The position numbers and the translations under genes were made by a program. Of a stretch of DNA of 32,000 nt, positions 1 through 32,000 are shown one piece after another; position 1 is the first letter of the stretch; each line of letters starts with the position of its first letter. The notes below the pieces were generated by a model. It had not been told where the DNA came from. It searched no databases and saw only the letters and a list, made by a program, of their open reading frames with translations. This DNA comes from Acaryochloris marina S15 (GTDB lineage: Bacteria > Cyanobacteriota > Cyanobacteriia > Thermosynechococcales > Thermosynechococcaceae), in NCBI RefSeq assembly GCF_018336915.1, contig NZ_CP064923.1, forward strand, positions 5,670,001 through 5,702,000. The letters are read 5' to 3'.

Positions 1-191
1 CTAAAGTTCGTTGGGAAAATGAAGGCATCATCGTTGACGATGACTCAGCCGTAGCAATGGGGAATTACTTCTTCACTAAAACAGATGGTGAAGAAATAAA
101 AGTGGAGTTTACCCTTGGTTACGTTAAAGACGACAATGGCAACTTAAAGATTAATCTGCACCATTCATCACTACCCTTTAGTGCCAACTAA
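1..191 (+). CDS. C-terminal end of an NTF2-like SgcJ/EcaC (CaMKII-association-domain) family protein, candidate iota-class carbonic anhydrase; 5' end lies outside the window
   Basis: The frame is open from base 3 to TAA at 189-191: ...GNYFFTKTDGEEIKVEFTLGYVKDDNGNLKINLHHSSLPFSAN*. It aligns with the C-terminus of the ORF at 19485-20030 (...GLYAFAVVKEG...RWLIVDHHSSGMP) and shares the HHSS motif. It is absent from the ORF track because there is no start codon in the window. Confidence 0.6.
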   Translation, partial: KVRWENEGIIVDDDSAVAMGNYFFTKTDGEEIKVEFTLGYVKDDNGNLKINLHHSSLPFSAN

Positions 192-249
192 TCTCAGTTC
201 AGCCCCCTGACTTGAAGTCATTGAAGCCATAAATACTCCAAAACGCAAA

Positions 250-274
250 GTGCCTGCTATTGACAAGCAGGCAC
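250..274. terminator. Stem-loop between convergent genes (GTGCCTGCT-attgaca-AGCAGGCAC)
   Basis: Perfect 9-bp stem with a 7-nt loop. It lies between the plus-strand stop at 189-191 and the minus-strand ORF end at 299. On the minus strand it is followed by the T-rich CTTTGCGTTTT. Confidence 0.55.
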
Positions 275-298
275 TCCAACTTTGCAGGGTGAAGTGAC

Positions 299-613
299 TT
301 ACCCCTGCTTCTTGTCTTCTTCAACAGCTTCCGCAGGGGGAGCAGCCTCCTTCAAGGTTGATCCAACAATCTTTTCACAGGTTCCAGCAGGCACATAAAT
401 CCACTCTTCTGGGTCATTATCGACTGTCGCTTTACCAGAGCAGTCATGCTTGCTCGTGCCACAGTCATTGAGGCCAGTCTTGACGATACCCGCACATTTT
501 TCAAACCCAGGCTTACCGGCAACTGCATTGTCAGATCGAGTCGCAACTAAACCAAGGGCAAGCACACTGGATAAAGCAGTGGTAACGGCAACGGCTTTGG
601 TCGTTGTTTTCAT
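299..613 (-). CDS. Secreted DUF2282-type four-cysteine protein (BufA1 / bufferin-precursor-like)
   Basis: ATG at 611-613. Signal-peptide-like N-terminus [24 protein letters not shown], then [45 protein letters not shown]. As I recall, this is the DUF2282 4-Cys signature. Confidence 0.65.
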
Positions 614-826
614 AATGGTAAATAGCCTTCAAGAGATTTAGTTCGTTGAGGTAGACAATCTAATACATGAGAATTTGCCCACATTAATAGTACGAACAAC
701 TCAGGCTAGCGGATGTAGACCTGCAAATATAATCAGGAGCGCCACAGAGGGTAGCTTCAGGGTAAATGATTGGAATTAAGACAAGCCATTGTTTCCATTG
801 TTTATCTAATGCCTAACCCTTAGCCC

Positions 827-1087
827 CTAACGAAGAGATTCACAGAGTGCATCAATATCTTGCTTGGCAATCTCACTGGCGGCTCGATGGAGCTTATATT
901 GCTGAGGGGGATGGGTCATGATCGCAATCACCGTTTCTATGGGTGGGCAACAAGGCTCATGACAGGCCAACTGACTAATTGACACCGGGATATCAGCAGG
1001 AATGGTAAAGGCTTCATAAACCCAGGCTTTCAGTTGTTCAATCTGTTCTGGATCCGCTTTAGGCGTAGATGTTTTAAACAAATCCAT
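827..1087 (-). CDS. Small Cys-rich hypothetical protein, last gene of the COG0523-WD40 operon
   Basis: ATG at 1085-1087 preceded by GGAGAG. It begins 23 nt after the WD40 stop on the same strand. Contains the motif CHEPCCPP. I do not recognise a family. Confidence 0.5.
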   Translation of the reverse strand: MDLFKTSTPKADPEQIEQLKAWVYEAFTIPADIPVSISQLACHEPCCPPIETVIAIMTHPPQQYKLHRAASEIAKQDIDALCESLR

Positions 1088-1110
1088 TGGAAATACTCTC
1101 CACTAAATAA

Positions 1111-2148
1111 CTAGCGAAATCCTTGCCCCCGTGAACTTTGGGTCCAAAGCTGCCATTCTCCTTGCTGACCCCCTAGGGCTAAGGTCTGGCCATCTGGACT
1201 CCAAGCCAGCGCTGAACCGCTGATGCCTTTTTGCGCTTGTATTAGCTTGTATCCACCTTGCCACAGACAGAGATAGTCATCCGCCGCTGCAGATACCAAA
1301 AGGGTGCTATTGGGCTGAAAGGCAATGGCATTGACTGCCTGCGTATGCCCATCCAATAGCTCGGCTTCCCAGCCATCCCCTTCACGTTGCCAGGTAGTGA
1401 CGCAGCTACCACTGGCTGCAGACAGAAGATGAGTAGCATCCACCACGGACCAGGCCAACTGCCGAACTTTGCCTGGGAAACCCGTCATGCGCCAGGGGGT
1501 TGTTTTATCCGAAGGCCAGACCACTAAGGTGGGATCTAAATTTCCTGAGGCTAAATATTGCCCGTCGGGTGACCAAGAGACACAGAGACTCGATCCTGAA
1601 ATCTCTCGAATTTCCGGATCTTGGTCCCAATCCTGCCAAATTTTGACCCCTTGATGGCCCCCCACCGCCAGCCAATCCTGCTGAGGATGCCAGGCTAAAT
1701 CTAAAACGGAAGAGCTTTCAAAAGCGAGAGTGGTCAGGACTTGTTGAGTCTCAGCTTCCCAGACCTGGGCATAGCGCCCCAAACTAAACACCAATTCTTG
1801 ACGCCGGGGATGCCAGGCTAGTTGATCCACCCAGGCGCGAGGATTCTCTAGACAAGTAACTAGGGTTGGTGGGTCTCCGCTCATCTCCCAAATAAAAACA
1901 CGGCCATCTTGCCCCCCTGCTGCCAGAAAATGGCCGTCAGCGGAGTAAGCCAAGGCATCCACTGACTGTCCGGTACCCGTTTGCAGACAATAGGTTTGCT
2001 GGGTCATCCGATTCAAGCACTGAACCGTACCCGCTCCATCGCAGGCGGCCACCTGCTGGCTATTGGGTGACCAGGCAATGGCCGTCACGTAATCATCTAA
2101 ACGCCCACGCCATTGACGTCCGAGGTGAGGCTGAGCTACACGAGGCAA
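1111..2148 (-). CDS. WD40-repeat beta-propeller protein (paralogue of 15201-16298)
   Basis: Repeated WD-like units (e.g. GHTQAVNAIAFQPNSTLLVSAAADDYLCLWQ, SPDGQYLASGNLDPTLVVW). The N-terminus MPRVAQPHLGRQWRGRLDDYVTAIAWS aligns from residue 1 with MPLLKPLAELSRHHHLSDYITAISWS of the paralogue. That supports the TTG start at 2148, which overlaps the COG0523 stop by 13 nt. Confidence 0.85.
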   Translation of the reverse strand: MPRVAQPHLGRQWRGRLDDYVTAIAWSPNSQQVAACDGAGTVQCLNRMTQQTYCLQTGTGQSVDALAYSADGHFLAAGGQDGRVFIWEMSGDPPTLVTCLENPRAWVDQLAWHPRRQELVFSLGRYAQVWEAETQQVLTTLAFESSSVLDLAWHPQQDWLAVGGHQGVKIWQDWDQDPEIREISGSSLCVSWSPDGQYLASGNLDPTLVVWPSDKTTPWRMTGFPGKVRQLAWSVVDATHLLSAASGSCVTTWQREGDGWEAELLDGHTQAVNAIAFQPNSTLLVSAAADDYLCLWQGGYKLIQAQKGISGSALAWSPDGQTLALGGQQGEWQLWTQSSRGQGFR

Positions 2149-3104
2149 GCTTGGAACTCCTGTTTTAACTGAGTTTCATCTAAATTGCGGCCAATAAACA
2201 CCAGCTCATTCTTGCGGGTTTCATTGGCTTTCCAAGGGCGATCTGCACGGCCATCAAACAGCATGTGGACGCCCTGAAACACAAACCGCTGATCTGCTCC
2301 AGCAATATTCAAAATCCCTTTCATGCGAAAAATATCTGGCCCTCTGGTTTGCAACAGATTTCCTAGCCAACTATTGAGTCGTTCGCCATCGATTTCCCCC
2401 GATTCTGTTAAGGCCACCGACCCCACGGTTTCGTCATGTTCATGGGCATCCTCTCCTAAAAACTCAGGGTCGATCTCCAAGGCTCGGTCCAGATCAAAGG
2501 CACTCACCCCCAAAATAGAGTCCATCTCCACCGATGCATCCTGAGTGCGGTAAATTTTGGCCATGGCATTCATAGAGCGGATTCGATTTTCTAGATCCAC
2601 CAAATCGGCTGCACTGACTAAATCGGTTTTATTGAGTAAAACCACATCCGCAAAAGCGATTTGCTCCTGGGCTTCATCTGCATCCCAATGTTGGTGAATA
2701 TGCTTAGCGTCTACGACCGTCACCACTGCATCCAGATTGAGCTGGGTTTGCATATCTTCATCCACAAAGAAGGTCTGGATCACTGGGGCCGGATCCGCTA
2801 GCCCTGTGGTCTCAATCACCATATGGTCGAACTTATCTCGTCGTCGCATCAGGTTGCCAATAATCCGAATCAGATCGCCCCTTACGGTGCAACAGATACA
2901 GCCATTGTTCATTTCAAAGATTTCTTCATCGGCATCGATCACCAGCTGATTATCAATGCCCACCTCACCAAATTCATTAACAATCACGGCCACTTTTTTG
3001 CCATGTTCATAGGTGAGAATGCGGTTGAGTAATGTTGTTTTCCCCGCTCCCAGATAGCCAGTTAGAACGGTGACGGGGACAGTACCTGTTGCAGCGGTAA
3101 CCAT
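2136..3104 (-). CDS. COG0523 (CobW/YjiA/ZigA/ZagA-type) metallochaperone GTPase
   Basis: Walker A GYLGAGKTTLLN, metal motif GCICCTVRGD, ETTG, NKTD and a CobW_C-like C-terminus. ATG at 3102-3104, 28 nt downstream of a Zur-type box. Confidence 0.9.
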   Translation of the reverse strand: MVTAATGTVPVTVLTGYLGAGKTTLLNRILTYEHGKKVAVIVNEFGEVGIDNQLVIDADEEIFEMNNGCICCTVRGDLIRIIGNLMRRRDKFDHMVIETTGLADPAPVIQTFFVDEDMQTQLNLDAVVTVVDAKHIHQHWDADEAQEQIAFADVVLLNKTDLVSAADLVDLENRIRSMNAMAKIYRTQDASVEMDSILGVSAFDLDRALEIDPEFLGEDAHEHDETVGSVALTESGEIDGERLNSWLGNLLQTRGPDIFRMKGILNIAGADQRFVFQGVHMLFDGRADRPWKANETRKNELVFIGRNLDETQLKQEFQACLV

Positions 3105-3131
3105 GATGATAGCCTCATCGGAGAATGGTTT

Positions 3132-3146
3132 AGATAACGATTATCA
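3132..3146. promoter_or_regulatory. Zur/Fur-type 7-1-7 operator (AGATAACGATTATCA)
   Basis: Matches 12 of 14 arm positions of TGATAAT-N-ATTATCA. Lies 28 nt upstream of the COG0523 start. Confidence 0.7.
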
Positions 3147-3357
3147 TTCTACAAATATTTCGACGTCAGTTGGGTGGCTTTACCTTAGCTTTAGCTTTTC
3201 AAGGCGATGGGGTTGATCCTGGATTTCTCACCAGCCAATTCCAACAAACTGAATAAGTGAGCAACATCAGTTAATTTAATCGAATATAGGTAACCGCTTT
3301 TGACTCACCCACTCAATCTGTTCTGTATTGATGATCCTCTACCTTGATTCAGTGAGT

Positions 3358-3510
3358 TGTCGCAATTGGGGCAGAAATGAGTGTCAGGCAACACAGTGTC
3401 GCAATACCTCATTTTTTGACGTGTTATCCGACACCTGGCATACAATCTACTGAATTGGGTGTTATGCAACAGGTGGCGTCTAGCATTACTTATAGATGCG
3501 TTATGCGACA
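3358..3510. repeat. Iteron-like array: five copies of a T(G/C)C(G/A)ACA-core motif at 38-39 bp spacing
   Basis: Inverted copies TGTCGCAAT at 3358-3366 and 3397-3405. Direct copies GTTATCCGACA at 3423-3433, GTTATGCAACA at 3461-3471 and GTTATGCGACA at 3500-3510. The array ends 63 nt upstream of the RusA-like ATG. Confidence 0.5.
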
Positions 3511-3572
3511 GCCTGACATATCACCATAGTTAGGTACCAAGTTCTAGTTTCTACAAAATATAGAATCAACAA

Positions 3573-4286
3573 ATGCAACGAATTAGACTAAAGGCTGAAG
3601 TAGAGCATCTCTTGAAGGTTTCCAACTCGCCATCAAAAGATGCACGCACTTTTTTAGTTGAGAAGTTTAATGCAATTAATGGCACCCAACTCGATCCAAC
3701 TAGCCTTCTCAAAGATGATGAACTAACTGTCCAGAGATGGATTGCTGGCAACACAGATTTGCATTTTCTTTCGGCTGAGTTGGCCAAGGTTTATAAGCGA
3801 AGCTATTTCTTCAACGAAGTCGATAAAGTTATTGCTATGCAGCATAGCCAGGAAAGATGTCTAATTTGTGGTTCAGTAAGCCAGGCTCGCTTTATCCCGA
3901 TTCGTATTTCGCCTAAATCTCATCAATCATTGACCCCTGACTTGAAACGGTACTACCTTGAGCAACTACAAAATCATCCCTTCATTCAAGGTGAAACCCA
4001 ATTCGATTCCTCTCATCGCTTATGTGTACAGCTAATTTGTGTATTGAAGGAAGGAAGGGATAAAGATGTCGATAACATGGCTAAGCTCATTTTGGATGGC
4101 ATTAAGGGGCAAGTTTTTCCCGATGATAAGCAAATCGATCATCTGCAGGTCGTCAAATTTCGGGCTAACGAAAGTGAAGAGTTCGTAAGTATTGGTGTTG
4201 CTGTAAGCACGCTCAATCAACATTCAGATGTATTATTTGGAGCAATCAATTCGGATTGGTCAGGGCAATCTCGTCTAAATATCTAA
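3573..4286 (+). CDS. RusA-family Holliday-junction-resolvase-like protein with an unassigned N-terminal extension of about 100 aa
   Basis: The C-terminal half carries EGRDKDVDNMAKLILDGIKGQVFPDDKQIDHLQVVKF. This matches the RusA catalytic signature (E. coli [33 protein letters not shown]). The gene and its flanks are visibly AT-richer than the surrounding operons. Confidence 0.7.
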   Translation: MQRIRLKAEVEHLLKVSNSPSKDARTFLVEKFNAINGTQLDPTSLLKDDELTVQRWIAGNTDLHFLSAELAKVYKRSYFFNEVDKVIAMQHSQERCLICGSVSQARFIPIRISPKSHQSLTPDLKRYYLEQLQNHPFIQGETQFDSSHRLCVQLICVLKEGRDKDVDNMAKLILDGIKGQVFPDDKQIDHLQVVKFRANESEEFVSIGVAVSTLNQHSDVLFGAINSDWSGQSRLNI

Positions 4287-4541
4287 TGCTTTGTAGATTT
4301 ACTTGCTTTTCTTTTTATGTTTCACCTAACATTTGCGTGCAACGGACTGTTGAGTAAAGGATCGGCTTATTTCAATAGGTTACCTGCAGCCGTTGACACT
4401 CACCATCAGATTTCAACGACACCAATGCTGAACTAAAATACAGAGTGTTGTTTGAAAGAACTCTCTGAAAGCCATGCAGAAAGAAAGCTAAAAGCGTCCT
4501 CATCCAGGTCGGGTAAGAAATCTAAGACCCTGGAGTAAAGG

Positions 4542-4757
4542 ATGGAAGTTTATACTTATTCTGAGGCAAGGCAAAATCTGTCAGAGCCTTTAAATCAAGC
4601 ACAGGCGGAAGAAGTAATCATTAAACGAAGAGATGGAGCTGTTTTCTCTATCAAAGCAAAGAAGCCAAAAAAATCTCCCTTTAATGTTGAAGGTATTGAA
4701 TCCACTGTGTCAAAGAAGCAAATTTTAGCAGCCGTGCGAGAGTCAAGAAAGTCGTAA
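4542..4757 (+). CDS. Phd/YefM-family type II antitoxin (orphan)
   Basis: MEVYTYSEARQNLSEPLNQAQAEEVIIKRRDGAVFSIKAKK is a typical Phd/YefM N-terminus. GGAG lies 7 nt upstream of the ATG. No intact toxin ORF follows. Confidence 0.7.
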   Translation: MEVYTYSEARQNLSEPLNQAQAEEVIIKRRDGAVFSIKAKKPKKSPFNVEGIESTVSKKQILAAVRESRKS

Positions 4758-4916
4758 ACGACGCTGGTGATTTTCCGCATTAATACAGTCAGCGTCAAGC
4801 CTTCATCGCTTGGCAAATTACCTAGCCAGTAGTAGCCCAAAACCTAATAACACGTTGAACCGCGTGAAGCCACAACTAGGCGTCCTAGTCACTGCTAAGA
4901 TTATCCCGCCAAGAAG

Positions 4917-5017
4917 AATGCGGTGATGGTTTACCTTGCTCTAGGGACACAGTCGCGATCGCTGACGTTTCTCAATTAGAGTCAGGACACGAGCGACGTT
5001 GTGAACTGCTGAGTCGG
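4917..5017 (+). repeat. Copy A of a roughly 100-nt direct repeat
   Basis: Ungapped hand alignment with 5701-5801 gives 81 of 101 identities. The conserved cores are CACAGTCGCGATC and TTCTCAATTAGA(G/A)TCAGGACACGAGC. Confidence 0.7.
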
Positions 5018-5173
5018 CTGGATATATGTATCTCGATCAGAAGCATCTCGTCTTCACACTTGCACCATAAGACTTAAGCCATTCTCCGAGACTGACAGAA
5101 TGAAATGTCTTTGAGCATCAGCTAAAATCGATAGATAACGATGTGCGATTGTGGTTTTTGCCACGACAAAATC

Positions 5174-5404
5174 ATGACTGAACTCCTTCAACAGGCGATC
5201 TCCCAAATCCAAAAACTCCCACCCCACCAGCAAGATGCGATCGCATCTCGATTTTTGGCAGAGTTGCAAGACGAGCAACAATGGGAAACCCGTTTTGCTG
5301 CTACAACAGACGATCAATGGGATCAGATGGCAGCAATGGTGCGGCAAGAGATCGCAGCAGGAGAAACAGTTCCACTGGGTGAGGTATTCCCAACACAACA
5401 GTGA
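5174..5404 (+). CDS. Putative antitoxin of the ParE/RelE-like toxin
   Basis: ATG at 5174 (MTELLQQAISQIQKLPPHQQDAIASRFLAEL...). Its stop overlaps the downstream toxin start in GTGA (5401-5404). It is small and acidic. Confidence 0.55.
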   Translation: MTELLQQAISQIQKLPPHQQDAIASRFLAELQDEQQWETRFAATTDDQWDQMAAMVRQEIAAGETVPLGEVFPTQQ

Positions 5405-5670
5405 AATCGAGTGTCACCAAGTCATTTCGAAAGCGGTTGAACAATCTTCCTGTATCCGTTCAGGAGCAAGCCGATAAAGCCTATGCCCTTTGGCAGGAAG
5501 ACCCCTATCATCCAAGTCTTCAGTTCAAACGTGTTAGTCAGAAGCAACTGATTTATTCTGCTCGTGTCAGCCTCAACTACCGTGTCTTGGGTTTGTTGGA
5601 ATCTGATCATATCTACTGGTACTGGATTGGCACGCATGATGAGTACGATGAATTACTGAAACGGATGTAG
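5401..5670 (+). CDS. ParE/RelE-superfamily type II toxin
   Basis: The pattern ...FRKRLNNLPVSVQEQADKAYALWQEDPYHPSLQFKRV...YSARVSLNYRVLGLLESDHIYWYWIGTHDEYDELL is typical of ParE-like toxins. GTG start, translationally coupled to the upstream ORF. Confidence 0.75.
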   Translation: MKSSVTKSFRKRLNNLPVSVQEQADKAYALWQEDPYHPSLQFKRVSQKQLIYSARVSLNYRVLGLLESDHIYWYWIGTHDEYDELLKRM

Positions 5671-5700
5671 TTTGAAGCGATCGGTGAAGCCCCTAAATGC

Positions 5701-5801
5701 AATGGGGGGATGGGTTACTTTGCTCACGAGGCACAGTCGCGATCTCCAACACTTCTCAATTAGAATCAGGACACGAGCAACTTTGTAAACTGCCGATTAG
5801 G
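5701..5801 (+). repeat. Copy B of the roughly 100-nt direct repeat
   Basis: See copy A. This copy ends 14 nt before the Uma2 ATG at 5815. Confidence 0.7.
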
Positions 5802-6029
5802 TTAGGTAACGGTTATGGAAACGCTAACCATCAATGCTTCAAAAGCAGCATTAACTGAAGCGCAGTTTTACAATATTTGTCGTCAAAATGAAGAATTGCG
5901 CTTTGAGATGACCGCACAGGGGGATCTAATCGTTATGCCTCCAGTTGGCGGTTTAAGTGGCGATCGCGAAATGTCGCTGGGTGCAAAAGTATGGAACTGG
6001 AATGATGCCTCTAGCTTAGGTCGGGTATT

Positions 6030-6987
6030 TATAGCAAGCGCCATTTTATTCAGGACATAATAAACTAGAGATACTGTTATGTCTTTCAATGGATGCCTAA
6101 AATCTACAGCTACGATTTACGTTGCAAAGTGATCGATGCTATTGAACTTGATGGCATGCCTCCCTCAGAAGCGAGTGACACCTTTCATATCAGTCGTAAC
6201 ACCATTAATCTATGGCAACGTCTCAAAGCAGAAACAGGTGATCTTCATCCCATCCCTAGACAACACCTTGGCCATAGCCACAAAATCACAGACTGGGATA
6301 AGTTTCGAGCTTTTGCTCAAGAACATCGCTATAAAACCCAAGCTCAGATGGCCGAGTTGTGGGAGGGGCAAATCAGTGAGCGTACTATTTCAAGAGCGCT
6401 GAAGAATATTGGATTTACTCGAAAAAAAAGACCTATGGCTACCGCCAACGCGATGAGCACAAACGGGCTGAGTTCGTCCAAAAGTTAACAACAGTAGACC
6501 CAGACGATATCGTCTATGCTGACGAGTCAGGGATGGACAATCGAGATGAGTATGACTATGGCTATGGTCCCAAAGGTGAGCGGGTCTATGCTTTAAAGTC
6601 TGGTAGCAGAAGTGGACGAGTCAATATGATTGCAGCTTTGAGAGGAAAGCAGCTCATGGCCCCGTTCACGATTGAAGGGGCTTGCAATCGCACCGTATTT
6701 GAAATTTGGCTTGAGACTTGTTTGATACCGATGCTCAAACCGGGGCAGAAGTTAGTCATTGATAATGCCACCTTCCATAAGGGAGGGCGAATTGAGCAAC
6801 TGGTAGAAGCCGCAGGATGTGAAGTGTGGTACTTGCCACCCTATTCTCCTGATTTGAATAAGATTGAACGGTCGTGGGCTTGGATTAAAAGTCGAATTAG
6901 ACACCAATTAGAGCACTTCGGTTCACTTAGAGAAGCAATGGAACATGTGTTGTACCTAGCGTCCTAATTAGAGTGGCGACTGCTATA
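6030..6987 (+). mobile_element. ISY100-like IS630/Tc1-mariner family insertion sequence, including flanking TA duplications
   Basis: Imperfect 27-bp terminal inverted repeats at 6030-6056 (TATAGCAAGCGCCATTTTATTCAGGAC) and 6961-6987; the reverse complement TATAGCAGTCGCCACTCTAATTAGGAC matches at 21 of 27 positions. TATA is present at both junctions, consistent with TA target duplication. The element is about 950 bp. Confidence 0.85.
6093..6967 (+). CDS. IS630-family transposase in two frames (HTH part 6093-6488; DDE part, ATG-delimited ORF 6533-6967)
   Basis: A -1 shift on the A8 run at 6422-6429 yields ...KKKTYGYRQRDEHKRAEFVQKLTTVDPDDIVYADESGMDNRDE..., a continuous transposase of about 290 aa. 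Confidence 0.8.
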
Positions 6988-7389
6988 GTTCTTCAACGGT
7001 GTTTCAATTGCCCAACGGTGCGAAACGATCACCGGATGTTGCCTGGGTCGAACAAAGTCGCTGGGATACCCTCACAAGAGAAGCGCAAGAACGATTTCCA
7101 CCCCTAGCTCCCGATTTTGTGATTGAGTTACGGTCTCGGACCGATGACTTAGCTGTGCTGCAAGCGAAAATGCAGGAATATGCAGAAAATGGTGTGCGGC
7201 TCGGTTGGCTGATCAAACCCCAGGATCAGCAAGTAGAGATCTATCAACCAGAACAGGATGTAGAGATGAGATCGCTGCCGACTCAACTATCAGGGGAAGA
7301 GGTATTACCAGGTTTTAACCTGGATTTACCGCAGTTTTAGGGGTTATGCCAGCGCGTTTAACCCCTATGCCCACCTAAGTACCTCTATG

Positions 7390-7785
7390 TCAGGCTAAAA
7401 CCTCCACTTCAACGCAGTTCTGGCACAGACCAAAGAATTCTAGAGTGTGGTAAAAGACTTGAAATTTCTGTGTTTGTGAGAGTTCTTGTTCTAACTCGTG
7501 GACTGGGCAGTTCATTAATGGCATGGACCTGCCACAGTTTACACAGGTCAGATGATGTCGATGAGCGGAGGCAATACTATAAACCGCTTCACCATTGGGT
7601 AAAGAACGTGTTTGCACTTTGCCACGCTGCTGGAGAACCTTAAGGGCACGGTAAATCGTTGCCAACCCCACTCTTTGTTGCTGCTTTTTAAATTCTTGAT
7701 GCAGATCTTGAGCAGAAAATTCTTGGGGAGTGGAAAAGAGGACTTCCAACACGCGCCGCTGATGAGGGGTTAGTTTCTCTGGCAT
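7390..7785 (-). CDS. zur: Fur-family transcriptional regulator, most likely Zur
   Basis: Winged-helix N-terminus (LTPHQRRVLEVL...GLATIYRALKVLQQRG), HRHHLTCVNCG and CQNC CxxC pairs. It has its own Fur-type box upstream and is surrounded by boxed Zn-homeostasis genes. I prefer the ATG at 7783-7785 over the TTG at 7830. Confidence 0.8.
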   Translation of the reverse strand: MPEKLTPHQRRVLEVLFSTPQEFSAQDLHQEFKKQQQRVGLATIYRALKVLQQRGKVQTRSLPNGEAVYSIASAHRHHLTCVNCGRSMPLMNCPVHELEQELSQTQKFQVFYHTLEFFGLCQNCVEVEVLA

Positions 7786-7849
7786 ACTCAACTCCTTACT
7801 GCACCTGGAACGAGAACCTTTTTTTGACAAATCAAAAGACTATCGGACA

Positions 7850-7864
7850 TGATTATCATTCTCA
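7850..7864. promoter_or_regulatory. Degenerate Zur/Fur-type box upstream of zur (TGATTATCATTCTCA)
   Basis: Matches 12 of 14 arm positions. Lies 65-79 nt upstream of the zur ATG. An extra TGATAAC half-site is at 7870-7876. Confidence 0.55.
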
Positions 7865-8195
7865 TTTTATGATAACAGCCCTGCCTAATAGACCGTCAAT
7901 ATTACGATTCAACCCTAACCTCTGGGAAGTCTCTTCGGGTTAACAACCTTGGGAACACATTTACTACAGGCGATGACAGAGGATCAATGGTGACCCAAAC
8001 GTGATGTGATCGCATCCTCCAGCTTCTTCCCAGAGAAAATAGGATGGAGTATGTTTACTCTCTTCTAGTGCAGACATTGCTCAAGCATCCTGATTTTTCA
8101 TCTATTCAAACGTGACAAAAGAGGGGTAGAGAGATGTTGCCTTTGGGGGAACCAGCAGATAGATCTTGATACGGTGTTGAACGAGTAAGCGTGAT

Positions 8196-9656
8196 TTACG
8201 GTAACCATTGTGGATCGATGCCTGAGCCAACGGAAGAAGGCTGCTGATTACTACTGTCTAAGGGTAAAATCCACAGATTACTGGTGGTCACTGAACCGCC
8301 CTGATTCGTCTGAACACTCTCTGGATTGTCGGGACTCGCTTCAATCGATTGGTCAAATAGCAACGCTGAACCATCTGGAGCGAGGGCCATATTTGTATCA
8401 CGCTGATTGGTTAGATTCAAGAGCCTCGTTTCTGTTTGGGTGGCTAAGTCAATCGTTGCAAAGTAAGGAATTTCTACATATTCTTCGCCAGAACCTACCT
8501 GAGTGAGCAAACAGTAAAGTAACTGTTTTTTGGGGTCAAAGGTGGCTCTGATAATTGAGCCAGTTGTTTTGAGCAGTTCGATTTGCTGGCCCTGAGTTGT
8601 GACTAAAAACAAAGACTTAGTGAAATCGGGGTTGAACTTGAGCATCGTAGCGGCTGATCCGTCGCTAGCAAAGCTTAAAACCATCCCAAATTTAGGTAGA
8701 AACTCCAGAGGCTGATCATTTACACTGCCATCCAGGGGTAAGATTGCCAGCCCTTGTCCTTGGGCAATCACTAACGATCGACTATCAGGGGCAATCAAGA
8801 AATTGCCTCCTTCAACCTTCTCTAATAGTCGGATGGATTTGCCTGTGGGTAGTTGCCAAAGACTGACCTGGCCTAGACCTGCTCCTTCTTTGGGAGCCCG
8901 TTGGACAACAATTCGACTGCCGTCTGCAGCGAGATCGAACTTGAGAATTTGATATTTCTGGTTATCCAAGACCTGTTCCATTTCACCTGCGGGTTTTTGA
9001 GAGCCGCTATCTTGATCAGGAGGATTGGCCTGTAACCCTGTCGTGACGGTGTAGAGTTTGGGGTCGAAATTGCCTGCAGAGACACTTTTACGTTCTGTGG
9101 CAGCAAATAGAATGCGATCGCCATAGGGATACGGCTTAAATTCCGTGACGACTAGGTCGGCAGGTGTAAGAATCGTTTTTTGGTCTTGGGTTAAATTCTT
9201 GAGAATGAGCCGTCCTGATTCTTCCCCATTTACACCGATGTATACATAAGCGCGATCGCGACTCCGAAACGTCCCCGAAAACGGCTGCATCACCTTGGGT
9301 TGGACATTGGGACTCAGGCCCACTTCCTCCACTTGGCTCAGCTGGACTTTGAATTCAGTCCCGTAAGGGATGGGCTCAGTCAACGTATAGGCCAGTCGTC
9401 GGCCTGACCAACTCAGTTTTCCCGGCAACTCAGGGGTTAAAGTCAGGTTTTCTTCAACCTTGGGCCAATCCATCGTCCGATTGAACGACAAGATAAAGGC
9501 CGTATCTTCCATGCCAACTCGTTTCTCTTGCCAATTAAAGTTGCGGACAATCGGCACCGTATGGTCTCCCCCCATGATGATAAAGCCGATCAGGAATGTG
9601 AGAGCGGCCATCATCGTGATGGCAATACGATCCAGGGGGTAAATCCGGTGCTTCAT
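8196..9656 (-). CDS. Membrane-anchored protein with an Ig-like domain and a TolB/PD40-like beta-propeller region (hypothetical)
   Basis: N-terminal TM helix IAITMMAALTFLIGFIIMGG, then a beta-rich sequence with repeated DGS/PDG...L motifs. ATG at 9654-9656. Confidence 0.6.
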   Translation of the reverse strand: MKHRIYPLDRIAITMMAALTFLIGFIIMGGDHTVPIVRNFNWQEKRVGMEDTAFILSFNRTMDWPKVEENLTLTPELPGKLSWSGRRLAYTLTEPIPYGTEFKVQLSQVEEVGLSPNVQPKVMQPFSGTFRSRDRAYVYIGVNGEESGRLILKNLTQDQKTILTPADLVVTEFKPYPYGDRILFAATERKSVSAGNFDPKLYTVTTGLQANPPDQDSGSQKPAGEMEQVLDNQKYQILKFDLAADGSRIVVQRAPKEGAGLGQVSLWQLPTGKSIRLLEKVEGGNFLIAPDSRSLVIAQGQGLAILPLDGSVNDQPLEFLPKFGMVLSFASDGSAATMLKFNPDFTKSLFLVTTQGQQIELLKTTGSIIRATFDPKKQLLYCLLTQVGSGEEYVEIPYFATIDLATQTETRLLNLTNQRDTNMALAPDGSALLFDQSIEASPDNPESVQTNQGGSVTTSNLWILPLDSSNQQPSSVGSGIDPQWLP

Positions 9657-9759
9657 AGGGCTGTATATGGAAACGCTGACAATTAAGGCTTCAAAAGCAT
9701 GTTGTTTGGGTGGTTAGGGGCATTTTCAGACCAGTCAGAAACCGCTTAATCACCTGCCT

Positions 9760-9925
9760 TCAGGCCGACCCACCCACTTCAATACAGTTCTGGCGCAGAT
9801 CCAAGAATTTGTGCGGTAAAAAACTTGCAATTTCTGTATTTGCGTCAGTTTCCGGTCTACCTCGTAGACGAGACAGTTCAGTCCTGGCATGGAGTTGACT
9901 CAGGTCAGAGGATGCCGTTGAGGGG
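9760..9925 (-). pseudogene. Decayed 3' fragment of a zur-like Fur-family gene, forming the tail of the feoB-like ORF
   Basis: Hand alignment to zur 7390 to about 7560. The shared end is ...(F)L(D)L(R)QNC(I)EV...A-TGA. Upstream, YEVDRKLTQIQKLQVFYRT aligns with HELEQELSQTQKFQVFYHT in another frame, with a net 4-nt length difference. SMPGLNCLVYE aligns with SMPLMNCPVHE. PLT-TGA-VN aligns with HLTCVNCGR, showing TGT to TGA plus a 9-nt deletion. Confidence 0.7.
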
Positions 9926-10542
9926 AACACCTCACTGGCGAATGCACCCGAGCACCAGTACCCTCCCCAGGCCAAGATCAAGGAGAAGCAAGTTGCCGCT
10001 ATTGCCTGACGACCCATTAACACCAGTGCAAATCGGAGAGACTGTTCTTTGGCGATCGTCAGGGCCGTGACCAAACAAGGTAACAAGACACCTGCCAGGT
10101 AGACCCCTGTGAGAATTTGCAGCGGTGTGAGAGCGGAGAGAGTTTCAGCTTCAGCAAAGAGCAGCAAACCATCTTTGCGAATAGAGGCCAGGATCATGGG
10201 CAAAGCTGCTTCTGGAGGGAGGCGAAAGATCTGCATCAGGGGATGAATAATGGATGCAGCAGCAGTCAGAAGACTCAGCTCATCTAAAATCGATGCGATC
10301 AAGGTAATGGCCACAAAAATGGGAATGGCATTGGTCAAAAACTGATGAAGCGTACCCTGGGTTTCTCGCCAGATGGTGGCTAAGTGTGGTCTTTCCAAAA
10401 ACGTGCGGTGTTCAATCATCAACGGGTTGTGGAGAGAACGAGCCGACTTAGGGGCAATCAAGCGAGTGTAGATCAGCGTTGTCAAAGTTAGATAACCCAA
10501 GTAGGGAATCACCAAGCTAGGCCAATGGGCTGCACTAAACAC

Positions 10543-11974
10543 CAGCAATTGTAAATTCAAAATTTTGGCAAGCTAGGTTGTAGTCGTTGAGGATGTATTC
10601 ATACACTTGCAGAGCCCCAGACGATGAATGAAGGTGTTCTAAATTTCCCTCTCTTACTGCACTGGCTACATCAGCTCATTGAGCACCTCGATGATCCACG
10701 TCAACCCAGTAATGGCACCAAATTTAGTCTCAAAGATATTGTATTAGGCGCATTTGCTGTCTTCTTTATGCAATGTCCTTCGTTTCTGGAGTACCAACGC
10801 CATGTTCATAGTCGTCATGGTCGTGACAACGCCCAAGCCCTCTTTGAGTTAACAGAACTCCCCACGAGCAACCAAATCAAGAATGTTTTGGACTTGATCG
10901 CATTTCGTCTTCTGTTTCCCATTTTTTATCAAATTTATAGCGTTCTCCTACGACGAGGTTATCTAGAGCAATATAAGGTTCTAGGTGGACACCTGTTGGT
11001 AGGGCTAGACGGCAGCGAGTATTTTTCCTCAAACTGGATTTGTTGCGATCAGTGTTCTACCAAAACCCATCGGGATGGGAGTGTCACCTATACGCACACC
11101 GCCGTGTTGCCCGTCCTCGTTTGTCCGGAAATTGAACATGTCATTTCTCTGGCCCCAGAGTTCATTCGTCCTCAAGATGGTGCGGAGAAACAGGATAGTG
11201 AAACCGCTGCGGCCAAACGGTGGATCAAGGGGCATGCTCAAGGGTTTGACGGAGCCAAGATTACGGTTCTTGGCGATGACCTCTATAGCCGTCAACCGAT
11301 GGTGGAGACTTGTTTAGAGGATGAGTTGAACTTCATTTTTGTCTGTTTGCCCTCCTCCCATCCAGAGCTATATGAATGGGTAGAGTATTTAGAAGGTATT
11401 GGAGATGTTGAGCATCTAGAGACTCGGGGCTGGAACGGTCGCTATCATGAAATTTGTCAGTATCGCTATTACAATCGCATCCCCCTGCGTGAGGAGCTAC
11501 CAGCAGTGATGGTCAACTGGTGCGAAGTCTCTGTTACTCGTGCTGCTGATGGAAAGACTATGTATCACAACGCGTTCATTACTCACCATTTCATCAATGA
11601 CCAAAGTGTGGCCGAGATTGTCAGTGCTGGACGTGCCCGATGGAAAGCGGAGAATGAAGGACACAATGTCCTCAAAACCAAGGGCTATCACTTAGAACAT
11701 AATTTTGGTCATGGTCAGAAGAACCTTGCTGCTGTGCTATTGGTACTCAACCTGTTGGCATTCTTATTTCATACCGTCTTGCACTTGGTGGACTCCACTT
11801 ATCAACGCATGCGAAAGCAACGGGGAACCCGACAAGGCTTTTTTCACGATATTCAGACTTTGACCAAATACTTGCTCTTTGAGAGTTGGGAGCATTTGCT
11901 CCAGTTTATGTTGGATGATCCAGAGCCTCGAATAGCAGCCGATACCTCATGAAATATTGAATTTACAATTGCTG
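10543..11974 (+). mobile_element. IS4-superfamily insertion sequence (1432 bp)
   Basis: Perfect 18-bp terminal inverted repeats: CAGCAATTGTAAATTCAA at 10543-10560 and TTGAATTTACAATTGCTG at 11957-11974. Perfect 9-bp target duplication ACTAAACAC at 10534-10542 and 11975-11983. Confidence 0.9.
10624..11952 (+). CDS. DDE transposase (IS4-type, YREK-like motif)
   Basis: 442 aa and intact. Candidate catalytic residues lie in VGLDGSEYF, VLGDDLYS and ARWKAENEGHNVLK. Confidence 0.85.
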   Translation: MNEGVLNFPLLLHWLHQLIEHLDDPRQPSNGTKFSLKDIVLGAFAVFFMQCPSFLEYQRHVHSRHGRDNAQALFELTELPTSNQIKNVLDLIAFRLLFPIFYQIYSVLLRRGYLEQYKVLGGHLLVGLDGSEYFSSNWICCDQCSTKTHRDGSVTYTHTAVLPVLVCPEIEHVISLAPEFIRPQDGAEKQDSETAAAKRWIKGHAQGFDGAKITVLGDDLYSRQPMVETCLEDELNFIFVCLPSSHPELYEWVEYLEGIGDVEHLETRGWNGRYHEICQYRYYNRIPLREELPAVMVNWCEVSVTRAADGKTMYHNAFITHHFINDQSVAEIVSAGRARWKAENEGHNVLKTKGYHLEHNFGHGQKNLAAVLLVLNLLAFLFHTVLHLVDSTYQRMRKQRGTRQGFFHDIQTLTKYLLFESWEHLLQFMLDDPEPRIAADTS

Positions 11975-13125
11975 ACTAAACACCGCCAGCGTGGCACCGA
12001 ATTGGTATGAACAGGCGGAACCAAAGGCAATCGCCGAAATACAAGTTTTTCGAGCACAACTAGAACAGGCACGAGTACTGATCACTGCTGGCACATTACA
12101 GCCAAATCCCATCACGACCCGCACCAGATCCCGTCCAGATAACCCCAAGGGACGCAACAGTGGATGTAGGGCAACCGTGATCCGCTCTACCAAGCCGCTA
12201 GCCTTGTAAGTTCCCAAACATACGGCATAGAGAATGACAGTCGGCACAGCCCAAACCCATAGCAACGGTCCCATCGTCAGTAAGCCATAACGTCCAATCA
12301 GCATTTCTCTCGGCAGAGACAGAGGTATATCAGCCAGAACATCTACCAGGGGTTTGACCAGCGATTGCACAAGGGGATCAGCAACGGCCGCAAAGCTATT
12401 GGCAAACCCAACCGCAAGTAGGGTAGGCAGTAGTAGGAGAATGAGCGCCACCAGCCACCCAAACTGTGGATGTTCTAACACCGTTGGTCGAGGTTCAATC
12501 CGCCATCCAGCCGGAATGGGTTGCCGTTGTGGAAATACAGCCGGATCTTGCAAAGCTGCCCGAATTTCGTGATGCTGTCCTAGGGTCAGATGTCTCGCAT
12601 CAATGGGGATAAACGCCAGATTAGAGGTCTGTTCCCAACATTGGACAATCTCCTGGGTAAACCTAGCGTGAGACACTTTGTCCCAAAACGTGATCACAAC
12701 AATGCCCCGCTTCCCCACTACCAAGGGCCATAAATCCATCAAATCTTCATCCACATGGGTTGCTTTGATCACCAACAACACAGTGTCATGGGTTTTTAAT
12801 TGCGCCAGTGCAGCTTGCGTGGTGACCCGATCCGATCGGTACAAAATACCGGGGGTATCCACAACAGTCAGTCCGTCTCCGACATAGGTGTCACAGGCAA
12901 TCGTAGAGCCACGGAAGTTAATGCTGTAAGGCAAACATCCCGTGAGCGAAGCAACCAGTTGAGATTTGCCCGTATTTTCTTTACCGATCACGACGATAGA
13001 GCGCTGGGCGGGTGGGATAAGTAGGGGCATAGCGGATCATTAACAGAATCGGACAAGATAACGTTGCTCTCTCCCCAGTAGTAGAGCCACTGGCGAAATC
13101 AGCATTTGTTTACATGGCAAAGCCT

Positions 13126-13292
13126 TTTGCAGCCCCCTAAATCCCCCATTCTGGGGGACTTTGAGCCTATAGCTAAGCTGGATAATAGGACCAAAAATCT
13201 CAAGCATTGTTCTCTCCAATCTGATTTTGCATATCTGTGCAGAAATAGGTAAAGTCCCCCACTGGTAGGGGATTTAGGGGGCGAGTGCAAGG
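13126..13292. repeat. MITE-like element with terminal inverted repeats of about 40 bp
   Basis: TTTTGCAGCCCCCTAAATCCCCCATTCTGGGGGACTTTGA (13126-13165) pairs with TAAAGTCCCCCACTGGTAGGGGATTTAGGGGGCGAGTGCAAGG (13250-13292). A third solo arm is at 13362-13392 (TTAGGGGACTGAGGGGGCTAGTGCAA). The ORF at 13099-13320 in the track is this repeat. Confidence 0.6.
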
Positions 13293-13435
13293 GTGAAATC
13301 CATCGACATAATCGCCCCATATAATCTGGACGTGAAATTCGCCAGCAGTATCAGAATTAGGGGACTGAGGGGGCTAGTGCAATCCATAAAAGGTAAGAGC
13401 AGCTTCAGGTAGGATTCATGCAAGAGGTCTAGTGG

Positions 13436-14557
13436 CTAACAGATACAGTCGTTGTCGCAACAAGACAGGTCATCTAAAAACATTCCTTGTTGGCGGTAGG
13501 TTTCTAAAGGCGCAGGGTCAAGGTCTAAACGGCGTGCGATCGCATCAGCCACTACCGCAAACCGCTGCCGAAATTTATAGATAAAGCAAAAAATAAGACC
13601 GTGATGACGGACGGAGGGGCCAACCACAAACAGCCCTGGCGTCAGAGTAGACTCATCTTGATCATTCAAAATGGCATGCCCCTCTGCCCAAAAGAACAAC
13701 GACGCAATCTGCTGCAAGCTGGTCTCAAAACCAGTACAGAGAATCGGGGGATGAACCGTCAGCCATTTCTGATATTCGCTAAAGACGGCATAGCCCCCCG
13801 ACACTTTTTTGACTTCCTCAATGGAGACATTGCCAATCAGTTCGAGACGGCCCGTTTGATGGGCCAACATCACGCGCTGCAGCGTATAGGGTGACAAAGA
13901 AATGCTCGGATCCGTCTCCTGGTTCCCCCACACCCCAGTCCGATCTAAAACCCTGACGTTCTTTCCTAAGGCGACTAAGTGGGTGGCGGCATCCATACCA
14001 CTTTCATAGCCGCCGATGATCGTAAATTCATCCCCTGGCAAATTGGCCCAAGAGCGAATCTGAGAATTGTGAATGCAATGGTCTGCTCCCAAAAATGGAT
14101 TTAACCTTGGGTATTGGAATTCCCCAGCAGCCCAGATCACAAACTGGGTTTTGACGTCTCCGCCAGACGTCTTTAGGATGAAGCCGCGACACTGAGAAAG
14201 GGGCTCAATGGCCAAAACATCCGTTTCTGTCTTCACAGGCAAATGGAAGTGATCGACCACCGTTTGCAAATAGAGTGCATACTGCTGGCCATTGATATGT
14301 TCTCGTCGAAAGGCGATCGCTGGAGACGTTTTCAAGGTAATGGCATTGAGATCGAGTAGGCCAAAACCATGACTCGGAAACGAGGGGGTAATCAAGTTCA
14401 TCTCTGCTGGCCAGCGGAGAAAAGACGCCCCCACCTGCAGCCGATCCAGCAGGATAAAGTTTTCCATGCCTAGCTCCTGAAGCGCGACCGCACAACCCAC
14501 CCCGGCTGGCCCCGCACCGACTATCACTACGTCATAGGAAGAATTTGTCTGTTTCAT
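13436..14557 (-). CDS. FAD/NAD(P)-binding oxidoreductase (Pyr_redox/FMO-like) with a Cys-rich C-terminus
   Basis: Rossmann motif YDVVIVGAGPAGVG near the N-terminus if the ATG at 14555-14557 is used. A second dinucleotide motif is FTIIGGYESGMD. The tail is LSCCDNDCIC. The upstream TTG at 14626 would place the Zur box inside the CDS. Confidence 0.75.
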   Translation of the reverse strand: MKQTNSSYDVVIVGAGPAGVGCAVALQELGMENFILLDRLQVGASFLRWPAEMNLITPSFPSHGFGLLDLNAITLKTSPAIAFRREHINGQQYALYLQTVVDHFHLPVKTETDVLAIEPLSQCRGFILKTSGGDVKTQFVIWAAGEFQYPRLNPFLGADHCIHNSQIRSWANLPGDEFTIIGGYESGMDAATHLVALGKNVRVLDRTGVWGNQETDPSISLSPYTLQRVMLAHQTGRLELIGNVSIEEVKKVSGGYAVFSEYQKWLTVHPPILCTGFETSLQQIASLFFWAEGHAILNDQDESTLTPGLFVVGPSVRHHGLIFCFIYKFRQRFAVVADAIARRLDLDPAPLETYRQQGMFLDDLSCCDNDCIC

Positions 14558-14591
14558 GGATAGACTTGCTGCCAGCAGGATTTTAGTAGAA

Positions 14592-14606
14592 TGATTATCA
14601 TTATCA
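14592..14606. promoter_or_regulatory. Zur/Fur-type box (TGATTATCATTATCA)
   Basis: Matches 13 of 14 arm positions. Lies 35 nt upstream of the flavoprotein ATG. Confidence 0.7.
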
Positions 14607-14664
14607 TATTTTTTGGAATCAACCAACGCTGAATCAAAATAATCGATACCCGTCCCACCGACCC

Positions 14665-15198
14665 TTATATTGACTTGCCAACACCCTCATCCCATCGGGT
14701 ACAGAACGGGTAAGCGTAAGCTGGCGGGCCAAATTCTATAGAGAATTCAAAATTGATCACCTGCCAGCGGGAGTCAGCATCGATGGCGGGGCTAAATTCT
14801 AAGGGCAGTCCATAGAGCCGGGGTTTGGCATAGTAAATCTGTCGCCACCAGTCAGATTGGGATTCTAAATGGGGCTGGACTAGCGCTTCATATCGGTGAG
14901 CAAGGGTAAGTCTAATCGCTCGAAAACCCTGGTAATGCAAGTGATCAAGCGCTTGGCTAACTTCTATCTTTAGTCCTTCCGGGTCGCGATGTTGCTGATA
15001 CCAGTTGCCCTGCCAGTGATGCCAACATCGCTCCGAAGCGGGGTGGACGAGACCGCCCGTTACGGGATCAGCTTCAAAGACCCCATGACGAGGGCAAAGA
15101 TACGCCTCGGTTAGCACAAGGGCTGGACTCTGTTGGCAACAAATCGGACAGCGAATATTGATACCAAAAATGGGCCAATCTAACACAGAGAGGGTCAC
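14665..15198 (-). CDS. Hypothetical protein with an N-terminal CPxC...CPxH zinc-ribbon-like motif
   Basis: NIRCPICCQQSPALVLTEAYLCPRHGVF. The GTG start at 15198 lies 2 nt after the WD40 stop (15201), suggesting translational coupling. Confidence 0.6.
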   Translation of the reverse strand: MTLSVLDWPIFGINIRCPICCQQSPALVLTEAYLCPRHGVFEADPVTGGLVHPASERCWHHWQGNWYQQHRDPEGLKIEVSQALDHLHYQGFRAIRLTLAHRYEALVQPHLESQSDWWRQIYYAKPRLYGLPLEFSPAIDADSRWQVINFEFSIEFGPPAYAYPFCTRWDEGVGKSI

Positions 15199-15200
15199 GC

Positions 15201-16298
15201 TCAGTCATGCCCCCCTTCGTCGTTTTCATTCCCTAAACCAACAGACCAAACTAAAACTTCACCCTGTTGACCACCTGCAGCTAGACACTTTCCAGTGGAG
15301 TGCCAAGCCAAACACGAAAATCCGTCCTTCGCGCCATTGAGCATCTGAGCAGCTTCAATAGCTGCCTGCCACAAAATGACCCAACCATCTTCAGATAGAG
15401 AGGCGAGCAAACCCGTTTGGTGCTGAAACGCAATATCTAAAACGTTTGCAGTGTGACTCTCTAATATCCAACTTTGCCAGTCTGCGTTGGGTAATAGCGT
15501 CGACATCGCCACATATTCACGGGTTGCAGCCGCTAATATGGGGGAGCGCTCCGAATCGGGTACATCGGCCCAGGCAAGTTGGCGAATCTTACCAGGAAAC
15601 CCTTGGATGAGGGTTGGCAAGTCATCTTCTGCGGTGGGAGCCTGATTGACAAGAGATACTTTTGCCCACGTTAGAATACTGACGCTTTGGTCTTGGTTTG
15701 CTGTTGCCAGATAAGCCCCGCCCGGCGACCAGGATAGAGACATTGCTGGAGCGATCAGTTCCCATTGATAGAGGGATTGATGCCACTGGGGGATCTGCCA
15801 GATGTGGATTAGGGTATTGGCTGCCACCGCAAGATGTTGCCCATCGGGTGACCAGCCAAGATCTTGAACTTGGGCATCAAGTTCAAGAGAGGTCAGCATT
15901 TCGGCCCTATCAGCATCCCAGATTTGCACCTTCTTCCCTCGATTGAAGGCGAGTAAGTTGCGGTGGGGATGCCACTGGAGCCGGTCAATCCAGGCAGAGT
16001 CGCCCGTTAGGGTCTTTGGGGCTGGAGCTTTCTCTGTCGCCATGAGCCAGAGGTGGATTTGCCCTGCTTGACCACCGGCTGCTAACCACTGGCCATCAGC
16101 GGAGAAGGCAATGCTATCGATGGATGAACCAATGGCATCTTGAAGCAATAGATCACTATCGTTGTGCAGCAAAAGAACCTCGCCTGCCCCCGAAGTCACG
16201 GCCAGGGTATTGCCAACGGACGACCAGGAGATCGCAGTAATGTAATCCGATAGGTGATGATGGCGACTCAGTTCTGCCAGGGGCTTAAGAAGGGGCAT
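15201..16298 (-). CDS. WD40-repeat beta-propeller protein (paralogue of 1111-2148)
   Basis: WD-like repeats (SADGQWLAAGGQAGQIHLW, SPDGQHLAVAANTLIHIW, GHTANVLDIAFQHQTGLLASLSEDGWVILW). ATG at 16296-16298. Confidence 0.85.
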   Translation of the reverse strand: MPLLKPLAELSRHHHLSDYITAISWSSVGNTLAVTSGAGEVLLLHNDSDLLLQDAIGSSIDSIAFSADGQWLAAGGQAGQIHLWLMATEKAPAPKTLTGDSAWIDRLQWHPHRNLLAFNRGKKVQIWDADRAEMLTSLELDAQVQDLGWSPDGQHLAVAANTLIHIWQIPQWHQSLYQWELIAPAMSLSWSPGGAYLATANQDQSVSILTWAKVSLVNQAPTAEDDLPTLIQGFPGKIRQLAWADVPDSERSPILAAATREYVAMSTLLPNADWQSWILESHTANVLDIAFQHQTGLLASLSEDGWVILWQAAIEAAQMLNGAKDGFSCLAWHSTGKCLAAGGQQGEVLVWSVGLGNENDEGGHD

Positions 16299-16362
16299 CG
16301 AAGATGGCTAAGTAGTGAGGGTGAATGGGTGGACGGCGGTAACTGCATAAAACATTCCATCA

Positions 16363-17001
16363 TCAGTGACGACAACTTCTAAAGTGATGCTCGGCAGGCT
16401 TTGTTTTGGAGCCAGAATGATGACGTAAGACGCAGCTCTTCCTAGACCAGGACAGCGTATCTTCTCTCTCAAATTCCCCGATTAATCGCGTAACCGTAAC
16501 TCGGCTGGAACCAATCACCTCAGCAATATCTTGATGGGTGAGGGGAAGCGGAATAAAGCATTCGTCTCCAGACTGCTGGCCAAATCGGTCAGCTAACCAG
16601 TTGAGAAACGTACTAAAGCGCGTTTGCACTGAACCATGATGCATGGTGAGCAAGGCTTGACTTTGTTGCATGTGACACCACATCGCTTCCTCCAGAGCCT
16701 TGTAGTCATCGATCTGTAGTCGATGGACTCGAACAGTACTCAAGCATTCAGATTGGTAAGGTTCAATGCCAGCGAACAGATGCCCAATAATATCTCCCGC
16801 TCCCCAGAGTCCCAGGGTGGTAATATCACCCTCTTCATGAAGGGTAATGCTGCGAACCATACCCGTCTCAATTTTCCAGAGAAGGTTTTGGTTTTGAATC
16901 ATGGGCAAACATTCCCGCCGCTTAAACGTCCGAACGACAGGGCTAGTCTCTTGTTGATGAGTCGTGGCGTATGTGGGTGTAATCAGTGAGGACATGAGCA
17001 T
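16363..17001 (-). CDS. Crp/Fnr-family transcriptional regulator
   Basis: cNMP-binding-like beta-roll (LWKIETGMVRSITLHEEGDITTLGLWGAGDIIG) and a C-terminal HTH (LTHQDIAEVIGSSRVTVTRLIGEFE). The tail is His/Cys-rich (RHHSGSKTKPAEHHFRSCRH). I prefer the ATG at 17001 over the TTG at 17043. Confidence 0.75.
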   Translation of the reverse strand: MLMSSLITPTYATTHQQETSPVVRTFKRRECLPMIQNQNLLWKIETGMVRSITLHEEGDITTLGLWGAGDIIGHLFAGIEPYQSECLSTVRVHRLQIDDYKALEEAMWCHMQQSQALLTMHHGSVQTRFSTFLNWLADRFGQQSGDECFIPLPLTHQDIAEVIGSSRVTVTRLIGEFEREDTLSWSRKSCVLRHHSGSKTKPAEHHFRSCRH

Positions 17002-17307
17002 GATGCATAAAGACCTAGATTTAAGGCTGTGCTGAAGAAACAACTCGGAGCTGAGGACACCAGATTTGCTCAGCTAACAATGCGCTATTTCGGGGGTATC
17101 AATCTCTAGATAGGTGTCTGGATCGGCGCTCAATATTAGACAATCGACCGGAAACAGAGCTTTCTCAATGTCATTTCCAGAATGATTAGTTCAGACGAGG
17201 GATCTGCGCAGAGCAAGTTAACTTGACATATCTGCATAAAATAATCTCCTGTGGGATGCAAGGTAGAGGGTCAACCCATTGAGTCATGAAACATAGTTCG
17301 GATGCGG

Positions 17308-17700
17308 TTACAGGCTAGGGTAGGGAATCCTTGCTAGAATCCCTTTTTGTAGCGACTTTGGACGACGCTGACGGGGAACGATGCCATCTGAACTGGAATA
17401 ATATTGGCGGGCCAATTGAAAAACTGCGGCGGCACTATCTAGGGGCAATTGGTCACCAAACATTAGTGTGTTTTTCCCTGCCGCTGCTAAGGCAATGGTG
17501 CAGGGACGATTGCAGGCGCTAAAACAGTCCACCGCTTCGATCTTGAACTCAGGAGGGAGGGGCGATTGCTCCTGAAGCCGCGATAAATGGCTAAGTAGGT
17601 GATGGCCACCGCGTTGACCCCTGTAATCCCGTTGGGTCGGCGAGAAGGCACAGGACCGACAGACGAATAGAGCATGTTGAGTCATGATGGGCGATGCCAT
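17308..17700 (-). CDS. DUF1636-type predicted metal-binding (thioredoxin-like) protein
   Basis: ALFVCRSCAFS...AVDCFSACNRPCTIALAAAGKNTLMFGD matches my recollection of DUF1636, a family found beside CobW-type genes. It has its own Zur box 81 nt upstream. Confidence 0.65.
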   Translation of the reverse strand: MASPIMTQHALFVCRSCAFSPTQRDYRGQRGGHHLLSHLSRLQEQSPLPPEFKIEAVDCFSACNRPCTIALAAAGKNTLMFGDQLPLDSAAAVFQLARQYYSSSDGIVPRQRRPKSLQKGILARIPYPSL

Positions 17701-17780
17701 ACCAAAACGTCATGAGTAATCGTTAGTGAGATGAGCTACCCAGAATAGATTGAACGGCTTGCATAAGACAATAGTAAGAA

Positions 17781-17795
17781 TGATAATCATTATCA
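17781..17795. promoter_or_regulatory. Zur/Fur-type box (TGATAATCATTATCA, both arms perfect)
   Basis: Perfect 7-1-7 palindrome upstream of the DUF1636 gene. Confidence 0.8.
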
Positions 17796-17919
17796 TTGCT
17801 TTGTGCAACCTGACATTCTGGCTTTCGTAACTTGATGGCAAAAGGATTGGTCTCTAAGTTTGAAAGCGAAGCGGGTACCCAGCTTGTCTCCTCATTGAAG
17901 ATGCAAGAGTTTGAGATTT

Positions 17920-17951
17920 GCGATGGTCTCCGACCGGCCTTCGGCCATCGC
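17920..17951. repeat. 32-nt palindromic dispersed element, copy 1
   Basis: GCGATGGTCTCCGACCGGCCTTCGGCCATCGC has a 7-bp outer stem GCGATGG/CCATCGC and an inner CCGA/TCGG. It is identical except for one base to 30286-30317. Confidence 0.7.
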
Positions 17952-17982
17952 GCTTAGCTTGGCTCTTCTACTGAGAAACGCA

Positions 17983-18915
17983 CTAAGAAGGCATAGGCCT
18001 TTGCAAGAGCCACTCCATCACCCGTTGCTTATGGGAGTCAATGCTGAAGACTCGCACTGCGTTACCTTGATATTCCGTCATTCTGCGATTGAGACTGTTC
18101 AGAACTTGCTGTGGGTTTGTCCCCTCAAGGGGTGGACAGCTTTGCCAAGCCCCCACTTTGAAATGTCTGGCATCGGCCTGTTCAATGCCAATTTGATTCC
18201 CCAACCGAAGTTGCCCCAGAATCTGTTCCAGCACTTCAGCGCTCAGCTGTTCTTGAAGCTTTTCATTCTGAGGTCGAGCTATCTCAGAGCGATGGCCATT
18301 GTTCAACGGTGCAGCACAGGCAATATCGTCTGCACAGCGATAGCCCGCCAGTAAAGCTCGATTGATCTCCACCACATGATGAGAAAAACGATGATCAGTT
18401 GTCTTGGCATCCGGTAGTCGGTCGGCCTCGCTTTGGTGGGTAATCACAACCCCTGATCCAACATATTTTCCAGGTGGAATTTCCACATCCTGGATAAGCG
18501 CATGCATCATCACAATACAGCGGTGCCCTACCTTGGAATTAAACACCGTTGATCGAAAGCCGATGAAACAATCATCGCCAATATAAGCAGGCCCGTGAAT
18601 CAAAGCCATATGGGTAATGCAGGTATGTTCACCAATCCAGACCGAGTAAGACTCACCATCATCTCCGGTGACTCGGCCTCGTTCTAAGCCATGTATGACC
18701 ACACCATCCTGAATATTAGTATTTGCACCAATGTAAAAGGGCATACCCTCATCTGCTCGAATGGACGTGCCAGGTGCGATTAAGACTTGGTGTCCCAGAC
18801 GAACATCTCCGATCAAGCTCGTTGAGGAATGCACATAGGCCGACTCACTAATTTGAGGTTGATCCAGCCCTTGATCCCAAGGGGTCGGAGGTGAAGGTTG
18901 CTGACGTAGAGGCAT
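17983..18915 (-). CDS. CcmM-like protein: gamma-carbonic-anhydrase domain plus a single RbcS-like SSUL module
   Basis: The N-terminal 200 aa or so is near-consensus CcmM gamma-CA ([74 protein letters not shown]). The C-terminus is [37 protein letters not shown]...[22 protein letters not shown], which is one SSUL repeat. Confidence 0.8.
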
Positions 18916-18952
18916 CTTTAATACTCCATTGGTTTAAAGTCGACTGGGCCCA

Positions 18953-19438
18953 TCAAAGCTGCGTCGGATTGGGGGCATCCCCATAGACCCGTTGGGGGTC
19001 AAAGGTTTTGGCCGCTTCTGTAAAGGTCAAGGCAATGGGAGAGGGGCCGTCCACTGCTTCCGTCCCCAAAGGAATTTGACGATAAAAACAAGACCGATAC
19101 CCTACATGGCAACTAGCTCCAGACCCCGCAACGGTCACCCGCATCCACAGGCAGTCTTGATCATCATCAATCAGCAATTGTTGAACGTATTGAATCAAGC
19201 CACTGGTGGCACCTTTGTGCCAGAGGGTCTGACGGCTGCGGCTGTAGTAATGGGCCTCTCCAGTTTCAATTGTTTTCATCAAAGCTGTCTGATTCATATA
19301 GGCATGCATGAGCAGTTCACCTGTTTGGGCATCAGTGGTCACCACAGGCATTAAACCGTCTTGATCAAACTTGGGGGAAAGCAGCGATCCTTCTTCGACT
19401 GCTTCGACAGAGGTACGCTGAGCGAATGAGAGAGTCAT
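18953..19438 (-). CDS. hisI: Phosphoribosyl-AMP cyclohydrolase
   Basis: [37 protein letters not shown]...[11 protein letters not shown]...[13 protein letters not shown] is the HisI signature with its Cys ligands. The ATG at 19436-19438 has GAGG upstream. Confidence 0.85.
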
Positions 19439-19484
19439 GGTAAACCTCAGAGACAACGATGGGTAAAACAGCTACTAGCTATTC

Positions 19485-20030
19485 CTAGATGTTTTGTTCG
19501 GGCATACCCGAAGAGTGGTGATCGACAATCAGCCAGCGATCGCCAATTTTGCGATAGACAAAGGTAAATCTCGCCATCAGCTCTGAAGGTCGCCCCTCTT
19601 TGACCACTGCAAAGGCATAGAGGCCAGAATTAACAGCCAGATCACAAAAAACCTGGATATTTTGCTCGACGATACGACCATCCGGCTTCAGGGCCAGGAA
19701 GCCTTGGAAGTAATCTTCAATTTCAGCAGGGGTATGTCGAACTCGGTTGGAAACCGTGGGCACCAGAATGGCATCAGGGGCATAGGTTTTGACGACTTCA
19801 CTGGGTTGACCTGTTTGCAGGGATTGATCCCATTGCTCAAACAAATCGGCAATCTCTGCGGGGGCCACGGTTGGGCAGCGAGTTTCAGCGAGAACGGGTG
19901 TACAAACAAAACTCAATAGTAAGCAGCAGCCCAAAAGCATTCCAATCACGTTCTTGATTCTGAGAAACGTTCTCTGCTGGGGCTGAGCTGAGCTGCAGGG
20001 CTGAGCGGGTTGATAGGCAGCGTTCATCAT
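19485..20030 (-). CDS. Exported NTF2-like SgcJ/EcaC (CaMKII-AD) family protein, candidate iota-class carbonic anhydrase
   Basis: Signal-peptide-like IGMLLGCCLLLSFVCTPVLAETR, then an NTF2-like domain ending in DRWLIVDHHSSGMP. The ATG-ATG at 20025-20030 has AGGA upstream and lies 10 nt after the thrS stop. Confidence 0.6.
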   Translation of the reverse strand: MMNAAYQPAQPCSSAQPQQRTFLRIKNVIGMLLGCCLLLSFVCTPVLAETRCPTVAPAEIADLFEQWDQSLQTGQPSEVVKTYAPDAILVPTVSNRVRHTPAEIEDYFQGFLALKPDGRIVEQNIQVFCDLAVNSGLYAFAVVKEGRPSELMARFTFVYRKIGDRWLIVDHHSSGMPEQNI

Positions 20031-20040
20031 TTTTCCTAAT

Positions 20041-21891
20041 CTAAATTTGTTGTTTGGCATCAATGGCGGTCTGCATTTTGTCGCACAGTTCTGGGAGCTT
20101 CAATAGCTCCTGCTCTTCTGAATGCCGAGTGCGAATAGTGAGGGTCTGGGTTTCAACTTCTTTTTTTCCCACCACAGCAACCACCGGAATTTTGTCTAGG
20201 GCTGACTGACGAATTTGTTTTCCTAAACGCTCTCCCGTCTGATCGACTTCAGCCCGGAAGCCCCTTTGCTGAAGCTGCTCTAAAACCTCAAGGGCATAGG
20301 GTCGCTGGGCATCACTGACGACGAGTAGCCGCATCTGCACGGGTGCTAGCCACAGGGGGAAATCCCCCGCATAATTCTCGATCAAAATGCCGAAGAATCG
20401 CTCCAAAGACCCAAAAATGGCCCGATGAATCATAATCGGGCGCTGCCGCGATCCATCTGCGGCGACATATTCCATCTTGAAGCGCTCAGGCAAATTAAAG
20501 TCCACCTGAATCGTGGAGCATTGCCACAGCCGTCCAATGGCATCCCGTATCTTCAGATCAATCTTGGGTCCATAAAAGGCACCCCCGCCTTCATCCGTGA
20601 GGTAATCCCAACCTTTACGTTCTAGGGCTGTGCGCAAGGCCTGGGTAGCCAAATCCCAAATATCATCGCTGCCCACTGATTTACCAGGCCGGGTTGAGAG
20701 ATTAACCTCATACTCTCGAAAGCCAAAGTCCGACAAAATCGTCTCGGTTAAGTTCAGAACCGCCAAAATCTCGTCGGCTACCTGATCTGGTAGACAAAAA
20801 ATATGGGCATCGTCTTGGGTAAAGCCCCGAACCCGCATCAGTCCATGTAGAGTCCCGGAGCGTTCGTACCGATAGACCGTCCCTAACTCCGCCCACCGCA
20901 GGGGAAACTCTCGATAGGAGTGGAGATCGTGCTGATAGGTGAGGACATGAAAGGGACAATTCATGGGCTTGATCTGATAGGCCTGGTTCTCCACATCCAT
21001 TTGATCAAACATGCTGTCCCGATAAAATTCGAAATGACCCGAGGTTTTCCACAGATCCAGATTGGCCATATGGGGGGTATAGAGCAACTCATACCCCCCC
21101 TGGATGTGCGCTTGTCGCCAGTACGCTTCAATGACCTGGCGAATTCGAGCCCCCCGTGGATGCCAAAAGACCAGTCCTCCCCCTGCGTTGTCTTCAATAC
21201 TAAAAAGCTTGAGGGTCTTGCCCAAAAGACGGTGGTCCCGACGCTGGGCTTCTTCTTTTTGGTGCAGGTACACTTTTAACTGCTTCGGTGTTTCCCAGGC
21301 GGTTCCATAGATCCGCTGCAGTTGCGCCTGGGCTTCATCGCCACGCCAGTAGGCTCCGGCGACGCTTTCGAGCCTAAAAGCCTTAGGATTTAGCTCCCCC
21401 GTACTGTTGAGATGGGGACCTGAGCACAGATCCCACCAAAATTCATTGGGGGCCACTGGCAACGGCTCAATCAGTGAGGCTTCCGCTTCGGGATGTTGAG
21501 TTCGTCCCGTGTCTGGACTGCCAATAAAATAACGGGTAATGGTTTCCCCCGCAGGAATCTGGGCCAATATTTCTAACTTATAGGGTTCTTGTAACTGTTC
21601 CAGTTCAGCCTGCATCTGATCGCGATCCACTTGTTCGCAGATGATGGGCAACTTGGCTTTGATAATCCGCCGCATCTGAGTGGATATGGCATCTAAATCG
21701 TCTGGTGTAAATGCCTGAGCACGGTCAAAGTCATAGTAGAAACCTGTCTCAGTCGTGGGACCAATCGTCACCTTTGTTTCAGGAAACAGATGCTGCACCG
21801 CCATGGCCATCACATGGGCACAGGTGTGGCGGAGTCGCTGCAATTGTTCGGCGGAATTGGGCGCTGATAGCGTAGAAGAAGCAGTAGACAT
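20041..21891 (-). CDS. thrS: Threonyl-tRNA synthetase (no N-terminal TGS domain), Zur-box-associated paralogue type
   Basis: Editing-domain HxxxH ([12 protein letters not shown]). Class II core with Zn-ligand motifs [16 protein letters not shown] and [14 protein letters not shown]-terminal anticodon-binding domain. Confidence 0.95.
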
Positions 21892-21930
21892 AGAGGCTTG
21901 CAGAGAAGGGCGAAGGGTTGCTTAAGCATA

Positions 21931-21945
21931 TGATAATGATTATCA
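21931..21945. promoter_or_regulatory. Zur/Fur-type box, perfect TGATAATGATTATCA, in the divergent thrS/folE intergenic region
   Basis: Lies 40 nt from the thrS ATG and 89 nt from the folE ATG. It overlaps AT-rich, -10-like hexamers on both strands. Confidence 0.85.
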
Positions 21946-22033
21946 TTATATTTGTTAAGACCTAGTTTGCTTTTGGATTGAAGCCGACTGGATCTCGAAG
22001 TGACCCTTATCCCTTTCCGCGTTAGGAGTTTCT

Positions 22034-22669
22034 ATGACCTTGCCTTCCATAACGACCTTCAATCCTGAAGAGATCGTCACTGAATCTCAGTCCATTGTCT
22101 CGGAGGCCGAAATGCAGGCTGCCGTCCGTACGTTGTTGCTGGGTATGGGTGAAGATCCCGATCGAGAAGGACTCCGAGATACCCCTAAGCGAGTGGTTAA
22201 ATCCTTAAAATTTCTGTCTTCGGGTTATCAGCAGTCCCTAGATGAATTGCTGAATGGGGCTGTCTTCTCCGAAGACCTGGATGAAATGGTCTTGGTGCGC
22301 GATATTGACCTCTTTAGTTCCTGCGAACATCATATCTTGCCCATTATTGGCAAAGCCCATGTGGCTTATATTCCCAACGGCAAAGTGATTGGCCTATCGA
22401 AAATTGCCCGCATCTGTGAGATGTATGCTCGGCGACTCCAGGTACAAGAACGATTAACGGCACAAATTGCCGATGCGTTGCAGGGCCTACTGAAGCCCCA
22501 AGGAGTCGCTGTGGTCGTAGAGGCAAGCCATATGTGCATGGTCATGCGAGGGGTACAAAAACCTGGCTCTTGGACCTCGACAAGCTCCATGCGAGGCGTG
22601 TTTTCCAGTGATGCCCGCACCCGCCAAGAGTTTTTTAACCTGATCGCCCACTCACCTGCAATTCGGTAG
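22034..22669 (+). CDS. folE: GTP cyclohydrolase I, canonical FolE (type IA)
   Basis: [20 protein letters not shown] and [10 protein letters not shown] motifs. TAGGAG RBS at 22024-22029. Confidence 0.95.
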
Positions 22670-22692
22670 TTACGGCTTAGGCCATCAGCACC

Positions 22693-23667
22693 ATGCTTCC
22701 CATCCCTGGACTATTTGAATATCGCCTGCCCGTTACCCTGATAACGGGCTTTTTGGGGAGTGGTAAAACCACTCTGCTGAACCATCTCATGCGCAATCTG
22801 GGGGATCGACGAGCGGCCGTTTTTGTCAATGAATTCGGAGCGATTGACATTGATAGCCAAATTCTAGTGACCGTGGATGAAGATCTAGTGGCTTTGTCTA
22901 ACGGCTGTATCTGTTGCCAAATTAGGGATGATTTTCTCATGGCCTTCCGACGGGTCTTGGCTTATAACCAAATGCAAACGTCCGCCGGGAAAAAGGGGCT
23001 AGATGCCATTTTCTTGGAAACATCCGGGGTGGCCGATCCCTATCCGCTGATGCTCACTTTTAGAGCCACCGAACTCTTTAGCCTGACCCGTTTAGATGCG
23101 ATCCTAACCGTTGTGGATGCTGAGGCCTTTACTGCTGAACATTTCCAAAGTCAGGCTGCTCTTGCCCAAATTCAACATGGCGACATTATCCTGCTGAATA
23201 AAACCGATCTAGTCGATCAAGAACAGCTCAGGTCCGTAGAAACTGAGATTCAGCGCCTGAAGCCCCAGGCCAAGATGCTACCCATGACCTATGGCCAAGT
23301 TCCTCTGTCTAGCGTTTTGGATGTGGATCTCTATTCTGAGGAAATGGCAGCCGGCCCACCCTCAGAAACCCAGCATCTCAAGGATGATGGGTTTGTAGCG
23401 GTACCCTTTGAAAGTGATCGCCCCTTTAACTTGAGAAAATTCCAGCAATTTCTGGACTATCAGCTACCCTCAGAAGTCTTTCGGGCCAAGGGGGTTCTCT
23501 GGTTTGACGAAAGTCCCCGCAGACATCTGTTTCAACTGAGTGGTAAACGGAGCCAACTGCAGGATGAGTCGTGGTTGGACTCCCCTAAGAACCAACTGGT
23601 GTGCATTGGCCGCAACTTGGATTCAGAACAATTACAACATCAGCTCCATCAGTGTCTTGCCCCATGA
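22693..23667 (+). CDS. COG0523 metallochaperone GTPase
   Basis: GFLGSGKTTLLNHL, GCICCQIRDD, ETSG, NKTD and a CobW_C-like end. Starts 23 nt after folE. Confidence 0.9.
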   Translation: MLPIPGLFEYRLPVTLITGFLGSGKTTLLNHLMRNLGDRRAAVFVNEFGAIDIDSQILVTVDEDLVALSNGCICCQIRDDFLMAFRRVLAYNQMQTSAGKKGLDAIFLETSGVADPYPLMLTFRATELFSLTRLDAILTVVDAEAFTAEHFQSQAALAQIQHGDIILLNKTDLVDQEQLRSVETEIQRLKPQAKMLPMTYGQVPLSSVLDVDLYSEEMAAGPPSETQHLKDDGFVAVPFESDRPFNLRKFQQFLDYQLPSEVFRAKGVLWFDESPRRHLFQLSGKRSQLQDESWLDSPKNQLVCIGRNLDSEQLQHQLHQCLAP

Positions 23668-24422
23668 GTAGTCCTGCTGTTATTGCCGTCGCTGGCCCCT
23701 GTGGCAGTGGTAAAACCACCTGGATCAACCAGTCTTTAAAAGATGCAACGGCTCCACTCTCATATTTCTATTCGGGACTAGGCAGGAACCCCGTTGACCT
23801 GATGCGGATTGGTTATTGTTTCCCCTCGGTACAGGTCATGTCTGATCTCCCGGCTCCCCAGGTGTTCTCCTCTCTACCAGATGGAGCAATTATCTATGTG
23901 GAGCTAGACTTTCCTGAACTCTTAAAACCTCTTCTGCCGAAGGTGCGTTTCTGTCATCAAGTGGCTGTAATTCCGCCTCATCTGCAAGATTCTGCCTGGC
24001 ATCAATGGGCAGATCAGATTATTCCGGGGAACGATATTGCCATTCCAGATGCGGCCAAGCCACCTGAGCGATGGCACGCCCCTTTGCAAGGTCAAGTCTT
24101 TGATCCTGCCAGCTTAGAAGTGGTGCTGACGGAACTGATGGAAGGCGCCTATGGTGATATCCATCGAGTAAAGGGCATCTTTGAGATGCCCGATGGCCAA
24201 GCCCTTTACATTGATTTTGTGGCAGGGCTGGAGGGGGTTGAATATACCGAACTCAGTATTCCCCGTTGGCTAGAGGGACGCCCCGATCGCTGGAGTGGCA
24301 TGGAAGTGATGGGCAACAACCTCCAGCCAGAAATCATCTCCCAAACCCTATTGGATGGATGCCTAACCGATGAAGTCATTGCCTATTATCAGCAGCAATA
24401 CCAAGCCTTAAGCCCCGTTTAA
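23664..24422 (+). CDS. Divergent COG0523-like P-loop protein lacking the CxCC metal motif
   Basis: The ATG at 23664 overlaps the upstream stop (ATGA). The P-loop AGPCGSGKTTWINQ is retained. There is no GCxCC and no NKxD. The CobW_C-like segment IHRVKGIFEMPDGQALYIDFVAG is retained. Confidence 0.65.
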   Translation: MSSPAVIAVAGPCGSGKTTWINQSLKDATAPLSYFYSGLGRNPVDLMRIGYCFPSVQVMSDLPAPQVFSSLPDGAIIYVELDFPELLKPLLPKVRFCHQVAVIPPHLQDSAWHQWADQIIPGNDIAIPDAAKPPERWHAPLQGQVFDPASLEVVLTELMEGAYGDIHRVKGIFEMPDGQALYIDFVAGLEGVEYTELSIPRWLEGRPDRWSGMEVMGNNLQPEIISQTLLDGCLTDEVIAYYQQQYQALSPV

Positions 24423-24436
24423 AAGGTTAGTTCAGT

Positions 24437-25249
24437 ATGAAACTTGCGGTGATTTCCTGTATTCATGGCAATTATGAGGCCCTGAATGCCGTGCTCTCTG
24501 ATATTGATCGCCATAAAACCGACCAGATTTACTGTTTGGGTGATCTGGTGGGTTACGGTCCCCATCCCAATGCCGTAGTCGAGATGATTCGTTCCCTCGA
24601 TATTCCCACCTGTCAGGGCTGCTGGGATGAAGACATTGTCGAAGGTCTCAATGCCTGTGAATGTAGCTATCCTTCTCTGTTAGCAGAGAAACGGGGCAGG
24701 CAGGCCCATGAATGGACAAATCAAGTCATCCATCCAGAGGTGAGAGACTATCTGGCCCGTTTACCCATGACCCTACAGACTGAGAATCTGGCCTTTGTCC
24801 ACGGTAGCCCCAACAGTCAGCATGAATATCTACTGCCCAGCATGGATGGATTTGCCGCCCTAGAGCGGGTGGTCTCCACCGGAGCCGATGTCTTATTCTG
24901 TGGCCATACCCATGTTCCCTATGTACGGGAGTTAGAAGATGGCAACCTCTCCGTGCGTGTTCACCAACCTGGACAAGACGACCAGCAGCACCAGTTCACA
25001 ACGTCCCTGAAGCGAATTATCAATGCCGGATCCGTGGGAGAACCCCGCCACGGACGTCCCCATGCAACCTACGTTCTCTATGACACGGATACGGCCCAGG
25101 TGACGCTCCAGGAGGTGCCCTATGACTACGAGAAGACTTGTACAGCCATTATTGATAAGGGTTTGCCGCCCATTTTTGCCTGGCGCTTGGCCCGAGGAAT
25201 GGAGTTTGCAGAGCGAGCCGATGATCCCAGTCATGTGTGTCAGCGGTAG
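24437..25249 (+). CDS. Metallophosphoesterase (Metallophos_2 / MJ0936-like) with Cys substitutions at two metal-ligand positions
   Basis: ISCIHGN (usual ISDIHGN), LGDLVGYGP, QGCWDE (usual GNYDE/GNHD), HGSP, GHTHVP and GSVGEPRHG. Confidence 0.8.
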   Translation: MKLAVISCIHGNYEALNAVLSDIDRHKTDQIYCLGDLVGYGPHPNAVVEMIRSLDIPTCQGCWDEDIVEGLNACECSYPSLLAEKRGRQAHEWTNQVIHPEVRDYLARLPMTLQTENLAFVHGSPNSQHEYLLPSMDGFAALERVVSTGADVLFCGHTHVPYVRELEDGNLSVRVHQPGQDDQQHQFTTSLKRIINAGSVGEPRHGRPHATYVLYDTDTAQVTLQEVPYDYEKTCTAIIDKGLPPIFAWRLARGMEFAERADDPSHVCQR

Positions 25250-25274
25250 CTGGCTCCAATTCAGGAGGTAAAGA

Positions 25275-26012
25275 ATGGAACAGTGGGCTATTTTAAGCGG
25301 GATAGAAGGTAATCTTAGTGCCTATGAGGCCGTACTGGCAGATATCCGCCGACAGCGCTTTCCAGTGTCGGATTTGTATGTCTTAGGCGATTGTGTTGGC
25401 CTCAAGGGAGACAACAAGGCCGTGATCCGGCGGCTACAGTCTCCGGGGGCTGGAGAATTAGAGCCCCAAATTTGTATTGGCTGGTGGGAGGAGCAGTGCT
25501 TTAATTTATACGGGTTGGGCGGCTTGCCCGATGCGCCTGAACTGATCGAACAAGAGGGGGCTGATGCTGTTCAGCATCTTTGGGAATCGGTGTCCCGGGA
25601 ATCAGTTCAGTGGATGCGAACGCTCCACTTTGGGTTTCACGAATTGGATTGCCTGCTGATTCACGGTAGTACAGCAGGTTATGCGGATGAACTCACACCG
25701 GACACGCCCGCGATGCAACTGTGCGATCGCATAATTCAAGCCGATGCCAATCATCTCTTCTGCGGTCGCTCAGGACTCGCTTTTGAATGTTGGATTGAAC
25801 CCAAGGATCTACGCTCCACGGTCATAACCCTAGAGGGCACCCAGACTACACCGATGCAAAGTCATACGCCCCGGCGCGTCATCGGTGTCGGCAATGTTGG
25901 ACGTACATGGGGACAGGCCACCTATACCCTTTACAATCCCGCCAACAATCAAATCACCTTTAAGACCGTGAAATACACCAAGGCCAAAGGCTTTGCCTTG
26001 CAGCACTCATAA
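25275..26012 (+). CDS. Degenerate metallophosphoesterase paralogue (probable pseudoenzyme)
   Basis: Same fold pattern, but the motifs are SGIEGN (D and H lost), LGDCVG, GWWEE (N/H/D lost), IHGS and CGRSG (GHTH lost). Confidence 0.65.
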   Translation: MEQWAILSGIEGNLSAYEAVLADIRRQRFPVSDLYVLGDCVGLKGDNKAVIRRLQSPGAGELEPQICIGWWEEQCFNLYGLGGLPDAPELIEQEGADAVQHLWESVSRESVQWMRTLHFGFHELDCLLIHGSTAGYADELTPDTPAMQLCDRIIQADANHLFCGRSGLAFECWIEPKDLRSTVITLEGTQTTPMQSHTPRRVIGVGNVGRTWGQATYTLYNPANNQITFKTVKYTKAKGFALQHS

Positions 26013-26063
26013 GAGCGTTATGGAAAATCGATTCATGTGCGATCGCTTATTGCTTTGAACGCT

Positions 26064-27160
26064 TACAGATAAGCACTTAGCTAAAATTAATTACATAATC
26101 ATCGCCATAGGTTTTCAAAACTCTTTCCACATATTCGACCAAAGATGACCACCCCCAGTAGGCACTCATTTCAATCCACTGATATTTCATGAATTGCCAC
26201 AGACGCTCAATCAAATTTAGATGGGGAGAATAGCTTGGTAACTCAAACAAGGTAATTCCCCGTTCGGCCCACTCTGCCTTCATCTCATAGATTGCTTGGC
26301 TCGTATGGATAGGGGCTTGATCCATCACAATGACGGTGGGCAACTCCACGTCAGTAAAGAAGGTATCAATGCAATGACTGACAACCTCACTGGTGATGGT
26401 CTGTTCTGATGTATAAGCATGTAGCCCTTGTCGTCGACTCAAAAACCCCAGAACATTCAAGCGTTTACTTGAACGAGTCGGTATTTCCAGATAAGTCCCT
26501 ATGGGTTGCCATCCGTAGGGAATACAGGGGACTAACGAAAAACCACTCTCATCCATAAAGAATAGGTGGATGTCTCCCTTCTCTTCTTGTTTCTTGAGAT
26601 GTTCTAACTGCTGTTTTTTTCGAGGTAGTCGGCATATAAAGGCTGGCCTGATGTCCCTTGGCGAAAGCGATGCCAGCTCATATCCATCTGCTTCAAGACG
26701 CGTTTAACGGTGGCCTTTGACACGCGCACTGACCACTGCTGTTCAATCTGAGCTAGCACCCGATTGAGTTGGATGGGAGATGCCTGAGTCCACTCATAAA
26801 TCTGCTGTTGTTGGTCGGGATTAAACATCGGTTTTCGACCTCGGCCTGGGCGATTATAGAGTCCTGCAAAACCACGGTTATTCCAAGCCTTAAGCCAGTT
26901 GTACACGGTTTTAGGACTCACACTAAAAAGGGAGGCTAAGGTGTAGGGACTCACACCCTGGGCAGACAAAATGAGGCAATGGGCGCGTTGTCTGACCTGA
27001 TGATGGCGACTACAGCGATAAATCCGATGCAATAAGCGTAAGCTTTCGGTGGAGATAGGACGGACAATTGACATCAAATCAATGGATGTAAAAAAGAGGA
27101 CTCAGGTAGTTTACAACCTGGAAATTCTATGTAATTAATTTTGTCCATCTGCTTAATTTA
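26064..27160 (-). mobile_element. IS630-family insertion sequence (about 1.1 kb)
   Basis: Inverted terminal repeats: CAGATAAGCACTTAGCTAAAATTAATTACATA at 26066-26097 versus TATGTAATTAATTTTGTCCATCTGCTTAATT at 27128-27158. The inner 15 bp are perfect and the outer part is imperfect. TA is present at both junctions (26064-26065 and 27159-27160). Confidence 0.8.
26077..27077 (-). CDS. IS630-family transposase in two frames (HTH part 27077-26604, DDE part 26556-26077)
   Basis: A -1 shift on the A7 run (plus-strand T7 at 26614-26620) gives ...LEKKQQLEHLKKQEEKGDIHLFFMDESGFSLV..., a continuous transposase. Confidence 0.8.
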
Positions 27161-27163
27161 GAG

Positions 27164-28549
27164 GGCTCTCCGGTAATTAGCGTGGTGACACCCTACATAT
27201 AGTGTTTATTCCTTAGTCATCCCTATGGAATGATCTGAGGAGGTACTTCAGAACGAGAGTGTCATGGATAACTCAATTCGCATTCCCCTCAACCTTCCCG
27301 ATGTTCAAGTTCTAGAGCTATCGAAGACGGAACGAGGGGATTGGCTGATCAAAATTGAGAGTACTCTGCAAGGAACAACCTGCCACAAATGTGGACATGA
27401 GATTACTGACCTTCACTGCCATGATCAGGCTCTTCGAATTCGTCACTTGCCATTGTTCGAAGTACCAGTGTATTTAGAAATTCGGCCCAAGCGCTATCGA
27501 TGCGGGTATTGCGATGACCATCCCACAACAACTCAACGCTTAGAATGGCATGAACCTCGTAGTCCCAATACCAAAGCTTATGAGCATTGGCTTCTGCGTA
27601 TCCTGATCAACTCAACGGTCTCAGATGTTGCTAGGAAACTAGGCGTTAGTGAGGATGTCGTCAGTGGCACCATTGATCGCTGGATTGCCTGTCAAGTTGA
27701 CTGGAGCGAATATTTAGACCTCCAAGTCATCGGGATTGATGAGATTTCTCTGAAAAGAGGCCACCGTGATTTTGTAGTTTTGATCACGATTCCTACCACA
27801 GGCGGAGTAGACATATTGGCAGTTCTGGCCGACCGCAAACAACAGACCGTTGCAAATTTTCTTCAATCGATTCCCCTTCATTTACGCCAAACCATTGAGC
27901 GGGTTTGTACTGATATGTATCAAGGATTTGTCAGTGCAGTCCGTGAACAACTCCCTCAAACAAAAATTGTCATTGACCGCTTTCATGTGGCCAAAGCCTA
28001 TCGTAATGGTGCCGATACAGTTCGTAAACGGGAGGTCAAACGTCTACGCCAAGAACTCCCTAAGCAAGACTATGACAGTATCAAAGGTGCGATGTGGGCC
28101 TTTCGAAAACGGCCTGAGAATCTCCAGGAGTCAGAACAACAGTTGCTTGAGCGAGTGTTTGCTTATTCTCCTGAGATGAAGCAGGCCTACAAACTCCGAG
28201 AGGAATTGACACAGATATTTGAGGGTAGGTACACCAAAAACGGAGCTAAATGTGCCATCCGGGCTTGGTGTAAACGAGTCCTCAAAAGTGACATCAAGGA
28301 TTTTGAGAGTTTCCTGACCACTGTCAACAATTGGATGGATGAGATGACCAACTATTTTCTGGAGGGATGGACCAGTGGCTTTGTCGAAGGATTTAACAAC
28401 CGAGTTAAGGTCCTAAAAAGACGATGCTACGGTATTTTCGATATTGAAAGGCTCTTCCAAAGAATTTCGCTTGACCTCAATGGGTATCAGACTTTTGCCT
28501 TGACCTAAACACTATATCTAGCGGCTATCACGCTAATTCCCAGAGAGCC
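27164..28549 (+). mobile_element. ISL3-family insertion sequence (1386 bp)
   Basis: Imperfect terminal inverted repeats of about 42 bp (GGCTCTCCGGTAATTAGCGTG... at 27164 and ...CACGCTAATTCCCAGAGAGCC ending at 28549). Perfect 8-bp target duplication ATTTAGAG at 27156-27163 and 28550-28557. Confidence 0.9.
27264..28508 (+). CDS. ISL3-family transposase
   Basis: Zn-finger CHKCGH...CGYC, IGIDEISLKRGHRDFVVLIT and DRFHVAK. 414 aa and intact. Confidence 0.9.
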   Translation: MDNSIRIPLNLPDVQVLELSKTERGDWLIKIESTLQGTTCHKCGHEITDLHCHDQALRIRHLPLFEVPVYLEIRPKRYRCGYCDDHPTTTQRLEWHEPRSPNTKAYEHWLLRILINSTVSDVARKLGVSEDVVSGTIDRWIACQVDWSEYLDLQVIGIDEISLKRGHRDFVVLITIPTTGGVDILAVLADRKQQTVANFLQSIPLHLRQTIERVCTDMYQGFVSAVREQLPQTKIVIDRFHVAKAYRNGADTVRKREVKRLRQELPKQDYDSIKGAMWAFRKRPENLQESEQQLLERVFAYSPEMKQAYKLREELTQIFEGRYTKNGAKCAIRAWCKRVLKSDIKDFESFLTTVNNWMDEMTNYFLEGWTSGFVEGFNNRVKVLKRRCYGIFDIERLFQRISLDLNGYQTFALT

Positions 28550-28551
28550 AT

Positions 28552-28776
28552 TTAGAGATTACTGGGGGTAGTAGCAGTCGATTCTTCACGGCTAGACCTT
28601 TCATCATCACCGCTTTGGCACATCAGATTGTTCTCTGCCGGATTGTATAGTGGCCGACTGGCATCGGCTTGTTCCCTTCGCAGGCGTTCAGTTAGCCCAG
28701 CGATTGTACCGCCGGATTCCTCAAGCAGTTGCCTGCGTACAGCATGTAACTCATCAAGAATGGGGTTCTTCATCAT
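28552..28776 (-). CDS. Small protein downstream of the PIN gene (possible cognate antitoxin or partner)
   Basis: ATG-ATG at 28771-28776 preceded by GGAG. MMKNPILDELHAVRRQLLEESGG.... Starts 37 nt after the PIN stop. The stop codon lies inside the ISL3 target duplication. Confidence 0.45.
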   Translation of the reverse strand: MMKNPILDELHAVRRQLLEESGGTIAGLTERLRREQADASRPLYNPAENNLMCQSGDDERSSREESTATTPSNL

Positions 28777-28813
28777 CAGAGTCTCCAAGAAATTCGGCTG
28801 GGGTACAAATCAG

Positions 28814-29239
28814 CTACCCTTGCTCCTCTAGAAGGCGATAGACACGCGGCAACTCATGGGCATTCGCAATGTGTTTGCAATTTTGGGTGAGCAAGTAGTT
28901 TACTCCCGCTATTGCAGCAGCAGCAACATGCACAGCATCAGCCCCTGCGCTCTGAGGCATCAAGTGTTTAGCAAGTATTAGATTCGCCAGAGAATCCACT
29001 TCTGGATCAAGGGCTACAAGAGGAATGCCATCAAGTAACTTTAGCCTTTCTGCAGCGGCATTGGGATCACCCGCCGATGCTTCGGTAATGACAAGTTGCG
29101 ACGTAACGAGATGGAATTTTGAGGACTCGGTTGCCCACCACTGGCGAGCTTGATGCTGCAAAGCTGCCGCAGCGATGTCTAGACTCGGCCAAGCAGTCGC
29201 ATGACTGACGATTGACGTCTCAACGTAAACGGTGTCCAT
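28814..29239 (-). CDS. PIN-domain protein (VapC-like)
   Basis: The pattern VYVETSIV...LVITEAS...DAVHVAAAAIAGVNYLLTQNCKHI resembles the PIN acidic quartet, with E and N substitutions. Confidence 0.7.
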   Translation of the reverse strand: MDTVYVETSIVSHATAWPSLDIAAAALQHQARQWWATESSKFHLVTSQLVITEASAGDPNAAAERLKLLDGIPLVALDPEVDSLANLILAKHLMPQSAGADAVHVAAAAIAGVNYLLTQNCKHIANAHELPRVYRLLEEQG

Positions 29240-29412
29240 AACACCATCTTATCGAATGCCGAGTTGCGACAACCGAACGACCCAGATAACGGTTACAATC
29301 ACCGGCGCGAGCACGAACTGCAAAAAAAGTAAGTAGTAGTGTTTGCCAAGCGTCCGTGTGCATTTTGAGGTTAGACATTGACAACAACAGTACTGTGCTC
29401 TTGCAGCACAAC

Positions 29413-29757
29413 TTAATCAACAAATAAATTATCGATCCGTACATGTATGTTTCCATCGATAGGATAGTTGATATAGGGGTTTGCCAAGCAGAATATAGCT
29501 TCGTTTACAGCACCTTCGAACCCAAGCTCATAGCCAATATCGTCACGCCCCTCAATCCTGTTTGCCCAATCTCGAACTTGTTCAGCCGTCAAGCGTTTTT
29601 CCCGAAATGCAGCAAGAACAGTGCATATGTGAGCTTTTGTTATAGTGACCAACTCTTTGTCACAATCCCAAGGATATTCCTTTAGCTCACTTAGTACTGA
29701 AGGATCAGGTAGTGGATTGTCAACAATTTCAGCTAATAGCGATTCACGACTTCTCAT
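29413..29757 (-). CDS. Hypothetical protein (114 aa)
   Basis: ATG at 29755-29757 with a clean ORF. I do not recognise a family. A triple repeat lies upstream. Confidence 0.5.
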   Translation of the reverse strand: MRSRESLLAEIVDNPLPDPSVLSELKEYPWDCDKELVTITKAHICTVLAAFREKRLTAEQVRDWANRIEGRDDIGYELGFEGAVNEAIFCLANPYINYPIDGNIHVRIDNLFVD

Positions 29758-29814
29758 TATCAGCTCAGAGTTTGGAATCTAGGAAGTCTAACTACAATTA
29801 TACGGATAGCGACT

Positions 29815-29918
29815 GATAACTCCGATTTTGAGGGTATTATCTGCCAACTACCGTATAAATCCGAGATAGGGACATTATCAAGTCAGCACTGAATAACTCC
29901 GACTCTAGGGGTATTATC
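29815..29918. repeat. Three copies of a roughly 26-nt motif (ATAAnTCCGA-N5/6-GGGnATTATC) at 38-39 bp spacing
   Basis: GATAACTCCGATTTTGAGGGTATTATC at 29815-29841, ATAAATCCGAGATAGGGACATTATC at 29855-29879 and AATAACTCCGACTCTAGGGGTATTATC at 29892-29918. Confidence 0.5.
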
Positions 29919-30285
29919 CAGTAGTTTGCTGTAACTAGGAAGCTCTGTTCAGAGATCCTAAGAACGACAAGCCCTATTCCATAAGGCTTTTAGGTTTTCT
30001 ATATCCATGTCCGATTGCCTAAATGCTTTGCTTAGATCCGTGCCGCTTTTCGACTCAAGCACTATCGTTCTAAGAGCGAAAAGTCTTACTTTCACGACAT
30101 TAAAGACTTTTGCGATATCACGGTATGCGTCCACCCGATAAAAATAGTTAGATGTCTTGGAGACATGGATTCGAGAGCAGAAATGGAGGGCACAGGTTTT
30201 GCGACTGAGCATATCCCGAGGTTGGAGGAGTTGACTTTGAAAACCTCTGAAGGCCCTCACCCCCAAATATTAAATACGACCTTTT

Positions 30286-30317
30286 GCGATGGTCTCCGAC
30301 CGACCTTCGGCCATCGC
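30286..30317. repeat. 32-nt palindromic dispersed element, copy 2
   Basis: GCGATGGTCTCCGACCGACCTTCGGCCATCGC, with one mismatch to 17920-17951. TTTGCGATGG is shared on the 5' flank. Confidence 0.7.
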
Positions 30318-30418
30318 AAACCCACCAACTCCCCCCCATTTATTACAGATATAAATCTCTCGATGCTTCGTAAGTGATAAAATGTGTATTAAATAGTATA
30401 AATATACACAAAACCGCA

Positions 30419-30613
30419 ATGCGCACTAACATTGTGATTGATGACCAACTCATGGCAGACGCCCTCAAAGCCACTGGACTCAAAACCAAGAAAGAAGCTG
30501 TTGAGCTTGGACTTAAGTTACTGGTTAAACGCAACCAACAACGGGACATTCGTAACCTCCGAGGCCAACTCAACTGGGAAGGCGACCTAGATGAGATGAG
30601 GAGCAACGATTGA
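30419..30613 (+). CDS. vapB: VapB-family type II antitoxin (DUF2191 / Rv0623-like)
   Basis: MRTNIVIDDQLMADALKATGLKTKKEAVELGLKLLV is the hallmark N-terminus. The stop overlaps the vapC start. Confidence 0.8.
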   Translation: MRTNIVIDDQLMADALKATGLKTKKEAVELGLKLLVKRNQQRDIRNLRGQLNWEGDLDEMRSND

Positions 30614-31014
30614 CCCTCATTGATACCAGCGTTTGGATTGATTATTTCAATGGCAACGATATGGACGAGACCAACCAGTTAGACACCCTGCTCTATGACG
30701 GGGAAGCCACCATGGGCGACCTCATCTTTCTGGAGATACTGCAGGGTTTTCGCTCCGACCAACAGTATGAGACCGTCAGGCGAAAACTGGCCAAGCTGGA
30801 ACGATACGAACTATTTGGAGATGCGATGGTGCTGCCTTGTGCCCAGAACTACCGCACCCTCAGAAAACTTGGCATCACCATTAGAAAGACGCCTGATGTC
30901 ATCATCGCCACCTACTGCATCGAGAATTCAGTCCCCCTTCTCTTTTCAGATCGGGACTTCCGCCCGTTCGTTCAGCATTTAGGGCTTATCGACGCTGGAA
31001 CCACAGAAACATAA
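30610..31014 (+). CDS. vapC: VapC PIN-domain toxin
   Basis: LIDTSVWIDYFNG...LEILQG...DVIIATYCIENSVPLLFSDRDF. The TTG start overlaps the vapB stop (ATTGA). Confidence 0.85.
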   Translation: MTLIDTSVWIDYFNGNDMDETNQLDTLLYDGEATMGDLIFLEILQGFRSDQQYETVRRKLAKLERYELFGDAMVLPCAQNYRTLRKLGITIRKTPDVIIATYCIENSVPLLFSDRDFRPFVQHLGLIDAGTTET

Positions 31015-31169
31015 CGTCCGCGATAGCCGAGTCGCAGCAGAAAATGTTCAAGTCGTCGGTCTCATGATTCTTACTCTGGTCTGATGCATCGAAGGTTAGG
31101 AATCGCTCTCTCACAGACTACTCACGCTGCATAAAGTGTCAATACAATGTCACCGCTTGATGTAGTCAA

Positions 31170-31184
31170 TGATAATGATTATCA
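31170..31184. promoter_or_regulatory. Zur/Fur-type box, perfect TGATAATGATTATCA
   Basis: Lies 86 nt upstream of the COG0523 ATG at 31270. Confidence 0.85.
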
Positions 31185-31269
31185 TTCTAATTATGTTCCT
31201 TCACTCCCTATGCACCTATTTCAACGGTGACGCCAGAGCCAACTCACTCACCTCAGCCGGAGTTCACTC

Positions 31270-32000
31270 ATGATTCAATCCCCCACTCAACAAGCCGTAC
31301 CTCAAACCGAGCTAAAACTCCCCAAATGGGGGTTGCCCGTGACGATCATTACGGGCTTCCTCGGCAGTGGGAAGACCACATTGCTCAATCATATTCTCAA
31401 TGATTGCCAGGATCTCAAAGTCGCAGTGTTGGTCAATGAGTTTGGCGATATCGATATTGATAGCCAGCTCTTAGTGTCTGTTGAGGAAGATATGGTGCAG
31501 CTCAGCAATGGCTGTATCTGCTGCACGATCAACGACGATTTGGTGGAAGCGGTCTACAGCATTTTAGAGCGGAATGAGAAGGTGGATCACTTGGTGATCG
31601 AAACAACGGGGGTGGCCGATCCATTGCCAATCGCACTAACCTTTGCGATGCCGCCCCTGCGGAATTTAACCCAACTGGATTCCATCGTCACCCTAGTGGA
31701 TGCAGAAGCCTTCTCTCCCCAGCATTTTGAGAGTGAAGCCGCCCTCAACCAGGTGTCTTATGCCGACATTATTCTGCTCAATAAAACGGACTTAGCTGGC
31801 CCTCAACAGGTAGATGCCTTGGAAGCATGGGTTCGAGAACAGAAATGGGGTGCACGGATTTTGCGATCGCAAAACAGCAACATCCCCCTCCCCTTGATTT
31901 TAGATACAAATCTCTTTCAGCCAGAGCGCTATACCGCAGAAGCCAAAGCAATGGCTAAGACAACCCCTGATCACCCTGACCCTCACTGCCACAATCCTCA
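31270..32000 (+). CDS. COG0523 metallochaperone GTPase, 3' end outside the window
   Basis: ATG at 31270. MIQSPTQQ...GFLGSGKTTLLNHIL, GCICCTINDD, ETTG and NKTD. A His-rich stretch (PDHPDPHCHNP) begins at the window edge. It is absent from the ORF track because there is no stop in the window. Confidence 0.9.
   Translation, partial: MIQSPTQQAVPQTELKLPKWGLPVTIITGFLGSGKTTLLNHILNDCQDLKVAVLVNEFGDIDIDSQLLVSVEEDMVQLSNGCICCTINDDLVEAVYSILERNEKVDHLVIETTGVADPLPIALTFAMPPLRNLTQLDSIVTLVDAEAFSPQHFESEAALNQVSYADIILLNKTDLAGPQQVDALEAWVREQKWGARILRSQNSNIPLPLILDTNLFQPERYTAEAKAMAKTTPDHPDPHCHNP

Follow-up and report, generated by a model that had tools for sequence, protein, structure and literature searches.

How a COG0523 GTPase, a WD40 beta-propeller and a small cysteine-bearing protein (the mini-protein below) might work together when their genes follow one another behind a Zur box is the question raised by a locus of Acaryochloris marina S15. 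The locus lies in a stretch of 32,000 nucleotides of contig NZ_CP064923.1, which was analysed as a whole and is called the window here. Our preferred reading, to which we give slightly less than an even chance, is that it represents a Zur-repressed tricistronic zinc-starvation operon encoding a conserved three-protein module that acts by a mechanism we infer.

The pairing of the first two genes is already known. Operons of the type "COG0523-5-WD40" with a Zur site were listed for cyanobacteria, namely Nostoc 7120 (all1751), six strains of Cyanothece and Prochlorococcus, and also for alpha-proteobacteria (Haas et al. 2009, PMC2770081). In A. marina, AM1_3031 adjoins a WD-40 gene near zur, and the association was reported to be strongly conserved; its significance and the role of the propeller were called unclear (Barnett et al. 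2012, PMC3323870). The original prediction was aware of no described dedicated propeller partner, but these two publications do describe one, the latter of them in Acaryochloris itself. The operon in the window shares the Zur box type, its position and the order GTPase-then-WD40 with the published ones (e.g. all1751, PCC 7424_3189 and AM1_3031), but those comprise two genes, plus an unnamed 'X' in Prochlorococcus, whereas here the mini gene is found as a conserved third member. This small two-cysteine gene is neither named nor analysed in the searchable text and supplements of PMC2770081 and PMC3323870. The novelty therefore appears to be confined to the mini-protein, which the original prediction underrated. 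The bacterial roles and clients of zinc-linked COG0523 proteins are still open according to PMC6103462 and PMC3323870.

Operon layout and the Zur-boxed promoter

The positions of the box and of the three genes on the minus strand agree in every coordinate with those predicted earlier (Table 1). The start of the WD40 gene overlaps the stop of the COG0523 gene by 13 nt and its own stop lies 23 nt from the mini gene. The operon, its Zur control element and the tight coupling that had been proposed are real. No in-frame start other than the TTG precedes the first WD40 blade, and, as read from the sequence, 8 nt separate this TTG from the AGGAG; the presence of this Shine-Dalgarno sequence is in favour of translational coupling and of a start at the TTG. 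When genes were called on public contigs that encode the identical protein, they again measured 322, 345 and 86 aa, the 13-nt overlap included. No terminator-like sites were found between the three genes, and the frequency of terminator-like matches in the operon region was not above that in shuffled sequence. The three proteins may be produced in stoichiometric amounts, as had been suggested.

Table 1. Positions of the operon and of related features in the window
Feature	Position	Strand	Remarks
Sigma-70-like promoter	3140-3169	minus	-35 CTGACG, 18-nt spacer, -10 GATAAT (3145-3140)
Zur box	3146-3132	minus	7-1-7 palindrome type; reads TGATAATCGTTATCT
COG0523 G3E GTPase gene	3104-2136	minus	322 aa; ATG at 3104
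CxCC codons of the GTPase	2900-2889		GCICCT; C69/C71/C72
Shine-Dalgarno AGGAG of WD40 gene	2157-2161	minus	inside 3' end of COG0523 gene
WD40 beta-propeller gene	2148-1111	minus	345 aa; TTG start
Mini-protein gene	1087-827	minus	86 aa; preceded by GGAGAG
CHEPCCPP codons	941-964	minus	C42 = 964-962, C47 = 949-947
zur, FUR family	7830-7390	minus	146 aa; PF01475, E 1e-24
Zur box of zur	7850-7864	minus	from the Zur-box scan
DUF2396 protein gene	15198-14665	minus	small; CPICC...CPRH motif; 2 nt after second WD40 gene
Second WD40 gene	16298-15201	minus	37% identical to operon WD40
Perfect Zur box	17781-17795		second WD40 gene downstream

The Zur box of the operon differs at 2 positions from the cyanobacterial consensus TGATAATNATTATCA and sits 27 nt upstream of the COG0523 ATG, so that the operon carries in its promoter the 7-1-7 palindromic box of the cyanobacterial Zur regulon. 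Its core is nearly identical to that of the Cyanothece PCC 7424 site (Haas 2009, supplementary file 5). When the window was scanned with up to 3 mismatches, 10 matches representing 6 independent sites were observed against 1.65 expected, and 10 matches were reached in none of 100 shuffles. The promoter-like site is the only one between positions 200 and 3600 and its -10 element is located inside the Zur box, a geometry that would fit repression by occlusion. The likely regulator is the product of zur, which lies about 4 kb from the operon and has a Zur box of its own; this placement matches the wording 'in the neighbourhood of a zur gene' used for A. marina (PMC3323870). Anabaena all1751 is listed as a Zur-regulon gene in a review that marks most of its entries as experimentally confirmed (PMC6103462).

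Loci of A. marina and Coleofasciculus likewise have a Zur box in front of COG0523, and in several loci of Nostocales and Leptolyngbyaceae a box precedes the mini gene. Among the 80 genomic loci scanned, a canonical box with at most 2 mismatches was missing from most cyanobacterial loci with the order mini, COG0523, WD40; therefore either the trio is not under Zur control everywhere or its box has another form in those loci, and we rejected extending Zur control from the window to all loci of the trio.

The GTPase and the propeller

The first protein matches cobW (PF02492, E 1e-62, residues 10-185) and CobW_C (PF07683, E 3e-28, residues 228-321) and aligns with the YjiA structure 1nij at E 3e-59. 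Both domains are present together with the Walker A motif GYLGAGKTT (G16-T24) and the CxCC motif, which places it in COG0523; it is of the short-linker type. Its scores stayed below the NCBIfam equivalog cutoffs for ZigA (217.8 against 600), CobW (222 against 332.1) and YjiA-type PRK11537 (254.7 against 361). With the A. marina protein of one of the collected loci (L005) it shares 95% identity, and its H34 and C69 carry the same numbering as in B0CCJ8/AM1_3031 described in PMC3323870; AM1_3031 is very probably its ortholog. From the shared operon type and the near-identity to the A. marina gene we infer that the GTPase belongs to COG0523 subfamily 5, and it shows the traits of the prokaryotic members of that subfamily, which cluster with WD40 genes and often follow a Zur site. 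A second COG0523 gene of the window adjoins folE.

Haas placed ZNG1 in the same subfamily 5 as the prokaryotic WD40-linked members (PMC2770081), and ZNG1 grasps the zinc-finger region of MetAP1 through a flexible N-terminal extension (PMC10642216). ZNG1, which is needed under zinc deficiency, and the GTPase of the window are both COG0523 proteins with a CxCC motif. In the GTPase of the window 8 residues precede the GTPase domain and 15 residues the P-loop (the domain match begins at residue 10 and the P-loop at G16), so that it does not have the extension; in its place two extra proteins are co-encoded, and no link to MetAP was seen. An insert of about 130 aa in non-cyanobacterial GTPases was considered as an embedded mini domain and was rejected, as it has no Cx4C signature.

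The second protein consists of multiple WD40 repeats along its length (PF00400, E 2e-38, with 4 significant stretches, and many propeller-domain models over residues 18-339). CIAO1 was absent from the 60 top-ranking PDB sequence matches listed for the propeller, and no special kinship with it was observed there; the best match is 2ymu, a generic cyanobacterial WD40 protein. A conserved Cys/His cluster was not found in 40 orthologs adjacent to COG0523, in which only ordinary WD-repeat residues are kept. We therefore rejected a metal site in the propeller across these 40 orthologs, and the earlier suggestion of the propeller as the client is weakened; it may act as an adaptor, as had also been suggested. 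The paralogous WD40 gene noticed earlier is real; a perfect Zur box stands upstream of this second WD40 gene, and the DUF2396 gene follows it. In another locus (L173) COG0523, WD40 and DUF2396 follow one another and the last two genes overlap. DUF2396 was rejected as a relative of the mini-protein because profile comparison gave a probability of 0.14%.

The mini-protein and its gene neighbourhoods

The third gene appears to encode a member of a new, large and unannotated two-cysteine family. The family comprises at least 1,100 clusters at 50% identity, its members are about 85-100 aa long and the source names seen for them were all "hypothetical". No Pfam-A or NCBIfam model was matched by 18 members even at E values up to 10. 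Since the best 150 of 1,116 matches were all 73-165 aa long, no fusion to a GTPase or a propeller was seen. The signature of the family is SISQLxCxEPxCPPxETVIAV, and the invariant residues are W22, C42, C47, P48, E51 and T52, whereas H67 is conserved only in the cyanobacterial members. The three clustered cysteines noticed earlier are present in the protein of the window (CHEPCCPP) but do not hold for the family, in which only C42 and C47 are kept throughout; C46 is lineage-specific and is replaced by G, D or N in relatives.

The structure, predicted with confidence (pLDDT 81), is a small alpha-beta3-alpha fold with the cysteine pair in the beta1-beta2 loop. A sequence-profile search of the PDB gave a best E of 0.37, with chance-level LysR matches, and Foldseek returned nothing significant (best E 0.04, TM about 0.4-0.5). 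The top Foldseek matches were dsRBD-type domains and the HPF chain 7m4z_v (TM 0.52, E 0.17). These matches, together with a weak hit of the GTPase to the NCBIfam MRF model NF047431, might suggest that the mini-protein associates with the ribosome or with RNA and is recruited by the GTPase under zinc starvation, much as mycobacterial MRF, a COG0523 protein, recruits the hibernation factor MPY under zinc depletion. The likeness lies in a COG0523 protein of zinc starvation combined with a small alpha/beta protein. However, the GTPase reaches 31 bits against an MRF cutoff of 375, none of the fold matches is significant, the family is acidic with a median pI of about 5.5, unlike RNA binders, and such a role would leave the invariant cysteine pair without a function. 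A dsRBD or HPF identity was rejected on the scores and the acidity, and we consider this explanation very unlikely.

The invariant pair and the tight gene coupling would also suit an arrangement in which the propeller or the mini-protein is the client of the GTPase and its sole target, for example with the mini-protein buffering or storing a little zinc. COG0523 clients are often encoded next door, as is folE beside the second COG0523 gene of the window. This arrangement is unlikely in our view, since the WD40 protein has no conserved Cys/His cluster, and a family with usually only 2 cysteines and no His-rich or Cys-rich stretch would be ill suited to storage. It is moreover hard to rationalise a client that is required solely under zinc scarcity and has no other activity.

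The adjacency of COG0523 and WD40 genes across genomes, proposed earlier as a check, was observed to be conserved in 42 loci, where the junction is mostly an overlap of 13, 4 or 1 nt. Around the mini gene, COG0523 was found within 3 kb in 54 of the 80 genomic loci and WD40 in 40; when both flanks extend for at least 3 kb the counts are 37/50 and 28/50, respectively. Neither gene was found on the opposite strand near the mini gene in any genomic locus. Of 34 diverse metagenomic loci whose flanks reach 1.5 kb or more, 33 have COG0523 less than 3 kb from the mini gene and 31 have WD40 as well, with neighbours on the same strand in all metagenomic loci but one. With m, C and W standing for mini, COG0523 and WD40, the orders m-C-W, C-W-m, W-m-C and Fur-C-W-m-C were observed, and the trio occurs in cyanobacteria, Planctomycetota and metagenome-assembled genomes labelled Acidobacteria and Poribacteria. 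In all, at least 70 loci with the three genes together were collected. Other mini-gene loci adjoin COG0523 paralogs that are nearer to the second copy of the window (about 50% identity), and in about 7 fully flanked genomic loci the mini gene occurs without COG0523, WD40, DUF1636 or such paralogs.

The existence of mini genes apart from the COG0523-WD40 pair would be expected if the three genes were merely co-regulated in the Zur regulon, performed independent jobs and formed no complex. This is a quite improbable explanation, because a co-directional linkage kept through at least three rearranged orders and across phyla, often with overlapping stop and start codons, far exceeds the needs of shared regulation. 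The mini-protein is consequently a candidate for the missing partner of the COG0523-WD40 pair.

The trio is often found beside fur/zur, znuABC or ZIP genes, with FUR, ZnuA/ZnuC/ZnuB or Zip in individual loci, and DUF1636 adjoins the mini gene in 15 of the 80 genomic loci. DUF1636 also accompanies CobW-type genes. This frequent neighbour, together with a window full of Zur-controlled paralogs of zinc enzymes (thrS, hisI, folE and a gamma-CA-like gene), could indicate that the module acts under zinc starvation but loads Co, Fe or Ni into zinc-independent paralogs, which is hypothesis (i) of Haas et al. 2009 as quoted in PMC3323870. The metal handled by the module could be other than zinc. The recurrent neighbours znuABC, ZIP and fur/zur nevertheless speak for zinc, as does the transfer of zinc by the eukaryotic relatives ZNG1 (PMC10642216), and we regard the loading of another metal as improbable.

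A possible zinc-insertion module

Under our preferred reading of a three-protein zinc-starvation module, falling zinc would release Zur from the box and the three proteins would be made together. The GTPase would hold zinc at its CxCC motif, and the two-cysteine loop of the mini-protein (C42 and C47, with E51) may serve as its partner in metal hand-off or ligand exchange, a role modelled on that of UreE and HypA towards UreG and HypB, which are related G3E GTPases. The propeller, which has no conserved metal ligands, would act as a docking platform on which the client or clients meet the GTPase and the mini-protein. Two cysteines per chain do not suffice for a full zinc site, and one must therefore assume either dimerisation or a site to which the GTPase contributes. 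The bacterial members do not have the ZNG1-type extension, and we therefore propose that client recognition may be outsourced to separate subunits.

UreE/UreG and HypA/HypB are established G3E partnerships in nickel insertion. UreG-UreE-UreF/UreD and HypB-HypA likewise combine a GTPase of the G3E type with a small partner that binds metal and with a non-catalytic scaffold, all of them co-encoded, and at the level of sequence the invariant cysteine pair and the gene linkage point to a similar accessory role of the mini-protein. The likeness is an analogy only, since neither the mini-protein nor the WD40 protein shows a sequence or fold relationship with UreE, UreF, UreD or HypA, and the metal and the client may differ. 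A second analogy is offered by CIAO1, a WD40 protein, and CIA2, a small DUF59 protein with a reactive cysteine, which form the cytosolic iron-sulfur targeting complex. Here too a WD40 platform and a small cysteine-bearing protein are combined in cofactor delivery, but only by analogy, and unlike CIA2 the mini-protein has no DUF59 match at E values up to 10. CIAO1 is mentioned in PMC8469502.

In its widest form the proposal is that the mini-proteins are a widespread and hitherto unnamed class of two-cysteine accessory subunits of COG0523 GTPases and that, with the WD40 platform, they form a dedicated bacterial zinc-insertion complex, the counterpart of ZNG1 with its extension; we hold this to be possible but doubtful. 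A weaker extension of it would take the common order of mini gene followed by GTPase gene as the precursor of the eukaryotic ZNG1 extension. It builds on the N-terminal motif of ZNG1, which contains Cys-Pro. The motif string gave no match in a literature text search.

If the three were unrelated genes of the Zur regulon, the gain would be an annotation note only. With a conserved third subunit and its invariant cysteine pair, what was a curiosity of two genes becomes a defined system of three components that is amenable to reconstitution, in which C42, C47 and the CxCC motif of the GTPase are residues to mutate and the propeller can be used as a client bait. Naming the family, which is easily overlooked at this length, would lead to better annotation in thousands of genomes. 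If the zinc-insertion complex is real, the proteins that bind the propeller would be the long-sought bacterial clients of this COG0523 subfamily.

A Zur-type operator on the promoter of three co-directional genes

Ten matches to the cyanobacterial Zur consensus at up to 3 mismatches were found in the window against an expectation of 1.65, and 0 of 100 shuffles reached ten. Between positions 200 and 3600 there is one single promoter-like site, and its -10 hexamer is overlapped by the Zur box, with the first ATG of the operon 27 nt downstream of the box. The GTPase carries Walker A at residues 16-24 and a CxCC motif at C69/C71/C72. The WD40 gene starts at a TTG, the sole in-frame start ahead of the first blade with AGGAG 8 nt before it, and overlaps the GTPase stop by 13 nt. 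Public contigs encoding an identical GTPase yield the same trio in their gene calls, overlap included. No terminator-like site was found between the operon genes, hits across the region being no commoner than in shuffles. Coordinates, Pfam matches and these gene calls bear out the original prediction of a Zur-boxed three-gene operon.

Features of the operon and its surroundings
Feature	Position	Strand	Remarks
Zur-type palindrome TGATAATCGTTATCT	3146-3132	minus	2 mismatches against consensus TGATAATNATTATCA
Independent Zur-box sites	3132, 7850, 14592, 17781, 21931, 31170		n=6; three perfect
Promoter-like site	-10 at 3145-3140	minus	-35 CTGACG, 18-nt spacer, -10 GATAAT
COG0523 GTPase gene	3104-2136	minus	322 aa; Pfam cobW E 1e-62, CobW_C E 3e-28
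WD40 gene	2148-1111	minus	345 aa; Pfam WD40 E 2e-38
Mini-protein gene	1087-827	minus	86 aa; starts 23 nt past WD40 stop; GGAGAG ahead
DUF2282 gene	299-613	minus	213 nt downstream of operon
FUR-family gene (likely zur)	7830-7390	minus	own Zur box 20 nt upstream of ORF (element 7390-7864)
FeoB-like, Gate-domain part	10560-9760
FeoB-like, N-terminal part	13030-11963
Insertion in FeoB-like gene	10543-11974		~1.43 kb; 23-nt inverted repeats 10543-10565 and 11952-11974, 96% complementary
Pyr_redox_3 flavoprotein ORF	13436-14626		as mechanically called; start probably in-frame ATG 14557-14555
WD40 #2 and DUF2396 genes	14665-16298		2 nt apart
Gamma-CA/RbcS-like gene	17983-18915		310 aa
CobW_C-only ORF	23601-24422		273 aa; weak match; 67-nt overlap with second COG0523 gene as mechanically called
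Mobile-element debris	3573-7340, 26077-28508

The window forms a dense zinc-starvation island in the genome of an Acaryochloris-like cyanobacterium. At the DNA level the operon shares ~88% identity with an Acaryochloris MAG and with A. marina MBIC11017, and the GTPase protein is 95% identical to its Acaryochloris counterpart. The island holds paralogs of thrS, hisI, folE and a gamma-CA/RbcS-like gene, plus two COG0523 genes (34% identity between the GTPases) and two WD40 genes. The Zur box before the FUR-family gene suggests that this likely zur may be autoregulated. One arm of a Zur-boxed divergent pair comprises the thrS paralog, a SnoaL-like gene, the hisI paralog and the gamma-CA/RbcS-like gene, while the other comprises folE, the second COG0523 gene, the CobW_C-only ORF that follows it and a metallophosphoesterase. 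A further Zur-boxed string contains DUF1636, a Crp-like gene, WD40 #2 and DUF2396. The paralogous WD40 gene noticed earlier in zinc-related surroundings is real, and it is 37% identical to the operon propeller. The Zur box at 14592-14606 falls inside the flavoprotein ORF as called; with the probable later start it would sit in the promoter region of a distinct unit under Zur control.

Several other features were observed. The product of the gene closing the thrS-hisI string joins hexapeptide (gamma-carbonic-anhydrase-like) repeats to one RuBisCO small-subunit-like domain, as short CcmM likewise does. The insertion splitting the FeoB-like gene encodes a 442-aa ORF with at best a weak IS4-type match. 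The debris on both flanks of the zinc genes includes a RusA-like gene, an ISL3 transposase, a Uma2-family gene, PIN-domain genes and two IS630-type elements whose HTH and DDE parts lie in separate ORFs. The DUF2282 product has a signal-peptide-like N-terminus, and no DUF692 partner gene was found before the window edge; its family is that of bufferin-type copper-binding peptide precursors. DUF2282 is syntenic with the operon in four Acaryochloris loci only and therefore stands outside the conserved module.

Linkage of the three genes with each other and with zinc-uptake and zur genes

The CPPxETVIA motif of the mini-protein served as the seed for two scans, and the best 80 loci of each were examined: a motif-based genomic scan with one genome per species (468 confirmed loci) and a metagenomic scan with a profile of distant members (364 loci, which carry no taxonomy). 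GTPase, propeller and DUF1636 genes were located by tblastn. Among the best 80 genomic loci the mini gene has a COG0523 gene within 3 kb in 54 and a WD40 gene in 40 (37 and 28 of the 50 flanked by at least 3 kb on both sides), always on its own strand. About 44 of the genomic loci encode a close ortholog of the window GTPase, at 77-82% identity among cyanobacteria. For the 34 metagenomic loci flanked by at least 1.5 kb on both sides, the GTPase was found in 33 and the propeller in 31, with one opposite-strand case.

Gene order varies: mini-GTPase-WD40 is most common, GTPase-WD40-mini occurs in Acaryochloris and Coleofasciculus, and WD40-mini-GTPase in Pleurocapsales, Moorena and Xenococcus. 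Nostocales and Leptolyngbyaceae make up most of the 15 loci in which DUF1636 adjoins the mini gene instead, and there a GTPase more similar to the second copy in the window is often adjacent too. A frequent metagenomic arrangement is fur-GTPase-WD40-mini-GTPase, and individual loci show fur divergent from mini-GTPase-WD40-ZnuA-ABC, znuACB-x-mini-GTPase-WD40-DUF1826 (a Gemmataceae MAG) and fur-x-GTPase-WD40-mini-GTPase-DUF3386-ZIP. The adjacency of COG0523 and WD40, whose absence would have told against the original prediction, is conserved, and the junction is a 13-, 4- or 1-nt overlap in most of 42 loci. A linkage that has persisted through rearrangement and across phyla, with strand and overlap kept, argues strongly for a shared function of the three genes, not for any one mechanism. 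We consider it highly probable that they form a conserved zinc-starvation module, and quite unlikely that they are merely co-regulated.

At up to 2 mismatches, no canonical Zur box was found in most cyanobacterial loci of the order mini-GTPase-WD40, so the case for Zur control holds only for the window-type arrangement and for some mini-first loci. The mini-GTPase spacers of such loci are 110-300 nt long and lack the box (L020 6274-6385, L059 6268-6377, and L032, L045 and L063). Some spacers have a GAAAGTTCAC..GAACTTTTC-type palindrome and others TTTACAA...GTGAACATTT...CATAAT, conserved elements that may point to another regulator or promoter. Module GTPases outside cyanobacteria are ~450 aa long (L078-L083, L084, L086, L168 and L170) and, unlike the Acaryochloris type, carry a ~130-aa insert between their two domains, which is not His-rich; Barnett et al. 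described the same insert for the Prochlorococcus/Synechococcus branch (PMC3323870).

The published pair and its small companion

The original prediction knew of no described propeller partner of COG0523, yet the pair was published in 2009 and again in 2012. Haas et al. (2009, PMC2770081) state that COG0523 subfamily 5, which also contains eukaryotic proteins, has prokaryotic members that cluster with WD40-repeat genes, and their supplement tabulates candidate Zur sites before "COG0523-5-WD40" operons of Nostoc PCC 7120 (all1751) and Cyanothece PCC 7424, 8801, 8802, 51142 and 7425, before znuA-(X)-COG0523-5-WD40 in Prochlorococcus and before znuCBA-COG0523-5-WD40-sapB in alpha-proteobacteria. 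The core of the PCC 7424 site is almost the same as that of the window box. In the model of A. marina AM1_3031 by Barnett et al. (2012, PMC3323870), H34 and C69 carry the same numbers as in the window GTPase; these authors place the gene beside a WD-40 gene in the vicinity of zur and call the association strongly conserved but of unclear significance. A review places Anabaena all1751 among Zur-regulon genes, most entries there being marked experimentally confirmed (PMC6103462). Zur box, GTPase and propeller together are therefore a published comparative-genomics observation, this genus included. Full-text searches found no functional study combining COG0523 with a WD40, WD-repeat or beta-propeller protein.

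The 86-aa protein matched neither a Pfam nor an NCBIfam model, and 18 relatives matched none even at E up to 10; all source names seen were "hypothetical protein". When 1.84 billion representative sequences were searched with a profile, 1,116 clusters came up at E<=1e-3 (324 at E<=1e-10), and each of the best 150 is a free-standing protein 73-165 aa long; a profile search of a 90%-identity database gave at least 4,030 clusters. Cyanobacteria, Gemmataceae and Anaerolineales are among the named sources, and genome matches extend to MAGs labelled Acidobacteria and Poribacteria. These results suggest that the third gene is new, a member of a large unannotated two-Cys family that is a near-constant companion of the GTPase-propeller pair, and papers beyond those searchable may mention it.

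W22, C42, C47, P48, E51 and T52 (numbered as in the window protein) are invariant in the wide alignment, as is H67 in cyanobacterial members. The original prediction had three clustered Cys; C42 and C47 hold, and C46 is variable, which leaves Cx4C as the motif of the family. The family is acidic (median pI ~5.5), and in most members the number of Cys is exactly two. AlphaFold2 gave a confident small fold (mean pLDDT 81) with predicted helices at 13-26 and 75-85 and strands at 35-41, 50-56 and 62-66, and the Cys pair is placed in the loop joining the first two strands; the arrangement of C42, C47 and E51 is deduced solely from the fold topology. Foldseek found no significant PDB match, the best (E 0.04) having a dsRBD-like topology.

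In locus L173 (2696-5528), COG0523 is followed by WD40 and an overlapping DUF2396 gene, so that DUF2396 stands in the mini-protein's place. DUF2396 (TIGR02652) has a zinc-ribbon-like CPICC...CPRH motif, and kinship with the mini-protein was ruled out (hhalign probability 0.14%). A further DUF2396 locus, L174, lacks WD40.

Possible roles of the three proteins

In an alignment of forty propeller orthologs from linked loci, the Trp, Gly, Asp and His positions typical of WD repeats are conserved and no Cys/His/Asp cluster suggestive of a metal site is seen, and the top PDB hit by sequence is a generic WD40 protein from a cyanobacterium. This favours the propeller as a scaffold more than as a metallated client, and we regard it as improbable that the client is the propeller or the mini-protein itself. 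That the module handles another metal, the first hypothesis of Haas, seems no likelier, and an MRF-like ribosome-factor system is the least probable reading.

The best explanation overall, held at slightly less than even confidence, is a Zur-controlled three-protein zinc-starvation module with assigned roles. Zur would occlude the -10 hexamer when zinc is sufficient, and the three proteins would be made together upon starvation. Small partners exchange ligands with related GTPases, as UreE does for UreG and HypA for HypB. By analogy, the Cys loop of the mini-protein may exchange ligands with the GTPase, which would carry Zn at its CxCC motif, and the propeller would dock the client. Eukaryotic ZNG1 binds its client via a flexible N-terminal extension (PMC10642216); the window GTPase lacks such an extension, which makes a split of labour among separate subunits plausible. 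The specific division of roles proposed here is tentative and somewhat doubtful. With the third-gene family as a near-constant companion, the long-standing question of what the GTPase-propeller pair does becomes more tractable.

Follow-up and report, generated by a model that had tools for sequence, protein, structure and literature searches.

A Zur-box operon in an Acaryochloris marina zinc island encodes two candidate carbonic anhydrases of unrelated families

The operon was re-read within the window, the whole 32,000-nt stretch of Acaryochloris marina S15 DNA analysed here. On the minus strand, it comprises thrS, an NTF2-like gene, hisI, and a CcmM-like gene, in this order and separated by gaps of 10, 46, and 37 nt (Table 1). 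The order, gaps, and motifs described in the initial annotation were thus recovered in every detail; the 10 nt gap assumes the start Met of the identical 181-aa A. marina protein of NCBI (P0121). The thrS product, with the Pfam domains tRNA-synt_2b, HGTP_anticodon, and tRNA_SAD, corresponds to ThrRS T2 of Anabaena, a Zur-induced enzyme that is functional when Zn is low and associates with T1 in mixed dimers (PMC4787780). The NCBIfam models for thrS, hisI, and SgcJ/EcaC all scored above their cutoffs. Cys/His ligand motifs were visible in the translations of HisI, ThrRS, and FolE1, and the HisI product contains three Cys, in DQDC, ASCH, and RSCF, which we take to be the ligands of the Zn site.

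Table 1. Features of the operon and its surroundings (positions in the window)
Feature	Position	Strand	Details
thrS paralogue	20041..21891	-	616 aa; without TGS domain; TIGR00418, 696 bits
Exported COG4875-type iota-carbonic-anhydrase homologue, NTF2-like (CaMKII_AD / SgcJ-EcaC family)	19485..20030	-	
hisI paralogue (PR-AMP cyclohydrolase)	18953..19438	-	Pfam PRA-CH
CcmM-like gene	17983..18915	-	310 aa
Gamma-CA domain of CcmM-like protein, aa 1-206	18298..18915	-	3KWC, E 6e-95
Single SSUL (RbcS-like) module, aa 222-308	17992..18252	-	PF00101, E 1.7e-9
Zur box, perfect 7-1-7 palindrome	21931..21945	.	between divergent thrS and folE
Sigma-70-like promoter	21930..21958	-	-35 TTAACA 21958; 17 nt spacer; -10 TATCAT ending 21930
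Second perfect Zur box	17781..17795	.	downstream of operon, upstream of DUF1636-crp-WD40-DUF2396
Divergent folE (FolE1 type) and COG0523 GTPase	22034..23667	+	same Zur box as thrS
Fur-family regulator, probably zur	7390..7830	-	2-mismatch box 7850-7864 just upstream
C-terminal end of COG4337-type ("metal-independent") iota-CA	3..191	+	gene runs off window

The window contains six Zur-like boxes, three COG0523 genes, folE, and a Fur-family gene, and is a zinc island of A. marina; in this species, a zur gene lies close to the COG0523-WD40 pair (Barnett 2012). The box in front of thrS, first noted as perfect, proved to be a 7-1-7 palindrome (TGATAATGATTATCA) of the type bound by Anabaena Zur, according to the description of Napolitano 2012 in PMC3323870. 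Such a box in the promoter region points to membership in the cyanobacterial Zur regulon. With a consensus based on the literature and internal consistency, the window yielded 10 box matches at ≤3 mismatches (three perfect) versus 1.65 expected, and 0 of 100 shuffled windows reached 10. Of the promoter-like sites in the region, the top-scoring one (10/12, by consensus match only) has a spacer and a -10 that overlap this box. Terminator-like matches in the operon occurred at chance level (6 versus 4.9), all inside coding sequence. The second perfect box marks the end of the operon.

The CcmM-like protein gave Pfam matches to Hexapep and RuBisCO_small (one copy), and its structural matches were 3KWC, followed by 7D6C and 7O4Z (E about 1e-67). 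The N-terminal domain is gamma-CA-like, as in canonical CcmM, and aligned with Thermosynechococcus CcmM without gaps and in the same numbering. Its identity to T. elongatus CcmM209 (3KWC) over residues 3-206 was about 75%, as estimated from the alignment, with the same ligands, catalytic residues, and Cys pair. In contrast to the operon paralogue, the T. elongatus protein is the sole CcmM of its genome, carries several SSULs, and is encoded in the main carboxysome locus. The domain had been annotated as complete, and we located its three His ligands (His75, His102, and His107) and the C-x5-C pair, Cys194/Cys200, which matches that of the redox-activated CcmM209. Arg53, Asp55, Glu56, Gln69, and Asn185, presumably the equivalents of R59, D61, E62, Q75, and N202 of Cam, are also kept; these residues, the three His, and the two Cys were invariant in all 35 aligned sequences. 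The paralogues form two clades (100% bootstrap each) apart from canonical CcmM, and both clades keep the NIQDG motif, including N67 and D70, which is lost in Synechococcus 7942. The domain thus has the sequence hallmarks of a gamma-class CA. Because the His3 site is full, and no paralogue-specific change was found near it in the alignment of 35 sequences, the gamma-CA does not look zinc-free.

Only one SSUL had been reported, and indeed PF00101 matched once (aa 222-307) in a protein that ends at aa 310. The canonical scaffold CcmM has three to five SSUL repeats, and its relatives are 529-543 aa in length; the NCBIfam beta-carboxysome CcmM model, NF053794, scored 466 bits, under its cutoff of 550. 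The gene lies outside the main ccmK-L-M-N locus, with thrS, the iota-CA gene, hisI, and DUF1636 as neighbours. The initial annotation had raised the possibility that this is simply the housekeeping ccmM. Published A. marina data show a canonical ccmM in a main locus of the order K-K-L-M-N-O, as well as two ccaA genes, so the operon gene is not the sole ccmM.

The module resembles CcmM SSUL1 and the Rca SSUL in its RbcS-like fold and sequence, with structure matches to 6HBA (E 1e-18) and the Rca SSUL 6HAS (E 8e-13). The basic patch known to bind Rubisco (Zang 2021, PMC8580825) is R-H-F-K in the Acaryochloris SSUL, and clade B carries R-R-F-R there. At the positions of R251, R252, R254, and R298 of Se-CcmM, Acaryochloris has R, H, K, and K, respectively, so that R252 is replaced by His and R254 by Lys, and R298 is kept in clade B. 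The Acaryochloris SSUL has also lost its own Cys pair. A single SSUL had been proposed to dock the enzyme on Rubisco without cross-linking it. This does not follow, as the gamma-CA domain is a trimer (Zang 2021, PMC8580825), and one SSUL per chain therefore gives three per particle.

As described initially, the NTF2-like ORF ends with IVDHHSS, and a second family member at the edge of the window ends with NLKINLHHSSLPFSAN. Their assignment to the iota-class held in that both proteins are iota-CA-related, but the operon protein is of the COG4875 type, not of the COG4337 type like Anabaena all2909. The fragment at the edge matched 7C5X (E 4e-39) and 7C5V (E 1.5e-8). The operon protein belongs to CaMKII_AD/DUF4440/SnoaL in Pfam (PF08332, E 6e-19), and its closest solved structure is 3H51 from X. 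campestris (E 6e-33), to which it is about 50% identical, as estimated from the alignment. A profile search returned 3H51 (E 4e-49), followed by the iota-CA 7C5X (E 1.9e-10), and 3H51 was also the top Foldseek match (E 9e-15; 44% identity over the alignment). The pocket of 3H51 holds a putative bicarbonate, and 3H51 shares 51% identity with the Burkholderia enzyme that was assayed.

Thr91, Tyr106, and H170-H171-S172-S173 (numbering of the 180-aa form) are conserved in the operon protein. In an alignment of 14 homologues, H170, H171, and S173 were invariant and S172 nearly so; T91 (PTVS) and Y106 (DYF) are conserved among homologues and aligned with the same residues of 3H51. A Thr and a Tyr (Thr106/Tyr124) are needed for activity in all2909, to which T91 and Y106 may correspond; the profile alignment to COG4337 covered the C-terminal half only. 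The probable signal peptide ends at VLA, before E, and all orthologues showed a basic n-region, a hydrophobic stretch of ~20 aa, and A-x-A, as judged by inspection. The metal use of COG4875 iota-CAs is disputed, with Mn in the diatom enzyme and Zn proposed in Burkholderia. Judging from their sequences, both operon candidates are members of carbonic-anhydrase families with the key residues of their families.

The zinc link recurs in many cyanobacteria, through both conserved neighbours and boxes. The short gamma-CA paralogue was present at about 20 loci of other cyanobacterial lineages, beside COG0523, folE, hisI, and thrS, and Zur-box-linked short gamma-CAs and exported iota-type CAs were found in at least 15 other cyanobacterial genomes. 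The chromosome of A. marina MBIC11017 has the same gene order and box, with 91-95% amino acid identity. On a plasmid of MBIC10699, a fusion joins codons 1-31 of thrS to codons 107-167 of hisI, which places the CcmM-like gene immediately after the perfect box. At 21 of the 22 loci from genome contigs, the gene encoded a short or truncated gamma-CA paralogue, with 211-335 aa in the complete copies; the retrieval was biased to paralogues because one search pattern, DEGMPFYI, is typical of them. All loci with enough flank adjoin COG0523, folE, hisI, thrS, DUF1636, WD40, flavoprotein, or FeoB-like genes. A Zur box (≤2 mismatches) precedes the ATG by 7-12 nt in 17/17 clade-B loci, with TATTAT conserved upstream, and two canonical ccmM loci (ccmK-K-L-M-N-O) had no box at ≤3 mismatches. 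The same box type also precedes COG0523, folE, thrS, and znuA in related loci. This conservation of position across many genomes supports the putative control of the operon by Zur. At four loci, the gamma-CA occurs without an SSUL (211-213 aa), and Rubisco docking is therefore not universal.

Orthologues of the iota-CA (66-79% identity) follow a Zur-boxed thrS in four more genomes, all with signal peptides, T, Y, and HHSS. COG4337 iota-CAs also occur in zinc islands; at one locus, a box, a gamma-CA-SSUL gene, and a COG4875 iota-CA gene, plus a COG4337 CA gene, lie within 6 kb. In most islands, the iota-CA gene comes after a DsrE/SaoD-family ORF.

Parts of this assembly have been described. Single-SSUL satellite CcmMs are known in the Acaryochloris and Leptolyngbya families, Microcoleus, and Rubidibacter (Long 2011 via Sommer 2017, PMC5853843), and the entry "2nd CcmM = y" is given for A. 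marina MBIC11017. These are of the same kind as the operon protein, a gamma-CA joined to a single RbcS-like domain, with the gene located away from the ccmKLMN locus. The accessible text of these papers proposes extra CA activity or Rubisco recruitment and gives no regulatory context; the present analysis adds the Zur boxes and the setting in a zinc island. The SSUL-bearing Rubisco activase of Nostoc (6HAS) likewise places one SSUL on an oligomeric enzyme to direct it to Rubisco and the carboxysome, although it is an AAA+ hexamer rather than a gamma-CA trimer and has no zinc link. Proteobacteria are known to place paralogues of gamma-CA, HisI, and ThrRS under Zur (Haas 2009), and Zur paralogue systems comprise partly the same genes, i.e., ThrRS, HisI, FolE, gamma-CA, and COG0523 (Haas 2009; Napolitano 2012; Rubio 2015). 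Their gamma-CA paralogues are free, Cam-like, and proteobacterial, whereas here the gamma-CA bears a putative carboxysome-targeting module and is accompanied by iota-CAs. The Anabaena Zur regulon, as summarised in one review, lists no CA.

The operon iota-CA homologue shares the CaMKII_AD/NTF2 fold, the C-terminal HHSS, and probably the Thr and the Tyr with known members (LCIP63, BteCA-iota, and 3H51; all2909 and B. natans Bn86287), and it is a single domain with a signal peptide, as in other bacterial members. Both subfamilies coexist in these islands, whereas Hirakawa et al. report that coexistence in one organism is rare. Open papers linking satellite CcmMs to Zur-regulated gamma-CA paralogues, or iota-CAs to Zur, were not found in the literature searched. 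Of the "new branch" of the Zur response claimed at the outset, only this connection is new; single-SSUL CcmMs and Zur-regulated gamma-CA, HisI, and ThrRS were already known.

The explanation we favour, and regard as probable, is a Zur-derepressed zinc-starvation unit with backup CAs. The four genes would form one transcription unit, which Zn-loaded Zur would repress by binding the palindrome overlapping the -10 of the promoter; at low zinc, the unit would be derepressed together with the divergent folE-COG0523 operon. Its products would include a second ThrRS and a second HisI. The COG4875 iota-CA, directed to the periplasm or lumen, could replace Zn-dependent alpha/beta CAs in interconverting CO2 and HCO3- outside the cytoplasm. 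The satellite CcmM, predicted to combine a catalytically complete gamma-CA domain with one Rubisco-binding SSUL, might trimerise alone or mixed with full-length CcmM and enter the carboxysome through the SSUL or the gamma-CA trimer. It would be active only inside the carboxysome, via the conserved Cys194-Cys200 disulfide, and would provide CA activity there whenever the Zn-dependent beta-CA CcaA, of which A. marina has two copies, cannot obtain its metal. The His3 site of the satellite CcmM may be filled as a priority by the COG0523 GTPases induced alongside it, or may hold a different metal. These considerations suggest that cells re-equip their CO2-concentrating machinery on zinc depletion. 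The earlier description of the CAs as Zn-sparing is not established, because the gamma-CA retains three His ligands, and the Burkholderia iota-CA is reported with Zn; a priority supply of metal from the adjacent COG0523 proteins is an equally good fit.

An alternative that differs from this explanation only in the metal is a genuine, if lesser, possibility: both CAs, like the ThrRS, HisI, and FolE1 paralogues, would still need Zn as clients of COG0523 proteins, and the island would re-allocate scarce Zn to a few priority enzymes. It would account for the intact His3 site, the visible ligand motifs of HisI, ThrRS, and FolE1, the three COG0523 genes in the window (up to four per related island), the Zn sites kept by HisI and ThrRS paralogues (Haas 2009), and the Zn proposed for the Burkholderia iota-CA. 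It fits less well with the COG4337 relatives in the same islands, which belong to a family working without metal, and with Cam-type gamma-CAs, which work with Fe or Co. We consider it rather unlikely that the NTF2-like protein is not a CA and is instead an exported SgcJ/EcaC protein with another zinc-starvation role, e.g., in periplasmic ligand or metal handling. The NTF2 fold is diverse (the fold-search matches after 3H51 were ketosteroid isomerases, designed binders, and CaMKII hubs), CA activity has been measured for few proteins of this subfamily, one homologue of 60% identity is encoded in a chemotaxis cluster, and a DsrE/SaoD-family ORF is the usual upstream neighbour. Weighing against this role are the invariant or nearly invariant HHSS, Thr, and Tyr, the similarity to 3H51 with its putative bicarbonate, and the COG4337 CA in the same islands.

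Somewhat less likely again is scaffold rescue, in which the paralogue would stabilise carboxysome assembly at low Zn and CA activity would be secondary. Low Zn would destabilise the metal-containing gamma-CA-like core of M58, and a paralogue that binds metal more tightly would form homo- or hetero-trimers and keep CcaA/CcmN recruitment. Gamma-CA metal ligands are supplied by neighbouring subunits of the trimer in Cam and CcmM, and the interactions of M58 centre on the trimeric gamma-CAL domain. ThrRS offers a parallel, in which T1 comes apart when Zn is low and T2 joins it in mixed dimers, and the gamma-CA-only variants are consistent with such a role. However, all catalytic residues and the Cys194-Cys200 switch are invariant in both paralogue clades, and the scaffold-only CcmM of Synechococcus 7942 shows drift at N67 and D70. 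Chance co-location, with the CA genes as passengers of a mobile island and unconnected to zinc in regulation or function, appears highly improbable. IS elements and toxin genes are present in the window, and A. marina has copies of the CA genes on both chromosome and plasmid; yet the box keeps its distance from the ATG at all 17 loci, which come from different families, and the gene neighbours persist between lineages whose proteins share only about 50% identity.

The four ORFs on the minus strand lie behind a putative Zur box, TGATAATGATTATCA, which forms a perfect 7-1-7 palindrome (21931-21945) 40 nt 5' of thrS. The cyanobacterial Zur consensus used for this assignment was taken from secondary descriptions and internal consistency. 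The top promoter-like site of the region, a match to consensus, is directed towards thrS, and its spacer and -10 overlap the palindrome. Terminator-like matches within the four-gene unit were at chance level. In the opposite direction from TGATAATGATTATCA, folE and a COG0523 GTPase gene run divergently to thrS. The gene order, the perfect box, and all of the motifs quoted in the initial annotation are present in the sequence. Across the window, a zinc island of Acaryochloris, the palindrome pattern (≤3 mismatches) occurred 10 times, three of them perfect, against an expectation of 1.65. These boxes precede three COG0523 genes, a Fur-family gene that is probably zur, a DUF1636-crp-WD40-DUF2396 unit, and a flavoprotein/FeoB-like unit.

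Features of the window and of related loci in other genomes
Feature	Position	Strand	Remarks
COG4337 'metal-independent' iota-CA, C-terminal end	3-191	+	7C5X, E 4e-39; 7C5V, E 1.5e-8; 5' part beyond window
DUF2282 protein	299-613	-	104 aa; signal peptide, conserved Cys; edge of zinc island
ORF with CHEPCCPP motif	827-1087	-	86 aa; no Pfam match
IS630-like and ISL3 transposase genes	6093-6967, 26077-27077, 27264-28508		interrupt island
Zur-like box	14592-14606		precedes flavoprotein (Pyr_redox_3)/split FeoB-like GTPase/Gate-domain unit
Zur-like box	17781-17795		precedes DUF1636-crp-WD40-DUF2396
Four-ORF unit	21891-17983	-	inter-ORF gaps 10, 46, 37 nt
Threonyl-tRNA synthetase (thrS)	first ORF of unit	-	616 aa; Pfam and NCBIfam agree
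NTF2-like protein	second ORF of unit	-	180-192 aa; Pfam and NCBIfam agree
PR-AMP cyclohydrolase (hisI)	third ORF of unit	-	161-167 aa; Pfam and NCBIfam agree
CcmM-like protein	fourth ORF of unit	-	310 aa; hexapeptide-repeat domain, one RuBisCO_small; Pfam and NCBIfam agree
Calcineurin-like metallophosphoesterase ORF	24437-25249	+	3' of folE-COG0523
ORF 27% identical to the preceding	25275-26012	+	3' of folE-COG0523
Two PIN-domain toxin genes	28814-29239, 30610-31014		interrupt island
Third perfect Zur-like box	31170-31184		followed by third COG0523 gene
Third COG0523 gene	31318-32000	+	extends beyond window end
DsrE/SaoD-family ORF	L026 7603-8004, L028 7639-8004, L030 7639-8004		121-133 aa; between thrS and iota-CA gene

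The CcmM-like protein matched the NCBIfam model of beta-carboxysome CcmM over its full length, scoring 466 bits against a cutoff of 550. Residues 1-206 and the active Thermosynechococcus CcmM gamma-CA domain (3KWC; E 6e-95) aligned without gaps and share their numbering. Across 35 aligned sequences, both paralogous and canonical, R53, D55, E56, Q69, H75, H102, H107, N185, C194, and C200 were invariant, which bears out both the gamma-CA domain with its His ligands (H75, H102, H107) and the Thermosynechococcus-type Cys pair (C194, C200) described initially. The NIQDG stretch, which has diverged in the CcmM of Synechococcus 7942, a non-catalytic form, is intact. The predicted single SSUL was likewise recovered, at residues 222-308 (6HBA, E 1e-18; Rubisco-activase SSUL 6HAS, E 8e-13). 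The gamma-CA domain of CcmM is trimeric, and basic residues of Se-CcmM contact Rubisco (Zang 2021, PMC8580825); among these, R251 is kept, while R252, R254, and R298 are replaced by His, Lys, and Lys, respectively. The earlier suggestion that one SSUL could dock the CA on Rubisco without cross-linking it does not follow, as a trimeric domain would bring three SSULs per particle, and Rubisco bridging would be possible in principle.

Because of its single SSUL, wrong locus, and sub-threshold score, this protein is not a canonical CcmM. It belongs to the 'satellite CcmM with a single SSLD' group, noted previously in Acaryochloris and Leptolyngbya (Long 2011, as cited in Sommer 2017, PMC5853843). 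In Table S1 of Sommer 2017, the entry for A. marina MBIC11017 shows the main locus as complete (K-K-L-M-N-O), flags '2nd CcmM = y', and counts two CcaA (the Zn-dependent carboxysomal beta-CA). The main locus is also represented in a published transcriptome table, by AM1_5381 (ccmK) and the neighbouring AM1_5383 (ccmM). With a canonical ccmM and a second CcmM in the published A. marina tables, we reject the reading of this gene as the housekeeping copy, which the initial annotation had raised for the case of a genome with no other ccmM.

With each species represented by one genome, the scan yielded 22 loci, onto which we mapped the window proteins and the box pattern. One of its search patterns, DEGMPFYI, is paralogue-typical and the scan therefore favoured paralogues, a bias that leaves the association within the set unweakened. 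Short or truncated paralogues were found at 21 of the 22 loci, in Leptolyngbyaceae, Coleofasciculus, Alkalinema, Pantanalinema, Egbenema, Aphanocapsa, a Prochloraceae MAG, and Thermosynechococcaceae MAGs. Fourteen loci encode a complete gamma-CA with one SSUL (310-335 aa) and four encode the gamma-CA alone (211-213 aa). Of the other three, one is frameshifted (L025), one has a truncated reading frame on a low-coverage contig (L020), and one is cut at a contig end (L024). The frameshift and early stop in L025 and L020 could be assembly errors. The gamma-CA-only forms (L005, L006, L022, L023), from Thermosynechococcaceae MAGs and two of the three Coleofasciculus loci, stop shortly past Cys200.

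Wherever the paralogue loci have flanking sequence, the adjoining genes are hisI, COG0523 (one to four copies), folE, thrS, DUF1636, WD40, flavoprotein, and FeoB-like genes. In the larger paralogue clade, every locus (17/17) carries a box with ≤2 mismatches 7-12 nt 5' of the ATG (14 loci have it at 7 nt), in the conserved context ...TATTAT-N5-ATGATAATCATTCTCA... No Zur-like box at ≤3 mismatches was detected in L007, the single canonical-looking hit (at least two SSULs), or in a canonical Microcoleus ccmK-K-L-M-N-O locus (L033). In a neighbor-joining tree, the paralogues fell outside the canonical CcmMs and formed two clades, both with 100% bootstrap. The union of the two clades was recovered but lacked support (bootstrap below 50%), and one or two origins both fit. 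A plasmid of A. marina MBIC10699 (AP026077, L002) has lost the iota-CA gene; a deletion fused thrS codons 1-31 to hisI codons 107-167 in an 88-aa ORF (9697-9963), leaving the CcmM-like gene immediately behind the perfect box and adjoining pyrC-like, cysS, exbBD, and znuA genes. On another contig (L003; ENA ERZ26696399 contig_69), a CcmM paralogue of 66% identity lies with hisI in an island that also holds cysS, two COG0523 genes, folE, and a COG4337 CA gene. This locus showed no good Zur box match, the only one being a 3-mismatch half-box 5' of hisI; its regulator motif may differ.

The NTF2-like protein had a sole PDB match by phmmer, Xanthomonas 3H51 (E 6e-33). In the iota-CA literature, 3H51 is a COG4875 iota-CA with putative bicarbonate in its pocket and is 51% identical to the assayed Burkholderia enzyme. 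A profile built from 14 homologues retrieved 3H51 (4e-49) and then, weakly and over the C-terminal half only, the COG4337 iota-CA 7C5X (1.9e-10). The C-terminal DHHSS reported initially is present; HHSS and Tyr106 are invariant and Thr91 nearly so among the homologues. By inspection, every member begins with a signal peptide of the n-h-AxA type. An AlphaFold model (pLDDT 80.5) adopts the NTF2 fold, with 3H51 as the best fold-search match; this fold is common to CAs and other NTF2 enzymes, and CA function is thus not proven by fold alone. The proposed iota-CA kinship stands for the COG4875 type, while a COG4337 enzyme like Anabaena all2909 is ruled out by the phmmer and profile matches.

Orthologues 66-79% identical lie directly 3' of Zur-boxed thrS genes at L018, L026/27, L028, and L030/31, usually past a DsrE/SaoD-family ORF. 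This ORF overlaps the iota-CA gene start by 4 nt in L026, L028, and L030; Acaryochloris is without it, and its iota-CA is instead ~23 residues longer at the N-terminus. The zinc link is limited to close orthologues, since in a Xenococcaceae MAG a homologue with 60% identity belongs to a chemotaxis cluster. The supposed second family member at the window start is also an iota-CA, of the other subfamily, COG4337; this Acaryochloris thus has both subfamilies, which rarely coexist (Hirakawa et al.). COG4337 relatives were also found in the islands L003 and L009, the latter combining a Zur box, a gamma-CA-SSUL, a COG4875 CA, and a COG4337 CA within 6 kb, adjoining znuA.

Building on the observed sequence features, family memberships, and conserved box positions, we consider it quite possible, though short of probable, that the operon represents a Zur-controlled 'carbonic-anhydrase replacement kit' conserved in many beta-cyanobacteria. 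In the likeliest mechanism, zinc-loaded Zur would occupy the -10, and the unit would be freed when zinc is low; such release is known for Anabaena thrS2, folE, and COG0523 genes, and we infer it here by likeness to them. The gamma-CA-SSUL trimer, possibly mixed with CcmM, may enter carboxysomes through its SSULs or through that mixing, replacing Zn-dependent CcaA. The Cys194-Cys200 disulfide would turn on the gamma-CA inside the carboxysome; the invariance of both Cys argues for a CA kept silent in the cytosol. Outside the cytoplasm, the Zn-dependent periplasmic alpha/beta CAs would give way to exported iota-CAs, either one or two of them (COG4875, metal-free COG4337, or both).

For the kit as a whole, zinc sparing through a switch of metal is no more likely than priority metallation. 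The His3 site of the gamma-CA is intact with no paralogue-specific change nearby, and none of the five paralogue-specific alignment columns (P7, P30, Q43, M58, N65) is a ligand, so the sequence offers no argument for another metal. Furthermore, the adjoining ThrRS, HisI, and FolE paralogues likewise keep their ligand motifs, and COG0523 chaperones are encoded alongside. A weaker alternative is that the paralogue might rescue the CcmM scaffold, by analogy with ThrRS T1/T2 mixed dimers (PMC4787780).

The replacement reading would mean that zinc supply actively remodels the CO2-concentrating mechanism (CCM). In textbooks, it is carbonic anhydrase that ties zinc to carbon fixation in phytoplankton, and we know of no account of how cyanobacteria sustain the CCM at low zinc. 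Neither the single-SSUL 'second CcmM' nor the bacterial iota-CAs previously had a physiological setting; their zinc-island neighbourhoods and the conserved Zur boxes put them into the zinc-starvation response, which, if true, would be the first physiological role for either. Such a role would be of real interest to those who study carboxysomes or metal homeostasis, and it is directly testable, as A. marina is cultured; Leptolyngbya boryana is genetically tractable. The latter is flagged with a second CcmM in Table S1 as quoted from Sommer 2017 (PMC5853843). Carboxysome engineering in plants may also benefit from a carboxysomal CA that is compact, redox-gated, and self-targeting. Zur-controlled Zn-enzyme paralogues were known before, including gamma-CAs of proteobacteria, which, unlike the present protein, are free proteins (Haas et al. 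2009), as were iota-CAs as possibly metal-flexible enzymes. In full-text searches of openly available journals, we found no paper linking CcmM or iota-CA to Zur, COG0523, or zinc limitation. The zinc relevance of this chromosomal neighbourhood (COG0523 AM1_3031 adjoining WD40 and zur) was already marked by Barnett et al. 2012, where carbonic anhydrase is not mentioned for it.

Compared with their counterparts in a syntenic part of the MBIC11017 chromosome (L004; NC_009925, around 3.07 Mb), the window proteins show 91-95% identity, and the NTF2-like protein matches an A. marina entry (P0121) at 100% identity; exact-sequence look-ups of P0121 and P0066 returned no match. The DUF1636-crp-WD40-DUF2396 and flavoprotein/FeoB-like/Gate units both recur next to the CcmM paralogue in most related loci. 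At the island edge lies a member of DUF2282, which we take to be a family of bufferin-type metal-binding peptide precursors. The two ORFs 3' of folE-COG0523 are possibly further metal-enzyme paralogues in the Zur regulon. The transposase and toxin genes fit the occurrence of chromosomal and plasmid copies among A. marina strains. The CHEPCCPP ORF is kept at 52-64% identity, adjoining DUF1636, in other cyanobacterial zinc islands (L012, L013, L015, L018, L026-L029).

Follow-up and report, generated by a model that had tools for sequence, protein, structure and literature searches.

Why would a cyanobacterium place, beside a single Zur box, a GTP cyclohydrolase, two proteins of COG0523 descent and two metallophosphoesterase-like proteins, one of which appears to have lost its catalytic motifs? 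This question is raised by a locus of Acaryochloris marina S15, located in the 32,000-nucleotide stretch of DNA analysed here (the window), for which the initial annotation had proposed a five-gene Zur operon that pairs an enzyme with a pseudoenzyme twice. The elements of the locus, in window coordinates, are the following.

17983..21891, minus strand: divergent operon with a thrS paralogue, a SnoaL/CaMKII_AD-like gene, hisI and a short CcmM-like gamma-carbonic-anhydrase gene, sharing the same Zur box.
21930..21946, no strand assigned: Zur box ATGATAATGATTATCAT, a perfect 8-1-8 palindrome containing TGATAATGATTATCA.
22034..22669, plus strand: g1 (folE), GTP cyclohydrolase I, FolE type IA (PF01227, E 1e-75; TIGR00063, 268 bits with the cut-off at 181.6).
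22693..23667, plus strand: g2, canonical COG0523 G3E GTPase (Pfam cobW, E 9e-53; CobW_C, E 9e-22).
23664..24422, plus strand: g3, P-loop protein of COG0523 descent that combines a short G domain with a CobW_C-like one (weak CobW_C match).
24437..25249, plus strand: g4, metallophosphoesterase with Cys8 and Cys62 (Metallophos_2, E 1.3e-23).
25275..26012, plus strand: g5, conserved pseudo-metallophosphoesterase, paralogue of g4 (homology to the g4 family).

The island in which these genes lie also encodes a FeoB-like gene, a FAD-dependent oxidoreductase and a DUF1636 protein. The five genes g1-g5 run head to tail on a single strand, and re-reading their spacers (23, -4, 14 and 25 nt) and the perfect palindrome upstream bore out the proposed single operon fronted by a Zur box. 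It had been considered that internal promoters or terminators might break co-expression, but inside the operon neither promoter-like nor terminator-like sites were above chance. g1 keeps the CEHH and HMC motifs and g2 carries GFLGSGKTT, GCICC, ETSG and NKTD (all read from the sequence), the latter, together with its cobW and CobW_C matches, agreeing with its description as a canonical COG0523 protein. g3 starts at the ATG of an ATGA in which the stop of g2 also lies; the list of open reading frames offers an extended version from a GTG at 23601, which was set aside, the N-termini of orthologs fitting 23664.

The Zur box (ATGATAAT-G-ATTATCAT) lies between the divergent genes thrS and folE, 88 nt ahead of the latter in an intergenic region of 142 nt, and is overlapped by a minus-strand sigma-70-like promoter; the window holds 6 matches to the box at two mismatches or fewer, against 0.11 expected. 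The same signal extends to 80 orthologous loci (1.0 Mb), in which we found 136 Zur-box-like sites against ~3 expected (~47-fold enrichment, 7-1-7 consensus), with at least one site in 69 of the 80 loci and, in 30 of 76, one in the 400 nt preceding g3. In Picosynechococcus PCC 7002 a perfect box separates the g3 orthologue from a divergent FAD gene, and both genes rise in expression when zur is mutated or TPEN is added, the g3 promoter being derepressed in the zur mutant (PMC4628125); the fragments downstream of g3 are not induced there, and the module of this strain is disrupted by deletion. In other genomes, zur, znuABC, hemB, hisI and thrS paralogues are neighbours of the module. One such Zur-regulated paralogue, the Anabaena ThrRS T2, is active at low zinc, although its activity still requires Zn (PMC4787780).

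Based on the comparison of these loci, the conserved unit is formed by the last three genes (g3-g4-g5) and not by the five-gene order, which was seen in only ~8 of the 80. The trio is present in hundreds of cyanobacterial genomes: g3 accompanies g4 in 78/80 genome loci and g5 does so in 73/80, while a metagenome scan placed g3 upstream in 48/49 and g5 downstream in 43/45 loci of the cyanobacterial type. COG0523 (33 loci), folE (23) and thrS (20) are often nearby but change position, and a four-gene string, COG0523-g3-g4-g5, recurs in a lineage in which g3 is just 30% identical. Since the arrangement is conserved, the objection that this gene order might be found nowhere else fails, even though it is the trio, rather than the complete order, that recurs in most loci. 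Additionally, the g3 stop and the g4 start overlap (ATGA) in 64 of 73 loci, and the two genes are translationally coupled. The idea of two enzyme-pseudoenzyme pairs is therefore only half retained: g4 and g5 are true paralogues, but only a minority of loci have g2 next to g3, whose constant partner is g4.

g3 is a COG0523 derivative that fails the CxCC test defining the COG0523 family. Its CobW_C match is weak (23.3 bits against a cut-off of 22) and its P-loop reads GPCGSGKTT; among 178 relatives the P-loop is found in 173, CxCC in none and [NT]KxD in two, in line with what the initial annotation read from the single copy. The protein has ~25 invariant positions and a confident AlphaFold2 model (pLDDT 88.6), whose best PDB fold match is YjiA (E ~1e-7).

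In g4, as aligned to the canonical 3rqz, Cys8 takes the position of the motif-I Asp and Cys62 that of the motif-III Asn, confirming that each of the two metal sites has received a Cys. The closest solved structures, namely 3rqz (a Sphaerobacter metallophosphoesterase), SapH/Spr1479 and PF1291/PH1004 (1nnw, 2gju), share the architecture of the g4 subfamily, and 3rqz and the Ap4A hydrolase/phosphodiesterase SapH are its fold matches; however, 3rqz has the canonical SDVHAN and GNHD, and the Cys pair, the CxC loop (Cys74, Cys76) and the Cys-bearing C-terminal tail (His266/Cys268) of g4 are absent from all of them. GD, HGS and GHTH are intact, of the seven canonical ligands five are retained, as is the GxPR substrate motif, and four His ligands, the bridging Asp and a GxPRHG substrate-type motif are under strong constraint. 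The motif-III His is gone (GNH to GCW), so that hydrolase activity is not assured, and the structure model is of low confidence precisely at the Cys-rich loop and tail. Both substitutions occur in all 120 closest homologues and in five divergent full-length representatives, and they are family invariants together with the CxC loop and the tail, the latter being specific to Cys-Cys clades. The Cys residues are thus typical of the entire family, as had been feared, but not regardless of context: the family is confined to Zur/metal-homeostasis neighbourhoods, which makes the substitution a context-linked family hallmark rather than a local oddity. A canonical housekeeping paralogue that g4 could replace was not identified.

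g5 has no Pfam or NCBIfam match, but its homology to the g4 family is clear (hhalign probability 99.7%, E 4e-27) and, with its loss of motifs, supports its description as a dead paralogue of g4. SGIEGN, GWWEEQ and CGRSG stand where motifs I, III and V would be expected, and 21 to 72 orthologues show no variation in these replacements. Since GD and HGS survive, the number of destroyed motifs is three out of five, and not four as first stated. Judged by these motifs, g5 is a conserved pseudo-enzyme.

The explanation that we favour, and to which we give about an even chance, is a binuclear phosphoesterase that is derepressed through Zur and tuned by thiolate ligands, accompanied by a catalytically dead partner subunit and by an NTPase that serves it as dedicated accessory factor. 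When zinc becomes scarce, Zur would leave the palindrome overlapping the divergent promoters and both operons would be transcribed, the rightward one supplying an extra Zn-type FolE, the metallochaperone GTPase g2 and the three-gene module. g4 would still be a binuclear metallophosphoesterase, in which one hard ligand per metal site has become a thiolate (with the CxC loop and the Cys/His tail nearby), and the thiolates would re-tune its metal choice or affinity under zinc starvation, either by holding scarce Zn tighter or by allowing the use of Fe, like PhoD with the same Asp-to-Cys change. g5 would be a structural or regulatory partner subunit of g4. g3, made in fixed proportion to g4 through translational coupling, may act as a nucleotide-dependent docking or maturation factor that, without carrying metal any more, cooperates with a genuine COG0523 protein such as g2. 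In this scheme the Zur box, the synteny, the coupling, the motif states and the homologies are observations; the g3:g4 and g4:g5 contacts are suggested by gene order and coupling, and the part played by g3, the choice of metal and the hydrolase activity are proposals. A heteromeric GTPase loader, an alarmone hydrolase and a scaffold, the functions put forward in the initial annotation, are all still candidates.

Several known systems bear comparison. For g5, the comparison is with Vps29 and the DNA polymerase B subunits, likewise conserved metallophosphoesterase folds that are inactive, and g5, having lost catalytic ligands, presumably serves as a scaffold; it differs in being a recent paralogue encoded beside an active-looking partner, with which it may interact. 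As a whole, the trio, as proposed, resembles the Fe-type nitrile hydratase operon, which encodes an alpha subunit with a Cys-ligated metal, a beta subunit and a COG0523-family activator, that is, a thiolate-ligand catalytic subunit, a non-metal partner and a G3E accessory gene, although the folds are unrelated. The nitrile hydratase activator requires its CxCC (PMC2770081), which g3 has lost. Another degenerate COG0523 relative in a Zur regulon is the mycobacterial Rv0106/MRF, a recruiting factor and not a metal carrier, which lacks Walker A (PMC2770081); g3 keeps Walker A, does not match the NCBIfam MRF model and is coupled to a phosphoesterase instead of to ribosome hibernation. For g4, PhoD offers the precedent of an active enzyme of metallophosphoesterase-type (purple-acid-phosphatase-like) fold with Cys for Asp at the first metal site and a thiolate-ligated Fe3+, in a family that divides into Cys and Asp subfamilies (PMC4223295). 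PhoD is secreted and has Fe3+ with two Ca2+, a Tyr ligand and a single Cys, whereas g4 is cytoplasmic and has two Cys, the CxC loop and the Cys tail, with all His ligands kept.

A divergent Cys-Cys clade, lacking both g3 and g5, adjoins FeoB-like permeases, COG0523 and FUR genes, and the Cys-Cys variant therefore tracks metal homeostasis. In 14 of 26 contigs of this clade the Cys-Cys gene has a FeoB-like or Gate permease gene as its immediate neighbour, in both gene orders, with COG0523, WD40, FUR and TonB-receptor genes in the vicinity, which points to metal trafficking as much as to catalysis. The Cys/His-rich site of g4 (Cys8, Cys62, CxC loop, Cys/His tail and four His) could accordingly be a high-affinity metal acceptor or relay and not an enzyme, receiving metal from a Zur-regulated FeoB-like permease or from COG0523 proteins, with g3 and g5 as adaptors. 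The presence of the same FeoB-like gene in the island and next to thrS-g3-g4-g5 in two loci (L003 and L024), and the clade-specific tail, agree with such a role; we nevertheless consider it rather unlikely, given that the constrained His, bridging Asp and GxPRHG exceed what a binding site needs and that buffers or stores are usually induced by metal excess and not by starvation.

Two proposals concerning the substrate are, in our view, improbable to a similar degree. In the first, g4/g5 would remove phosphate from 7,8-dihydroneopterin triphosphate or monophosphate, the product of FolE, sustaining folate/pterin synthesis at low zinc. folE is indeed the commonest enzyme neighbour, on the same strand in 22 of its 23 loci, often immediately upstream of g3 and, in L068, L078 and L079, of g5; but 57/80 loci have no folE within 8 kb, thrS, hemB and hisI are just as characteristic of Zur-regulon neighbourhoods, folE is not linked to the divergent clade and no sequence feature indicates a pterin substrate. 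In the second, already put forward in the initial annotation, g4 would hydrolyse an alarmone or dinucleotide (Ap4A, ZTP or similar), modulating the nucleotide signalling of zinc or folate stress. SapH is the closest characterised fold relative, JGI annotators placed the g4 family in the ApaH/PP2A group, and the COG0523 protein ZagA of B. subtilis is described as ZTP-activated in a preprint (bioRxiv 10.1101/594382). Yet g4 is just 20-21% identical to SapH and reaches 22.9 bits with the NCBIfam ApaH model, whose cut-off is 176, an Rfam search of the window gave no match, to a ZTP or any other riboswitch, and the Cys ligands and the permease link would be left unexplained.

Very improbable is a redox switch in which Cys8 and Cys62, facing each other across the active site, gate an ordinary phosphoesterase through a disulfide or persulfide: both replace ligands of adjacent metals and the island does encode the FAD-dependent oxidoreductase and DUF1636 protein, but the kept His and bridging Asp argue that the site still binds metal and is not a thiol switch free of metal, and Zur control indicates metal, not redox. 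Finally, a chance neighbourhood in decay, with g5 a dying duplicate and g3 a degraded, functionless COG0523 protein, would fit the missing and marginal Pfam matches and the partial deletion in PCC 7002, but is effectively refuted by the conservation data (the invariant replacement motifs of g5, the invariant positions and confident fold of g3, and the fact that both stay with g4 throughout cyanobacteria, even at 30% identity).

We return to the proposed thiolate-tuned phosphoesterase with its partner and accessory factor, and to how the module relates to established Zur regulons. In B. subtilis, ZagA is likewise a COG0523 protein co-regulated with FolE by Zur, which it supports under zinc limitation as the putative chaperone of a specific client; here, FolE and COG0523 are movable and g4 has its constant chaperone-like partner in g3, a protein without the metal-binding CxCC. 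The Zur operon all4725-all4721 of Anabaena sp. PCC 7120, summarised as hemB2, thrS2, the COG0523 protein All4722 and folE (Napolitano et al. 2012/2013, via PMC6103462 and PMC4787780), shares the regulator, the 7-1-7 box type, the thrS paralogue, COG0523 and the Zn-type folE paralogue, as well as the logic of low-zinc paralogues and chaperones, but these summaries list neither a phosphoesterase pair nor a CxCC-less GTPase. A description of the trio was not found in the searchable literature or in curated family libraries. Beyond the Anabaena operon as summarised, g3-g4-g5 is an additional, so far undiscussed module that appears to be a new component of the response to low zinc.

Five open reading frames on the plus strand (22034-26012), separated by 23, -4, 14 and 25 nt, make up the operon: g1 (folE), g2 (a COG0523 gene), g3 (a CxCC-less derivative of COG0523), g4 (a double-Cys metallophosphoesterase) and g5 (a dead paralogue of g4). 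The 142-nt intergenic region 5' of g1 contains a Zur box, which also fronts a second operon running leftward:

21930-21946: Zur box, perfect palindrome ATGATAAT-G-ATTATCAT
leftward from this box: operon of a thrS paralogue, a SnoaL-like gene, hisI and a short CcmM-like gene
3132, 7850, 14592, 17781, 21931 and 31170: six Zur-box-like palindromes of the window, three of them perfect

The 7-1-7 core of the cyanobacterial Zur regulon, TGATAATNATTATCA, is perfect at 21931-21945, and six sites with at most 2 mismatches occur in the window, against 0.11 expected. The spacers and the perfect box are as the initial annotation gave them; the internal promoters or terminators that, according to the same annotation, would speak against co-expression did not appear, since a scan inside the g1-g5 operon gave no signal above chance. 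Scanning the entire window against Rfam gave no match, neither to the ZTP riboswitch nor to any other.

The first two genes are conventional members of their families. g1 is a GTP cyclohydrolase I of type IA (FolE; TIGR00063, 268 bits against a cut-off of 181.6) and retains, as read from its sequence, the CEHH and HMC motifs, which we take to be Zn ligands as in E. coli FolE. A COG0523 protein (G3E GTPase metallochaperone) is recognized by a Walker A motif, a CxCC in switch I, ExxG, NKxD and a CobW_C domain, and g2 has them all (GFLGSGKTT, GCICC, ETSG, NKTD; Pfam cobW E 9e-53, CobW_C E 9e-22), in agreement with its earlier reading as a canonical COG0523; its scores do not reach the equivalog cut-offs of ZigA, CobW or YjiA, which leaves it without a subfamily assignment.

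The third gene, which is 99% identical to its counterpart in Acaryochloris sp. 'Moss Beach', is a COG0523 derivative that has lost the metal-binding motif. Its CobW_C match (PF07683) is marginal (E 5.8e-5, 23.3 bits against a cut-off of 22), the Pfam cobW domain gave no match, the NCBIfam search found no family and, since hhalign of the g3 family to g2 aligned just the P-loop (probability 42%), the kinship is visible only by fold search. The AlphaFold2 model (pLDDT 88.6) has the two-domain COG0523 fold with its CobW_C part, and the three best PDB matches in Foldseek are all to the COG0523 protein YjiA (E 7e-8 to 1e-7). Neither CxCC nor NKxD is present in g3, and the earlier description of a protein that keeps its P-loop and lacks both motifs extends to a family of 178 sequences (Walker A in 173, C.CC in 0 and [NT]KxD in 2). 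Given that the CxCC metal-binding motif defines COG0523 and is carried by all members (Haas et al. 2009, PMC2770081), g3 is, with its CobW_C/YjiA fold, derived from COG0523 and by definition not a member.

The fourth gene (94% identical to its orthologue in the collinear locus of A. marina MBIC11017) belongs to Metallophos_2 (84.2 bits against a Pfam cut-off of 27), its NCBIfam matches are all sub-threshold, and a fold search returns 3rqz, SapH and PF1291/PH1004. In a profile alignment to the canonical 3rqz, Cys8 takes the place of the motif-I Asp (SDVHAN) and Cys62 that of the motif-III Asn, so that g4 reads CIH in place of the DxH of calcineurin-like metallophosphoesterases and GCWDE in place of their GNH(D/E), the His of the latter being replaced by Trp63; motifs II, IV and V (GDLVGYG, HGS and GHTH) are invariant. 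By this alignment, g4 is predicted to keep five of the seven canonical ligands and to present a thiolate at each metal position.

Both substitutions are fixed: SC[IV]H and GCWD occur in all 120 closest homologues (73-96% identity), and Cys8 is invariant in these and in five divergent full-length representatives. A 16-sequence alignment of g4 shows Cys8, 33, 62, 74, 76, 155, 235 and 268, together with His266, to be invariant. An exhaustive HMMER search yielded 133 full-length representatives, of which 124 carry the canonical Asp/Asn and seven were scored Cys/Cys, namely g4, a close representative (P0356), a chimeric-looking one (P0385) and four divergent full-length proteins of 39-48% identity (P0359, P0361, P0362 and P0365). 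The divergent four have a CxC loop and a C-terminal extension ending in CxC (H-x-C in g4), an extension that is missing from canonical relatives; the nearest of these, from Clostridia/Desulforudis, have the loop and no tail. Since a canonical "housekeeping" sister enzyme was sought in cyanobacteria and these Clostridia/Desulforudis proteins were the nearest found, paralogue replacement could not be shown. A search for Rosetta-stone fusions of g4 to g3-like domains gave only unrelated fusions (ECF sigma factor, DUF2703). The fused relatives from the same phosphoesterase subfamily (P0447/P0415) carry an ECF sigma-70 domain or DUF2703, the sigma-70 fusion having a Cys at motif I only, and plasmid-borne canonical relatives are frequently found beside arsenic-resistance genes.

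The fifth gene matches no Pfam or NCBIfam family, but its paralogy with g4 is secure (hhalign 99.7%); of the five metallophosphoesterase metal motifs it retains only GD and HGS. Motifs I, III and V are replaced by SGIEGN, GWWEEQ and CGRSG, and these replacements are themselves invariant. To judge from its motifs, g5 is a conserved, catalytically dead paralogue, as initially proposed, although three motifs are replaced and not the four of five claimed at that time.

The conservation of these genes was assessed with a single genome scanned for each species; at least 588 loci with g4 relatives were found, the best 80 being all cyanobacterial. Near g4, the best 80 of these at least 588 loci hold g3 (78), g5 (73), COG0523 (33), folE (23) and thrS (20). 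The stop codon of g3 overlaps the start of g4 (ATGA) in 64 of 73 loci, the median g4-g5 spacer is 47 nt and, among cyanobacterial-type loci of an independent metagenome scan, g3 lies upstream in 48/49 and g5 downstream in 43/45. g3-g4-g5 is an obligate module, in which g3 and g4 are translationally coupled. Of the five-gene order, whose conservation had been proposed as a check, it is this trio that is conserved, whereas the exact order of all five occurs only among near relatives and in a handful of further lineages. The setting varies: a GC-rich lineage (g3 30% identical) has a COG0523-g3-g4-g5 string whose neighbours are znuCBA, a FUR gene and another COG0523-WD40 pair, and on plasmid A of Trichormus variabilis the trio comes after thrS, DUF1636, COG0523, a methyltransferase gene and hisI, with hemB and znuA opposite. 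One clade has a class I SAM-dependent methyltransferase gene between g4 and g5 (L040, 8816-9517; L081, 5577-6287), and g4-g5 spacings of about 740 nt are seen in loci L039, L040, L047, L053 and L058; the methyltransferase, found in the Trichormus cluster too, may join the module occasionally as an additional member.

Zur-box-like sites accompany the module well beyond Acaryochloris. The 80 best of the at least 588 loci contain, in 1.0 Mb, 136 such sites against about 3 in Markov-1 simulations (an enrichment of about 47-fold), with at least one site in 69 of the 80 and a box at most 400 nt upstream of g3 in 30 of 76 loci. In Picosynechococcus PCC 73109, a perfect Zur box separates g3 from a divergent FAD gene, and the orthologous pair in PCC 7002 (G0131, a g3 remnant, and the divergent FAD gene G0132) is induced by TPEN and in a zur mutant, the published derepression covering these two genes in PCC 7002 only (PMC4628125). 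G0129 and G0130 of the same strain were reported not to be induced (PMC4628125). Comparison of PCC 7002 pAQ7 (L092) with PCC 73109 (L082) reveals that about 1.6 kb has been swapped for an unrelated ORF, with loss of g4 entirely, of g3 in its 3' half and of g5 in its 5' half, and we attribute the non-induction of G0129 and G0130 in the zur-mutant transcriptome to this disruption of the PCC 7002 module. Zur-box control of the operon is predicted from its sequence, with experimental support at one orthologous promoter.

The window is a zinc-response island throughout; besides a FUR-family gene that has a box of its own, it contains a COG0523-WD40 pair, a FAD oxidoreductase gene, DUF1636 and a FeoB-like gene:

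1111-3104, minus strand: COG0523 gene overlapping a WD40 beta-propeller gene
7390-7830, minus strand: FUR-family gene, with a Zur-like box 20 nt upstream
9760-10560, minus strand: C-terminal Gate part of the FeoB-like gene
10624-11952, plus strand: 442-aa ORF between the FeoB-like halves, with no Pfam match
11963-13030, minus strand: G domain and first Gate part of the FeoB-like gene
17983-18915, minus strand: short CcmM-like gene (310 aa), gamma-carbonic-anhydrase hexapeptide and a single RbcS-like domain
26077-28508 and 6093-6967: IS630-type (HTH + DDE_3, two copies) and ISL3 transposase genes

The box 20 nt upstream of the FUR-family gene suggests that this gene is autoregulated. The COG0523-WD40 pair recurs in distant zinc islands (L084, L100 and L103), with a COG0523 protein 64-67% identical. 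The short CcmM-like gene, which belongs to the Zur-controlled thrS-hisI operon, may encode a low-zinc variant of the carboxysomal carbonic anhydrase. Transposase genes flank the 3' end of the operon and sit inside the island, which suggests that the island is mobile or rearranging; several strains carry the module on plasmids (plasmid A in Trichormus, others in Picosynechococcus).

The FeoB-like gene of the window (9760-13030) appears to be split by the inserted ORF. The same gene lies beside thrS-g3-g4-g5 in two further loci (L003 and L024), where it is intact and adjoins a Pyr_redox_3 gene. In a divergent Cys-Cys clade, 37-49% identical to g4 and without g3 and g5 (loci L090, L091, L093-L095, L100, L102-L108 and L110), 14 of 26 contigs have a FeoB-like or Gate-domain permease gene immediately next to the phosphoesterase gene, before it or after it, with COG0523, WD40, FUR and TonB-receptor genes nearby; the GC content spans 0.39 to 0.71. 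According to the initial annotation, Cys substitutions typical of the whole subfamily regardless of context would refute its reading of this operon: they are indeed family-wide, but not context-free, being the hallmark of a family that stays confined to metal-homeostasis neighbourhoods.

How the module might work can be outlined from these features. The thiolates of g4 would alter the choice of metal or the tightness of its binding, an effect that is reasonable in view of two precedents: PhoD is an active phosphodiesterase with the exact Asp-to-Cys change at its Fe3+ site (PMC4223295), and the Anabaena Zur-regulated ThrRS paralogue T2 needs zinc for activity and is still active when zinc is scarce (PMC4787780). 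g3 would help to dock or mature g4 in a nucleotide-dependent manner, together with a true COG0523 protein, and g4 would form a hetero-oligomer with g5. As to the substrate of g4, its likeness to SapH and its folE neighbourhood provide two weak leads, and the association with the FeoB-like permease keeps a non-catalytic, metal-relay role alive.

A broader reading, which we put forward as a long shot, covers g4 of cyanobacteria as well as the divergent clade with its FeoB-like permeases, and casts the Cys-Cys metallophosphoesterases as a hub in the cytoplasm for a widespread pathway of zinc starvation. Cys8 and Cys62, together with the CxC loop and the Cys-bearing C-terminal tail, would join four His and one Asp in a thiolate-rich, multinuclear metal centre previously unseen on a phosphoesterase scaffold, which would accept metal from the FeoB-like importer and hand it on or, alternatively, free it from an imported phosphoester-containing carrier. 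In cyanobacteria, such a multinuclear centre would be assembled by g3, as a CxCC-less G3E-derived NTPase dedicated to this task, and by g5 as a pseudo-subunit.

Zur operons that join COG0523 genes to low-zinc paralogues are already known (Anabaena all4725-all4721, B. subtilis ZagA-FolE). Neither the g3-g4-g5 trio, nor the double-Cys site, nor the link to FeoB-like genes was found in the searchable literature or as named Pfam/NCBIfam families; the module has no curated family name, no study of it was found, its sole mention in that literature is the PCC 7002 "phosphoesterase" G0129, and the supplements of the ZepA paper contain no match for it. It is nevertheless present in several hundred cyanobacterial genomes, beside zur, znuABC, COG0523 genes and known low-zinc paralogues. 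If the proposed reading is true, g4 would be a natural case of Asp/Asn-to-Cys ligand re-tuning within a very well studied enzyme superfamily and would give COG0523-type proteins, most of whose clients are unknown, a defined candidate client, and g3 would be a second COG0523 derivative, after the mycobacterial MRF, to have abandoned metal binding. The link between the Cys-Cys enzyme and the FeoB-like permease may represent an unrecognised route of metal uptake or mobilisation. Zur regulons are the main window on zinc re-allocation in bacteria, and the use of zinc by cyanobacteria bears on marine carbon and phosphorus cycling.
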